Source: Massalongia carnosa
Taxonomy: Eukaryota
DNA length: 64,000 nucleotides
NCBI GenBank assembly: GCA_965645245.1
Contig: OZ287070.1
Span: forward strand, 2,108,001 to 2,172,000
Reading direction: 5' to 3'
Every line of letters begins with the position of its first letter. Position 1 is the first letter of the stretch. Position numbers and translations under genes: made by a program. The notes under the pieces are model-generated. The model was given only the letters and a program-made list of their open reading frames with translations. It had not been told where the DNA came from and did not search any database. Of this stretch, positions 1-64,000 are shown piece after piece.

Positions 1-2
1 GG

Positions 3-2621
3 CAGCAACGTTCGCAGCGAATCATCCCAGATAATCAGGCAATTTATACGCCGTCAAGGTTGTCATATGAAGCTGCTCCGTCGAATCAAGCTTCCGAAGC
101 TATTCCCCCGTTACCACCAGTACATGGTGTACCGATAGATTTGGTGAACCAAAACCCTCAAATCCAAAGATATGAACCTGAACTAGATGGTACGCAAGAT
201 CGTAGTAGCTCCGAGAGTGATAGGCGAGTTAGAAGCCTCGGAGAGCGTGATGCGCAAGAGATTCGTCAAGATCTTGGACCTGCTCCACCTCCGGCACCTG
301 TCGTTGCTCCCCCTGCATTTGCACATGAGGCGGGAGCGAAACCTCACAAGAGACCCCAGGCATCCCCAGAGCTTCGCCGTGCTAATAGCAGAATGTCAAT
401 GAACACCCTTTCACAATTAGCCGATGCAGGGCAACTCGGCCATAGCGAAAGTGCGGCTACCTCAGGGCCAATGCTGTGGGATACAGATGGACAAGGGAGG
501 AGTCAAAGTTACTTGCAATCTCATGCTCAACCGGGCGAGGACGGGAGCGGGGCAAGGAACGTGGGATATTCGGAGGATAGGGGGCAACGAGGGGTAATTG
601 ACGACGCTGGCAAGAGTGGGACAAATGCTGATCATTCTTCTACTCTTGAAGGGATGGCAGTAACAATTCCTGGTCGCTCAGCCCCAAAACGTCGGCAATC
701 CGCATTTCTTTCAGCTGATACAAGTCAGCATGATCAACACCAAAACTCTTACCTGGATCGGCAGACCATGCCTACGCAAGACTCGCTTCATCCGACCAGT
801 ACTTGTCTAGAAAATTATATGTCTTCAGCACCGAATTCTACCTACTCTAACACAATCATTTCGTCCCCGTCTAAGGCGGGTCAACCGAGAAACTCCTCTA
901 CTAATATGTATCAGAATGGCTCTACAACTAACTCCAGAGCCCCGGTAGCGGATGCTACGCCACTTCCACCTATCCCTATCGCAGGTCAGCGCCCCGAACC
1001 CTACCGCTTGAGCACCAGCCATAGCATCACAAGAAAACCGCTCCCCTCAAAGCTACAGTCTCCAGTTTCTGACCCTCCTTCACCTACTTCAAGGTCAAGC
1101 TTAGAAAGCCTGCGCGAATGTTTCGTAGATGCAGACGCTCTAGACCAGATCATTCCTCGCGAATCGGATCGCTCGTATACCATGGACAGTAAATATGACC
1201 ATCACCTAGGCGAACATGAAAGTGTTTACGACAACGACTCTACAGTCTCCCCGGATTATGCGAGCACACGCAGATCAACTGAGACGAAACGCTCGAAAGC
1301 GTCGGTGGAAAGGCCTCGGGCTGGAGTTCTAAAGACTGTAGGTATTGTTGAACCTGTACGGAGTGAAGTATTGGTTGGTGACACGCGATATGGATCTGGG
1401 GTGGCGGTTCCGCAAACAAAGCCTGCCATACCAAGCGTCGATTTCGGACCTACTCCAATTTATAGACCCGGAACCAGTAGCCGCGCCTCTACTGCTGGAG
1501 TTCTAATGCAACCCACTCATGAGAGGTCAAAATCAGATAGAATGACACCGAGCCCGCGAAATCAGAGTCCACCCAATGTCCCCAGTACTAGCGATAGCTA
1601 TCCTTCAGAACGGTTGATCGAATCATATGAACGATCTCCAAGCCGCAATCTTACTACGCCGGATGGGGGGCGCCGGACTCCTGGTGGAATAGACAACGAA
1701 CATCGAAGGAGTGTTGCTTGGCAGCCTGGCGCAACAATAGGCAGTGGGAGCCCTAGTGGCCGCCAGCCCATAACACCAGAGCAGTTCGTGCAGCAGCGTG
1801 CGGCGGCAAGTCGGATCACCCCGGTTTATGCCCATGGGAGGAAAGCCTCCGGCCAAGGTACTCCACCAACAGTATCGAGAAATTCTTCCGGCGAGTGGCC
1901 TATCCAACCGCATAGCCGGCAAGTTTCGTTATCCAAAGAAGCGCCAGTTCGCCCACAATCCCGCGGGACAACAATCTCTATGAATCCCTCTGGGGACTAC
2001 TCGGCACACTTGTCTGCTCGTGAGCAGGAGCATGTGGCTCGTGTAACGGGCTCACCACTCATCAACATGGCTACTAATGCAAACAGGCAAGCACCACAAG
2101 GCGGCGGACTGATTGGTGCCATCGAAGCTCGCGAAAAAGAGAAAAAGGACATTAAAGACGGATTGAGCGGTCATATGGTTCAACATGCCATCGCCCAAAG
2201 GCAGCAACATAGCCAAGGGCACCAGAACACCCAACAGCAGTTTCCCACTCCAAGCCCGCAGATGCAGATGCCGGGGCAATTCCCTTCAAGTCCTTTCCTT
2301 GGCGCTTCGCAACAGCAGTATGGATGGACCACCACGCAACAGTTCCCGCCACAACAGCGACAGCAACAGTGGACTCCCCCTGCTGCGCAGCAGTACTGGA
2401 GCGCAACGCAGACCTCTGCGCCTCAGCAGTTGTATCAGGGGCAACTGAGGCAGAGCCCGCAGATTGGCACCTTACAGCAACAGCAGCAGCAAATGACGCT
2501 TCAGCAGCAGCAGGCGGCTTACCAACAACAGCTAGCGTACCAGCAACTACAGCAGCAGCAGCAAGGGCAGCTCAACTCTAATCCACAAAAGCAATACGGG
2601 CCTTATCTGGGTAACAAGTAG
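3..2621 (+). CDS. 3' part of a large S/P-rich, Q-rich-tailed fungal protein, tentatively the Skg3/Caf120-like PH-domain family; 5' end lies outside the window
   Basis: Frame is open from base 3 to TAG at 2619-2621. Blocks LSAREQEHVARVTGSPLINM and GLIGAIEAREKEKK precede a poly-Q tail. The family call is from memory of similar Pezizomycotina proteins; no PH domain is visible in this window. Confidence 0.7.
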   Translation, partial: QQRSQRIIPDNQAIYTPSRLSYEAAPSNQASEAIPPLPPVHGVPIDLVNQNPQIQRYEPELDGTQDRSSSESDRRVRSLGERDAQEIRQDLGPAPPPAPVVAPPAFAHEAGAKPHKRPQASPELRRANSRMSMNTLSQLADAGQLGHSESAATSGPMLWDTDGQGRSQSYLQSHAQPGEDGSGARNVGYSEDRGQRGVIDDAGKSGTNADHSSTLEGMAVTIPGRSAPKRRQSAFLSADTSQHDQHQNSYLDRQTMPTQDSLHPTSTCLENYMSSAPNSTYSNTIISSPSKAGQPRNSSTNMYQNGSTTNSRAPVADATPLPPIPIAGQRPEPYRLSTSHSITRKPLPSKLQSPVSDPPSPTSRSSLESLRECFVDADALDQIIPRESDRSYTMDSKYDHHLGEHESVYDNDSTVSPDYASTRRSTETKRSKASVERPRAGVLKTVGIVEPVRSEVLVGDTRYGSGVAVPQTKPAIPSVDFGPTPIYRPGTSSRASTAGVLMQPTHERSKSDRMTPSPRNQSPPNVPSTSDSYPSERLIESYERSPSRNLTTPDGGRRTPGGIDNEHRRSVAWQPGATIGSGSPSGRQPITPEQFVQQRAAASRITPVYAHGRKASGQGTPPTVSRNSSGEWPIQPHSRQVSLSKEAPVRPQSRGTTISMNPSGDYSAHLSAREQEHVARVTGSPLINMATNANRQAPQGGGLIGAIEAREKEKKDIKDGLSGHMVQHAIAQRQQHSQGHQNTQQQFPTPSPQMQMPGQFPSSPFLGASQQQYGWTTTQQFPPQQRQQQWTPPAAQQYWSATQTSAPQQLYQGQLRQSPQIGTLQQQQQQMTLQQQQAAYQQQLAYQQLQQQQQGQLNSNPQKQYGPYLGNK

Positions 2622-3717
2622 GTAGGAACAAGGGGTCGGTAAACTAGCGGGAGGAGAGAGGAGAGAGGAGAAGGCTTTTCTTTGTACTTAGATTTCTTTT
2701 TGAAGGATCCGGGAGGCGTAGGCTGGTTAGGGGTAGGGAAATGGAGCAAGTGGGAGGGCGAAAATAGCATGGCGTTGCACGGCATAGCGTGGCTGGCTGG
2801 ATTAGGGGTCCTAGAATGGTTTTATCATTGGACATGTTTCCGTTAGCGCCGGTAGGGAGAGGGTGGAAGCATGCATTCTATTAGAAGGTATTCATTATTA
2901 TAAAGGATTCATGAAAGGTCGTACAACCCTTTTTTAAACGAGTTGTTTGTTTGTCCAGAGGGTATAATCGAGGTAATTAATATCTAGGATCTTACTATCG
3001 CTGCCAAACCCCCCCCCCCCCCACACTGAGGATCTCGAAGCTATAAATTCCCACCAATCCAATCTTCTGAACCTCTGATCTCTCAGCCCTTTTACAAGAA
3101 ACCCTTTCTTACTCACAATTTCATTTTCCTTCTCCTCCTTATCAGAAACCCCCGTTTTGCCGTGGTGGGAGGCTTCGGTGAAGGGCAGTCCCCCTCGGTA
3201 CATACATGCTTTTGACGTTTTTTCTCTCCCCCCCCCCTCCCTTTCAATAGATTTTACACAATGGTTTAGTGTAGGTGTGGCGTAGGTAGGTAAACAATCG
3301 GTCAGGAAATGACGATCGATTATGTTCAAAAGATATGTCGCAAAATGCCGATTTCAGGCTATGTATTTGAAAAAGATGCTTGCTTTTGCGGACGCTACAC
3401 CTTTCTGTCGGGAAAGAAGGGGGGCGTAGGAGCATCAACTCGGGGGGTGTAGCGATAGCAAGATCATCTGTTTCTTGCCTTGTCTCAGAACGGTGGGTTT
3501 AAAGACGTGTCTCCCCCAACCCCTTTGTGTCTTTTCCCACCTGCAATGTTCACCACCCTGAAGTCTTGGCTCTGCGGTGTGATTTTTCTTCTCTATTGGG
3601 TATATAAAGCGCCATAGTCCCCTTGAGTAGTGGGAACATATACAATTAGAACGTAAACCTTGATATCGTCATGTCGTCCAAATCCAACCTCCACAGCAAC
3701 CAAGCTGAGGACTTTGT

Positions 3718-5762
3718 TCAAATCCACGCCCACCACTCCACCCGCCCATCCGTTCTTGGCCCAGTCTCCAGAACCGGCCCCGGTGGCAATATCTCCAATT
3801 CCCACTCTTGATTCCTGTTCCCGGCGCCAATGTTCTGCCCCCACGGCTGGTGATCCGTCCGGTGCGCAGCGCCAACGTTTCGTCCCCACGGCTCGTCTGA
3901 AAACGTCGAGGGGCAGTCGTCACTTTGGTCGGACGGCCGACGCACAGGCGATGGGTGATGATTCCTATCATTGTTCGATTTCAGGGGATCGATGATGGTG
4001 GGGGGGCGCTTGCTAGTAGCGGAGGTTAATGTTTTTCCGCTGAAGTTTTGAGTAGTGAGGGTTTCGTCGTCGGTGAGCCGCTCAGCGCCGTCTGGCGAGG
4101 GTTTAGATATGGAGAAAGCGAAGGCGGAGAAACGCGAGCGAACGGGATGAGGGGCGCGGTTGGTGAAGAGAGGACGCAAGATGGGAAGACAAACGCTGGC
4201 TGCGAGGGGCGTAAGTTGATTTTGGAGAGAAGGTGGAAGACCGAGGTGTGAAAGGGGGCGCCTACCTATGCCGAGGTGGCACTCAACTGTAAGCCATATG
4301 CCAACAGGAACAATTGTCCCTGGAATCGTTGATTAGATTGGTGTAAGCCTGGGGGTTCTTCCGGAAAAGCTTACAAGAAACGTCGGTCAGGCGGAACTGT
4401 GTGAGGAGCGGTAACCGCACAATGCACGAAACGCAGACGCTAAACGACAACAGCTCATCAACCACCGGTCGACGGATTAGGCAAAGGCGCTCGAAGGGGT
4501 TCTTACAAGCTTCCAAGCAGAAATATCCCACCAAGGAGAAACTTTTTCGATCTCGGGAGATGGAGGCTCCATAGCCAGGGGACAGGTAAAATTAACATGG
4601 CAACATTAACCGCGAGTTCGGATGAGGTGATACCGTACGAAAAGGCGATCTCATTTACACATTTACCGTCTATCGATCTGTCCCAAAAAGCCTGGACAGG
4701 AAGACAGTTGAACACAACCACGAAAATGCTGGCGATCAGCCAGGCAAGCACAAAACATCCGGTGATAACAGAAAATAACTTGAAATGATCCATGGGAAAG
4801 ATGCGGTGGTAAAAGAATAATAGAGATATGCGAGCCGCAGTCACAGAAATAGCGAAGACGATTTGCTCGAGCCAGTCATGCTGAACACATTAATCGGGCT
4901 CCTTGGTAGATGGGATTGTTACTTACCAATAAGAACATCCGAATATGGGGAAAGCTAACCATCAAGGCATGCTTGCCAAAGCCGAAACGAAGAGCTATTG
5001 CCACACTCGATATTTAGACGGATGTATATTTGCCTAACCACCCACCACTACGAAGGGATTACGCACCACTAATTTGAAGTATATTGACAACGTATCCGAA
5101 AAGCTAATCATGCAAGGAATGGTGAGCATGTTCTACCCTTGCGTTTTCCGAAGCAAGATATAGATCGGAGCATATCATACCAGGGCAATCAGGATGAACA
5201 AATCATCCAGGCCGAATCTTGCGGCCGATATCCGTCTTGCGTAGAAGCGCAGACTTACAGCCACCGTCGAGGCAAGCATCGTGGTTATTATAATGACCAG
5301 GATTTTGATATTTTGACTATCATTCAGGGAGGGAATGATGTTACTGCAGAATTCTTGCGAATAACGTAAAGTGTCTATGAGGAAACATAATCAGCAAAAC
5401 TCTGAAAACCGCAGCGAAGAGAACCTGTAGACACTATACTTTCCGGAAGAGGCCATGGAGCATGGAGTAAGGAGAAAAGTAGCATGAAACGTACCGTCTT
5501 GCTCAAACGGGCTGCACTTCCTCAGGATGGCTTTGACGAGCTTGGAAAGGAACACATCATCTCTGCAGAAACATGCCAGGTCGGTGTGACAGCTGCTGGC
5601 AGCAACCCCTTCAACCAGAGTTGGTTGCTTCACGACCAAGATCAGCCATCGTCGCCGTGAACCCGCGGACCAGTATGGGATTCGGCGCACGCTTACCACA
5701 CAAGCGGGTACGTTTTGGAGGAAGCCCAGCATGGCAGGCGTATACTCGGAGATGGCCGCCAT
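3718..5762 (-). CDS. CFEM-domain PTH11-like 7-TM receptor (fungal rhodopsin-domain family), multi-exon
   Basis: ATG at 5762. The N-terminal CFEM-like segment is PAC..SSCHTDLACFC..RKC..EFC. Spliced exons give PTH11 hallmarks LRFYARR..FGLDD, ARISLLFFYHRIF, CLPVQAFWD, LILPVPWLWSLHLPRSKK and WLTVECHLGIASVCLPILRPL. GT-AG introns were read, e.g. donor at 5696. Stop at 3718-3720. Confidence 0.88.
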
Positions 5763-6897
5763 CTTTGCAACTATCTTTTACTATCATCGATTGACGCGAC
5801 GCTGCTGATGCTGACGATGCTGACGATGCTGAAGACAGACAGGTTTACCCACATTCTTTGCTATCGTCGCGAAATGCGCGAAAGATGGAGGTGAATAGAG
5901 GAAGCGAAACTACCATGGGGGCTAATGTCAGTCTTGGGTTTTTTTGGGACGGGAGGGGAATATGTGGGGATGGCTGAACGTAGTAAATGCCATGATTTCA
6001 TGCACACCGTGACTCAAGTAGGAACGGCAGTTATGTATCAGACCAGAGGTGTATGGGCCATGGAGAATACGGAGTAAAAAGCGGGATAGGTTCCAAGGGA
6101 GGTAGGACTCTAGCGGGCGGCGGGTTGGAGGTGGGAGAAAAAGCACGACTTGGTGACTTGCTTGATGAGTCGAGAATGCCATGATGAGGCCCATGTAGGC
6201 ACGCACGCAAATCCACCGATTCTGATGCTCCGAACGATGGATTGACAGTATTTTTCCTTTTGTTTTTTTCTTTTCTTTTTCTTGTTTCCTTGATCGCATA
6301 TTTAGCGAGACGGGCAAGACGAGGTTGGAAAGAATGTTGGAATTACTCCGCAATGACAAAGTGTTTGCTTACTAACCAAATGCCTCGAGTTCATGCTGCA
6401 TTCCGTCGGCGAGATGGAAGTGAGTAAAGAAAGACGCGCTTAAGGAGAGCCTGCAACAGTTCGGGCGCCTAAGTACAAGGTACCATGCACATTTATTGGT
6501 GTGTTATCATCTGTACAGACAAATAAAGTCTATTCGTCGTGTTCCGCCTTCCTTTTCCGCACTCTTACAGATTACTCTGTACACCATACAATACAATAAA
6601 ATACAGAGTAACTACCTATTCCCTTGCTTCTAAGTGGCCCTTATCATTCATCCTTCACGCATGAGTGATCCATGAATGGCGAAAGGCTAACTGGCCGAAA
6701 ACAGTTAGTGCAAGAATCCACGTAATCTGTCTTGAGAAAACAAAACTACCACCCTACCATTAGGGCCAGCGCTGACAGGAATCGAACCTAATAAATGAAT
6801 TAATGCGACTTCTTGCTCCTTCCAGACTGATATCCGAGAGATACCTGGTAGAACATCACCGAGGAAAGGCTCGATGCGTAGCCAAAATGTTTCAAGG

Positions 6898-7018
6898 CTA
6901 CCCTGCAACCCTACACCCTTACACCCCTGCACCCCTACACCCTTACACCCCTGCACCCCTACACCCTTACACCCCTGCACCCCTACACCCCTACACCCTT
7001 ACACCCCTGCACCCCTAC
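6898..7018. repeat. Minisatellite of 8-bp units (ACACCCCT/GCACCCCT/ACACCCTT) with a 24-bp higher-order period; G-run-rich on the minus strand
   Basis: Directly visible, about 15 units. It generates spurious PYTPAPLH and QGCKGVGV ORF repeats. Confidence 0.95.
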
Positions 7019-7425
7019 TCTGTAAGTACTACGTACACCCCTGAAAGTACGCCCCCAAAAGGTGCACCACCCGGAACCCTCAAGAGTTCATCTTATCCCG
7101 TGTCTACGTACTAGCCTGCATAGTTAACGTACTCTGTAGACCAAACAGAAGATGAAACCGAGCGGAATCAAAAAAGCCTTGTGGACCCTAGTTTCGGTAA
7201 GTACTCGTAGCTGGAAATGGCACTAGAAGGGCTTAGAAGGGCTGAAACAGGTATAGTTATAGCGGCACAAATATCTTCCGCGTCCGGAAGAAACTATGAT
7301 GTCAGTATGTGGCCCTTGGCGTTTACGAACATCCAATTTCCTAAGCGTGGAATGTTCTACAGCCTTGAAACGTTTCCACATTGTACTCCATTAGCCGCAC
7401 CTCTAGGCCCGGCACTCCTTCCAAG

Positions 7426-7968
7426 ATGGCAATCGGGGACGATGAGATGCGAAATACGGCCGAGGGCTTTTGTAAAGCATTCGCCGCGGGATCTTCTCCT
7501 AGGGAAATGCTAGATAAATTCTTCACCACGACTCCCCGAATCACCGAACATGGACCGCCATGGGCAAAGACTCGGCTTCCTTTTTTGGGCGCCTTCCATG
7601 GCCGTCGAAACCATGAGAACAATGAGACTAGTGAGGGGACTACTTGTGACGATTACTATGACATCCTAACCTCGACGCTCTCGTTTCACCCAAGCCCCGA
7701 CACTGTACCACCTAGGGAAGATTTTCTAATAGCTATCCGCAAGAACAGCGAGGGCAAGCGACAGGGCGCTGTAATTATCAAATTGCATGCAAAGTTCGCG
7801 AGTATTAGAACGGGGAAGAGTTGGGAGGAGAACTTTGTATATATCCTGAGCGACTTTGATGATGGTATGAAGATTGGCCATCTGGAGCTTTGGGCAGATC
7901 CTTTGAGTGCCTGGATGGCAGTTAGTGACGAAGGACACAGCGCTCCTGGTGACAGAAGATATGGATGA
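7426..7968 (+). CDS. Conserved fungal hypothetical protein, probable NTF2/SnoaL-like fold
   Basis: Single-exon ORF from ATG 7426, 180 aa. Motifs ITEHGP..LPFLG.F.G, F.SIRTGKSWEE.F.Y.LS.FD and IGHLELWADPLSAWMA suggest an NTF2-like alpha+beta fold (inference). Confidence 0.75.
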   Translation: MAIGDDEMRNTAEGFCKAFAAGSSPREMLDKFFTTTPRITEHGPPWAKTRLPFLGAFHGRRNHENNETSEGTTCDDYYDILTSTLSFHPSPDTVPPREDFLIAIRKNSEGKRQGAVIIKLHAKFASIRTGKSWEENFVYILSDFDDGMKIGHLELWADPLSAWMAVSDEGHSAPGDRRYG

Positions 7969-10900
7969 TCGATGCCGTTGTATCCTTGGAAGCCTTCCGA
8001 TTTCAAATATCTGGGCTTGTTGGCTATACGTCATATGTTCATAGCTAGCATTTCGCTGTTGGAGGATGGCAGCTATGCTTGATCACACGTAGCCTAAGAA
8101 TCGAAGCAGGGGAAAAAAAATCAAAACTCTAAAATATGACAAAATCTTCTGCTTAAGCTTCAATGGCTGCGCAGTGTGAAGCACAATTCAAACTTGAGTC
8201 AGCTGTTGGATTCCCCTGGTTGGCTTTCATGACGTTCCACTGACTGATAAATATCCTACAAGTTACTTCCCATCTTTACTCGTCGTTAAACAACACCAAA
8301 TTTCCAAGATATAAAACATGCTCTTACAGCGCCAAATACGAAAAGCATGATTTTCCTGAGTACTCAGTAATATTTGAAGATTTACTCTGCTAAACGAGAT
8401 TTCTGTTCCGTTTGTGAATTGTCCGTCTTCCCCTTCGCCAAAGCTCCAGTCCAGTATTTCCAGCATTGAAAATCCAATACTTTACTATACGTGCTTTGGA
8501 GAGCAAATCTCTAGTCGCCATCATAACGCTACACGATTATGTTCACAAGAGAGTACTTATCCTATTCTATTATAGCACCATGAGGGACCTATCATAATGA
8601 GTTTTGATTATATTAAAATCTGTATCAGGCTTTATGGATCTGTATCATTCTATGAAGCTAATCAAGAGCTGGGTTGTAGATCAAAAGAACGCCCGTGGGC
8701 TTTCTCAGACGGCAACTATAAGATAAAAAAGGTGTAGTAGGATTTAAGGGAGCGAATCGGATTCCCGTTGCTGAAGTTGCTGTAAAGTCTGCGGAAGGAG
8801 CTTACTATGATAGGTTCAGAATTCTGGATATTGGGCGTCTGCGTAATCATGATATCCGCAACTATTAAGCCATTTATATTATTGTGACGGGGATGAAATA
8901 AGATATCGAGCAGTCTCAACCCTTACAGCTGCAGCTAAGTCTGCCCATGAGATAATAAAATATGCGTTCTCGCTCCACATAGCGCATTGACATGCGGCAT
9001 GCGGGCGTAAACGCCGCTGGTCGGCTTTTGGTGATGCTTTGATTACCGAGATGTCAAGCTATTGTTTGTCAAATATGCCCCATTGAGCTCCCAATGAAAT
9101 AGGTATTTGTGTACACTGTTTCAGTTTCTTAGGCAGCATCACGCGTTGGCGTCTAGTGAATGATCCGCCGAATACTCATGCAACCTGTTCGCTTTTTTTT
9201 CTTCGATTTTCTTGCTTTTAGGTTATTCCTTTACTGTTTGGTATGGCAGGGTTCACTCTAGACTCTGGATTTCTTTCGTTAAGCCCCATGGGTAGGGTTT
9301 GAGCTCAAGAAGAAGAAAGATGCGCTCCTCCAGCAAGGCTGACCAAGTTAGACATCGTGGCTGCATTAAGCTCATCTGAAAGAGCTCAAAAGCGATGATA
9401 GAAAACACGAGCTTAGCTTTTTAAAGCTCGGTACTCGGTACTCGAATTACATTTTACACGGACAGCATGAGGATATCACAAGCCATCGACAAATTCGACC
9501 AAAAATAGTTCTCCTCATAACCCACATAGAAACAGGTCTCATCACGTTTCTTGGGAGAAAGAAGCCAGTTCTCCATCCCACTTGCTTTTTGTACAAAAGT
9601 CAAATAAGAAAGACGATATTTATATGTATTCACCAAAAGCATTAGTGATGAACAACTCTTATGGGCTTTATTGGAAGCTCCCCGTGTTGATACCCCTCAC
9701 ACTTGTCTTATCATTTTCGACCATACCTTTTCTACAACGGGGAACAGCTCCTAGCCTACGAAGAGCTCAATTTATTTTATTTTACTTCAAAACTTGACGA
9801 TTAGAAAGAGGTCTTCTATGCGCTCAAGAAGACGGAGAACCTATACGCGCCTCTTCATGTTTTCATACGGCAAGTGTTTTTGAACCGCCTCTGAAACCAA
9901 TAGGCTCATCCTGTATAAGCTTATAAAAAGTACGTCGACGGCCCGAGCGCGCCAACAGAGTTGCAAAAACCTAACGATCGGTCTACTAAGCTAGATTTAT
10001 GTCTGTATCATTTCTATGAAATCATTGACAAGATATTTACGAAAGCTAATGCGCGTGATTTTTCGATTAATACATTAGCAGTTCCGACAGTATTTCAAGT
10101 AAACGTCTTGTTAAAGGTTTCTCAACCCTCTTTCAAATACAACAATTACCATTCTACCGAGTGCGTATATAAATCGTCCCAAGGAAAGAGAATTAAATGT
10201 GATGGCCGTCATCGTAGTTCATGGTTCTGCTATCAACTTAACTTGAGATCAAATCGAGAAATGCAGGAAAATCGAATAATTCACCGAAGAACGTATCAGT
10301 TTACTAAGCATTCCCTAGTTTTTATTAGTATTCCTCCTGCGGACCATAGTCAACGAAAATTTAACAGAAAATCTTTTTGGCTGCTCGGTCATGCTCTCAC
10401 TTTAATATGCCCTATATTACTTCTGTCAATTCATTTTTTTTGGCTACAAAAGGCTTCTATATATATACATTCCCAGAACCACACTATAACCCCTGCAGAA
10501 TTTGTCAAACGCATAGCATGGGGAGAACAAAATAACATGGGGCAGGAGGGCAAAGTTTTCCTCATGAAAGATATCAGGCAACGAAGTTTGGAAAATTTGG
10601 GTGTAAACCGCAACATCCAAAGCCTGGCATACATTTCATGAATCTCCACCAGAAATTCCTTCACTGATTGATATTCACGGATTATCTTGACTCTATAGGT
10701 GACCTACAACTTTCTATGCTGCATCCACTTTGCGTTTCCTATGTCTTTCTACCATCGAAAGACAACTTAAACATTATCCAGCGAATCCGTGTAAGTTTTC
10801 ACATTCAGATTATCAATACCGATGGAGTTAAAATCATGGATAATTTCGATGATTGAGGATTTCTCATGGCACCCTGTCAAGATCTTTTATCCGTAGAACC

Positions 10901-13900
10901 GGGGCTTGGATTTGAACCTGGTCACTCGAGGACTTATGAGGACAGGCAGTTATATTCTACCAAATTGCAACACTTGATCCCTTCGTATGGGTTCTCTGAT
11001 ATTGCCGGGTGTTAGAATTTATTATTGGCGTAGCTGATAAAACTTGACCGCCTCTATGTTCGGACACTGGTCTGTTGATGATGTTTTCTCTTACTGGTAG
11101 ATGTTACCAAGCGCCTTCAAGACTTATAATGGTCATTTTATCAAGCACAAAAAGAGCTTTCGAGATTGATGCAACCAAGTCACGTACAGCGGCCAACCAA
11201 CAACACAGGAATTGCACATAGCAACAGAATATATGATTACCTTTAACTCGACGAGAAGTCTACGTAGAAGACTATAACAGCGTGGAAATCACCCCACTTT
11301 TTCAAGGGCCGTATCTACCAAGTGATCAATGAAGAACCATCCTAACACTTGCGCATCTACAATGAGTTTACGCTCACGTATAATTTTTGGGAATTATAAA
11401 GGATGTTATCGACCAGATCCTATGCAAGGGGCAAACAGAACTACGTTGTTGGCATCCTAGTTAAGAATGATCCCGGGGTTTCTCTTCATTGACCAAGCAT
11501 CTAGATACTCTTTCTTGTTTAGCGGAGTCAGCCAGCTACTTGCACAATAGGTCTTCGCTCAACCTCGCTCATACCCAATATTCCTATGAGTTATCAAGGT
11601 AACGGAGGAAGAATACAAGCCTGAAGTGTTCTAGTAGATTCGGACAAAGTCTCTTCTAGGTAGAAAGAAAAGCCCAACGAATCGATATTTCCCCCAATGA
11701 CTCGGTGTGGAAATGGGCAAGAGATGCGCAATCAACACAATAATTATTGACCGTTGTTAAAGAACTCACCCTGCAGCCTCCGCATTCAGAAAGCTCAACG
11801 AGGATTGAATGTGGGCGTGAAGAGAACTTCACTGATTCCCTAGTTTTATTGTTGCAAGAAGAAGCTCCAATGACCGCTACCTCGCACATACCAACTATCC
11901 ACACCATGTAGAACTCGAAAAGCTGAAAGGAAATTCTCTTGCAAACCTTACCAAACTCAAAGTGCCGTTGGCGTTTATGGGCTCTGAATAGGAACTCATC
12001 ATTCTTCAAGTGTAGTCCTCAATTATGGCATTTTGACTTGTTTAACGATTACAGTTCCATTTCACTCGTTTTATATGATTTCTTTCAATTAAAAAGAGCC
12101 TCGCGTCGATAACTCAGACCAGGAACCCGGAGCGCCCGTCAAGTTAAACACAAATGAAAAATAAACTATACAGTCCCTCCAAAGACTCCTGTGAGAACAT
12201 CGAGTAAGCAAGCATCTAGCGGCATCATTGTTGGAGAATATTATATATGGTTTGGTATTGAATAAACTAGGTGACTTCCTCCTTCGTCGCTGAGATAAGG
12301 ATGAATCAACAGCCGACAGATTTCCAAGGTTTGGTTTGGGAGAGTAACCCCTCTAGCCAGATGTTTAGTTGGGGTCTTCTGGGCTGTAGAATGAGGATAC
12401 TTCACGCTGTCGTCCGGGTAAGCAAGTTGACAACGACGACGGCCTAACATCGGCGTCGGCGGAACAGTGGAATCACGCGGACATCAACAAAACAACAAAC
12501 AAACAGCGGTGATCACATAACGCTTACACAGAGCCGGCGTGATTAGAAAAGCGGAGACAACTCACAGAAGGCAGATCATTCTCTGAGCGCAGCCGCTGGG
12601 GGATTATCTTGCCCTTCGGAGGCTTGGTGGAACTCCAACGGAACGAGAACCAGTACCGACGAACAGAGAAAGGGAAACATAAGCTCCGAATCTAGTTTCT
12701 GGTAATGCCGTGCCGGTAAGAAATTGAACATCCGGGAAAGACTCAAAGCTACTTAACGTGAGGTCCTCATGGTCGGCGTTAAGTATGTGGATGACGAGCC
12801 TTTCGACAGTAAGATTGATGAAGGGAAAGATGCACTACAAGACCAACCAGCATTGCCGAATACTGGGATATTTCTAATCAGGGTGCCGTTATAGCTTACC
12901 TCGACCAAGCGCGAGTACTTGAGCGAGCCTGAGGGCACGTGAGTTTCGTTTCTACTTCTTTGATCCTAATTCTTTGATCCCTCCCTCCGATTCCCTCCAA
13001 CAAACTAGTTTCTTCATTACCAGAATCTAATCGCGTCAACGTACTCAAAGGAGTTATTCTAGGTAGCTGTTACTCTTCCATGAGGACGCGAAGAGACAAT
13101 CGAAGACCCTGTGGGCAGCAAAGATTGAATTTTCTGATAAGGATTTTCCGAGAGGAAGATCGATTTATTGATCTAGACCACTCTCTTTTATCGATTTCTT
13201 CTGTAGCTCAGCAGCCACCAAGCAAGAGCTCGTCTTTACTATCCGCACTTAAAAATGCCTTCGAAATGGAGTGAGAACGTCCACTCGATAGCTGAGAAAG
13301 ACGATTTTACGCCGAACAAGCTGCGTCTAGGAGTTGCTGCTCTTTAGAGAGGCCCCGTGACCCAAGAATATAGGCAACATGAGTAAATTATATCAAATGA
13401 ATGGATTGACGTGACAATAGGGGCCTTTTTCTATATGGGTTAACACCTCTGGCAATTATTGGCTTAGAAAATTCCGTCAAGCGCGACTTTGATAATGGTA
13501 ACTTCGTTCTCTGAAAGTCTGGAAAATAACGAAATAGCAAATTCGAAAGAAAACCCGAATTTCGAGGATGTATTTCGACATGTCACAAAGAGTAGCGGAA
13601 GGGTTTGGGTCCTTTTACCTACTTTTAGGAGACTTCTTTCTGGCACGAACGCATGCATCACCGTGCTGGCTGCTTTTTGAAAGCTTTCAGCCTCTTTAAT
13701 TGTGGTTAACGCCGGCATCCTTAAAGACCAGAAATACCTATGATTCTAGATACGGCGAAAGACGAGGAAGAATCTTATGTTGCTAGTTTCTGAACAGATT
13801 CATGGACTTAGGGAAAAACGAGACAACATCGCGATCCGCATATATATTTTCTTAAGGGCTGCTATAGTATACAGGGGGCAAACTGTGGTGCTCAGGGGCC

Positions 13901-16900
13901 GAAGCCTAAAACCTGCATATCAGCTAGATTCAATACTCTCAAATACCTGAAGAATATATACAGGGGCAGTTCTCGGAAAAGGCCCACAACTTTGGTAAGG
14001 AGACTTTCGAGTCTCTCTTCAAGATAGGTTTTTTAGTTTTCATCAAGCACATTGTGTCGTTTGACTATGTCAAGTAACAGCATCACAAAAATCTTAATCT
14101 ATCAGAAATCATAGCATACATTAATATTATGGGTTAAGGAAAAACCAAGAGCTCTAATTCTACCAAGTATGTAATTTTATCTCTGTTGTTTGTTTCCAGC
14201 GACTTACATGAAGATTGATTGACTCATTGCGTTTGATGACTTCAAACCAATCAAGAAAATAAAAAATATTAGAAAGGACTCTTCTTCAGATATTACTTCG
14301 GCGTCTAATACAAGCCTTACATACACAATCATTATTTTTCATACGAGAAGGAGCTTTACACTCTCGATCGATGCTTCTTTAAAGTTATTCCAGTAGAGAG
14401 GGCAATTTGTCGAAGAGATCCACCAAAGTCAAGTTGAAGCCTCGGCTTTGTGGTTAAGACTAGACGGTCAAGTTTATGAAATGTTCGGAGCTGCGGATAT
14501 GGAAAAGAAAGGACTTGAGAGCGGCGTATTTTTGTATGACAGCAGACCGAATATGACGGGGGTCTGAAATGCGGATTATAGGATCTTATTACTTCGAGCA
14601 GCAAAGAAGACAAAATTACCCCTGATCGCAGGAGATATCCTTTGATACTTTGAAGTACTTAGCCAGCGGCCGCGATTCCTTCGCTGTTGATATAAATTTC
14701 CTCTTTTCGAAGGGAAGAAAAAGAACTACAGTCGGCCAACGATGGAAACAATTGCTGAGCATTCAAACGGTTGTTTAAGATCGAACTTCACTTGTAGCTA
14801 ATGCGGCACTGTTACGATGTCGTCTGCCTTTTCTCAAGATATCTTTACTGGTTTTATATCTCGGCAAATATTCAGACAAACTCAACAGAGGACTTGTGCA
14901 TTAAATTAGTCTTTTTACCAACCAATGGTATCTGCTAAGAACACTGTCCGCTGTTCATTGTTCGTTATGCTCCGAAAGATACAAACACAAATCGGAATAC
15001 TGCATACCACTCCGAAGTAGAGGAAAAACAAAGGAATTTTGCAAGATTTTCAGTGGATTGACGAATCTCAAATCAGTCAAGACAATGTGTATGAAGGGAT
15101 GATGACCGATCAGATCATTTTGTCTCATAGCAAGTTAAGTGCAAAAAGGGGACCGGCTAGCCTCGCGGGGACGCAACAAGCCTGCTCCAAATATGCGTTA
15201 TGGTAGGTCCTCGAAATCATGAAAGACATTTGCTCAGTCAACCTCTTTTGCCTCTACTGAGCGCATGTTCTCTTTCTTCTATATCTTTACCTATTAACGT
15301 CGGCATATAGTTTAGAATTGTCATGAAGTGACAGGGCACCCGTACAGGAAGCCTATCAGCTGACGATCACTAAATAATAAAACTGCAGAAATCACATATC
15401 GAACCATGACGAAGTAAAATAACTGTCAGAACATGGAAAATTGAGTCAACAACTGAATTGAGATTAACTCAACTCGACAAAAATTTATTCGCTCACATTT
15501 GTTCTTCTTCTTTTCCATCTTATTTAAAATTCAGGTAACGTATGCATTGTTGAATCATTCATCTAAATTCGTACTATGATAAAGTTTGTGATCAATGAAG
15601 AGATTTCCACGTATGAGAAGGAAGACGGTTAACAGAGTGACAAATTTCAGGGATTAGATGTACTTTCAAAAGGAAAAACAATTCGAAGCAATTGAAGAAA
15701 CCCAAGCTCCTCAGAGTTATGTACAAGCTATAAAGGCTCACTATAGGAAGCTTTTCTGTCCAATCTTGAGTCTGTATATATTTCAGAGGTAGGTCAGTCG
15801 ACTAATCTGGCAATGCTCCCCTGTCCTTTTATTCAGTTACTCGTCTCGACTGTTCCATAGCACTCGGATGTTTTTCATGCTGGTGAGCGGGGGAAAGATT
15901 TTCTTGCATGAATGGAACCATACTAGTTACGACTTGTTCAGTGCGTGGAAGACCTATAACTATGGATTAAGATTTATGCGCAAGAAGAAATAAAGTAGTG
16001 ATAGATACCCCATTCGTTCAGAATATGGATGAGGATGAGTTGGGCAAGATAGAGAACATTCAGCTTCTCATTAAAAACTATAAAGGCATGCCCATACCCA
16101 ACACTATACTACATAAGCGAGCTATATCTACATGTCGACCAATATGGAAAGCCTATCAAATTTCGATGGGCAAAATTCTCTCAGAGCGAAAATCTATACT
16201 TCGCCTTAGAAGAAAAGCAAATGAAAGCTGCTGCCAACGCCAGAATAATATTCCGGAGAGGTCGAGAAGTAATTATCCCGAGATCTGTTCTTGAGCCGGC
16301 TGGGAGAGTAAGTCCCTTACTCCTAGCGTTATGGAAGTGGAAGGAACACAAGTAAAATTTTCAAGTTTAAGCCCAAGGCAGAGAGATCAACTTTTTCTCG
16401 AATTCAAACCAGACTGTTACTGCTCAAAAGAGTAAGTAATGATACCTTACAGTTTTCTCGCTTTTCGTCATCATCAACCCTGGATAGATGGATCAGTTGA
16501 TAATGTACCTTGTGGGAAACCCACATGATCGAATGCCCAATCCATCCAAAATCTCTATTTGTCCAGATCTAATCCTGCCGAAAAAACCCGCCAACGGCTT
16601 ATTCCAAGGGAAACTTAAAGAAAAGGCCTCAAGCAGCTAAAAGCGTTAGTTAACCAAAATTGCAGTAAGGCACAAAGATCTCAAGTCACGAGAGAGTGAG
16701 TTAGATGAATCATCTCAAGATGGTTTTTGCCATTTATATAACACATACGGGAAAAAGGAGGACTTTTCAACGGCTACAGGCTAGAATAAGAATACCTATA
16801 GAAATAAGACCTGGTGGATATGCTAATCTTTTCGCATCTACACTAAATTGAGGTATCACTTGAGAAAGAGCTGTCAATGAGCTGGATCGAACCTCAAAAC

Positions 16901-19900
16901 TCAATATTCTTCTCGCCTGAAGCGCAGCAATGAGGGAATGATACAGATAAAATAAATTATAGTAAGTAAATACTGGTTGGAAAGAAAGCGTTGTGTCTAC
17001 TTTCTTCAGACCTTCAGAGTGACTCGTACAAAGTTAGCGAATACGGATCGTAATCCATCGACGAAGGAAAAAAGTACAGTCGGTCACAATAGGTATCCGC
17101 ACTTTCAGCAATATTCTCTATTTTGGTTGATCACAACGGAAATCCATATATTCAATAACTGGCTACGATGTTTCGTTTGATGACTTTGATATATAATATA
17201 GGGGAAAATGTCCGAAATCGGTATATTAAATTGGGGAAACCAAGCATTATATCAAGTTCCACCATGCGGATTTTCCCAACGAAAGGATACATGAATAAAA
17301 AACCCTGAAATCAACTTCTCAACTTCTATCTTTCACACAGCCATCACATTAACCTTTCAGTCTCTCATGCGTATGGCTTTTTCATATAAACCTAATATAA
17401 TATTCCTTACATAGCAAAAAAATTCGAGATTCTTGACATTTATTTGCCTCCTATATCTTACCTATGGTGGTTTAGACTTGGAAGAGGAAGTCCGAAGATA
17501 GAAGACTCCTGACCTGGGCTAGAAAATATACTAGACATGGAATCGGAAAATTGATTGATTATGATGAAGCAATTGGTAAGCTTGAGATAGTACGTTTAAG
17601 CATATTTGCATAGATTAACAGGATAAGGAGATTGGTTCCAGTCAATAAAGAACTCTCAAGAAAACATCCGGTTTCTGCGGCCAGACATTGTATCTTTCAG
17701 CATGGCGATACGCAGCCAGTCCGTACTTAACCGTTTCACAGCAAAAATCCGCAAGAAGAGAGCTCCTCTGAACGTTTTGCTGTTTGGGATAGCCGGAAAA
17801 CTTCAAAGAGCAGTATATTACGGCATCAGCAAGATGGTTGGCAGATGCAAAATTAATAATATATGATCGATAACAAACCGAAATTAGAACAATGAAGTAT
17901 TGATAAAATAAATCCAATATGAAAGACCTGGCGTTGGCATCCAGAGGTCTCAATTTTCATCAAAGTTGCTTAAGGCATCAATCAAACGCGCAGGAGATCT
18001 ACCTAACTATGTTGCTTCGCTCTCGGATTCCAAAAACTATCCTCAACATAAACCGATAGAAAGATCCGACAATAGCCGCGTCTTCTACCCCCAAGATGCT
18101 CACTCTTCAAATGTAATGACTGAACCAAATTAGCATCTGGCCTCAGGATATTTACTGTGCAGGTTATGATGAAGAATACTTATAAAGTCTCCACAGAATA
18201 TTCAATCAGGGCACTATGAAGATCAGGGGCGTTCACCTTGCACCAGCTTTCCTCACAAACAATTTGGGTACCCGATAACTAGGGAAATTTTCAATCGATA
18301 ATTTCGGAACAAGCTCCTCGACGGCGAGTTATGATAAGTCTCTGCCGAGCTGCATAACTAGATTTGAGACATAGCGATGTCCGTTGCAGGAGGTTTACCG
18401 CATGAGCGTTAACAGGACAGGGCCATTATATGACCAGGTTCCAGGGAGTCTAAAACAGCTAAGCTATTCGAGTATACCAGCTTTCTTTCATGGTAGATCG
18501 CAAATTTCTGCATTTACAGAGGTTACACGGCGAAAATGTTAATAAGCGCATGCTTACGATGGGATTCAGCTAGGTATTCGAGCCAACCAAGATACTAGAA
18601 TTAGGCTGGATGGAACCTACCCGGCTAGTCTGGTTCCTTGCCGGACTATAGGGCAACATCAGACAAGATTCATGCAGCTGTCGAAATTAATATCCCTTGT
18701 TGAATGCAATAGGTGGTAGACGATGTCTGGACACCGGCTTAAAGCAGCTAGCCAACGATAAACCCAACTAAAGCATATCAAACGCTGTGGATATAACGAC
18801 GTTAGCACAGCCTAACAACTACCTTACAAACAGTTTTCCATATTCCGGTACGCGGGGAGTATGCGGGTAGATGAGCGGGAATTATTGTCATTGTTTGAGC
18901 TGCCGTTTTCAAGGAGAGACTACAGTATATCCTCGAGCAACTTCATTTTATCAAAATTGCCATCAACGAACGACGATAAGATACCCTATATGGGCAGCCG
19001 TGCAAGGGAAGTATACCATTCCCGCCGAACCTATGGCTCCAAGAATATTCGCCAGGGGAACAGAAACCAGCACCAGTGAACCCATGTGGGCATCGTACAG
19101 ATAGGTCTAGCATTGAAGATTTCACTAATATGTTAGCGGACTCCCCGCCGCTCCGACTCGCCGCCGTCGAGGCAAGAGATCCCCACAACCTTCGTGAAGC
19201 AGATTTGAAAATGGGGAGTTTTTATGGTGGTGAACGGTCCCAGGTATCTCCAAGGACTAAAATAACCATGAACTGGCCCATACTTGCTATAATATATATG
19301 TTAATTAATTAAAATGAGGAAAAGTAAAAAAATCTGGCTCAATACGCTGCTGAAATAACAGGGTTGGTGATACATATGCGCTGGCTGGATGCTGGGTCCA
19401 CGTGGCGTACATGGAGGCCCTAAGGGGTTTGGGGGGGGAGCAGTTATAGGTGAAGAGAACAGGTCGAGAACCAACTGGAGTTGTGGCACGACTATATAGT
19501 AATGGTCATGGAATGACCATTATTTTCCAAGGAAATGGAATATTAATCTTTGGTAACTCCGGCCAAAAAAGCGGCTAAAATGAACCAGGCGGGCATAGAG
19601 TAGATCTCTACAATGTTGAAACTCATTCTCAGAGATGTGGAATCGATAATAAAAAGCAACCGGATTTAAGAAATCGACTTTATGCAATTATGGCAAGAAC
19701 GAGGTTGGACAGCAACAAGCGGTTATACTCCATTTAGTGTTGGGGAAACTGTCTCTTGATGGAGACGAAAGACTTTATAAGAAATATATGCCTATACATA
19801 AGACGACTGAAAAGTTCAGGAACAAATACACACTCCTCGCAACGCGTAAGCAGGCACACCATATGTACGGCGATGGCGACTTGTCTATACCCGTTTGTTT

Positions 19901-20709
19901 CTAAACATCAGGGAGCTCTACGGAAAGGGGGGTATCCTATAGGAAACCCCATTACCCGGAAAGGGACGAGGTAGAGATACGACAAGGCGTTCACCAGCCG
20001 TATGTGTGTGGTAAATGCGGTTTACTTCTACATAAAGCTACTTCGACCTCGCTTCCCGGAGAAGAAAACAGAAGAAAAGCTTTCGGGATGCGGTGGGGCT
20101 GAAACTGATGGCATTTCGTCAATGTTCCGACAAAGAAAAACACCAGGAGCATATAACCGGGATTGCTCAAATCATCACCCCTGCGAACGAGAAAGAGACG
20201 AATGATCAGGGGATGTGCCCTAAAGGTTCTTATAACAGAGGAGGGGATTCAACGTTGTCCCAAAACAACTAGCCACAACACGTCAAATCCGAAAAAAAGG
20301 AGTTACTCGAGGTCTATAGAAGAAGAGCCCTGCAACAACTCGATTTCATATATTATAATATACTATATCGATTCCAGTGAGCTTGCGGATTCCACGAAGT
20401 TTGAATATTGGTAAAGTTTCCGGTTGGGACTTACGTTCCCCTTCAGCTCGTTTCAAAAGCTGCGATGATCAACGATTCATCTCACGTCGGTCTCTTCTGA
20501 AAGATGCTGCTCGGTCAACGGGGTCCGTAATCTACCAGTACCGTGCTGTGCCGGTGTCTTGTGGAGTGTAAAGCAAGCAGTCAGTGTTCTGTAAATTTTC
20601 TCGGGTGCAAGTGGCAGCCGTAGAAGATGAGAGAGGCGAAATGTTCCTATAGGAATCATGGTTAGTTGCGGAAAAATTGGAGGGAGATGACCCGTTGTTT
20701 TTAGGTTTA

Positions 20710-20784
20710 CACCCGTTTGCAAAATGGTGTGCCGAACTTTGAACCCCGAGACTGCGCGACCACACACCAGAATTTGGTGCAGTA
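20710..20784 (+). repeat. Outer part of the left TIR of element B
   Basis: 20710-20758 is the reverse complement of 26981-27029. 20758-20784 is a 27-bp block repeated directly at 24494-24520. Confidence 0.92.
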
Positions 20785-20834
20785 CTGTCGCTTGCAAAAG
20801 GGTCTGCGCGGACCCTGAAATGGCCACGACACCT

Positions 20835-20994
20835 CAAAATTTAGCGAAAATAACGACCAACCAGCCAAACTTCCCTCACCGTCTATGTGATAACTATGCA
20901 TTACTACCTGTTCTAGTACTGAAATTCGTAGCTGTAGAATATAGTCACTGCCATCCCCAGCTCCTCCGCCCTTGCCCGCTCTATTTTTCGTCAA
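20835..20994 (+). repeat. Left long inverted repeat of element A
   Basis: 160 bp, reverse complement of 24287-24446 with about 6 mismatches by eye. Ends just before the transposase ATG at 20996. Confidence 0.93.
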
Positions 20995-20995
20995 G

Positions 20996-22035
20996 ATGCC
21001 TCGCCCCCTCAGTCCCGCCATGAGGGAGACAATTACCCTCAGATTTGTAAGAAATGACGATAACAAAAGAATAGCAGCTGTCACCGGAGTCAGTCTTCGG
21101 CAGGTGCAATTGATGAGGTCCAATTGGACGAATTTTGGAGACGTCGTCGCTCCACAAATAACTCTTGGTCATCGACCTAGAAAGTTGAGTCAGTATCATG
21201 AATTGCAACTGTTGGAATTCCTGGAGCAACGCCCCCATGCCTACCTGGATGAAATGTGCTGGTTTGTCTGGGATGAATTTCAGATTTCCGTCGACGAATC
21301 CACTGTCAGTCGTGCCCTCAGACGACTTGGTTGGAATCGAAAGAAGGTGAGACGTCAGGCAGCTCAACGGAATCAAACTCTACGCGACGGTTGGATGCAA
21401 CGACTAGGAGGTTGGACTGCCGAGCAATTGGTCTTCCTAGACGAAAGTGCCGCGTGTGAAAGAACCGGTATTTATCTTCCTATCTTCTTCTCATCTTTCT
21501 TCTCATCTCATATATAGGTGATCGTCGATACGGCTGGGCACCGGCCGGTGTTCCTGCGACCATGGTTCAGGATTTGAGAAGGTCAAAGAGATGGAGCATT
21601 CTTCCTGCATTTACGGTCGATGGATATATAGCTTGGGAGGTGCATCAGGGCTCCATAACTGCATTGATCTTCAATGATTTTGTTCTAAATCACGTCCTTC
21701 CTCATTGCACTGCCGACGGAGGTCCTAGATCTGTTTTAGTGTTAGATAATGCTCGAATTCATTGGAATGACGATCTCATTCAGATGTGTGAGGCTGCCAA
21801 CGTCACCTTGGCAAGACTACCTCCTTATTCTCCGGATTTCAATCCAATTGAGACGTCGTTTGCATTGCTGAAAGCATGGATTCGTCGAAATGGAGAGATG
21901 AGTCTCTCATATACAGAGGTGTATGGAGGGTTCGGACAATTTCTTCGGGATGCAGTCAAAGAAAGAAGTCGAATGGGAGACCCGGGAAATTTATTTAGAA
22001 TGGCCGGTATTCAGTATCCCACTATTCAGATCTAG
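20996..22035 (+). CDS. Tc1-family DD34E transposase (HTH + DDE_3-like), 2 exons, apparently intact, 329 aa
   Basis: Exon 1 is 20996-21467, followed by a 50-bp GT-AG intron (21468-21517) and exon 2 at 21518-22035. Catalytic motifs VFLDESA, LVLDNARIH and LPPYSPDFNPIE, with 34 residues between D2 and E. N-terminal HTH regions RIAAVTGVSLRQV and VDESTVSRAL. Confidence 0.95.
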
Positions 22036-22086
22036 ATCTAGATTGCTGTCTGCAGACATCTTGTCTGTCTCATTTCGAAATCTAAT

Positions 22087-23841
22087 CTAATATTCTTCTT
22101 CGGCATAGTCGTATTCTAGATTATACGTATTTTCCAACTCATCCTCCTCAATGGCATCTTCCATTCTCGGATCAACCCTTTTTATCTCCCCTAGTGTCTC
22201 ATCCACCTCTTCCTCATCCACCTCTTTTATGACCTGAGTATTGGCCTGAGTGGTCATTTGCGAAGTTGGCAGGTAACGTGGACGTCGAGACATTTGCCGA
22301 GACGGGGGCGGAGGCATTCGCCGAGAGGAAGGCGGAGGCATTTGCATCTGCATCTGTCTTCCAAATTTGCTGACATCTCGTGCCAGCTGAATTCCGATAC
22401 CGGGAGGAATACTCAGCTTCGACCAGAAGGACTGATGCTCAATACCCTTTAATGTCTGGATAGTCATTAAATCGTACCCACCTTCCATCAGTCGATCGTA
22501 CGCATGCCTAAGTACGCCTTTCAGATGAGGTTTGGATTGGATATGCCAATTGACATAGTCTTCCAAATCTTCCTCCACTGGACTGCTCGGAGCGGCGGGA
22601 GGGGCGACGACGGAGGGGGCATAACTTCCTTGACGATCTCTTCGATCCACAGGCGTTTCGTCTCGATGACGTCCGAAGTCGGAAGCTTGAGAAGGAGAAT
22701 AAGAAGGAAACTGGGACGAATGAAGCTGGGGAAGTGGTGAAGAAGGAATAAATGCCGAGGGGTTGGCAAATGCTAAGGGGTTGACAAACGTCGAGGGGGG
22801 GGCAAATGCCCAGGGGGGGAAGGATTGATACGCGGGATGCTGATAGATGGGATGCAAATGTCTGGTCGAATCTTCCTGACTTTCCTGTTTCGGAGTCGAT
22901 GATGCAGTCTTCCTTTTACCTTTTTGCGAATACATACTTTCCCTGATAGTCGATGGAGGCATCTGAGAAGTGACTCCCGAAACGTCATCATCCAATGCCT
23001 TATTCCAAGCCACGAACTGATGACTGCTGATAATGTAATGTTGATCTCTTTCTTCATCGTTCCAACAGTATCGGCCGAAATTCTCACATGTCTTCTTATT
23101 ACAGACATGCAGAGATTGTAGAGCCGTCATTCTTTCAACTGTCTGACCATGAAGAATGGCCCTCTCCTCCAACTCCTTCTGCAATTTCAAGGTGGCCGTT
23201 CCCAACTTTTTGGAAACGGCAGCAGTCGGATCTTCTGGAATTTCACCGCTTTTGGTCCGAGCGAATTGATAGATTAGATCGACGGCCAAACTTTTTGCTC
23301 CATTCTCATATCGGAAAATCAAGACTTCTTCAATTGGAAGCCAAGACTCTTCCAACATCAGAGACATACGTTCTTGAGGTTTGATGCCATTCCATGCAAC
23401 AGTGGCTTTGACATTGACTAGTCGACAAGCAAAAGTTTTGTCATCTGCATGACGTTGAGCCTTTAAACTCATCTCATTGAGATGAGGTCTGAAAAAGAAT
23501 CTCTTTTCGAATTCCGATTCCGAGTTAACTTTTCGAGTACTGGACATCTGATGAACGACATCCTTTTCAAACATCACCGGCACATTCAGCAGGTAGGTGA
23601 TGACAATGGGCGAGTCTGACGAGGGCGTCTTCTTGGTCTTGGTACGTGGATTTGACTTTGGCTTTCTAGTAGTGGCATTTTTGACAATCTTCTTTGCAGC
23701 AGAAACGAAAACATTCTCCTCAGCACTCTCGACTTCTTCCTCAACATTCCCCTCGGCAATCTCCTCGACATTCCCCTCGACATTTTCTACATCTACGTCA
23801 TTCTCCGAGTCAATTGTATCATCTTCGTCATCCGGGACCAT
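22087..23841 (-). CDS. Transposon A accessory protein (584 aa): acidic/basic N-terminus, Cys/His cluster, P/S-rich linker, SAM-like helical domain, acidic tail
   Basis: Long uninterrupted ORF inside the TIRs of A. Contains HVCNKKTCENFGRYCW..H and YDLMTIQTLKGIEHQSFWSKLSIPPGIGIQLARDVSKF. The same frame continues to an ATG at 24264 but is blocked by stops in the 20-bp repeat. Confidence 0.8.
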   Translation of the reverse strand: MVPDDEDDTIDSENDVDVENVEGNVEEIAEGNVEEEVESAEENVFVSAAKKIVKNATTRKPKSNPRTKTKKTPSSDSPIVITYLLNVPVMFEKDVVHQMSSTRKVNSESEFEKRFFFRPHLNEMSLKAQRHADDKTFACRLVNVKATVAWNGIKPQERMSLMLEESWLPIEEVLIFRYENGAKSLAVDLIYQFARTKSGEIPEDPTAAVSKKLGTATLKLQKELEERAILHGQTVERMTALQSLHVCNKKTCENFGRYCWNDEERDQHYIISSHQFVAWNKALDDDVSGVTSQMPPSTIRESMYSQKGKRKTASSTPKQESQEDSTRHLHPIYQHPAYQSFPPWAFAPPSTFVNPLAFANPSAFIPSSPLPQLHSSQFPSYSPSQASDFGRHRDETPVDRRDRQGSYAPSVVAPPAAPSSPVEEDLEDYVNWHIQSKPHLKGVLRHAYDRLMEGGYDLMTIQTLKGIEHQSFWSKLSIPPGIGIQLARDVSKFGRQMQMQMPPPSSRRMPPPPSRQMSRRPRYLPTSQMTTQANTQVIKEVDEEEVDETLGEIKRVDPRMEDAIEEDELENTYNLEYDYAEEEY

Positions 23842-24000
23842 TAGGGATGCATAATAATTCGAGCCGGGAGGCGGCCTGGGCTTGATAATGGGAGGGGGCT
23901 TTGCTTTGGGAGGCTTTGCTTTGGAAGACTTTGCTTGGGGGGGGCGCTTTGTCTTGGGAACGATCTTTTGCCTGCGAGATGCCTTCGGAGCTGAGGTTGG

Positions 24001-24146
24001 CGTCGATATGGGATCATCGTCGTCGCTATGGGATCATCGTCGTCGATATGGGATCATCGTCGTCGATATGGGATCATCGTCGTCGATATGGGATCATCGT
24101 CGTCGATATGGGATCATCGTCGTCGATATGGGATCATCGTCGTCGA
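24001..24146. repeat. Tandem repeat, 7 copies plus a partial copy of CGTCGATATGGGATCATCGT (20 bp)
   Basis: Directly visible. One substitution in copy 2 at position 24026. Confidence 0.97.
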
Positions 24147-24286
24147 CAGCATCTTTGCCCTTCGGCCCCGCCAAGGTCAGTTTTATCTTTGCCTTTACAG
24201 GCTCTGTCGAGGCATTTGGAGGCCCGGTATTCGCTCGTTTTGAGCGAGGACCTCTTAGTTTCATGTCGAAGAATGGGGGGGATAAT

Positions 24287-24446
24287 TTGACGAAAAATAG
24301 AGCGGGCAAGGGCGAAGGAGCTGGGGATGGCAGTGACTATATTCTACAGCTACGAATTTCAGTACTAGAGCAGGTGACAATGCATAGTTATCACATAGAC
24401 GGTGAGGGAAGTTTGGCTGGTTGGTCGTTGTTTTCGCTAAATTTTG
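24287..24446 (-). repeat. Right long inverted repeat of element A
   Basis: Reverse complement of 20835-20994. Ends 22 bp before the ATG at 24264 on the minus strand. Confidence 0.93.
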
Positions 24447-24460
24447 TTTGTAAGCGACAG

Positions 24461-24570
24461 TAAAAAAAAAAAAAAAAATAAGCGACAGAATTGGACCACA
24501 CACCAGAATTTGGTGCAGTAGCTAATAGCCCTCCTCCCCTTCACACTGCCCTTTGCAGTCTATAGGATAA
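24461..24570 (+). repeat. Inner part of the left TIR of element B, displaced by element A
   Basis: TA-polyA-TAAGCGACAGAATTGGACCACACACCAGAATTTGGTGCAGTAGCTAAT..GCAGTCTATAGGATAA is the imperfect reverse complement of 26876-26979. Confidence 0.9.
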
Positions 24571-24635
24571 TATGGTTAATGATATCCTTTTGATTGTCGT
24601 TTGTATGAACTTTCAACGTAGTTATTCCAGTCATC

Positions 24636-25453
24636 ATGCCTCGAAAACAGCCTCCTAAACAGCCTTCAAAACAGCCCCCCAAACAGCCCTCCAAACAATC
24701 ATGAAAACGGGCATCTACTACTGAATTACCTAGGAACTCAGCACCTTCATTTAAACAAAGGCTTAGAATCAATCCTCCCTAGATCATCATCACCAAGTTT
24801 AAATGCTCGTATTCCTGATCTTCCATCACGTCCACCTTTACCATCTCCTCCAGCTTCTCCTTCGGCTTCGCCTTTACCTCCTCATCGTCTCCTCCTCCCC
24901 GAGCCAAGGAATGTCCGTCCGACTCGCAGTAGTACGCCTTCTCCTTGTCTTTCTGAGCTATCTAGTGCTCCTGAACCTGAGCCTGAGCCTGAGCCCGAGC
25001 CTGTTTTGTTTACTCTGATTTACAAACCAAACCATTCAGCAGTGGAAAGGTACTGTTTATGAGGAAAAATGGGAGAAAATGGGAATCGAACCTGGCATCG
25101 GCATACGTTTGGCTCGCGATGTCAGCAAATTTGCTAGACAATTGAAGCAGCAGTCATCCGAGCACGATTCTGAACCTATAATTGTTCCTCCTCCTCCATC
25201 AGAATCACGTACCTCTAGTCAATCTTTGCCAAAGAATTTCCGGCCAAGCTTCAATGTACGTCCGCTAACTACTGGGACTACACAAAAGGCTTTGAATGAC
25301 GAGGAGGAGGGAGAGGAGAAGGAGGAGGACCTTGACGAGGACGAGGAGGAGGAAGAGGAGGAGGACAATCAGGAGGACGAGGAGGACGAGGAGGACGAGG
25401 AGGATGAGGAGGATGAGGAGGACGAGGAGGATGATACGGAAGACAGTAGCTGA
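24636..25453 (+). pseudogene. Accessory gene of element B, homologous to 22087-23841; carries nonsense codons and an internal deletion
   Basis: ATG 24636 gives MPRKQPPKQPSKQ, with TGA at 24702. After about 25030 it reads QTIQQWKGTVYEEKWEKMGIEPGIGIRLARDVSKFARQL, matching MTIQTLKGIEHQSFWSKLSIPPGIGIQLARDVSKFGRQM of A. It ends in an E/D tail. The central Cys/His region is missing. Confidence 0.82.
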
Positions 25454-25477
25454 TGAGGAAATTGATTTTTATGAGTT

Positions 25478-26812
25478 TTATTCAATACTAGACTGTCGAA
25501 ACAATGCACCTGCATCATGTGAAACATCTTCACTTATAGCCTGTAGTGCTATGAAAATATAGCTTCACTTTGTAGGTATAATAGCATGATTGTCATTGAA
25601 GGTGTGGATTATATGTGAGCTATCTACTCATTATATAGCAGTCACATTGAAGACTTTCCGGCGACCCCCTTTCATAGGGAGTCAGCTGGTCCACTGATTC
25701 TCGGTCCCCAGAGGTCACTTCGGCCCCCGTGGTAGGGTCACCAAAGATAGGCACTAGACGGATGCCCATGATGGTAGTCTAACAGTTCTTACCATCTAAC
25801 ACTTACCCTCTAACAGTTCTTACCATCTAATAACTAGATGGATGTTAGATGTTAGTCCTTACCATCTAACAAGTGCATCTTCTAAAAATCTCCCAAATCC
25901 ACCAGATTCCTCTATATATGAATCAATTAAACTACTGTGACGTTTAATCCAGGCCTTAAGAATAGAGAATGAAGTCTCTATTGGATTAAAATCGGGTGAT
26001 TACGGAGGCAAATGAACCAGCAAAACATATGCATCCTGACACATGATCCTCAATTCCTCACTCCAATGTGTAGAGGCATTATCCATAATCAAAACCGAAC
26101 GAGGACCATTACCTCCAGCGCAGTATGGTAAAACCTTGAGCCTGACGAATTCATTCAGAATATCTGATATTATAGAGCCATGATGCACCTCCCAAGCTAT
26201 GAAACCGTCGATGGTGAACGCTAGTAATATACTCCATCTCTTAGAAAGTTTGAGCGCTTGAATCATGGTCGGTTTGATTCCTGGTGCGGCCCATCCATAT
26301 CGACGATCACCTAAAGTAATAACAATTAGCAAAGAAACTGAAGTTCTTCAAATAGTACTGACCAGTATGCTCGCATGTAGTGCTTTCGTCCAGAAAATCA
26401 ACTGATCAGCCCTCCATCCTCCCAGTCTAATCATCTTCTCATCACGCAAAGATTGGTTGCGTTGTTATGCTATACGAATAGCCATCTTTCGATTCCAGGC
26501 CATCTGTTTAAGAGTTCGAGAAACCGTAGACTCGCTCACCAAAACGTCGAATTCATCATACAAAAACCAGCACATCTCGTCCAAATAAGAGGTAGGTCTC
26601 TGATCCAGATACATGAGTAGTTGCTCGATTTGTTGTTGATTCATTTTCTTGCGCCGGCCAGTAGCAAGCTGAGGTTTTGCAACCTCACTGAAATGTTCCC
26701 AATTATGTCTCATCTTACGTAGTTGTCTAATGCTGACACCAGTAGCATCTTCATCCGATTCCAGTCTGAACTTTATAGCCTTGCGTTTGATGATGCTGAA
26801 TGATCGTCCCAT
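25478..26812 (-). pseudogene. Tc1-family DD34E transposase pseudogene of element B
   Basis: ATG 26812, with motifs YLDEMCWF, LDES, DRRYGWA, LIMDNASTH and LPP*SPDFNPIE. Stops at 26465-67 and 26000-02, frameshift near 26397. Intron 26362-26311 is at the same position and phase as in A. The C-terminus LQAISEDVSHDAGALFRQSSIE* resumes after the insert at 25550-25871. Confidence 0.92.
25550..25871 (-). mobile_element. Solo-LTR-like insertion (322 bp) in the transposase of B
   Basis: Flanked by the 5-bp direct repeat AGTGC (25545-49 and 25872-76). The minus strand starts TGTTAG, ends TTTCATA and has an internal TATATAA. Removing the insert restores the transposase frame. Confidence 0.8.
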
Positions 26813-26875
26813 GTTTGCTTTTGAAACTACGAGGTAGCAAGAATAAAGATCTACATGAAAACACTACATATCATT

Positions 26876-27029
26876 TATCCTACAGACTGCAAAAGGTGGT
26901 GTGAAAGGGAGAAGGGCCATTAGCTACTGCACCAAATTCTGATGTGTGGTCCAATTCTGTCGCTTAATATTTTTTTTTACCGCGCAGTTTCGGGGTTCAA
27001 AGTTCGGCACACCATTTTGCAAACGGGTG
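26876..27029 (-). repeat. Complete right TIR of element B (about 154 bp)
   Basis: The outer 49 bp pair with 20710-20758. The inner ~105 bp pair with 24461-24570. Confidence 0.9.
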
Positions 27030-30000
27030 TATTGATCCAAAGCGATCATCACGTGAGAAATCCATGCTCGGGAAATGGAATATGTATCTGATGGGCTATG
27101 TGTTGTCTCTGTAAGTAATATTTACCTTTCAGATGCTTCAAACCACTTCGAAGAATATATGCGAATGATGATGAAACCGTACACCCCATCAAGATGACGA
27201 GTTTCGGTGCCGCAGAACTAGTTTTTCTTAACCCAGTTATCCGGTGATGAATGTTATCGTTCCTGCAAGTATTTCTCGAGGAAGAAGAAGAATCCGCTCT
27301 CTTTCCACACTCAAAAGTCATCTATAGGAAGGAACGGCACTCCCTTTAGAAGCTAAAGTATGAGATCACCCGGAAACCTCAACTGAGGGACTTTTTATAA
27401 GCATGGTCGATGTTTCCTTCCGGCGTGGAGGAGACACCTTCCAGCCGAGGTTGTGACGTCCGAGGTCTTGCAGAGGAGCGAGATCAAGCTGCCTAAAGCA
27501 CGTTTAGTATTTCTCATGTTCACGATTTAAAAAAAATCTCCTCTATTTCAAAGCCCCAGTGCGCAACAAAAAGTTCTTGTCCGCCTTCGATAGGATGCAG
27601 AAACCGTGATATCAACACGGAACAAAACATAGCCTTGGCGGTGCAGAAGGTCTTACTCTGAAAGCAAACTGAATTACAATCGAAGCTCAATCGGGTCGAA
27701 AATGATACATCTTCACTCGATGCCAATATAGACATGGCTCAGATCCAGAGCTTTTATGGTATTTAAAGAGTAACCAGAGTGCTGTTTCTAAAGGATCGAA
27801 GAAATGAATGACATTGCGTTTTCAAAAAAAAAAAAATTTTACGTGCAATATCCAACGGGGCAACTATTATAAAAAGCTAGCGCAGACTAGATTCTCTGCT
27901 TGCCTACGAGACCCGGGGAAATTCCAAATGATATTTCCCTACGCGTTCGAAGAGGTCTGATACACATGTGTGGACGAGGGTGGAACCAAAATACTCAAAC
28001 TACTCCACTAGTTTAGTTCTCCACCGTGCAATCACTAGTTCGGCTTTGAGACCTGTCGTGGCGTATTAAATGAGCTAGCCATAGATCTCACGATCTGTTC
28101 AACTTTGTGACCTCTTCGTTCGCCGAACATCTCTGACCGAACATCTTGATCTAGATCCACCGGTCTTCTGTGCTCGTCTAGAGCTCTGGTTTAGTTGTAG
28201 ATCGGCTTTCTTTAGGCGGTAGGGTTGGTTTGCGGGGACTGCATGGGAGCTTCTTGAACCACTGGGCGAGGAAAATTCTTGTTGACGATCGTAATTTATG
28301 CAGGAGAGTCTCTTGGCTCATTTGCGAAGCGCAATCTAGAGTTTTCAGCAAACCCTTTGCTAATCATATGTATTGGGCAACGCAAAGTGTTGGGCGGGCA
28401 TTAATTCTCATTGTTTCGGACTTGTAGACCGTTGTGAAATGTGGAATCGATTCCGCCCCTATTCGACTCCGAATAGTTGAAAACTCAAGACCAAAACGTT
28501 GCATTCGAAGAGGGTGTGGTCTTCAAACTCAGCACTTTGGGTCCCGTGATCCTCCTCCTCTTCAGATGGCTAGTCTTCCAAGGTTATCAAATGGGAAATT
28601 TAAAAAAGGAAAAGAATGCTGAGATTGAAAAAAATCAGAATAATATTAAACCCCTAGCTTCCACTTGCCAAGATTTTTGGGATCAACAAGTCTAATATTA
28701 ATCTCGTACCCTATAGAACTTGTTCATATTTTCTTTCTTCATCATCTATTCCCCATCTCTTCTACATACTACCTTCCCTCTATCCTTCTGCGGTTACATC
28801 ACATTGCTACTCCATTTGGCATCAATGGCAGCTAAAGTTTTAAGATATGGTCTAAGCGGGCAACGCAGGAGGATAGAACTGCCTTGCCAAAAGTTTCAGG
28901 ACCAAACGAGAGAATTTTGGTAGCTGGAAATGTTGTGCGTGCAGGTTGAGAGACTACAGCCAAAAAATCTTGAAACCCAACCCTAATCGGAACGCGTATA
29001 TTTTATGGTCGTGCTTCATTCTATCAAGAGCTAGCCTCTTCTATTCTCCGACAAGGAGTCTGACTGTATTCAACAGCGTCTTGATGGTCAACATCTCACT
29101 CCTTCATCTAAATTGGGCTTCGCTTTATAACCTGGGTGTCGAGCGCTCTTCGGCAACTTCTCTACAAGGCTAGTTATTTTCCATTAAAGATAGATGTTCC
29201 TGTTGGAGTACTAGTACAGTCCTACCAGCACTTGCCCTAGGCACAAGCCGGTGAACCCACATACAGTAGTGCACTTCTTTACGGGTGCACCTGGCCCATC
29301 GGGGAACTTAGGCTAAATCGTCAGCATTGTTGGTAAAACCAGTTATCTTTCAATGGTTATAAATTATCTTCTGTCTCCCATTAGATGTGCATCCAAGATG
29401 TCTGTTTTGTATAACAATACCTACGTCTGTCAGTCTAGTTCATGTGACCTCGTATTGCTTCTATTTCTAAGGTTGGCGGAAACACAGCGATCTGCACCTC
29501 GCTGGCGCCGTCACTCTCGCCGGCGCCTCTACCTAGCGCCCCCTTTCGGGCCTTGTGCAGATCGCGGTGGATACTCCCTCTACCTCTGCGGCTGAGACCT
29601 GGAGTGGGTGGGCGGGTCAAAAACTACTATGCAGTGCTAACTCCGAATCCGAGATGATGAGGAGATGTAGGACTGCTTTGGCCCTCTATAGCCTCCATCT
29701 CCCCCCTGTCATCCATCCTTCCCTACCCGACCCCCCGTCGTTATCCGAACCAGCTCCTGGCGGATAACCGTGCAAAACCGAAGAGGTCCGGATTTTGCAT
29801 CACCTGTTGTCCCCGTCATGCGTGGAGAACCGCTGGTAGTCGATCCGCTGGTAGCCGAATCCGCTGGTAGCCGAATAGCATCAGTCCCGCACTAGCTCTC
29901 GCCATAGACGAACTAGTAAGTGAAGCATCTTTCTCAACATTCCGTTGTTGCTATGATTGCCAACAGCTGTAGGGATCCAGGAAATCCAGAGTTTCAATGT

Positions 30001-32222
30001 AGTGCAAGGAAATGATGAAGTAAAGGGAGCCAGAAATGACTAGCATACACTAGTTTTTTGAGTCAGCCAACAATGTCCTGGGTTATAAGTCTCTTTCCAG
30101 ATTGAGCGGATCGTCCAGCAACTAAAATTCCGAAATCCTTTGGAAGCGCTGGTGATAGATGTCTCGAAGAGTGTAATGCTAAGAATTTTACGAGAGTGAT
30201 CAATGAAAGACAAACCTCTTTGATAAGAGCATTACGACTTTTTGGACTAAACAAAATTCAGTTGCGAATCGAAGAAGCGTAAGGGAATACCAAATGAGCT
30301 CATTTCGGGCCGATCTGATGCCACCTGTGCGAACCTTTGGATTAGGACATGTCCCGAATCGACAATGAGAGATGAAGAGACCGACTCGATTACAGACGAT
30401 GATGTGGCACCCTCCAAGCCTCCGTCTTGCCCTATCAGCTAATTGACGAACAAGAAGAGCCGCAAACCTCGCAAAACAGATCCGCAGCCATATTTTTTGG
30501 TCAAATAAAATGTTGGGCTTAGATCAGAGTTCATTGACATGTATCCTCCACCAACAACCCCGCTCTATCGTGAAGATTCTCTTTCACTCATCCGGACAAT
30601 TAACTAAAAACCAATCTGGTAGTAAATCTTTGCCATATCTTCGTCATTTTTTCAACCTCCTACTCATTCTCCCTAGGTTCTTAGGGTTTCTTCATTATCT
30701 TCCTCATAGCTTTATAATCAAGAAAGTTTCTATGAGCTTGGTTCATGAATTCTCCCGAAATCTGTAGATACTAACTGTCTATCATGGTTCAATTTTTAAT
30801 TTCTTTCATATGATACGTCCCTTTTAAGATTAGACAGCGAGAAGACTGGGTCCCTTGAGTCCCAGGTATTCTAAGACGCTTGAGATGTAGGTCGGTTATG
30901 TGGCTTATGATCTATCATCCTCTGTGGAACAAGTAGATGTCTTCGTCGAAAGCAAGATTCGCTCAGCGCCAACAACACTTCTGCTGTCATGAAAGGTTTT
31001 CCTCCCTGGATGCGTATTGCATCAGCTATCACCTTATTTGGCTGTCTTTGCATACTCACCTAGCCTGAAACCTTCTGAACTACCACAAGCGCTTTGATAG
31101 GATGTTTATGAAAGATGACGGGCGCCATTTTCGGTCAATATAGACCGTAGTGCCATGTCAGAAAGGAGATGTTCGCATAACCTTACCTCATCTTCCCCAT
31201 GGGATATAAGGTCCTTCTACCATTGTTCATCGCACTATGCTACCTTGGTTTATTGCTGTAGTAGTCGATCATGAGACGTTAGAGAACATGGAGGCCCACA
31301 GGGACCTCACCGCGGCAAAAACATCTCCATCTGGATTAGCTAATACATATGAAGTCATATTCTACATAAGCCATCCTCTTCTGTGCGATTACCTTCCTGA
31401 CTCTTTTCGCTTTACCAGGAAAGCCGTTTGCACTGAGGCCAGCAATCTCAAAGGTGAACCGATAGCACTTATGCCAAGCTTAAGTGCTCACGCATGCGCA
31501 TGCCAGTTCACGGAGTGATTCCAAATTTCGTTTTGCGAGAGAGCCGCGAGAAAAGTCCACGTTGAATAGCCACGCTGTCTAGGCTTTTCTTCCTTATTCT
31601 ATATTAGATATCTTAGATCATATTTTAGCCTCTTAGATATCGCAATCTTTTCATGGTTCGCAAAAGCGACCTTGAATATTCGATTCGTTAGACTACTTCA
31701 GTTTAATATAGATTCAATAGATGCTTAGCAATCAACCGCACTAATGATATTCATCAAGCCGGAGGCAAGTGAAAGATACTAGGCCGTATGATATGTTGGT
31801 GAAATGCTGTATGCCAAAAAGAAAATCGTGGTCATGATCTTGCTACTCGAGGCATAAAAGGGACATATATACTCGGATACACTGAAAGGAGATGGACTGG
31901 AGGATGTGCGTGCATATCTCTAGATAAAGATCGATTAAAAGACCTTACTGTATGAATCGTGATGTGATTATGTACGCGTTGAAAGTTCTTGTAACTGAAA
32001 TCTTTTGATATCGCACTAGCATGTAAAAACGGAGCTTTGCCGCCCCATAAATCCTGTAACAAATTACACGATTAAATACGGAAGAAGAAGAAGAACCCTT
32101 CCCCAGATTCATTCTTAGTTTTCTATTCTATATCAGGAGCTGCTCCTGCAAAATATGAAAAACAAAACAAGATAAAATCACCAGCCAGCCAGCCAGTCGG
32201 TCATAAGTGTCAGTCAAAGGGA

Positions 32223-33419
32223 ATGGCATCCGCCAAAGCGATCGTTCGGCGGGCTCTTCTATACGGTATGTAACAGGTATTTTCATTTCCCCTGATTAGA
32301 ATTTAATTCCTTTGATATTATTATTGTTGTTGTTTTTTAAAAAAAGAAAAGAAAAGAAAAGCAAGTTCAGTTCAAGAACTGATCGATTGATTGACCGCTT
32401 TCCCCCCAAAAACAGTGCCCGGATCCTCGCCGAAAATGCTGGACAAAACCCAGCACATGAGTGTCGACTGCGTGGCCTACGATCTAGAAGATTCCGTGAC
32501 TCCGGGCAAGAAAGCGGAAGCAAGAGCGAATGTCCGCAACGTTCTACGCCGACGACCACGTGGCAAGGGGGTCGGGGAATATGCTGTGCGGATCAATTCG
32601 GTAGGGAGCGGGTTGGCCGAGGATGATCTCACGGCGGTGGTAACAAAGTTCCCTTGCGCGCCCTATTACCGGCATCACGTGGTAATAATTCATGGCGCCT
32701 TACGTACATAGCTATCGGTGCCTCAGCTAGATACGCTCGTCGTTCCGAAGGTGAACTCGGCCTCTGACCTCGTTTTTGTTACCGACTTGATGAGAAGCCT
32801 CCAACCGCGCAGACATGCCGTTTCTCCATCTGCAGATCCTCAAGAACCCCCGCCCATCAGCATTCTTGCCCTAATCGAGTCTGCCAAAGCCCTATCTGAC
32901 CTGTCGAGCATCTGCAAATCCACCCCCTATCTCTCCGGCTTGATTTTTGCCGCTGAGGATTTCGCGTTGGACCTTTCCTTGACCCGAACGCCCTCTCTCC
33001 ATGAGTTCTTGTACGCACGCTCAGCGATCGTTACTGCATGTCGAGCACATGAGCTGCCATCGGCCATCGATCTCGTATGCACTTCATACAAAGACGCCGA
33101 AGCCCAACGGACGTTGGAAGAAGAGTGCGTTGGAGGTAAAGGGTTAGGGTTCAATGGCAAACAGTGCATTCACCCAAGCCAGATACCGATTGCCCAGAAA
33201 GCTTTCTCGCCTAGTGGGGAGGAGATTTCGTGGGCGGCGAGAATCCTGGCTGCGAACATGAAGGCCGAAACACAGGGTAGAGGCGCATGGACCTTGGATG
33301 GGAGGATGATCGATGCGCCTGTGATTGGGAAAGCAAAGAGCATTGTGGGTAAAGCTGCAGTTTGTGGCATGGATGTCAAAACAGCTCAGGAGAAGTGGAG
33401 CTCTCAGGAACCGGAGTGA
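32223..33419 (+). CDS. Citrate lyase beta-subunit-like / HpcH-HpaI family lyase (CLYBL/citramalyl-CoA lyase-like), 3 exons
   Basis: Exons 32223-32265, 32416-32639 and 32712-33419. Motifs RRALLYVPGS, YDLEDSV, AVRINS, LIESA, IFAAEDF, GFNGKQCIHPSQ and GRMIDAPV. Confidence 0.92.
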
Positions 33420-33940
33420 ATGTAAGACCGCAGCTCGCTAGTAAAACTCAAGCGTAGAGTCACATCGCAAAGCGAAAACACAACGTCTGGAATGTTCTCA
33501 GGGCTTATGAACAATCCACGTTGAGAACACTAGTTGCGGTTCTATTCAATGGTCGCCTATACCTACGCAGGCAAAACGCTCCTCTCCGTCCTTGTCAAAA
33601 GGATTGTGCCGCCCCGACCGTGGGGATTTCGATATCCTTGGTGGGAAGGGAAGAAGGCTGCAGAGCTAATATCAGAGTTTGGGGTCTTGAACTTATGATT
33701 TATGGCCCGTTTTCCCTATATGTATGCGGTAACCCGTTTCGATTTTGGCTTAGCATGGGAGGGAGGGAAGGGGGGGTTGAATCTCGTGGTGTAGGGTCGA
33801 CGCTGTTTCATGACTGCAGGATCTACAAGGTCATCCCTAAGGTCGAATTCTGGTAGGTAGGCTGCTCCAACCTCTCTATGGTGCGTCATGAACGATAAAG
33901 TATTTACTTTCACTACCGTTGAAGTTACGTTAGACACTTG

Positions 33941-35484
33941 TTATGTCCATTTTAACGGCGTGACAAGGTTCCCTTTATATATTGTCAATCGTTCTTTTGG
34001 AGGATCATAGACAATCTCCTGAATGGTGTTTCGTGGCCTTGAGCCTTGAGCCTCCGATTCCCCCTCAGTCGGCTTGCTGCCGAAAATGACGAAATCTGCG
34101 TTCGCACCCTCCTGCAGCAGTGGGGTAGTGGAGGCAAAGCCAATAGCGGCTTTGGCGCGGGAGGATACGCACTCCTGATATACTCATACCGTTTAGCCTA
34201 CGTATGGTGTATCATCAAGGACCTAGACGCGAGGTAGGTAGGGTTACTCACGTAGAGGAGCTCCGTATCTTCCTTAGTGCCAGCTTGATAGAGCCCGACC
34301 CCCATGCTGGCTAATGCCATTGGATCACAGCCCCCCTGCGGCGTAAATGCATTGCCGACGTTGTTGATGCCGATGGAGCCGTTGAGAAAATATTTCCGGA
34401 TCATTTCGGGAATCTGCAAAGTTCCTCGGACCCGTTGGCCACCCCCTTCTTTCTCATCGGGCTTTCCCATCATGTATAAGTCTGATGTGGGGAGGCCGAC
34501 GAAAAAGATAGGTAGATCTCCAATGCGGGTTCGCAAGTAACGCCATTCTTCTGGGTTGAACAGGGTCAAGCGGGTGCAGTGGCTCAGAACAATGGTTTTA
34601 TCCTTCGCATTTGTTTTCCAGTCTTGCGCTTCAGCTGCTTTGATTACGTATTCTACCACCGAGGCTTGTTCGGGGTCAAGGTTGTAATCTAGATGCAAGT
34701 CTAAGTGCTTGCCGTACCTCAGTGCGGTTGACATTGCCCAATCTATGTTAGCACGTGCTAAAACTGCATTGTCTTCCACATATGGAGTGCTTCCCAGGAC
34801 ATCTACGGCTTCCCGCCCCAAGGCCTCCTCAATCAATGTGGCACCACCAGAATTGTTGTTGCCTTTGGAGAGTATGGGCTCCTGAGCAAAAACACATATC
34901 TGAATATTGCAGGAATCTCTATACTCTTTCTTAAGCCTTAGGCACGCGTCAAGACATTTGAACTTGACAGTTGTATCAACTTCAACAAAAGCCCGCATGC
35001 ACGTAACGCCAGCGGCAATACTCTCTGTAACAAGCCAACGGCCTCTGCGCAAGAGGTCGTCATCCTCGAATCTCGACTTCGCCTCAGCGCTCAGGGCAAG
35101 GGCCTCCTGAAAGTCGCCTGTGAGAACCCTCAGATCGGAATATTTAGGATCAGACAGAAGGAAGCATTTATCGAGGTGGATATGGGGGTGGCACAATGAT
35201 GGCGCAAGCACTCGACCCCTCGCATTTATTGTTCCGGACGGATACAATAATTTTCCTGTCGAAGCGTTATGCGGAACTAGGGAGCTAATGGTTCCCGCCG
35301 CAATGTTTATATCCACGAGATTATGCGCTTCTGTCGGTAATCGTACTCCGGTCAGCGTGTGAATGGCCGGTAAGGCAGAATGCGCAGGGCTAGAACCACC
35401 GACGTCTAGCGCATCTCCGAACTGGACCTTGGACATCTCGTACTGAAGATCAATGCCATGCCTTCGGAGGAAATCCGCAGCCAT
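33941..35484 (-). CDS. Metal-dependent amidohydrolase, bacterial-type cytosine deaminase-like family, 2 exons
   Basis: ATG 35484. Metal motif HPHIHLDK, plus GVTCMRAFVEVD, HLDLHLD, LSHCT and GINNVGNAFTPQG. Intron 34251-34175. Exon 2 reads ECVSSRAKAAIG..GANADFVIF to TAA at 33941-43. Confidence 0.9.
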
Positions 35485-38400
35485 TCCCGCCACATTGGTT
35501 AGCCGCTAACTGGCGCACAACAAGGTAGAGGCTTTTCAAGTCTGTTCTGGCAAGGAGCTACACTTCGAGGCTACTTCACATCAGCCAGTGCTTTGAACAT
35601 GGTGATATTAAGGGAAAGGCTGTGGTGGAAAAGCCACAAATCCGGGAGCCATTTATGAAGCACAGGGTACTCGTACGGTGTACTCGTACTCTGTTTTGTT
35701 ACGCAACTCGGGACCCAGCCGACAACTTCAATGACATCTTTTCTTTGTAAGGTCATTTCAAAGTGTGTTTTTCACCAATGCGTCCGATTCTATATTCCTC
35801 CAGTCCTCCGTATATTGAGAGCTGGTCATACTCGGTAAGTTGCGCATAGACAAGTTAACTAAAACAAACGCTGCGCAGAGTGCTCCACGCTAGACCCGGA
35901 AAATCATCCTATACGATGGCTAGAATCCCACCCGACATGACGTGCATTACTTGAGCACTTGAGCGATGACCTTGTGCCTTGGAGTTCAGGGCTTTGATGG
36001 TGGCTAATGAGTTGCGTTGCATTGCGCCGCTGCAGCTCATCTAGCTAGCCTTTTCTGGCGTTCTACTCCGTACGGAGTACAGTGTAGAGAAAAATGCAAT
36101 TTTGCACATTGCATTCCCCTGGAATCTTCTATCTATTTAGTCCCATACCCCTCGAAGGCCTGGGTCTGCTGCGACATCGTTTCCTGCTTAATCTGCACCC
36201 CAGGTTTCATAGCAGTTCCGCAGGGTGTTGGGATTTTCCCATTGGTTCTACTTGGTAGAAATATATTTGGCATCGTTTTTCAAGTCAAGCATATACAATG
36301 TACCTCTCGATCGGTGTGATCCCCGTCATTCTGGCATGCATGGGGGAGGAAGTAGGCTGCACTTTCGTATTTTCCATTTGTAGGTTCAGTTGTCTCAATG
36401 AACTCTGGAGGAGATTTTAATTGATTGGCTAATTAAAATGGAGGACCTTCTTATTGGCCATCAAACCAAACGCCAAAAACAAGACCTTAATACAACGGTA
36501 CTCGGATGATCAGCGCAGCTAATCTTATGCCTGTACGCCGTAATACTATCAGGGCTGATGCAAAAGTCAAAGCTGACACTCGAACCAACTAGTTATTCGG
36601 ATCTCCAAAACATCAACTACGGCTTAAGCACGGATATGCTTTCCAAGAGCTTTATAGCCCCTCACATTTTAGATGCTTCTATTTGTAAGGTTAGCGGTGA
36701 GGGTTTTTGGGAAGTCAGGAGCATACCTCTATTATGAGCATCATTACCGCCGGTACATCCGTGAACATGTGTAGGGGCTTGTGCCTGGTGATTCTGTGGC
36801 TGGCATTTGGTTGGGCAGCTCTGAGATCCCTTTACTAGAAAGTATTTATATGGATCTTCCTCAAGAAGATATCGTTCGACAGCGGCATGGCTATAGGAAC
36901 CGCTTGAGTATGGAGCCGTGTTAGCTGACGAGACAGACTGGGCTTTCTCTCTAGTGACCACATATATGAACACTATTAGCAATCTTTGCATAACGCTTGT
37001 CATGGATAGTTCACAGATCTCCAGAAAGACCAAGGAAGACTAACGCCATTTTAGATGATTTAAAAGGTGGTATTGAAAGCTCGTGGAATTATCTTCAATA
37101 TAGAAAATTGACTTCAGTAAAGGTTTGTCGTGATAATACTAGGAGAGCTTCAGGGTTGCGTTTGTCAAAAAGTTGAAGGGACGTCTCAGCTAAATAGACT
37201 TTCAATATTTTGGCCAAATACTCCTGGTAAAGAAGCTTGTCTCATAAAAGTCGTGAAGGATTGTCGTCACGCACAGCCAGGCTCTAATCTGAGTTTGCTA
37301 CACAGTTCGTTTTCATCCAGACTTTGCGGAATGAAACCTGGAGTACGGCCCACCAGGCAGGCAGCGTCGGGTTGCGCTCACTCCTGCATGCAGATACTAA
37401 ATGGACCTGGAACAAATCAAGGCCTGTCAGCTGGAAGACATAAGGAAAGCTAACACTATTAGTGATATGATATCATGTATACGGGTTCCTTGCACTCACA
37501 CGAGAAATCCGGCAGTGAGCATCATCAATAGCTACCGCAGGATATTCTGATACGGAACATGGATAGTGACACGGATCTCTGACGACAATCGATGCAGATG
37601 GGCTAATCTGCTTACTCAATTTTTTTTGGTACACGACTTGGTTGCAATTGCGTAGACCATCTGTCACTGGAGACGGAAGTTTGACAGGGATTCAAACCCA
37701 GCTTGGAAGCTTTGGTCAACTCCTTACCTAGGTAGCAGCTCCTGGGACAACGCGTGGAGTGCTGACAATCACACACTAGAATTGTGGCTTGGGAGACTTG
37801 AGACGTTTGGAATGTCTACCTTCGCCACGAGACCTATTGTGCACTATTCTCTACTATCCGCCCGCCTCGGAAATTTTCAATCAGTGAGTAATCCAACCTT
37901 GAATCATCTGGATAAAGCGAGATCCATCAAAGCCGTGCTCTGCTTGCCGTGTACGGAAGATAGGAAGATAGTGGACTGGCTGCATACAAGGACTTCCCTG
38001 GTCCATCGAGGTGTATTAACTGGACACAACAAATGATGCCATGATCTAGAAAAAGCTCTATGTAGTCATCGCATTGAGGTTGATGACCTCCCTGGCACTC
38101 GAAAGTGTGTCAAGGAGCTCACGCAGTCAAGAAATGGAGGCCCGATCTCTAGCTGCAAAACCAAACTCAGCCATCGGGGAAAGTTACGAACCAAATTGAA
38201 GCGATGCTAACACATTCTTCGTGCCCGCTTCCTCGAACCATGTGCCAGACTTCTGTCGCCTTAATTGCCTACTCTACTGATGCTGGCGATCCTTGAACTC
38301 TGCTAATGTGATAAGTCTTAGGATTAGTGGTCATTTCATTGCTGCATCGCCCTCAGATTCTACCAGCATCAACGCTCCTTCTCAAAAATCACTGGTGCAA

Positions 38401-41400
38401 GGGAGATGTATCATATGGAGAGATGTTTCGCTCTCTTTATTCCTTCAGAGTCCATGATAAAACTGCTCGTGCTCCCAACATGATCATCGCCATGGAAGGC
38501 TCCTTCGTGAGATCGAATGGCCTGCTTCGAGCAACTGCTCTTCGCATATCTTTTATCTACCATTACACAAGCGAAACCCTTCCAAAACGCGGAGCATCTA
38601 TAGGCCGAGTTAGACTCAAGAACTCATTTGAGATACGTAGGTCTTTCCCCTTCGAATAAGAAAAGGCACAAACGGAATGCGGGGTTGGTTTTCGTATTTT
38701 AGTTGGCATTGAGCTGCGACAATTTGTGTCTTTTCTTGCATTGATTTCTCGTTACGAGCCGTCAAGGCTCATGATCGGGCACGTGCCCCTCTCCCAAACG
38801 GCTCGTGCACTGACTGTCTCGATGGCGTGGTGCTGTTGAATCAGCAACTGTTTTGGTCCAGTCGGTGATTAATCTGGTAGCGAGCCATCTTTGCAGGGGA
38901 AGGCCGGAGCTTATCTATCTATATTCACAGAGTGAGTTTGCTGGTCAAAGCTAGTATCTTGGTGTGTTATGACATTAGGCTATATCACTCACAACCAACG
39001 ATAAGATTACAGATTGAGAAGGTGCAGCTTTCCATCGAGGAAAATATGTTGATATAAAAAAACTGGCTAATTAATCAACTGTCGATTCTTGGAGTTGCAG
39101 GCGTTGAAGTTTATGGAGCGTTTCGGTGCTTGGCATATGAAATCATTGCTTTATACATCTCTTCGGACTTTCGAGTTCCAGGTCTTTGTCACAACTAAAA
39201 TTCCTAATTATTAGAACCTCGCCAGAAAGGGGGTTTTCTCTTAATGTTGGACTAATATCACGATATTTAAAACGGCTTAACCTAGAAGTTCCTCTTCTCT
39301 CGGCTTGGGCGTGGTTCAATAGGAGCAAGTTAAAACTATATCCCTTGTTTGCCACGGCGATTAAAATGCACGTCCCCTTCTTCCCCGATGCATAAAAGAT
39401 AGCCCTATTGGGTCTTTGCGAAAACATGTCCCTAGTCAAGCTGAGCCTGAGAAGCCATTGGCGTGGTAGTCAATTTGAGGAAGATTGTTAGGTGATCTGG
39501 CCAGCCTACCTCAACCCAGCTCGATCAGGGCTCTCATGTGTCCCTTCATCTTCCTAAACTTGTCGTGTGTCGAAGCAGATCGCTGAATTGACGCTGTGAA
39601 ACGTTCGTCGCCTGAAATCTTTATTGTAATTGAAGCTCTGCTGGCATAGTAAAAAGCTCACTTTTGAAACGATTGATCTTTCTATCTACCTATCTAAGGA
39701 CCGTGTTTATATAGATAGAAAAACATGCCGAAAACCGTTCTCCCTATGACTCACCTTCCTGCTTCCTAGAAATCTAAGATTGGTGATTGACTCATATCCA
39801 ATTTATGACTCGATGGGAATGTTCATAGAAGTTTTGCGGTGCTTCTCGAGGTCGTTATGTGTTGCCTAATGTTCTTACCAACGCACTAATCCCAATGCGG
39901 TACCATGTGACTCTGAACACTTTACTAGGCATCAGCCGGGTGACTTTGCACATTACAACAATCTTGTCACAGCCAAGAAAGAGATCATACGCCGTCATGA
40001 TGTGTTTTGCAGCTATCGATGAGCCAACCGATGGTCGAGCAACTCTTGTATTACCGTCCTTTGACATTCCAGAATGGGAGAGATCTTGACTAACGTTTTT
40101 GATTTTCGAATGCTTCATTTGCAAAGGCTAGAAGCAAGATTTCGGTTTGTCTAATATGTTATCTAAGCTTTTCCCCAAGGTCTCCTATCCCAGCCAAGTC
40201 TACCCTTCTTCGCAATTCATATTATCATCTAAGAAAAGCAATTGGACAGAGCATCGACTTTAGAGAAACCACCAACGAGTGCAGCATTTCGAGGATATCA
40301 AAGGTTCTGCAACAGCAATCATCCTATGCAGGGGCTTGTGCAAAGCTGGTAAAAAGCCGGTACCTTCACGTGGACCAAGAACGAGAACACTGGAGATGAA
40401 GCGGCTAAATAAGTGGCACTGTTGCCTATGGACTTGGTCAAATTCGATCATCATCCTTGCTTCATCCTCTCTCCTGTCTTGCTTCAAGAGATTCATCAAT
40501 AACTGCACGTCAGAGGAACATCTCAAGCTAGTTCCTTGCCCTTGTGGAGCACCGCTCTAAGAACCCTTTCTGATCAATTAATATACCTTGGTCGTCTTCA
40601 AAACTCCCCACATTACGACATCTCTCTCCACAGAATCCAACCCGTTGAGATCCTGAGTAAGGTTCATACAGGTGATCCTCCATCATTCTATCTAGATTAC
40701 TGGAGCCCCTACGACCATGTCAACTTCTCGGCTGGTAGGCTAAGTAAAAGTATTCCTCAATGATTTCGCAGCTTTTCTTAATCCTTCATTGTTTGATATC
40801 CTGACCAATGTGTAATGCAAGTATAATATATATCATTCATTCCCATATTGTCTAGCTGGTTTTTCATTTACGCTCTCTAGGTTATCATACTTTAACCCGT
40901 TTTCTGCATAATAGAAGCTGATCTCTTCGTTACATCTGGATGATTGAAAAGTTTTATTCATTGTCTCCACATGTCCTTCTTCAAGATACCGACGGAAAGT
41001 ACACCAAGCATATTCCACAGAGTCCTTCCGCCACTATACCTCGCGGTCACTGACACCAAACCTTATTTTCGAAACTAGGGACTTGACCTGTCCGATTGTA
41101 GGGATTCCAGAAAATCTGGAAGATGCTAAGGCTTGAAACTGAGCAACGGCCAGGATAAGCGTAAAGAACTTGAGGTGTTGGTATGTGTCGACAATGCACG
41201 GCGGCAACGGGGACGCTCTTCGCATGAACTAATGCGCTTGGTGCAGGTCTGCACGCTTGACATCAACTGCAAAGGAAAGACGGAAGGTGCGTACGCCACT
41301 CTGTAGCAGCTGGGAACCGTGACAGTTAGCAAGTCTGTACAAAAGTGTGGTGTAGGCTTGATGGAATGCTTGAACTGACGCCCAAGCGCCCATATCGATT

Positions 41401-42759
41401 CGATTCTTGAAACTCATCTAGTCTCTAACTCAGGTAACTAATGTTACATCAACATCGATCCTCAAACCATCTCGCAACATGTCTCTCACAACGAAACTCC
41501 AAAGCAACGAATTTCCGCCACGCATTGCGCAACTATTGTCGTCAAGTCAACCAACATGCATGAATTTACATAACTTGAAAGGTAACGCTGGCAATTCCTG
41601 ATTCTGAGACTTCTATCCGTTGCGTGCAGGACTGCAGGACTACAGGAAAGCTGAATCGCATACAATGAAGGTTTCGCGTTTTCGCCTGCCTTTGACATGG
41701 CCTTAACAATACTACTCGATCATCGGTAAAACAGGATACAACGAGAGTTTGAAGGCGTTATGTACACAGTGACGCTAGCTGAATGCCACTATTCCCTCCG
41801 TCCCTGAATAGCTTTCATCCGTCCTACGCCAACACAACGGCACCATAGCCATATCTGCGTTACCCTTCATCCCGCACCCCTCTCCTCCTCGCCAAGTTAT
41901 ATCCCTTGTCATTATCATCATCATTATCATGCCCCTCTAACCTCCGATCCTCACCCACCGCCTACCCCCGCTCCCACCCCCACCCATCCCCTCAAAACTC
42001 GTCCCGTCACGTACCTAAACCCCCGCACAAAACCGAATCAGCATAATTTCCCTTCCCACATCTCAAAAGCCCCCCCCCTCCTAAAAAAACTGTCTGCTTG
42101 CCCGTTATCCCCTCTCCTTTCTTCATTTCATAACGTGAAGCAAAGAGAGCAAATGCAGAGAAAACAAATCAGAGACCCAACGTATAAGCATCGCGCGCAC
42201 ACCCCAGAGACTGGAGGAGCATATGACGATGCCTGCTGCGCGCCTTTTCCGGCTCTTCCTAAAGATTTCATATGGGTGGTACACCGTTTTATAAACGGTG
42301 TGGTGTTCATCATGTTTTTTTGTTTTGGTTTGCGGGGGAGGGGGGTTGATGATAAAGTAGGGGGTGAAGCGGAGGAGAGGGGAGGAGAGTGGGAGAGCAG
42401 TACCTGGTTTTTTTTTTGTTGATGATGGCCAGGTGCGGGGGTTGGCGCGAGAGGTGGGAGGTCAGGAGATGGGGAGGTGAGGTGAGGGGGTGGCAAGAGA
42501 AATTATGAGGAGAAAAAAGGGCAGACAGATGATGTGCGGTGCGGGAAAAAATAAAGAAAAAGATAGGCTTTGCCTAGCTAGCAAACTAGTTTACCGGGAC
42601 GGACCGTGCGGCTAGTTGGTTCTGTCTGTCTTACAGTACTCCGTATTTCGTAGGTAGAAGTGGTTAACGGAAGGTATCTAAGTAGTACTCCGTACTCTAG
42701 TTTACCTTCCCTATTAAAAGCCGCCCTGCCTAACACAGTTTACCCAAAAAAGCCCCAAA

Positions 42760-42810
42760 CGTGCCACGCCACCAGTAATCGTTTTCGACGATTACTGGTG
42801 GTGTGGCACG
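42760..42810. repeat. Intergenic hairpin with 23-bp arms and a 5-nt loop
   Basis: CGTGCCACGCCACCAGTAATCGT-TTTCG-ACGATTACTGGTGGTGTGGCACG, with a single G-T mismatch. Confidence 0.9.
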
Positions 42811-45532
42811 ATTACCCCGAGCAGCCCTGACTTAATTCCATACCCAAGACCTTAAAAAGCCAGCTCCGGATTGGGGCAACTTATGCGCTAGCTACTTTAG
42901 CTGGCTGGCTATGGTAGATAGGTATGTATGTAATCTGGTGTTTTTTCGTTAAGTCAGGGAGGGAGGAAGGGGAATGCTACTCCTCCAACTACATGAATAA
43001 AACAGTCATCGCCTGTCCACCAACTTTCCTATCTTATCCTTTCCGATCCCAGAAATCCCTGTTTTTCCATCTCGCCAGCTATCCACCCTCTGCCGGCCGA
43101 GAAGGGGTACCTGGTATGCGCGCGCTCTAACGGAAGGTGAACCATCTAAGTGAAATATCGACGGACTGGCCGAGTATTGAACAAACAACTAGCAAAACAG
43201 GCCTGCTACTGAAACAGACAGATAGATAGACGAACGTTGGGCGATTGATGCAGAGCGGTCAATTTAATATACGAATCTATGACTATGACACGAGCACAAC
43301 CGAAAGTGTTGAACGACCCGGAGGCAACATGACTAGATGACAGAGCCGATGAAACCGTCTGCGAAAAGCCCCCTTTTTGATCTCTCTAGCAGGCCGTTCT
43401 TCTTCACCTGGCCCAGAGGTGACCCGTGATGGGGCTTGCTCATCCCACCTCATCACACCGTATGCATCTACCGAGCGGCTCGGACATGCAACTATCCGCC
43501 CTAAAGAGAATATTTCTGCCTTAGGGACTGATCTCGGTTCTCCAGCCTTACCGTCCAACGGCAATGCTCTCCCGCATGAAGGCCATTGGAGTTGGTGGCT
43601 GGTGTATGGATGGATAAGTCAGTTAATTACCCAGTCGGATGACGGTAATAACAGGGGCTTCGTATTTCCCTCGTTTGGTCCATGCGGACTCGTAGATATG
43701 TTCAGTTTAGTGAGAATGGAGGTGTAAAACATGCACAGCGATTTTCCATGGAGGAGGAACGTATTTACTTTGATTTCAAGTTCGAGATCGATTTGAGCCT
43801 TCAAATCTTTGTTTTTCGCGAAATTTAAAAACTATGGTCGAGTTCGGAACATGATAATGAAATGATTAAGAAAGATGTCAAATTCCTTACACTCATATTG
43901 ACGCTTTCGTACAACAGTGGTCCTAGCCTTTGGAAGACATAGTGTCTATAATGATGACTTTCGCACGAACACATAGGGAAATCATATAACAAATACATAT
44001 CCTGCCATTTGATAGTCGCCTACCGCAGGGACTGTGCATGCTCCTATACAATGGGGTAATATTATAGTAGCCCCCCCCCCCCCCCCCAAACCTGGATGAT
44101 TTGTCCTCAGTTCCGAGAACTCGATGATGCTTTGATGGAAGGGCATGCGGGAGAAAGATCGAACTGAAGGCATGGAAACAGGGGGCAAGTCTATGGCCGC
44201 CTTATCCTGAAGCACGATGTTTGCATGAGAAAACCCTATTTCCAAATCCAGCCGAATGGCTTCTCGGTTCGTAGTGCTGTAGACTTTGACAAATGAAGCT
44301 CTTATGGCCTACGCTTTGTACGAGTTTCGTGGGTACCTTTCCACGCACGCTTCTTGTTTTAAACAACATGAGACCATGAAGATGTCATGAGAGATCCACC
44401 TCTTGCTCAAGTGATGCGTGGTCAGGCTCATCGCCTTTGGATTGGAGTGACGACGGATGTTATGCAACGATGGGGATTGTTTGATATGTGACTAGCGTAA
44501 GGCTAGTTCACCAAAGATAGTTGTTGAACAAAAAATCAACCAGGCATACGGCAGCGGGATGCAGGAGAAGAGGGTCTAGGGCTATCAAGGATAGGCAAAG
44601 AGAATTGCTTGGCAAACGTGATGCAGGTACTCCGTATTTCTGGTGAAGATACTCCAAATTTAGCTATCTGCTGCACTGAATTCTGAACGACTGAATAGCT
44701 AAATTACATGAGGAATCACCGACTGCTTGAGGGCCTCCATCTCGGCCTATATCAAATGCATGAACCTGCTTCCTTTGAACCTTTTCAGCTGGGCAAAATA
44801 CACCTTATTGCTGACCGGAGACACCGAGACATTCAGTGATCATGAACAGCTGAATTACCTCCGAAATGTAGCATTTTTGCTGCATACCTTTGCCTCCTCG
44901 TAGTTGCCGAAGTCGTGCCGATATCTGAAGCTTTTCGCATATAGCATATGATTGCCTAATCTGGAAATTAGTAAGCAGGAGGCAAAAGAACCTCGGTCGC
45001 AAATATTCAGGTATCTCGGCAAATTCCAATAATAGTAACCCTAATTAACTAGCAGATTCCAACGAACTTACATACCTACTCTGTACTCTACGAGTAACAG
45101 CTGTAAAAGGCAGTCTGTCATTGCATTTATGACGATCCTTACTATTCGATGCTGTAAGTCGTCCATCAACTCAACGTTTTAATCACAGCAATCCCGGCCG
45201 CAATACGATCCTTCATCTGTTCGGCTTTCTTCGTCTCTTTATGCCGCCTCCAATGAGTTCCTCTTCTGTTTCCTTGACTTCCTTTGCGTATCACCCATAG
45301 CATGACGTGGTATTGGATGAACATGACTTGACACGTTTCGCAAGCAAAGAACCAAGGGCTTCAACACGCCCTATTATCTAACGTAATTCACTATTCAACC
45401 GGACAAACCGCTCAACGGGACTAACTAAATTTCGCTTAACCTTTGAAGCCTTCCTCTTACCCATTTTACATACAATTTCGGCTTTATTGTCTAAGAATGA
45501 TAATTTAACTGCATGTAAGTTCACTGAAACAG

Positions 45533-47556
45533 TCACATTTTACGTGGTGGACGAACAATACGACCTCGTCTGGTAGTTTGAACCTCCTCCACCGCCTTCA
45601 CCTCCTCCACCTCCTTCACCTTCTTCACCTCTTTTGCCCCTTCTACTGTCTCTTTCGCCTCTGTGGTTGGATAGAGCATGAGGGGGGGTAGTAATCGTCT
45701 TTTCGAAGGACTATTAGGCCTTCTTTGTGGACTACAGAATTCTTTCTGAGAACTTTTCGATTGGGATGCGGGAGACGATTGACCTAGTAAATCAGGCCCA
45801 AATCGACACATTTCTCTGAATGCTTTGTTAAGGTCTTGCTCCGCTCGTTTTAATTGAGCGGCTTTCTTTTTGTCGTCCTTTATCTTCTGTTGATCTTTAG
45901 CCCATTGCTGTCTTTGTTGAACGTCTTCGAGGCTGAGGACTCGAGCCTTTCCACCAAAGTGAGCTCCGCTACGATTGGCTTTATGATGCCGCCGTACATT
46001 GGCCTGAAGAAGCTCGTTGTTGGTAATTCGAAGCAAGGTAGAGTCATCAAAGGCATATTTGGCCCCTTTTATCAATTTGTTTAGCGCTCGAGCGGGTGTC
46101 GAGTCTGAATTTTCATCATTTCTAATTCGACGAATCAGTTGATTTACTTGGTCGATATTTGCAGGTGTCTTTTCTATTTCGACGACAGCTTGCTGAGAAT
46201 TCTGAAGAACTGTCGGAGTGCCAGGGTCAGAGGCCGACATGATCTTCGGATCAATCCCGACACTCGAGGTTCTTGTAACAGTAGTGATAGTGGTAGTGGT
46301 GGTGGTGGTGGTGGTAGTGATGCTGTCAGTCTTTCGCAACACCGATTGTTTGTTAGTGAGTTTCTGAAGAACTAAAGAAGGATTGTATGGCACTAATCCG
46401 GTGGCTCTCCATGCGGTAAGCACTTTTTTTTTGCTGATTGCTTCTTTCCTTGCTTTTTGTATGATCTTCAGAAAGTCTACCTTGTCGACAGAACAGACGT
46501 TGAATCGAGTGACGATCTCCAACTGTTTTTTATATTCTCGTGATAGAGGTCCGAAAACGTTCACGTCTAGAGGCTGTAGTAAATGTGTAGTATGAGGAGG
46601 TAAACATAAAGGAACGATTTTCTTCTCATTGCAAAACTTAATGAATTCAGTAGAAATATGAAAAGCATGACCATCTATCACCAAAAGTCGATAATTTCCC
46701 TGTAAATATCTTGCTGTAGCAGGTTCAAAACATCTTTTCAGCCAATCGACACCCAGTTCGTTGTCTGTCCATCCATTTTCGCTGGTAGCGATCTCGCTGT
46801 GAACATCTTCCAAAACATCATACCAGGTCTTCTGTTTGTTTACCCCTTTGAAAATAACGAAGAGGGGTAGACTCCGGCCAGTAGTACAAATGGCCTCGAT
46901 TAATGACACCCATTCTCGATTAACTGATTTTACTGAAAATGCTTGCTTTTCGTGTTTAGAAATTACAACTTTAGCACTAGCTGCCACTCCCATCATGAAC
47001 CCCTTTTCGTCCATATTGTAAATGTCTTCATCAAGAATTCCGTGTTTTTCTTTGACAGAGAGAAAAAGATCGAACCAATGCTGAAAATCTCTTCATTCTC
47101 CGCAAATAAGCGTTCTTGATCTAATGTGCGACTGTATTTGGCCTGCAAATCGGAATGACGATGTAAAAAGTGCTGTTGCCAGTTTACTCCCAATGCAGTA
47201 TAATTTCCCCTCGCTCGCAATAATTCGATGGCCATCTGACGCAGTTGAGCGACTTTAGCAGGCCAGCCCCAAGCGTACAATTATAAAACCCAGTCCTTCA
47301 AAGCGTCTTCCTCCTCGGGTGTCAATAGTTGTCTAACTTGATCTGATGTAAATCGTGATTGACGACCCTGAATGCGAGCATGAAGAGTAGACTTTGAAAC
47401 TGCATACAGAGCAGCTGTCTTCGTGATGGACAGAACTCCGTCAGCTTGTTTCCAGGCCTGAAAAGCTGATTGTAATCGCTGCTGATATGCGGAGGTCGGG
47501 TGAGTAGATGGAAGCTGAAAGGTTTTTTTATGGGTAGAGTTTTTACAAACACCCAT
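45533..47556 (-). pseudogene. Fot1-like DD35D transposase (psq/CENP-B HTH + DDE_1), disrupted
   Basis: ATG 47556, with HTH region AALYAVSKSTL and LTPEEE. TAA at 47281-83 and a frameshift near 47085. Catalytic motifs YNMDEKGF, LVIDGH and HLLQPLD, with 35 residues between D2 and D3. Confidence 0.93.
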
Positions 47557-47803
47557 GATTATGATATCTAAATTGATGATATTGATCAATTATAATTAGG
47601 GGTTTTCACGGTTGATTTTCAAATTTCAGGTTTTTAGGGTTTTATTTTTCAGGTTATCAGGGTTTGGCGTTTAGGCATGAGTGTGCCCCGAAATTATTAG
47701 AAAATTTTAATTCTAATGCTTAGTCATTCAATCAGACGTTACCAACCTATTTTCTAACTTCTCATCTTCGATCGAGGGGACATTCTTGTCATTTTAAATA
47801 GTT

Positions 47804-49012
47804 ATGCCTCGTGTCAGCTGCAAAGTGCAGCTGGAAAGAGATTTGCGTTGTCTTTACTTTCTACATGATGCTACTGCATCATCATCGGATGAATCGGATG
47901 AAGCATTGAATTTCCTACTTCTAGCAGAAGGAATTCAAGAACAGCGTTATTTAACGCCCCGATTATTCGTTCCCAAATCCAATTGGGCGTCAGCTGTCCT
48001 TCCCAACCTTTCGGATGATCGATTCCGAAGTCTGCTACGCATGAATCGCTTTTCCTTTGATCATGTTCTCGGCTTAATTCGAAATGATCCCGTCTTTTTC
48101 AATAAATCTCGTGTCCCTCAAGCCTCCGTGGAACATCAGCTAAAATACGCTCTTTTTAGAATGGGACATGACGGTAGTGCCAGTGGATTCCTTCCTACAG
48201 CTACCATGTGGGGGATATCAGAAGGGCATGTTTTTAACTGCACCAAACGGGTGATAGAAGCACTGTGTCGGCTAAAGAATGACTTCGTTCAATGGCCCAG
48301 TGAAAGAGCTAGGATAAGAGAAAATTTGACCAATGATCAGAGACAAGATGGATTTATCGGGGTCGTTGGCAAGGTGGATGGTACCGACGTTGTTCTACAT
48401 ACAAAACCAGGTGGTAAATACGAAGGCGAGCTATTCTTCAACAGAAAAAAGAGATACGCGATGGATTTGTGTGCCGTATGTGACTCGAATAAAAGGTTTA
48501 TTTACTTTCTCAGTAGATGGCCAAATTCTCAGCATGATCAGCGTATATTCGCCGCAGGTGATTTGTGCCGGAATCCCGCCTTTTATTTCTCTCCCGGTCA
48601 ATATCTATTGGGTGACAGTGCCTATACGAATTCCACGTATCTGGTGACTCCATACAAGGCGCCGCATACTAGAGATCCGGATATTCGTCGATTCAACAAA
48701 AGACTGTCGCGAATTCGTATAGACATAGAACATGCATTTGGAATTCTGAAAAGAAGATGGAAAAGTCTGACCGGGCTGAGAATTCGAGTCAGGAACAAGA
48801 AAAGCTATACCTACGTCATCAAATGGATAACTGCATGTGTGGTGCTTCATAACATTCTTCAAGACATTCGAGATGAATGGAATGAAGAAGAAGGATGGTG
48901 GACAGAAGAAGAAGAGGCACATGACGAAGAATTGAAACAGCTAATCAGCAGTCAAATGACTGAAGGTCTGATCACAAGAGATCAGGTTAAACGATTGGTC
49001 ATCGGCAGTTAA
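47804..49012 (+). CDS. PIF/Harbinger (HARBI1-like, DDE_Tnp_4) transposase, 402 aa
   Basis: Open ORF with FRSLLRMNR.SF, GKVDGTDV, FFNRKKRY, WPNSQHD, YLLGDSAY and RIDIEHAFGILKRRW. Confidence 0.93.
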   Translation: MPRVSCKVQLERDLRCLYFLHDATASSSDESDEALNFLLLAEGIQEQRYLTPRLFVPKSNWASAVLPNLSDDRFRSLLRMNRFSFDHVLGLIRNDPVFFNKSRVPQASVEHQLKYALFRMGHDGSASGFLPTATMWGISEGHVFNCTKRVIEALCRLKNDFVQWPSERARIRENLTNDQRQDGFIGVVGKVDGTDVVLHTKPGGKYEGELFFNRKKRYAMDLCAVCDSNKRFIYFLSRWPNSQHDQRIFAAGDLCRNPAFYFSPGQYLLGDSAYTNSTYLVTPYKAPHTRDPDIRRFNKRLSRIRIDIEHAFGILKRRWKSLTGLRIRVRNKKSYTYVIKWITACVVLHNILQDIRDEWNEEEGWWTEEEEAHDEELKQLISSQMTEGLITRDQVKRLVIGS

Positions 49013-49383
49013 GATGACTAGTGATTGATCTCATACAACCCTAGTTGTCATTTCATTTCTTCCATTTGAAAGACTAGCATTCATTTGATTTGATGTCGTC
49101 TGATTTCCTAGTCTTAATTGGTCGCTCCCCCCCCTTCTTATTACCGCCCCCTCCTCTCCTGTTGGGGCTGGTTCTGAGAATTTCTATTGACTAGGTTTTC
49201 CTACAAAATTTCTAGACGAAGTTTCGAAGCTTCGTGGGTGGGAGGCTATTTATCCCCTTTCCCCGTGACCGAGTTCTAGCCCTATTAGCTTTAGGAGTCT
49301 CGGTCCTATCCGTAGTTGCCCATTTTAAAGTTGAATCCTGATTCTGTCCTGTCCTTGAACTTACCTGAGGTTCATTGAACTTA

Positions 49384-49824
49384 TGTCAAGGACTGGGTTG
49401 GGAATTGAACTAATGTTCCTAGGAATTGGATTGGATGATCAAGATGTCTTTATTAATGAGGCTATAGCTAGGAGGTGGTTTGCTATACAAGACGTCGGAC
49501 GAGGAGTCAACTATCTACTGGATATGTCCTCTTTTTATACCTGAGCCGGCCCCTTCTTTCTCATGTTTTACCTTCACCCTAGATGAGAGATTTTGGTGAT
49601 GGTGGCGGCGATAAGGTGGAGCGATAAGTGGGCCAGTGGATGTGATCGTTCTAGTGATAAGAGGGTATAGTGGAGTGAGGAGATTGGTGGAGTGGAGTAA
49701 GGGGTTTATTCAGACTCATACCGAGGATGAATCTGAATAGGCTTTCAGGTGGCTTTTACCTCGATCGCCGCTTGGCGGTTCGGGGTAATCAATTAGGTTT
49801 TAACTCAAACTTTATTTCATGACA
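49384..49824 (-). mobile_element. Solo LTR (441 bp) between the two Harbinger genes
   Basis: TGTCA...TGACA termini with the 5-bp target duplication ACTTA (49379-83 and 49825-29). On the minus strand TATAAAAAG (about 49531-39) is followed by AATAAA (about 49449-54). Confidence 0.9.
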
Positions 49825-50170
49825 ACTTACCTCATTAGCTTCATTTCTCAGGTTGGGCCCTGCCACCGCTAAATCCTTTGAAAGGGGGCATGTAGCTTGT
49901 TTGAGAAAATGGGGGTTCTGATATCAAGAGAGGAATACTGGTATCAAGAGGGGGGTTTACTGGTATAAAGAGGGGGGTACTGGTATTAAAAGGGAGGTGT
50001 TGATAGTAATTCCCTTCTTATTATCCCATCCTTTCTTATTTACCCCCTCCGTCATCCTTTTCTATTCACCTCCTCTCCCCTTTCTAATCATTCTTTATCT
50101 TCCTTCCTGCTTAAGAAGTAAGCATCTTTAAAAAAAGGTTAGCTAGTTCAAAATCGAAGTTTAAATCAAC

Positions 50171-51214
50171 TTACCACTTCTTTTGAGTCTTCTCCAACTC
50201 AATTTGTAGCCTCATCATCTTTTCCTCGTGTTGCATTCTACTTATGGCAATCATTTCTTCCTGTTTGAGACAAATCTCTTTATGATGTTGATCTCTTTGA
50301 CTGGTTTCAGCATCAAACCGCTTTTGAAGTTGAATTTGTTCGAATTCAAAGTGTTTACTGAAGTCATTGGACTTCATGATCTGCACCTCAACCAAGGCGT
50401 CTGCCACGGATCGGACTTTTTCCCGTCTGAATCCTCGTTTGGTAATGACTTTTGATCGCGTGTCATCACTGTCCGAATCTATCTCCAAAGGTCGTTTACG
50501 ATGGCCACGACCAGGTGTAGGTGTAATTTGTTCAGTACCAGAGTCAGGTGTGACTTTTTTATTCCTGAGTGCATACTTTTCTTTGGCACGTTTAACCAAA
50601 TCAGTCTTTGATTTTGAGATATCATCTTCTAGCCAATGACCAGCATCAGATAACTGCCTATTCATGTCGCTATCACCGTCTCGAGCCGGTTTTTCATAGT
50701 CCTCCTCATCGATGTTTTCAACTTCCGTATCTTCCGCATCTTCTTTTCCTTCAGCGGTACCAGGTCTTTCGGACTCCATTATGTAGGGTGGAGTGATAGT
50801 GGGAAGATCTCCCATAATCTCTTCCAACTCGTAGTAGAAAGGGCATTTCTTAATCAAGACCTCCTTGATGGTTATTCCCCGCGTGTTTTCCGCCACTACC
50901 TCATGTTTTGTTGGATCTACCCCCCATCCCGTCTGATCCGCGAGGGCCCTGGTTTCTTTGAAAGATTTAATCATTTGGGCGACTTTATCTCTGGCTTTTT
51001 CCTTGGATACATCGGGTCGTTGAGCACTCAGTCCAGACTCCAACAGCATTCTTCTACAAGCTTCTACCTTGTTTCCTTTTTGATAGAGATAGAGATTGAC
51101 GGAAATACCCTGATCGTCTCTGATACAAAGCCATTGAATGACTAGTTGAGTGTCTTCATCTTTCCCACGGATATTGGGACCTCGAGATCGAGTTGGAAGA
51201 GTGATGGACGTCAT
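50171..51214 (-). CDS. Harbinger-associated Myb/SANT(trihelix)-like DNA-binding protein, 347 aa
   Basis: Open ORF inside the TIRs, convergent with the transposase. The pattern WL..KVAQMIKSFK..QTGWGV..IKKCPFYYELEEIMGD and a C-terminal coiled coil fit the second protein of PIF/Harbinger elements. Confidence 0.85.
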   Translation of the reverse strand: MTSITLPTRSRGPNIRGKDEDTQLVIQWLCIRDDQGISVNLYLYQKGNKVEACRRMLLESGLSAQRPDVSKEKARDKVAQMIKSFKETRALADQTGWGVDPTKHEVVAENTRGITIKEVLIKKCPFYYELEEIMGDLPTITPPYIMESERPGTAEGKEDAEDTEVENIDEEDYEKPARDGDSDMNRQLSDAGHWLEDDISKSKTDLVKRAKEKYALRNKKVTPDSGTEQITPTPGRGHRKRPLEIDSDSDDTRSKVITKRGFRREKVRSVADALVEVQIMKSNDFSKHFEFEQIQLQKRFDAETSQRDQHHKEICLKQEEMIAISRMQHEEKMMRLQIELEKTQKKW

Positions 51215-51296
51215 GTTTAATGATTAGGAATGATCAAGATGGAGATGATAATAATTGAGTTAAAATAAACCAGCTAAGATAACCTAAATAACGTGA

Positions 51297-51416
51297 CTCA
51301 GCCCTACTTTTCGAAAATTAAAACCTGAAAACCTGAGATTCCGGACCCATGAGACCGGACTCATGAGACCGGAATTTCAGGTTTTCAGGTTTTAATTTTC
51401 GAAAAGTAGGGCTGAG
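51297..51416. repeat. 120-bp palindrome (48-bp arms) in the Harbinger right subterminal region
   Basis: Arms 51297-51344 and 51369-51416 with 1 mismatch. The centre is a CCGGAC(C/T)CATGAGA tandem. Confidence 0.93.
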
Positions 51417-54400
51417 AATTTATACCTAAATAGGTTTAATGTGCTTACATAAAAAACCTGAAACCCTGAAAACCTGAAAACCTGGCCAAAAAAACTCAAC
51501 CGTGAAAACCCCTATTGTTTAGAGCTATATTTGTACGAAAATTGTATGAAGTAAAGGCTTCAGCATCTAAGACAGTCAAAAAGTGATATTTTCGGATTTT
51601 CTTAGTCCCATTGAGCGGTTTGTCCCGTTGACTAGTGAATTACGTTAAATGAAATATATGAGGAAATGCAAAGATTCAAAAACTCCCCTTCACTCACCCA
51701 CTAACTTATTCGAAGAATCAATGGCAAATGAGGTTCACACTCCAGATAATCCCTGAGCTGTTTATATACGTCGGCCTGTCTATCCTATCATTATGTATTA
51801 CTAAGACCCTAATGCATGCCTACCATGCTTCAATGAGCTTGGTACCGAAGTCTAGAGTGTGCTTTCGTTTCAAAAATCGATGGTTTCGGATGTGCTTGTA
51901 GGTGAAGAATAGCAAACGAGGTAATGAATAAATCTATCGTAGGTTTCCCGAACGAACGGATACTTCGGACTCGCAAGTGCTCTTAAATGGAGCATGGTTG
52001 TGGAAACCGATTTGGAGTCCAGCAAAGGTCAAGCCATCTATTCTTTTGTGCACACTTATTTCAATTTCTCTAAATTACGAAGCGGTTCTCTCGCATCAGA
52101 GTTTGGTCGATGCTCTTTCTGTTCGCTGAAGCTTCTCTCATGTGTCTCGTCTCTTCTCTCCTTTGATTTTAAGGACCAGGTTGTCTCAGATGGTATTCGA
52201 AGAAGAGGAAATGTAGTTAGGCGGTTCATATAGCCAGGTAAGAGAGTAGATATGTAAAACTCCACCCGCCTAACCAACGACGACGATATTCCCGTCGCTA
52301 TTGCTCGAAAGGAAATATGCGGGAGCCCTTCTTAAAATCCTCCCAACAGCTACTATATATACAGGACTCTTCTGTTCTAGCCGACGAGGGCGCAGCATCT
52401 CGTTCGTGGTCGGAAGAGCTTACGCTAAAAGGCACAGATCTCGTGTTTCATTGCGACAACAACGACAAACACCGGGGTTCGTATTATAGAATTATCGGCT
52501 TGCCGCGTTTGATGTTGTAGCTAACATGTTGCAATTGACTGGTTATAGTCTCCGGGCGAGGAGGCCTAGCCACCCCTTCCTCCAGTTCTGATATTGTAAG
52601 TAGAGGCTCTACGGAGTAAGAGCAGTAGAATTGCTTATTTTGACGCAGGCCAAGCTTTGCTTTTTTTTGCTTTACGAATCTGCCTATTTACTGGCCTCAA
52701 ATAACACATTTTTCCAACCCTTTGAGATTACATTTCCTCTCATATTAGCCAAATAAGAATCGGGGTTATTTCTGTAGAATTCCGATCGTTGCAGTGGAAA
52801 ATGCATTAGGATCGTCAGTGGGTCATTTTGTCGTCTAATCGTTTTTTAAATTGTAGTACTTCTCCTTCCAGGCCTAAGCATCGAATAACTAAGCCCCGTC
52901 AATGCTGGGCGACGCCTTGCTCCCGAAAAAGAAAAAAAAATAGTATCTCAACTTAAGCCTCTTGAGCCACAAGAAAACCATTGGAAAGTATACGAATGGG
53001 CCAGTTGGAACTTCTCGACTCGTAAATATTAATGTATTTGGAAGTTCATCTCCACCAAAGCATCATCTGTAAAAGGCAGGGCAGTTTCGACGTGTTTGGT
53101 TGTAGTAAAGATATCGTTTCTTTGAAATATACCCCTTCAAAATATCTAGCGAACTCGGTCATTGGCTAGGTTGGCATTCGGCCCGTATAGTAGTTGCCTT
53201 CCGGTCTGGCTTTTTTGCTTCGAGGCTTGCTTCTGTTCTTTCTTGTTTTTGTCTCTCATCTTTGCTACCTCTAGGTCGAACCATACCCAACGGCCTGGGA
53301 GTATAACGCATGCCGGCGATCATCTGGCTTTTTCCGAACACAAGGAAGATCGATCGATCTTCGTAGTAGACTTTCCATTCTTTTGAGTTGTTCTCCCCTT
53401 GCTGTCTACTTTGCGCTATCTCATGGGGCTTTTATTTTGTTTCTCAGGCATAACTAGATCAAGTAGTTGAGATAAGCGAATATACATGCAAGCGGAAAAG
53501 TACGAAAGGAAAAGCCGGGATTTTCTTGTTGCTCTTCCCGGATTGCCGGACTTGGTAGCTTTTCTATGGTAATAGTTCCCTATAAGATCTCCACGGCAAG
53601 AATTCTACCCATATCAGAGTACGTGTGTGTTAACCTGATGATATTCCCTTATCAGCTCGCTCAATTCGGTTATAGAGTAGTACTGAACAAAACCGTGGTA
53701 TTTTTCTTTCCTCACCAGTTTCGGGCCCCCAATATTCGATCCGATCAACCCCTGTACTGGATTGTGTAAAAATAAAAACGGGAAAAAAGGCACCTAAGGT
53801 TGCAGGGTCCAGGCGGCAAGACATCAATGATGTATATAAAAATGTATAGTATATATCTGTCTCTCTGAGTGGGGAGTATATAGCATATCAGCAGCCGATA
53901 TGTGCAACGGGAAAGCAACATAAAAAGAAGTCCCCAACGAAACGTCGTCATATTCGCCCTGGAGAAAAGCGAAGCCTGAATAAAAAACCCCTCATTGTGC
54001 TTATGAAGCTCTATTTCGGAGTTCTTCAAGCGTTCTCGATCTCGGATAGCGAGCAAATGAGTGAGGGCTTTTCGTAAAAAGTCGTTTTCCATTGTCTTCG
54101 AAGTCTTCCCGCAAGCAGCAACAGCGCAATTTTCTCAATGCTGCGAGCCTTGTGTTGTTCGTTTTTTTTCCCGAGGTTCAAACGAGACGAGAAACAAAGC
54201 ATTTTCCAGAATTGATGTATGGACAGCACTTTTCTATTCTCTTGCTCCGCATGACCTCTCCATACGTATATATCCCTTCTCTTGAATATGCTAACAAGAA
54301 CTTAGGGTCGGAACCCTCCTCTCTCTTCGCCTAACATCTTTTCGTGTATCACTCTTGGAGGAGACTCGGTGCAGACGTGGGATGATATGTTGCCATTTGG

Positions 54401-57400
54401 AGTGTGACCCCTTCTCGGTAGAGCCCGTTCGGAAACTCGGCGATCGGAGTCGGTATTTTCCCACTGAACGGAGTTGAATGGACTTGTTGTCTATACGTGG
54501 GAACAACTCTGCCGTTAGCTAATGGATATTTGGGCGTAGGCTTGTCACTACTGCCCCCTTTTCATGAAGAGCCAAGACCGAATCATTAGCTTATCGGGGT
54601 ACTTGAGTTTCAGATTAGGTAAAAGATTATTTCTTTGTCTTTACAATCTCAAGTAACTCTTAAATCTTTTTCTCTTTTTCGTAGGACTGAGAGGTTGGGC
54701 TATGTAGACAAGGCTCTTTTTCATAGAACGCAACAAATTGCAGAATGACATCCTCAGTCTCGCTCTATCACCAGCTTTGATGCTGGCTACGCTCTTCACA
54801 TTCTTTTCCTGTGCTTTCACCCCAAACACGTTGAGAAAGCTGGGCCGCCAAACATATATCATGTGCGGACTTGAATAGTGCTGCAATGCGTCTTTCATAC
54901 CCACCTTATTCTCATTTACGGAAACCCACCACTCTTACGGCCTAGGCAAACCTAGCCGAAATCATATGAGAACGCGGGGGAGGCAGAACGCGAGGAGAGA
55001 GAATGTAAGGAGACAATAAGCGGCGAGCGTATGAGGCGACGAGGCGACGAGGCGATGAAGGGATCAAGGAAGAATAAAGGAGATGATGAAAAGGCTAGAG
55101 GGCGAAGACTCGATAATGCCAAACAATCCAGAGATTATAAAAGGCAAATTTCAAGAGCCACGAGGCGACGAGCTCTATGAACAGTCCACCGTTAATATAA
55201 CACCAAGCATAAAATCCGCACAAAATCCACACATACCGGTTGTGCAACCCCGCAACTTTATTGTAAGAATTTTATGCAACCCAATGCCAAGAAAACAAGT
55301 GCAATCGCTGCGAAGATGGCACTGAACAGCATGGTGACAGGATGCCTCTTTTAAACGACCGACCCTTTCCCTATCACGCGCAACAATCGGTAAGATTTAT
55401 AAATGCATCACTCCACTCACGCATTCATTGCCGGGGTTGGAATGACGCAGCATACAGCAAGAATTTCCATCATAAGCATGACGGGCCCCCCAGAATGTTT
55501 AGGTGAAGGTTTAAGCACCTGGAACAGGCTAAATCTATCGATCTTGGCTGGAGAGGATACTAAATAGACGGGTCCCGACTGTTGTGTAGGGGTGCACCCT
55601 TCTCAACACTCATATCATTCTCTTGCAACGTGAAACCCAATAATAAATAGCCAGGAGTTTTCTCGCAAGATCAATGGGTGCTGTGGAGTTTTTAATTATG
55701 TATGTTGCAGTGACATTTCCATAACCTTCATCTTTAGGAACTGAAATATAAATCAAGAAATAGGTCACAAAATTTATTGCTTGTAGGTTTCACCAGTGTG
55801 TGCTGCCGCGTTTACTCTCAACACAACTCATCGAAGTGGAGGGTGGTTAGTGTCAAATGGGCCGTCTCTAAATTTCTCGAGTGACCTGTAAGCTTTTTTT
55901 TTCAGGCTCCATTGTTGCTTATAAGATACCTAGAAAGAGAGGTGATCCTGGCGAGCCGAGAGGATATTGTAAGTACATAACACTGGACCCTTCTAACTTG
56001 CCCTCGAAGAGTAAAATATGAATGAAACCTCAAACCTATTATTCGCCGAATGGCGTGCTGAACTTGACTTCATCGCGGTCCTTTGAATACGAGAAAATCT
56101 AGATTCTTAGGGGGTGGGAACAAGAATGTACTAAATAGAGCGGGTTTAAGTAATAAAGAAAGGAAGCTTGAGTGAGTGCTTGAGTATATGAAACGGAGCT
56201 AAATGAGATGAATTTAATGTAGGAACATGCCCTTCTTGCTCTTCGAGATGGGCAAAACGATCTTAATCTCTAAGGCGACGAAGCGCTTGGGCGATTTCGA
56301 CAGATTAATCCCTCGATGAAACTGGGTTTTGCGAGACTTTAGCTTATAAAGCTCGTACCAAAAAGCTCGATTAAATAACCCTATTCAATATCGCTGATAG
56401 CATTGTAATACATTCTCGGTCAATTTGGATTCGTCTTCCTCGCCGGGTCGGATTTCGGTGGGTTTCTTTATCTTGATCTTAACACCGCCAACCTCGTTCC
56501 TCGCCCGGTCAATCATCCCACTGTGGCATGGTTCACTCTTTCTCCTGCTCGAAGGCATGACATCATCCTTGCACGTTTTCTCGTTTGCTAACGCGCTCTT
56601 GCTGTATTTCTTGCAAAACTCATAGTCCAATGCTTCGTTGAATTTCAGTATGCACTCAAATCTGAAGTGATGAAGCTTGGAATATTCGAGATTTTAGCAT
56701 TCATCGCGCGATATTTGCAAATACTCCAACAAATCTCGAAATAATGACTCAAACGAAATTTAAAGTAAAACCACTATTGTTCAATTGTAACGCCGTTGTA
56801 CTCTTTTCCAAAGCATGAGAATACCAACCGTCTCGTTCTTATTTTGAATTTCATCGGCGATAATTCGACCTCAACAACTTCTTTCCCGATATGTGGCCTT
56901 TCGGGTTGATCTGCGGCAATATTTTGATATAGCTGAAGTAAAATTTTCTTTAAGCACTATATCCACCTGATTATTACGGGAAATACATGTTAAGACACTT
57001 AATCTCTATTGACCCTCTTTTTAGCTATCTTAACAGTCGTTTGAGCCACTATATTCGATAATTCGCGTTGGTAAAAAACTTTTTGTTGATCTGAAGGCTT
57101 TAAAAAAAGAATTCATATGTAATCGAATTCGTAGACGGTCGAGAATTTATTGATTCCGCTTCTTATCTTTCAAACGCTCCTTATCAAAGAGCCTAGGGCA
57201 ATAGCGGGGCCAACTAGGAGGAAGCTTTTTATTCACTAAGGTAGTGGTGTTGGTTAGGGGGAGAAAAGGTGCGGAAGTGAGAGTTGTGAGCTTTTTGACG
57301 AGGATGGACATATTTTCAGTAGCCACTGCCCGTAACATGAAACTCGGGTTTTTCAATAGAAGAATAAGCAGTATAACTTAAGAGCGTTATAATATAAATT

Positions 57401-58894
57401 TCTTTAGAGTCCTTTGTAAGCACTTCGTTCCGAACATAGATGACATAAAATCCCTTTTCATCCCTAGAAGCGGGTTTCGCTGATAGGAGAAGTTTTCTTC
57501 GTCTTTGAGCTATCTTGAGTGATATATAGCCTTGAAGCAGATTTCCTTGGCATTGCAAGCCTTTGATGCAGGACTAGACATAAGCAAGGTTTTCCTGAGG
57601 GGCATTGCAATACGAACGTAAATATCGTTTGAGATTAATGTGTCGTTTAGTGCCGTAAAAATGATTAGAAACTGAGGAAACACAACGAAGGTCAGCGAGT
57701 CTTGAGAGAAATCTTGAGCCCAAGAAGTTGAACTTAAAGTGTAAATAATGATACGAGAAAATAAAGGCAAAGAAGCTTAAAAAGCCTTATCTAGAAGGAT
57801 CTTGAAGATTTGCATTTGTACTGAAGCCAAGCTCGGACGCGGGGTTTGTTAGTTTGGTTCGAGACTGTCAAACGATGTCCAGACAAGAGATGCCCATCCA
57901 ATGCCAAGTTTTTTTTATTAAAAAAAAACCCCCTCTTTCTTAATAGCGTTTCGAAGTCTAGTCTCTTGCAATCCCTATGGGAGATAAGAATCTTGAATTT
58001 GCCGTTTTACACATTGTAATCCAAGCATGAGAAGTAAGGGCTATGAGAGGTAAAGTCTCCATACGTGGAAATTAATAGAAACACTCGTTCCGAAAGCAGG
58101 ATATGAGAGAGATTTATAGCGTGATGTTTTATCCAATAGTTATTCTTAGTAGACTTCGCCTGATAAGAAAGTTGAAACCGTCCACTGTTTTTCATTATTA
58201 CACCTAGGTATTAAAAAGCATATCCGCTAACATCCTTAAGCTGACCCGTTAGCCTTGCGGTTCGTTCAAATGGAGATCTTCTTCATTCGTAAAAGAAGGC
58301 ATCTGATATTGGTGCTAGTTAAGCGGGATTTCAATCCTGAAACTATTGGGAAACATACCTCCATATATTTAATCTATGGATTCATTTGCCTTTTGTTTTT
58401 ATTCTTGTGGAAAGGTCAATGCCATTGTCTCTGTCCAGCAATTCTGATCTTGAATAAAAACCGAATGCCCTTTTAATAAGTGGGTATTGTAGGGTAGATT
58501 ATCAAGTCGTCTCTCTCTATGTTGAAGCTGGTCTGAATATTGTAGAAATTTGACGAGTTATAAAAGAGCTTACGATGCAATAGATACAATGGAGTTCTTT
58601 AGTATTTATTCCATGTGCTGCAACAAATAGGAGAAGGTTGCAGATCAAAGGAAACCCAAGAAATAGGCCTAGACGACCACGGATTTAGTATGCTTGCTTT
58701 TAATCCTGGGATTTATTGAGACAATTTTGGTACAATATGAAGAGCGTTTTATTTCCTCAATCTAGACCCAAAAGAAGAATGTAGGTAGGTTGGGAAGCAA
58801 AAAGGCACAATATCCATAGACTAGAATTCCCATGTTTGAGGGCGAAGTCTACTATTGAGCTATAGAAACTTCGAAATACCTAGGAAGTGTATCT

Positions 58895-59420
58895 CTAAGA
58901 TTTCTGAGCATCATGGCCCCAGTTTTTCAAGGACTTGTAGCTTTTGCTGTTGGTATCCTGCTTGGCCTTCTCCTCTTGCGCTAGGTGGCGCTTGCAATAC
59001 TGTGTAAAACTCCGTAAGCTGTGAGGCATCGATGTAGGTACCCTCATGGCCGCGTACCGCAACGACTCTTCGCATGTGTACGACGTCTTCTTCGTCATAC
59101 TTGTCCGGAACCTTGCTCGGGTTCTTCTTCAGTATCTCAACAACCTTACGACCGCTGATGTGAAACGGTGTGAGGACATTCCCTTGAGGACTTGCGGTTA
59201 AACTCAGGTTTACCTATCATGGCCGATAGTCTCATTAGATCCGTCGTCTTTGCTCCACCCTGCTCCTTGGGATTGCTCCTCCCTGAGCCATGTTTCTAAC
59301 TCGCCAGCTGTCATATTGACAAGCTCATTGAACTCCCTGTGAGATAAAATATTTAGCATCGTATTTGGATCCCTTGGTTGCGCATGCGTACTCAATGACA
59401 GTTTCATCGTCCTTGACCAT
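58895..59420 (-). CDS. DUF3140-family small protein, 4 exons
   Basis: Exons 59420-59392, 59336-59214, 59154-59058 and 58999-58895 splice to MVKDDETVIEEFNELVNMTAGELETWL..ETIGHDSGRKVVEIL..HMRRVVAYCKRHLAQ..SLKNWGHDAQKS. Confidence 0.88.
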
Positions 59421-60615
59421 ACTGAGCAGATGAGTTTTGAAAGACCGGAAACTAATATCGTAAAATACAAAATCTTGATGCGGATGGGTTTGATGCTACG
59501 GCAGAAATACGTAAACTCTGAAACAACTGACCGAAAAATAAGTAAAGATGATGAATAATCAAACGATCAAGCACCTAAACGAGGGGAAGTTGAGTTGTTG
59601 ATGACATCATCACTCCTAGCCCTAGTTCTTGAAGAAACGAACGGGCGAGTCAGGTACTAACACGTTAGCCAGCATTATCTATTAGCAATAACGAGTTCGT
59701 TCGAGATGCTCTCTCTTGGTGATAAACCGTTCGCATTCTGAACGTGTATTCCGATGGCGGCATGCCGCGAGAACTCAATATCGGAATCATATTCCCATCT
59801 TACCTTGTGAGACCCGATGTTCTCACTAGGTTACCATCAATTAGCTAGTAAGGGTATACTCCTGGAATCTTGTACGGATTACGACGTGTGAAAAGGGGGG
59901 GAAAGACCCTGGAACTGGGGAATGGGGGACTTGGGAATTGGGGGGGAGTTGGGGGTGGAGGAAGCCCTGAGGATCCACTGGATGCCAGCAGCCCTAGCGC
60001 CAAGCTTCTTTGGTCCTCGTCTAATAAGCTAGTGAGCTCAACTGTCACTTACCAGCTTCCTATACGCAGGAGCATGGGACACACAAAGGGATGAAGGATT
60101 GACAAGCTTGGCTCCGAAAAAAGACCTCGTATAAGGTAACACCCGTATTGTTTAATTCGTCAACGTGTACGGAGTACCTCTGTACAAAACTACACTCGGT
60201 TTCTTCGATCGAGCTTAACTACGGAGACAGTTCACACATCTGGCGAGGGAGAATTGAGTGAAAGATCCACTAAGAAACGTGATGGTCCCGTGCTTTGTGT
60301 TGTGTTATTCATGTACCTACTCCGTATGTGATCGTGAAGATTGGTGTTGGAGCAATCGCTGGCTGCAGGTGAACGGAGCTGGCGGCGCTAGGAATTATCG
60401 GAAAGCGTGTCGCGTTGTCCAACTATCGACCGGAACCCCTGTTAACGTCTGTTTCGCTGGAACTTTGTCCCCTGAGTGGAAAATAATTAATTTCCATCGC
60501 TGGGGCTGGATAGCCTTCAACAATTTCTCTCGTCAATCTTACTCTCACTTCTGTAACTTGTATTTCTGTAGGTCAAGATCATTCGAATCGTGCATCAAGC
60601 AGGCAACTCTGCAGC

Positions 60616-60663
<48 letters not shown>
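60616..60663. repeat. (CAT)16 microsatellite upstream of the MSB1-like gene
   Basis: Directly visible. Confidence 0.95.
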
Positions 60664-60665
<2 letters not shown>

Positions 60666-60918
60666 CCACCATCGCGCCCTCCCGCCAAACCCACGCTGCG
60701 AGGATCTACGCATCCTTCCGACCCTGCTTTCGCTTCTGCGCGCTTTGTCCTTACCCGCAATAAAAGCAGATCCCCACCAACCGAGAATTGATCAGGTACC
60801 TTGTTCACCGTTGTTACAAAGCAGCGTGCACGCTGGCTTTAGAATTGAAGCAGGAAGAACCAATGCCCAACACCAACCTTGAAACTCACATCCAGCCGTG
60901 AAATTTCCAGTGGTCAGC

Positions 60919-63900
60919 ATGCCTTTCTTCTCGAAAGTGTTTAAAAGTAAAGACCGGGAAGGCGGGGTCTCGAAGTCGAAAAAGCACTCTCAAGCAAATG
61001 GAGCAGTTCCAATTCCACCCCCAAAGCCCCGCTGGGATGATGCTTGGCAGCGGAAAGACGTGGAGCCGGAGGAAATCCAGGAGTTACTGAGAGGATGTAC
61101 TCATGAACTAAAATCCCGAGGTTTGCGGCCCCGCTGATTTGGCTCGAGTATCTACAAGATGGAACGGTGATTAAGCTGACTGGCTACGTTCTTCAGCGCT
61201 GGATATGCCTTTCCTCCTTCTCCCCTTTAGACCTGCGTCGGATCCCAGCGCAGCCCGCAGCTTCATTCGTAATTATTTCAACCCCGACAGAGGATTACAG
61301 CTTCAAGGCGATCGTTTAAGTCAGGAGCTCTTGCTCACTGAACCCATGGTGAGTCGATCAACATTTAGAGGAGATAGGCTTGCTGAAAATATGCAGGTCC
61401 TTTGCAGTGTGATGAAATGGTGCTGGAGCAGATTGGCTGGTGGGGTGGTGACATGGGAGGCATATGAACTGTTTCGTGTTGGGGAGCAAGGTATGACGAT
61501 CGCGTTGCTCTCCTAGGCTTAATTAACATTACGGGTAGATTCCGACATGGCTCGTGACGCCTTTGCTACCTTTATCCCAATCAGCGTAGAGTCGGACGCC
61601 CGGACGAAGATTATCTTCGACTTTTTCGACCTTATGGCTGCAATCGCTGCTCATGGTAAAACCAACGGAATGGGAGGCCGTAAACTGTCGAGGTTAGCGG
61701 GTTGGTGGGCATTCGAACAGGTCGATCTTGGCAATGGCTTTGACGGAGGATACAAGTCCTGGTCTAGGTTGGTTAGCTGTCATACTTGACACTTCACCCT
61801 GCTGACGGGTGTAACAGTGCTGCGGATGCAGCGAGCCACTTATTTTTCGCATATCTTCGATCCCTTTCCCCGGACTCTGTGAAGGGAACAAACGGCATTT
61901 CGGCGCTACCCTTATCACTGCAGGCTCTAGTTCAAGCCACAGAGTACCCGCCTGAGCAGCTGAACATGAGTCCCACGTCGAAGGTCGTGATGATTGTCGA
62001 TTCTGTTTCACCTACACCTTTTGCTTTGCTCCGCCGTGCCAAGCATTTTGAGTACCGTGACGACGATCGAGCTTTGCAAGAATTTTCCAACTACGACGAT
62101 CCTGTGCAGGCGTTGACCGAGGAGTGTCGACGGGTGCTCTACAGTATCTCATCCACAAACCAGTCAACAGTCTCTACCACAAAAGCTTCCACGAGCCTTG
62201 GGGATGCGTCTTGGTCACGATTTGAGGATATTGGGTTCGGCGGGTTCGGAGATTATTCTGATCATGAGGATGAGGCAGAAGGCTCTGCCTTGGGGAAAAA
62301 ACGCAAAGCACCACCGGGTCTAAGGTCAGCGCCACAGTCCAAGACCCACGATCTTGGCCGCCCAACAACGCCTTCATGGGCCGATTTTCTTTCCTCGGGA
62401 TTTGTTGATGAGACCAACAATAGTCGACCGGCACCTCTTCTACTCCCATCGGATAAGATACTCCCACCCATAGACGGTAGACGAGGGCAAAGCTCACAAT
62501 CTCACCGTCGTGCTGCAGAAGATGGGTCTAACCTAGAGCCTGGAGAGCTTGCAAGCATCAACAGCATTTACTATGATGATGCTTTCTGGTGGGTCTGGAT
62601 AAGTAGTCTTGCCGGCGAGGAGACCACAGAGAGAAAGGCCGTCTTTGGAAGATGTGCATTGATTGAGACGACGATGAAAGGCGGGAAATGGCTTATCATA
62701 GAAGAGATTGTCAAGGGTGCAGCGCCAGAGCCAGATCAGGGGGCTTATATCGCAGAAAAGAAGAGCCGATTTGGCTTCAGTAAGAGGGGGAAAGTGACCA
62801 GGACGAAATCCATGAGCAGGAAATCAGGGCCTCCACCAATCACGCAGCCATACACACGGAGCAATCAGCCTTCTCCTCTGAGCAAAACTAGTATCGGTCC
62901 CGACCAGCATGCACGGATACAAGCTGCCGCAGCGGTGTTGCAACAGAAGCAAAAGCAGCACGAGCGAGATGCCACAGGTCCCCGAAGGGCCAGGATGGAA
63001 GATGCAACATCGACCAAAACGAACAGTGTCTTCACACTGCAACCTGTCATCATGAGCGAAGCAGCTCCTGCGATGAAGTGGGCCAACTCTTATGACAAGG
63101 ATGCAATCCGCGCTGCGTATCTTGGTAATAATTTTACCGGCAAGGGATCTACAACAGACCTACGAGGTCCTGCAGGATTCTCCAACTTCGAAGACCATAA
63201 TGGTTCTATGACACCGATGGCGCCCAATGGGTCTGCTCATAAAAATGGCGGCAACATATACGACCATGGGGGTGGGTTACCTCGGAACGATTCCGGTCTT
63301 ACAGGAAAGGACTTAGCAAAGGACAGAGATTTACCAGCGCTTCCACCGGACATACCTCAACAACCAGTGTCGAATGAAACGGCTACGCAGGCAGCCAAGG
63401 TTCCATTGCCAGCCATCACCCCTATGGAGAATGCTCGTTCATCTGACGTGAAACCACTGTCTCCTACTGGACAATACTTCGCTGGTGTGGATGAGCCATC
63501 GCATAATGTATTAGATGCTTCTGCGCAAGAAGTGACTAATGGCACCGTTTCATCCAACTCTTCACCCGAGAGTAAGAAGGGTAATATGAAGCTCCCTAGA
63601 ACACAAGGTGGTGGATTCAAAGGTTTCTTTGGCAAGAAGAAGACGGGAGCCGCGGTCCCGCCTGCGTCGCCGAAACCTGTGGATAGTACAGCAGTAGCAG
63701 CAGCCCGTGCGGCTTATGTCGGGCCTCAGATGAAGCCAAATTACAATAGTAGCCAAACCACTTTGGGACGTCGCATGTCCCTCATCGGGCGGAAGAAGTC
63801 GCCTCCAGCGCCAGCTATGCCACCTCCGGCGGTAGAACCGGTTCAGGACGCAGAAAATGGAGATACCGCTACGCCAATGCCTATTCCGGCCAACCGTTTC

Positions 63901-64000
63901 GGAAGTCACAACGGTTTCGCTGGTTCCCAAATCAGTTTGAACCGTGGCAATACTACCGAAGAGCACCAAGCCAAGCGCGAATTCCGTAGCTTTGACCAAG
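60919..64000 (+). CDS. MSB1: Msb1/Mug8-domain morphogenesis-related protein, multi-exon, 3' end beyond the window
   Basis: ATG 60919. Reads MPFFSKVF..CTHELKSRALDMPFLLLPFRP..VLCSVMKWCWSRL..NGMGGRKLSRLAGWWAF..HLFFAYLRS across four short GT-AG introns, then a long open final exon. Confidence 0.85.

Follow-up and report, generated by a model that had tools for sequence, protein, structure and literature searches.

The block at positions 20710–27029 of the window (the whole 64,000-nt stretch analyzed) is probably a nested pair of Tc1 DD34E transposons, here called A and B, from one lineage that carries two tail-to-tail genes, a transposase and a second gene (ORF2) of an undescribed protein family. 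The sequence-only reading had proposed a two-gene Tc1-like family represented by two diverged elements; the common layout and the homology held up on analysis, with the corrections that the elements are nested and that B is decayed. The features of the region, including terminal inverted repeats (TIRs), are as follows.

20708–20709: TA target-site duplication, on the left side of B as well as of the entire 6.3-kb insertion (sequence; empty-site contig, run X5)
20710–20784, plus strand: outer part of the left TIR of B, comprising the outermost 49 nt and the 26-nt motif M (20759–20784); 51 nt are 98% complementary to 26981–27031
20785–20994, plus strand: left TIR of A, starting CTGTCGCTTGCAAA and reaching the transposase ATG; aligned to the reverse complement of 24287–24462
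20996–22035, plus strand: transposase A, with exon 1 (20996–21467), intron (21468–21517) and exon 2 (21518–22035); 329 aa, intact, DD34E
22036–22086: 51-bp spacer between the convergent stop codons of A (ORF coordinates)
22087–23841, minus strand: ORF2A, 584 aa, intact
23981–24166: 20-bp tandem repeat of about 7–8 units, between the ORF2A start and the right TIR of A
24287–24462, minus strand: right TIR of A, ending ...TTTGTAAGCGACAG
24463–24464: TA right of A, which with the TA at 20783–20784 forms the target-site duplication of A (sequence and alignment)
24465–24570, plus strand: inner part of the left TIR of B, with poly-A, AAGCGACAG and motif M once more (24495–24520)
24636–24704: 22-codon ORF (MPRKQPPKQ...), upstream of the ORF2B remnant in another frame
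25019–25453, plus strand: ORF2B remnant, half of the SAM-like domain and the tail
25454–25477: 24-bp spacer between the convergent stops of B
25478–26812, minus strand: transposase B pseudogene, with an intron at 26311–26362, interrupted by the insertion at 25545–25871
25545–25871: 327-bp insertion in transposase B, a very high-copy short repeat with AGTGC at either side
26875–27029, minus strand: right TIR of B (inverted-repeat matches and alignment)
27030–27031: TA target-site duplication, right of B (sequence; empty-site contig)

The region is a single TA-flanked insertion for which a related strain retains the empty site. A contig from run X5 (record 15, 10,959 nt) joins position 20696 to 27026, skipping 6,329 nt, and the empty site runs exactly from TA to TA. 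Inside the insertion, two segments of B (20710–20784 and 24465–27029) flank A. The outermost 51 nt (20708–20758 compared to 26981–27031) agree at 50 of 51 positions and both belong to B. Three TIR pairs, spanning 160, 104 and 51 nt with 96%, 90% and 98% identity, respectively, were far above chance, with blastn E values of 3e-71, 2e-35 and 2e-18, and the nested-model alignments place a TA on either side of A and of B. TA target duplications and TIRs are features of the Tc1/mariner DD34E family and are present in both elements. By these alignments, the arrangement is a nested pair with A inside the left TIR of B rather than two neighbors, as the TA on both sides of A and the outer 50/51 match indicate. 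B would have inserted at a TA first and A later at a TA in the left TIR of B; motif M ends in this TA. The TIRs of A and B, previously read as different, have related termini, with, by our count, 13 of the first 18 nt common to both. The left arm of B contains a 23-nt extra motif copy relative to the right arm.

Pfam searches assigned DDE_3 domains to transposase A (3.3e-20) and transposase B (3.9e-6), along with HTH_33/HTH_32; HTH_33 scored above its cut-off at 2.8e-7, while HTH_32 and HTH_23 fell below theirs. In spliced transposase A, 34 residues separate the second D from the E (counted from the sequence), corresponding to DD34E. Judged by domain content and motif, both transposases are of the Tc1 DD34E type. 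Their closest relatives in the protein collection were fungal and named ‘Tc1-like transposase DDE domain-containing’; a search with transposase exon 2 against metagenome contigs gave 28 pattern matches and no relative. The suggested divergence of the two transposases was confirmed, with 166 of 321 residues (52%) identical, as was their common intron (21468–21517 in A; 26311–26362, minus strand, in B), which in both cases splits the Gly codon of TGDRRYGWA after the first base.

A (20785–24462, 3,678 bp) is intact and TA-flanked, with TIRs of 176 and 210 nt and the termini TA-CTGTCGCTT...AAGCGACAG-TA. The left and right TIRs are about 96% identical with a single 36-nt indel. Copies differ in the unit number of the 20-bp tandem repeat, as seen from a joint skipping 120 nt in run X1. 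In the same run, the ORF2A contig (1,699 nt) had a depth of 3,057 compared to 422–458 on three flank contigs, about 7x the single-copy flanks, and run X4 gave 21.6–32.8 compared to 4–5, although such depth ratios are not strict copy numbers. The 90% cluster of the ORF2A protein (P0001) has six members. A looks young and intact, with about seven near-identical copies and an empty allele in the related strain.

B (2.64 kb) is decayed. Two in-frame stops and one frameshift disrupt its transposase, and taking out the 327-bp insertion restores the reading frame. Copies free of this insertion are attested by a joint from 25544 to 25872 in runs X4 and X5, with a depth spike as further evidence for the insertion. 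A search of the 327 bp for tRNA-like parts found none. In the inner left TIR, 104 nt are 90% complementary to 26875–26978. ORF2B covers only the last ~100 positions of the family profile (hmm 460–562), leaving no space in which the beta-grasp and C-C-C-H parts described below could lie, and the basic, P-rich start earlier ascribed to it is the separate-frame 22-codon ORF, with no demonstrated junction to the rest. The summed depth of B was far above that of A (bins at 21–61x flank, run X1). Because B is more abundant despite the ORF2 remnant in this copy, an intact ORF2 in cis appears not to be needed for spread.

In A and B alike, the second gene lies convergent to the transposase within the TIRs, as had been noted. 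The 51-bp stop-to-stop spacer of A (22036–22086) was correct as first reported, whereas the 24-bp spacer of B (25454–25477) holds only after removal of the insertion at 25545–25871. Homology of the second genes was likewise borne out, with 30 of 57 positions identical (E 4e-12), and a family profile built without B matched the ORF2B fragment at E 4.4e-19. In a third subfamily, A′, the transposase DNA is ~87% identical to that of A; on the one contig that shows it (depth 380 compared to 26 for the flank, run X5), a match to the ORF2 C-domain is collinear behind the transposase. Between A and B, ORF2 has a dN of 0.33–0.40 and the transposase one of 0.32; saturation of dS in either gene means that no dN/dS ratio is given. 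The same site and orientation inside the TIRs of A and B, the collinear match in A′, the similar dN of both genes and a conserved family with invariant residues support the proposal that ORF2 is an inherited part of the mobile unit rather than a one-off capture. ORF2 is seen linked to a Tc1 transposase in A and B only, with a hint for A′.

The predicted architecture of ORF2A comprises the following parts.

aa 81–196: beta-grasp/PB1-like part
C247, C252, C259, H268: C-C-C-H module
P/S-rich linker
419–422: SSPV motif
423–500: SAM-like domain
C-terminal end: basic stretch, then acidic tail

ORF2A had no Pfam match, and a PDB sequence profile search returned one row at E 0.27, with no match accepted; neither search revealed similarity to known transposon proteins. 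The Pfam HhH, SAM and PB1 models did not match ORF2 even at E ≤ 10. Among 35 long family members, Pfam gave nothing for 33, a DUF7924 fragment for one and a match below cut-off for one. The family comprises 196 clusters at 50% identity with representatives at E ≤ 1e-3 (73 at ≤1e-10; 1.84 billion searched), and 107 of 151 matches were shorter than 300 aa. C247, C252, C259, H268, W279, P295 and S419-S420-P421 are invariant in 25 of 25 long members aligned. One member, from a Leptodophora genome, bears the annotation of an ordinary hypothetical protein; the ORF2A protein alone (P0001) gave 194 pattern matches and no relative among metagenome contigs. From these comparisons, ORF2 appears to belong to a previously undescribed protein family. 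The other ~190 clusters, represented here by protein sequence, could be host genes.

In an AF2 model of ORF2A, 248 of the 584 residues reached pLDDT >90 and fell into three blocks, predicting three confidently folded parts: beta-grasp/PB1-like, the C-C-C-H module and a SAM-like C-terminal domain. The closest structural comparisons all lay under the noise bar of Z 8: the beta-grasp part with the PB1 domain 4mjs_A (Z 7.3, rmsd 3.0, 85/88 aligned) and the SAM-like part with the five-helix SAM domain 5jti_A (Z 6.4, rmsd 2.6, 61/63 aligned) and the RAD51C N-domain 8gj9_B (Z 5.4). The SAM-like domain contains PGIGxxLA, which we take to be an HhH hairpin. Foldseek found nothing at E ≤ 1e-3 for the whole model; superantigen-like rows (E ≥ 5e-3, rmsd 8–10) were set aside as generic beta-grasp resemblance. 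Folded alone, the C-C-C-H module had pLDDT 82 and a best Z of 4.5, with no Foldseek match at E ≤ 0.001 and no fold match. An uncontrolled complex prediction with the two transposase exon products and ORF2 residues 75–510 scored 0.00.

Three other explanations were weighed. ORF2 might be cargo, a host gene captured once by the A/B ancestor, taking no part in transposition and perhaps retained because of a selfish or host-directed effect of its own. We consider this unlikely, even though the far greater depth of B despite its ORF2 remnant in this copy, the lack of similarity to any known transposon protein in our Pfam and PDB profile searches and the Leptodophora annotation are in its favor. It is at odds with a position, an orientation and a very short spacer kept at 52% transposase identity and with the similar dN of ORF2 and transposase; the many family matches below 300 aa resemble decaying repeats, although metagenome fragments could look alike. 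Far less probable is a family consisting mainly of host genes, with the copies in A and B representing independent captures or chance adjacent insertions. The other members, represented here by protein sequence, leave room for it, but TA-flanked TIRs enclose both ORF2 copies, the related strain lacks the entire block and independent capture at the same place, on the same strand and with a stop distance of 24–51 bp is very unlikely.

As regards nesting, two side-by-side elements with their facing ends deleted, or an assembly chimera, could be imagined from the extra 23 nt in the left arm of B and from the A/B junctions at 20784/20785 and 24462/24463, for which no bridging contig was found among the Logan contigs listed (the search skips the repeat at 24452–24489). 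Adjacent elements would, however, need a 50/51 end match between two otherwise different elements and would leave the TA dinucleotides flanking A unexplained. Against either version, Organism C (run X6) has B-like pieces ~95% identical in which the outer terminus adjoins 24490 without A between, and the empty site extends exactly from TA to TA. We therefore regard this explanation as highly improbable and retain the nested two-gene pair.

Tc1/mariner elements are the textbook minimal transposons, with one gene and two TIRs, and widely used gene-transfer tools are built on them. A and B share with Tc1 and impala the TA duplication, TIRs, an N-terminal HTH pair, DDE_3 with DD34E and a transposase of ~330 aa; unlike these, A is 3.7 kb long, has TIRs of about 180–210 nt and carries a convergent 584-aa gene inside them, departing from the single gene that is the usual Tc1 state but not a strict rule. 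PIF/Harbinger elements contain two genes, a transposase and a Myb-like DNA-binding partner, with DDE_Tnp_4 and a 3-bp target duplication. They resemble A and B in cut-and-paste movement and a non-catalytic second protein in the unit and provide the model for the mechanism proposed below, but they belong to another transposase superfamily with a Myb/SANT partner; here, we found DDE_3, TA and an ORF2 without a Pfam match and without a Myb domain. In maize MuDR, of the Mutator superfamily, mudrA and mudrB are convergent and TIR-driven, with a 9-bp target duplication. Like A, it has two convergent genes between long near-identical TIRs, each gene start adjoining a TIR; superfamily and duplication length differ, and there is no sequence relation.

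The earlier statement that Tc1/mariner elements encode only a transposase holds as the usual state, with exceptions: the ciliate TBE and Tec elements, DD34E members of the superfamily, have three ORFs (PMC7325037). They share with A and B the presence of extra ORFs, but these encode a zinc-finger protein, a small ORF or a site-specific recombinase, and the hosts are ciliates. TremE from Paracoccidioides is reported in PMC2836289 as a TA-flanked Tc1/mariner element whose two ORFs, of 335 and 217 aa, are separated by 27 bp. Because these sum to 552 aa and siblings of the same length (1850–1891 bp) encode single 544–559-aa proteins, TremE was rejected as a true two-gene Tc1 and is probably one split pogo-type transposase. 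In the papers covered by our literature search, among them PMC7325037, PMC4112212, PMC4054914, PMC8773270, PMC4188875 and PMC2836289, we met no genuine two-gene Tc1 element described from a fungus.

For the nested pair, we propose a host that would be a filamentous ascomycete, found in a lichen metagenome too, in which the elements move by cut-and-paste. ORF2 would act as a non-catalytic partner protein, self-associating through its PB1-like and SAM-like modules and using the Cys/His module together with the SAM-like hairpin to bind DNA or chromatin. It could help to assemble, import or target the transposition complex, comparable to the Myb-like partner of PIF/Harbinger; the roles first suggested for it, as a regulator, targeting factor or anti-silencing factor, gained no support from the analysis. 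Transcription of both genes of A may start from the near-identical TIRs at its two ends, a promoter arrangement like that of maize MuDR. With stops only 24–51 bp apart, the 3′ ends would overlap, and antisense self-regulation could follow. More tentatively, and in our view possible but doubtful, the whole ~200-cluster ORF2 family would be a dedicated partner in a fungal Tc1 lineage, which transposition would need or by which it would be strongly stimulated.

It seems that in this fungal lineage a partner gene has been retained beside the transposase. If true, a second well-folded protein retained through deep divergence would mean that Tc1/mariner elements are able to evolve partner dependence, and a new protein family would gain a testable role. 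Fungal repeat annotation would also be affected, with ORF2 copies probably called as host ‘hypothetical proteins’. As A is young-looking and intact, with about seven near-identical copies and an empty allele, direct testing is possible. Should the ORF2 family prove to be a dedicated partner, this would be the first two-component Tc1/mariner system outside ciliates and a counterpart of the Harbinger Myb-like partner, built from polymerizing modules.

The window DNA is eukaryotic and contains spliceosomal introns. A repeat survey of 20000-28000 resolved the following features:

Repeats in the region (repeat survey)
20835-20994 vs 24287-24446, inverted repeat, 160 nt, 96%
24467-24570 vs 26875-26978, inverted repeat, 104 nt, 90%
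20708-20758 vs 26981-27031, inverted repeat, 51 nt, 98%
20758-20784 and 24494-24520, direct repeat, 27 nt, exact
23981-24166, tandem array, 20-bp unit

Comparing the region with the whole window by blastn recovered the three inverted pairs (E 3e-71, 2e-35 and 2e-18) and no further copies elsewhere in the 64 kb. Element A, an intact Tc1-type transposon (20785-24462), starts with TA followed by CTGTCGCTTGCAAA and ends with TTTGTAAGCGACAG followed by TA, as read and aligned at both ends; its arms (TIRs) align with ~96% identity across 176/210 nt and one 36-nt indel. Excising A plus one TA joins 20710-20784 to 24465 onward and reconstructs the left arm of element B, a decayed relative (20710-20784 plus 24465-27029). 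Because this reconstructed arm matches B's right arm (26875-27029; ~185 nt, one 23-nt indel in the alignment), the 51 nt at the far left belong to B. A side-by-side arrangement of A and B is very unlikely, as ends and alignments place A within B's left arm. The sequence-only reading had assigned the elements different TIRs; the arms do differ, but their starts are similar, with 13 of the first 18 nt in common. Among the contigs listed from public sequencing runs, none bridged either A/B junction, so the nesting rests on sequence logic and on observations in runs X5 and X6. We are highly confident in this structure, a nested TA-flanked pair with a second gene.

The terminal 9-mer of A, CTGTCGCTT (20785-20793), recurs inverted in both B arms (24480-24488 and 26958-26966), adjoining a poly-A run. 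Chance is too unlikely a source of this recurrence within ~250 nt; the 9-mer could be a common binding site or an old end. An additional copy of the 26-nt motif ACCACACACCAGAATTTGGTGCAGTA (20759-20784) in B's left arm was absent from B's right arm and from the copy in organism C. The motif, which includes the near-palindrome CACCA..TGGTG, may be bound by the transposase.

In X5, a run labeled as lichen metagenome, a single 10,959-nt contig spans 18501-20696 and 27026-28202, with 8 letters between the flanks and 6,329 nt skipped; the two flanks carry 12 and 16 differences from the window. The contig represents an empty TA site. At 20704-20709, the empty allele reads AGGTGTATTG versus AGGTTTATTG predicted from the filled allele, a difference, seen in one contig, that reflects either an ordinary SNP next to the TA or an excision footprint of one base. 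Organism C (X6) contains B-like pieces of ~95% identity, in which the outer terminus adjoins 24490 and A is missing from between them. In run X4 both the flanks and A are identical to those of the window, so X4 does not count as evidence independent of the source of the window. The unit is a mobile, TA-inserting Tc1 element carrying the second gene, ORF2, inside its TIRs.

Read depth was elevated over the element. In X1, a lone 1,699-nt contig covering ORF2 of A (ORF2A) had a depth of 3,057 versus 422-458 for three flank contigs (ratio ~7), and in X4 ORF2A reached 21.6-32.8 versus 4-5. Transposase bins were deeper than ORF2A because a related subfamily, A', contributes to them. A' shares ~87% DNA identity with A and was represented in X5 by a single 2,511-nt contig (depth 380 versus 26 for flanks), in which a 125-nt match to 22463-22587 (ORF2 C-domain) follows the transposase in conserved order and strand; 22904-24371 was uncovered in X5. 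B bins totaled 21-61x flank depth in X1, summed depths that are not copy numbers. B is abundant although the copy here retains no more than a remnant of ORF2, which argues against a need for an intact ORF2 in cis.

Transposase A (20996-21467 plus 21518-22035) is an intact 329-aa protein with Pfam matches to HTH_33 and, below their cut-offs, HTH_32 and HTH_23 in exon 1 and to DDE_3 in exon 2 (E 3.3e-20); the 34 residues from the second D to E make it DD34E. Transposase B (minus strand), 52% identical (166/321), has one frameshift and two in-frame stops. These data bear out the diverged DD34E transposases initially proposed, as well as their common intron, which in both A (50 nt) and B (52 nt) interrupts one and the same Gly codon between its first and second bases. 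Cutting out 25545-25871, a piece absent from X4 and X5 contigs, restores the C-terminus of transposase B with a stop at 25478-25480 and yields the 24-bp spacer previously read in B. In the protein collection, 75 of 549 candidates had E<=1e-20, and the nearest transposases were fungal Tc1-like proteins (top match 61% identical). The 327-bp insertion within transposase B has AGTGC at both sides. Bin 25473-25839 had a summed depth of 76,870 versus ~458 for flanks (X1), indicating a very abundant short repeat, perhaps a MITE- or SINE-like element; ARAGORN detected no tRNA-like part in it.

The ORF2A frame (22087-23841, minus strand) is intact over 584 codons and has no Pfam match. Homology of the second genes, as originally claimed, was upheld by tblastn (30/57 identities, E 4e-12), but B keeps only part of the gene: a family profile built without B matched it only at 25019-25450 (E 4.4e-19, profile positions 460-562), and the 818 bp from B's left arm to the ORF2B stop are too short for the N-terminal two thirds. 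ORF2B is a remnant. Between A and B, dN was 0.33-0.40 for the retained ORF2 C-terminal domain, against 0.32 in exon 2 of the transposase, with synonymous sites saturated in both genes; the like dN fits equal age only weakly. The second gene was probably inherited within the element lineage.

A word-indexed search found three ORF2 relatives and a profile six, including a hypothetical protein from a Leptodophora species; exhaustive profile searching returned 196 representatives at E<=1e-3 (73 at <=1e-10, 8 at <=1e-30). Among 151 hits, 47 were <150 aa, 60 were 150-299, 22 were 300-499 and 22 were at least 500 aa, a spread that suits decaying repeat copies; metagenome fragments could look alike. 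C247, C252, C259, H268, W279, P295 and S419-S420-P421 were invariant in an alignment of 25 long members, and many relatives carry a basic N-terminal stretch, MP..K..RKRRSST. Pfam families were absent in 33 of 35 long members, and the family profile gave no meaningful PDB sequence match. An AF2 model from 140 aligned sequences was confident at residues 80-205, 230-310 and 425-500 (pLDDT >=90 at 248 residues). Foldseek returned no match at E<=1e-3. A second, independent aligner matched 81-196 to PB1/beta-grasp domains (4mjs_A, Z 7.3, rmsd 3.0, 85/88) and 423-496 to SAM domains (5jti_A, Z 6.4, rmsd 2.6, 61/63), which span whole domains yet sit below its noise bar of Z 8, as do matches to RAD51 and RAD51C N-terminal domains. 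The Cys/His module, folded separately (pLDDT 82), had no structural match with either tool (top Z 4.5). The ORF2 family is conserved and foldable.

Unit number in the 20-bp array upstream of ORF2A (23981-24166) differs between copies, and one contig in X1 omits 120 nt (six units). A further repeat at 29143-29500 reached depth 4,708 versus ~422 in its surroundings (X1). Other transposon frames at 45536-47092 (-), 47798-49009 (+) and 50174-51223 (-) include pogo/Fot1-type DDE_1 (E 7.6e-30) and PIF/Harbinger-type DDE_Tnp_4 (E 1.7e-29); a 350-aa frame lacking a Pfam match adjoins the latter and might be that element's partner gene. Ordinary host genes comprise HpcH/HpaI aldolase-like and Msb1/Mug8-domain frames (32712-33416 (+) and 61777-63999 (+)).

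In our literature search, no fungal Tc1 element carrying a genuine second gene came up. TremE of Paracoccidioides is described with two ORFs (PMC2836289); judging by its sizes, it looks like a single split pogo-type transposase. TBE and Tec, elements of ciliates rather than fungi, likewise have additional ORFs (PMC7325037). A role for ORF2 in transposition is a tentative proposal, which we rate somewhat below even. In Harbinger, a second protein aids the transposase, and in MuDR, TIRs drive both genes. ORF2 would be a non-catalytic partner that self-associates, binds DNA or chromatin and, as in Harbinger, helps the transposition complex in its assembly, import or targeting. Both genes may, as in MuDR, be driven from the near-identical TIRs, and the convergent stops, 24-51 bp apart, would give the two genes overlapping 3' ends.

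Follow-up and report, generated by a model that had tools for sequence, protein, structure and literature searches.

Textbooks present Tc1/mariner elements as transposons with a single gene, for which a transposase and two inverted repeats are considered sufficient; helper proteins are found in Harbinger, En/Spm and Mutator elements. The locus described here raises the question of what a second gene does when it shares its inverted repeats with a Tc1-like transposase. In a preliminary description of the window (the whole 64,000-nt stretch of DNA analysed), positions 22087-23200 had been read as part of an accessory protein combining a putative zinc-binding Cys/His cluster with a SAM-like domain. 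The open reading frame is real and runs from 22087 to 23841 on the minus strand, encoding a protein of 584 aa that we refer to as ORF2, with the flagged range corresponding to residues 214-584, its C-terminal two thirds. ORF2 is most likely an accessory factor of its own element.

The two-gene element and its relatives

ORF2 is the second of two genes in a fungal cut-and-paste transposon of Tc1-like (DD34E) type, referred to as element A herein. The window contains the following parts of element A and of a second element, B:

20708..20994, no strand: left terminal inverted repeat of element A, pairing with the arm at 24287-24446 and with the outer stretch 26981-27031
20996..22035, plus strand: Tc1-like DD34E transposase gene in two exons, 329 aa from the ATG at 20996
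22087..23841, minus strand: ORF2 (P0001), 584 aa, a single open frame convergent with the transposase gene
24001..24146, no strand: 20-nt tandem array of 7.3 copies, upstream of ORF2
24287..24462, no strand: right inverted repeat of element A, outer part missing, with a poly-A run then at 24462-24478
24467..27031, no strand: element B, a diverged relative of A that ends in the same 51 nt
24467-24570 and 26875-26978, no strand: inverted repeats of element B's own
25031..25201, plus strand: remnant of the last C-terminal-domain helices of ORF2 in element B (ORF 25079..25453)
26812..25871, minus strand: transposase remnant of element B, 52% identical to the element A transposase

The marks of Tc1/mariner are all found in the window, namely a DDE_3-type DD34E transposase, terminal inverted repeats and TA, the latter around the composite of A and B. 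The transposase matched the Pfam families HTH_33 (2.8e-07) and DDE_3 (3.3e-20), and its D..E spacing of 34 was counted on the printed sequence. Its exons are separated by a 50-nt GT..AG intron (21468-21517), and the frame is open and intact once spliced. The transposase gene on the plus strand and ORF2 on the minus strand lie tail-to-tail, both between long inverted repeats. An inverted-repeat search of the window gave arms of 160 nt at 20835-20994 and 24287-24446 with 96% complementarity; the outermost 51 nt, at 20708-20758, pair at 98% with 26981-27031, and the right-repeat stretch 24447-24462 was aligned by eye to the left repeat. TA occurs at 20708-20709 and at 27030-27031, a pair that flanks the A+B composite and not element A alone; the former is likely a target-site duplication. 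In sequencing run X1, single-copy contigs end at 20723, and the contig depth of the ORF2 region is ∼6.7x that of the single-copy flanks (3057 vs 458). The number of copies in the 20-nt array varies among copies of the element, with a joint from 24000 to 24121 in run X1 omitting 120 nt. We ruled out the array as a conserved binding site, since the related locus L001 lacks a comparable array.

Using a 12-row alignment as the query, we recovered two metagenome loci, L001 and L002; the same query gave nothing related in viral contigs or in contigs from prokaryote genomes. In L001, an ORF2 relative on the plus strand converges on a minus-strand transposase (6009..7038) that is 52-56% identical to the window transposase, and inverted repeats (127 nt, 98%; 62 nt, 100%) enclose both genes. 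L002 and element B have the same gene order as L001. ORF2 converges on a Tc1-like transposase in all four places with visible context (window A, element B, L001 and L002), and where the inverted repeats are clear, namely in window A and L001, a repeat adjoins the start of each gene. Three of these four places are decayed: the relative in L001 has an in-frame stop just past the motif His and was matched across three reading frames, that in L002 has a frame change, and element B has kept the gene end only. The survival of the end of the helical block in element B, pointed out in the preliminary description, was confirmed by tblastn of residues 460-514 against window positions 25031-25201 (52.6% identity, E 1.2e-10).

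ORF2 belongs to a conserved, unannotated protein family. We found 130 database representatives at E ≤ 1e-3 and 48 at ≤ 1e-10, mostly fragments. Word-indexed protein searches gave few relatives (3, 4 and 9 proteins), and the sole named one is a 'hypothetical protein' recorded on 4 contigs. At 90% clustering, ORF2 groups with members on 6 large contigs (6 members in all), three of them full length; compared with the window copy, the remaining two of these three have 5 and 6 residue differences. No purifying selection on ORF2 is visible at short range, among near-identical copies, because the other copies in run X1 show 4 amino-acid changes and 1 silent change relative to the window copy. Pfam returned 0 families at E ≤ 1 for P0001 and nothing recurrent for all 131 family members together with 25 long relatives, the commonest family being present in 4 of the 131. 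Since there is no Pfam family and no useful name, gene callers label ORF2 copies hypothetical proteins. One member, P0026, has a DUF7924 piece at its N-terminus that probably reflects a merged gene call. Our family alignment (A1) comprises 131 sequences and leaves out P0123, a protein of 1745 aa with chitobiase and BNR domains that was matched in five short stretches. A search of PDB sequences with ORF2 gave 0 matches.

Predicted architecture of ORF2

From the N- to the C-terminus, ORF2 consists of a tail that is first acidic and then basic, a beta-grasp domain (81-196), a long helix with a CCCH cluster (216-308), a Pro/Ser linker, a five-helix domain (425-500) and a tail that is first basic and then acidic. 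The full-length AlphaFold2 model has a pLDDT of at least 90 at 258 residues in three blocks, and conservation across the family is concentrated in three folded modules. The modules and the linker map to the window as follows:

23242..23607, minus strand: residues 79-200, predicted to form a beta-grasp domain whose shape resembles PB1; N-terminal to the flagged range
22918..23196, minus strand: residues 216-308, long helix, CCCH cluster (C247, C252, C259, H268), beta-hairpin and two helices with W279 and P295-P296; pLDDT about 97
22588..22917, minus strand: residues 309-418, Pro/Ser-rich linker, predicted disordered; pLDDT about 40
22342..22587, minus strand: residues 419-500, SSP motif followed by five helices predicted to adopt a SAM-like fold, the last of them preceded by a conserved G-I-G hairpin; placed by pLDDT of about 95-98, conservation and fold matches

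The tails are long, charged and predicted to be disordered, with 10 Lys/Arg among residues 49-78; residues 311-420 include 19 Pro and 19 Ser. The PB1-like beta-grasp module lies outside 22087-23200 and had not been noticed in the earlier reading. No PB1 sequence profile was matched in Pfam by P0001 or among the best 25 families listed for the 131 members. When 36 aligned N-terminal domains were inspected by eye for the basic or acidic (OPCA) interaction motifs of PB1, the residue conserved in the first strand was a Tyr and no conserved acidic cluster was seen. A Foldseek likeness of the full model to superantigens (E 2.5e-3, rmsd about 10 Å) was read as generic beta-grasp similarity, and a viral structure library gave no fold match for the ORF2 model.

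The motif quoted for the zinc cluster, H-x-C-x4-C-x6-C-W-x7-H, is present at residues 245-268 (window 23038-23109) and is followed by W279 and P295-P296. To assess its conservation we used the 74 homologues in alignment A1 whose coverage of residues 236-305 is 60% or more. The set C247/C252/C259/H268 held up, being complete in 62 of the 74, with each single ligand kept in 68-70. The first His of the quoted motif did not: position 245 is H in 16/74 and W in 38/74, which places it outside the ligand set. The conserved pattern is C-x4-C-x6-C-[WY]-x(4-8)-H (CCCH). ORF2 has four Cys in total (139, 247, 252 and 259), three of them within 13 residues, an arrangement with a random P of about 0.005. 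From this pattern we infer that the module would hold one zinc ion. Neither P0001 nor the 131 members matched a known zinc-finger family in Pfam, and no significant PDB match was obtained in this region by sequence or profile. In fold searches of the full ORF2 model, the matches listed all fell to the other two domains and not to the CCCH module, and the Atlas look-alike score for the zinc region (0.75) is uninformative.

The helical block in the preliminary description corresponds to residues 426-493 and is conserved in the family. S419-S420-P421 is kept in 76-80 of 85-87 sequences, followed by W432 (77/97), A447 (80/95), L451 (84/96), W473 (78/94), I478 (79/94), G481 (75/88) and L486 (72/88). 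Within the hairpin, I482 is kept in 60/87 (L in 17), G483 in 58/87, A487 in 47/88 and V490 in 52/88. The conserved L-x-I-x-x-G-I-G-x-x-L-A-x-x-V agrees with the helix-hairpin-helix (HhH) consensus, and in the AlphaFold2 model the G-hydrophobic-G hairpin sits between helices 467-475 and 480-488, as that consensus has it. Folded alone, the domain gave a mean pLDDT of 86 with a core of about 95. Its fold-search matches include SAM domains, the RAD51 N-terminal domain and NusA, and HhH modules that share this class of fold (RAD51-paralogue N-terminal domains and NusA AR) score within 1 Z. Foldseek, a check suggested in the preliminary description, gave no match at E ≤ 0.001. No SAM_1 or SAM_2 profile was found on P0001, nor in the best 25 of 64 families over the 131 members. 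Atlas look-alikes of the C-terminal part were unnamed fungal clusters (0.87-0.88) and a SAM cluster (0.84), which we treat as a lead only. A profile search of the PDB also matched Lon protease along the SSP..YIDW..A..L stretch (E 0.004-0.007); we set this aside as probably due to chance because the matches are short and partly in the linker, and no Lon is among the fold-search matches listed. The combination of a zinc cluster and a SAM-like domain is thus supported as a predicted fold and a pattern, not as family membership.

Possible roles of ORF2

Our preferred reading of ORF2 as an accessory factor can be spelled out in four steps, and we give this full scheme an even chance. The basic stretch would carry ORF2 into the nucleus, and the CCCH module would bind one zinc ion. 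The G-I-G hairpin (HhH-like), the zinc module or both would touch DNA at the unusually long inverted repeats, and the beta-grasp and SAM-like modules would make protein-protein contacts, with ORF2 itself or with the transposase, helping to join the two ends. The Myb-like protein of PIF/Harbinger and TnpA of En/Spm have a helper role equivalent to the one proposed here. ORF2 has retained three modules at an unchanging position, while the transposases in the four copies seen here have diverged until only about half of their residues agree.

The closest competitor, possible though clearly less probable than the scheme above, builds on the preliminary description and takes the C-terminal domain to be a genuine SAM domain of the polymer-forming kind. 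With the PB1-like domain as its partner, it would then build head-to-tail ORF2 polymers that scaffold the transpososome or spread on chromatin, and would make no direct contact with DNA. We regard it as unlikely that ORF2 stands outside the cut-and-paste reaction and counters host control, for example by binding chromatin or RNA of the element to block silencing. The VANC proteins of plant VANDAL elements are anti-silencing factors of this type. That the gene and the transposase have stayed together in elements whose transposases share just 52-56% identity fits such a role, as do modules of adaptor/interaction types, none of them catalytic, and the long, disordered, charged tails; however, the same evidence is equally compatible with a direct role in transposition.

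It is scarcely probable that ORF2 is an RNA-binding regulator of the element's own transcripts, acting through its CCCH and SAM-like domains. The CCCH ligand set and the SAM-like fold suggest this reading, Smaug/Vts1 being proteins that use a SAM domain for RNA binding. However, the classical RNA-binding CCCH finger is spaced C-x8-C-x5-C-x3-H, whereas the spacing in ORF2 is C-x4-C-x6-C-x8-H; moreover, Pfam gave no zinc-finger match, and neither Smaug nor Vts1 is among the best 50 fold matches listed. Capture of a host gene as a passenger that has no role for the element is very improbable too. Mariner/Tc1 elements are known to pick up genes, among them Fanzor1, nucleases and methyltransferases (PMC3627910, in the portion available), but three observations argue against a passenger: the gene recurs in this one convergent position in 4/4 places across strongly diverged elements, its database relatives are mostly fragments, as for transposon copies, and the single named relative is a 'hypothetical protein' on 4 contigs.

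A bolder version, which we consider as unlikely as the anti-silencing role, is that ORF2 is a transposon-borne polymer builder. PB1-like and SAM-like head-to-tail modules, with the zinc module and the flexible linker, would form a filament or condensate on the inverted repeats, pairing the ends or repelling fungal silencing. If true, ORF2 would give mobile elements their own equivalent of Polyhomeotic or p62-type assemblies, and we know of no accessory protein in a eukaryotic Tc1-like element whose role was demonstrated earlier. Our literature search found no paper on a second gene of this kind, and the available excerpts of PMC5751038, PMC4188875, PMC3158057 and PMC4112212 do not mention one. 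Under the preferred accessory-factor reading, or if ORF2 counters silencing, a helper that pairs ends or resists silencing would offer a handle on the continued activity of such elements in fungi. Recognising the ORF2 family would also improve transposon masking in fungal genomes.

Comparison with known systems

The two-ORF 'Trem' elements of Paracoccidioides were set aside as a parallel, since in the available part of PMC2836289 they are split or CENPB-plus-DDE transposases and not carriers of accessory genes. Ciliate TBE and Tec elements, like Mariner elements that carry Fanzor1, resemble the present one in being of Tc1/mariner type, with additional ORFs besides a transposase of the DD34E or a related kind. 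One extra ORF of TBE is described as a zinc-finger protein in the accessible text of PMC7325037, and Mariner elements with TA duplications likewise carry additional genes according to the portion available of PMC3627910. In contrast to these, ORF2 has a fungal host, and its gene position is conserved rather than swapped between elements. The Fanzor second protein has a TnpB-like motif that includes a C4 zinc finger, and a conserved nuclease motif (PMC3627910, same portion). We rejected a Fanzor identity for ORF2: the C4 finger and nuclease motif are absent, because ORF2 has only four Cys, of which the CCCH cluster takes up three, and no Pfam match.

At the level of domains, the SAM domains to be compared are those of tankyrase, SARM1, Sans, BICC1 and PHC3/Scm. 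The HhH comparators are the N-terminal domains of RAD51, RadA and the RAD51 paralogues, the acidic repeats of NusA and the HhH of Mus81; ORF2 has one hairpin only. The p62/NBR1 adaptors are laid out as PB1, ZZ zinc finger, linker and, at the C-terminus, a small helical domain. ORF2 has its modules in a similar order (PB1-like beta-grasp, putative zinc module, long disordered linker and small helical domain), but there is no sequence relation, and ORF2 has a CCCH cluster rather than a ZZ finger, five helices rather than a three-helix UBA, and by eye no PB1 signature residues.

The nearest likeness in organisation is to PIF/Harbinger, with its Myb/SANT-like protein, and to En/Spm, with TnpA. Like the present element, these are cut-and-paste transposons that pair a transposase with a non-catalytic second protein of their own, and those second proteins are thought to bind the ends and assist the transposase. 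They belong to other superfamilies, and ORF2, whose role is putative, has no Myb/SANT match, its modules being beta-grasp, CCCH and SAM-like. A second gene kept in a fungal Tc1-like lineage would show that helper proteins have evolved in Tc1/mariner as well.

Element A and its diverged neighbor, element B

ORF2, the second gene of element A, is an uninterrupted frame of 584 codons on the minus strand (window 22087-23841). The neighboring gene opens as one frame once a 50-nt GT..AG intron (21468-21517) is spliced out. Because this gene requires an intron and the sole named relative of ORF2, a "hypothetical protein", comes from a Leptodophora species, the DNA looks eukaryotic and fungal.

Features of elements A and B (window coordinates)
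20996-22035, plus strand: Tc1-like transposase gene (Pfam DDE_3, 3.3e-20; HTH_33, 2.8e-07)
20835-20994 and 24287-24446: inverted repeats of element A (160 nt, 96%)
24467-27031: element B, a second, diverged element that follows the truncated right repeat of A

The transposase, in which we counted 34 residues from the second Asp to the Glu, is convergent with ORF2, with 51 bases between the stops. Since both genes begin close to a repeat and point inward (the start codon lies 2 nt from the left repeat for the transposase and 446 nt from the right one for ORF2), one repeat sequence could act as promoter for both. The left repeat reaches outward to 20708; the right one breaks off at 24462, with a poly-A run behind it. 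A tandem array at 24001-24146, between this right repeat and the beginning of ORF2, comprises 7.3 copies of a 20-nt unit. Another element copy in X1, a DNA sequencing run covering the region, lacks six of these units (joint 24000->24121).

Element B retains a transposase remnant with 52% identity to the transposase of A. Of its ORF2-like gene only the last helices are kept: ORF2 residues 460-514 match 25031-25201 (52.6% identity, E 1.2e-10), which bears out the earlier remark that the end of the C-terminal block is still recognizable there. The outermost 51 nt at the far end of B are 98% complementary to the left end of A and are missing from the left repeat of B. As TA dinucleotides flank only the outer ends of the composite, A+B (20708-27031) may be a 6.3-kb unit that moved, or was rearranged, as a whole. 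Contig depth puts B-type sequence several-fold above A-type in abundance.

Copy number was taken from the contigs that cover the element region, which come from three DNA runs belonging to two studies. Word depth in X1 was 3057 over ORF2 versus 458 in the single-copy flanks, corresponding to ∼7 copies, and unique contigs stop at 20723 and restart at 27004. The 90%-identity cluster of the ORF2 protein comprises six members, each on a different large contig. Full-length copies number three: the one in the window and two that differ from it by 5 and 6 residues. Given the ∼7 copies and the near identity of the full-length ones, the element A family has transposed recently.

Further transposon genes lie at 45533-47014 (minus), 47804-49012 (plus) and 50171-51214 (minus), among them a pogo/Fot1-type DDE_1 ORF (6.5e-30) and a PIF/Harbinger-type DDE_Tnp_4 ORF (1.7e-29); a nearby 347-aa ORF with no Pfam match might encode a Harbinger partner protein. 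Two other long ORFs, 393-2621 (plus, 742 aa) and 34198-35484 (minus, 428 aa), matched no Pfam family at E ≤ 0.001.

The ORF2 family and its putative CCCH ligands

Sequence searches with the 584-aa ORF2 protein matched neither a Pfam family (E ≤ 1) nor a PDB chain (E ≤ 10). A search through all 1.84 billion database representatives yielded 130 relatives at E ≤ 1e-3, of which 48 reach ≤ 1e-10 and 4 reach ≤ 1e-30; many are fragments. We aligned 131 sequences, leaving out P0123, a 1745-aa chitobiase/BNR protein dropped as a relative since it shares just five short matching stretches. Pfam recognized nothing in 23 long relatives, the exceptions being P0123 and P0026, which carries a DUF7924 piece. 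Across all 131 members at E ≤ 1, the top family occurred in at most 4, and SAM, PB1 and zinc-finger families were absent from the 25 families listed. A marginal match of the family profile to Lon protease (E 0.004-0.007) over residues ∼415-462 (window 22456-22599), which aligns S-S-P..Y-I-D-W..A..L with a helical segment, is probably due to chance.

The preliminary description, which flagged 22087-23200 (residues 214-584), had read an H-x-C-x4-C-x6-C-W-x7-H motif followed by W, PP and a helical block. All are present, at residues 245-268 (window 23038-23109), W279, P295-P296 and 426-493. ORF2 has four Cys in total (139, 247, 252 and 259), three of them inside 13 residues (P ∼0.005 under random placement). 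Among the 74 sequences with at least 60% cover of residues 236-305, C247 and C252 are each conserved in 69, C259 in 70 and H268 in 68, with all four in 62. Position 245 is variable (H in 16, W in 38). Conservation thus defines the ligand set as C-x4-C-x6-C-[WY]-x(4-8)-H, so that the putative zinc cluster stands as CCCH rather than H-C-C-C-H. N254 (60/74), W279 (69/74) and P295 (60/74) are conserved nearby. In the 86 sequences covering it, the C-terminal block has the signature S-S-P, Y/F-I-x-W, A447, L451, I-Q, W473 and L-x-I-x-x-G-I-G-x-x-L-A-x-x-V. A second conserved block lies upstream (residues 79-235, 36 sequences); the linkers lack conservation.

A 12-row alignment query found two loci in metagenome contigs, L001 and L002, and no relatives in contigs of prokaryote genomes or of viruses. 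In L001, the ORF2 relative (4918-5898, plus) is convergent with an intron-bearing transposase (6009..7038, minus) that shares 52-56% identity with the window transposase, and inverted repeats (127 nt at 98%, 62 nt at 100%) enclose both genes. These repeats are 98-100% identical although the ORF2 relative has decayed: its CCCH motif is whole, but the codon after the His is an in-frame stop, and the protein match shifts frame twice upstream of that stop. Genes begin close to inverted repeats and point inward both here (3403-3613, 7038-7055) and in element A (window 20994-20996, 23841-24287); L001 has no tandem array comparable to the 20-nt one. In L002, a piece of ORF2 interrupted by a frame change precedes a convergent transposase fragment. 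Order and orientation are the same in all four places (A, B, L001 and L002), one of which is intact.

Predicted modules of ORF2

A full-length model built on the 131-row alignment had a mean pLDDT of 70, with 258 residues at ≥ 90 in three blocks.

Predicted regions of ORF2 (residues)
81-194: block 1, strand-strand-helix-strand-strand-helix-strand
216-308: block 2, long helix, cysteine knuckle, hairpin (258-262, 267-270) with C259 and H268, two helices
426-500: block 3, five helices
1-75, 311-422 and 505-584: predicted disorder; composition acidic to basic, rich in Pro/Ser, and basic to acidic, respectively

Modeled alone on a 40-row alignment, the C-terminal part (residues 410-505) reached a mean pLDDT of 86 (core ∼95) and a pTM of 0.71. 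Foldseek found no PDB match to this domain at E ≤ 0.001; weaker rows include the SAM domains of Scm, CASKIN2 and Tric1 and the RAD51C N-terminal domain. Among the 50 matches listed, at least 22 are SAM domains (by title or by residue range shared with a titled SAM entry) and 10 are helix-hairpin-helix (HhH) modules: four NusA acidic repeats, five N-terminal domains of RAD51 or paralogues and one Mus81 HhH. The full-model fold search agreed (5jti_A, 6.4; 8faz_C, 5.8, rmsd 2.0 Å over 57 residues). Rescoring of 67 Foldseek matches left the candidates tied: RadA and RAD51C N-terminal domains at 5.2-5.3, Tric1 SAM at 5.0, and Ph/Scm SAM and NusA at 4.9. We conclude that the C-terminal domain is predicted to adopt a SAM-like five-helix fold common to SAM and HhH modules, whose families fold scores do not separate. 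The SAM domain proposed earlier is thus supported as a SAM-like fold, with no sign of SAM family membership. The conserved G-I-G-x-x-L-A hairpin before the last helix fits the HhH consensus, which tilts the balance slightly toward a DNA-contacting role. The N-terminal beta-grasp domain is predicted to be PB1-like in shape, with its PB1 matches scoring just above other beta-grasp proteins, and no PB1 interaction motifs were seen by eye in the alignment of 36 N-terminal domains.

Proposed role and comparison with known elements

Taken together, ORF2 represents a real, unannotated gene family with three predicted folded modules and a conserved CCCH set, and the earlier picture of a zinc cluster plus a SAM-like module is partly supported. 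We propose that ORF2 is an accessory protein, a reading that, taken whole, we consider evenly poised. ORF2 would enter the nucleus via its basic stretch, and its CCCH module would hold one structural zinc ion. Its hairpin, zinc module or both would contact the long repeat DNA, and the beta-grasp and SAM-like modules might bind ORF2 or the transposase and so pair the ends. In Harbinger and En/Spm elements, the second protein has a comparable task.

Rival readings would make ORF2 a true polymerizing SAM/PB1 scaffold, an anti-silencing factor, an RNA-binding regulator or a passenger gene. Against a passenger, ORF2 is convergent with, and fixed in position beside, a Tc1-like transposase in diverged elements.

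Trem elements of Paracoccidioides, considered as a two-gene precedent, carry split transposases instead (PMC2836289). In the accessible text on fungal genomes and transposons, including a survey of fungal cut-and-paste transposons (PMC5751038), a gene of the ORF2 type is not described; Repbase may have one. Extra genes are documented for the Tc1/mariner superfamily: in ciliates, TBE and Tec elements comprise three ORFs, one encoding a zinc-finger protein (PMC7325037), and Mariner elements carry Fanzor1, nucleases or methyltransferases (PMC3627910). By what these two papers describe, ORF2 is of neither kind. DNA transposons that encode a helper of their own are already known, and ORF2 is a candidate for such a helper.
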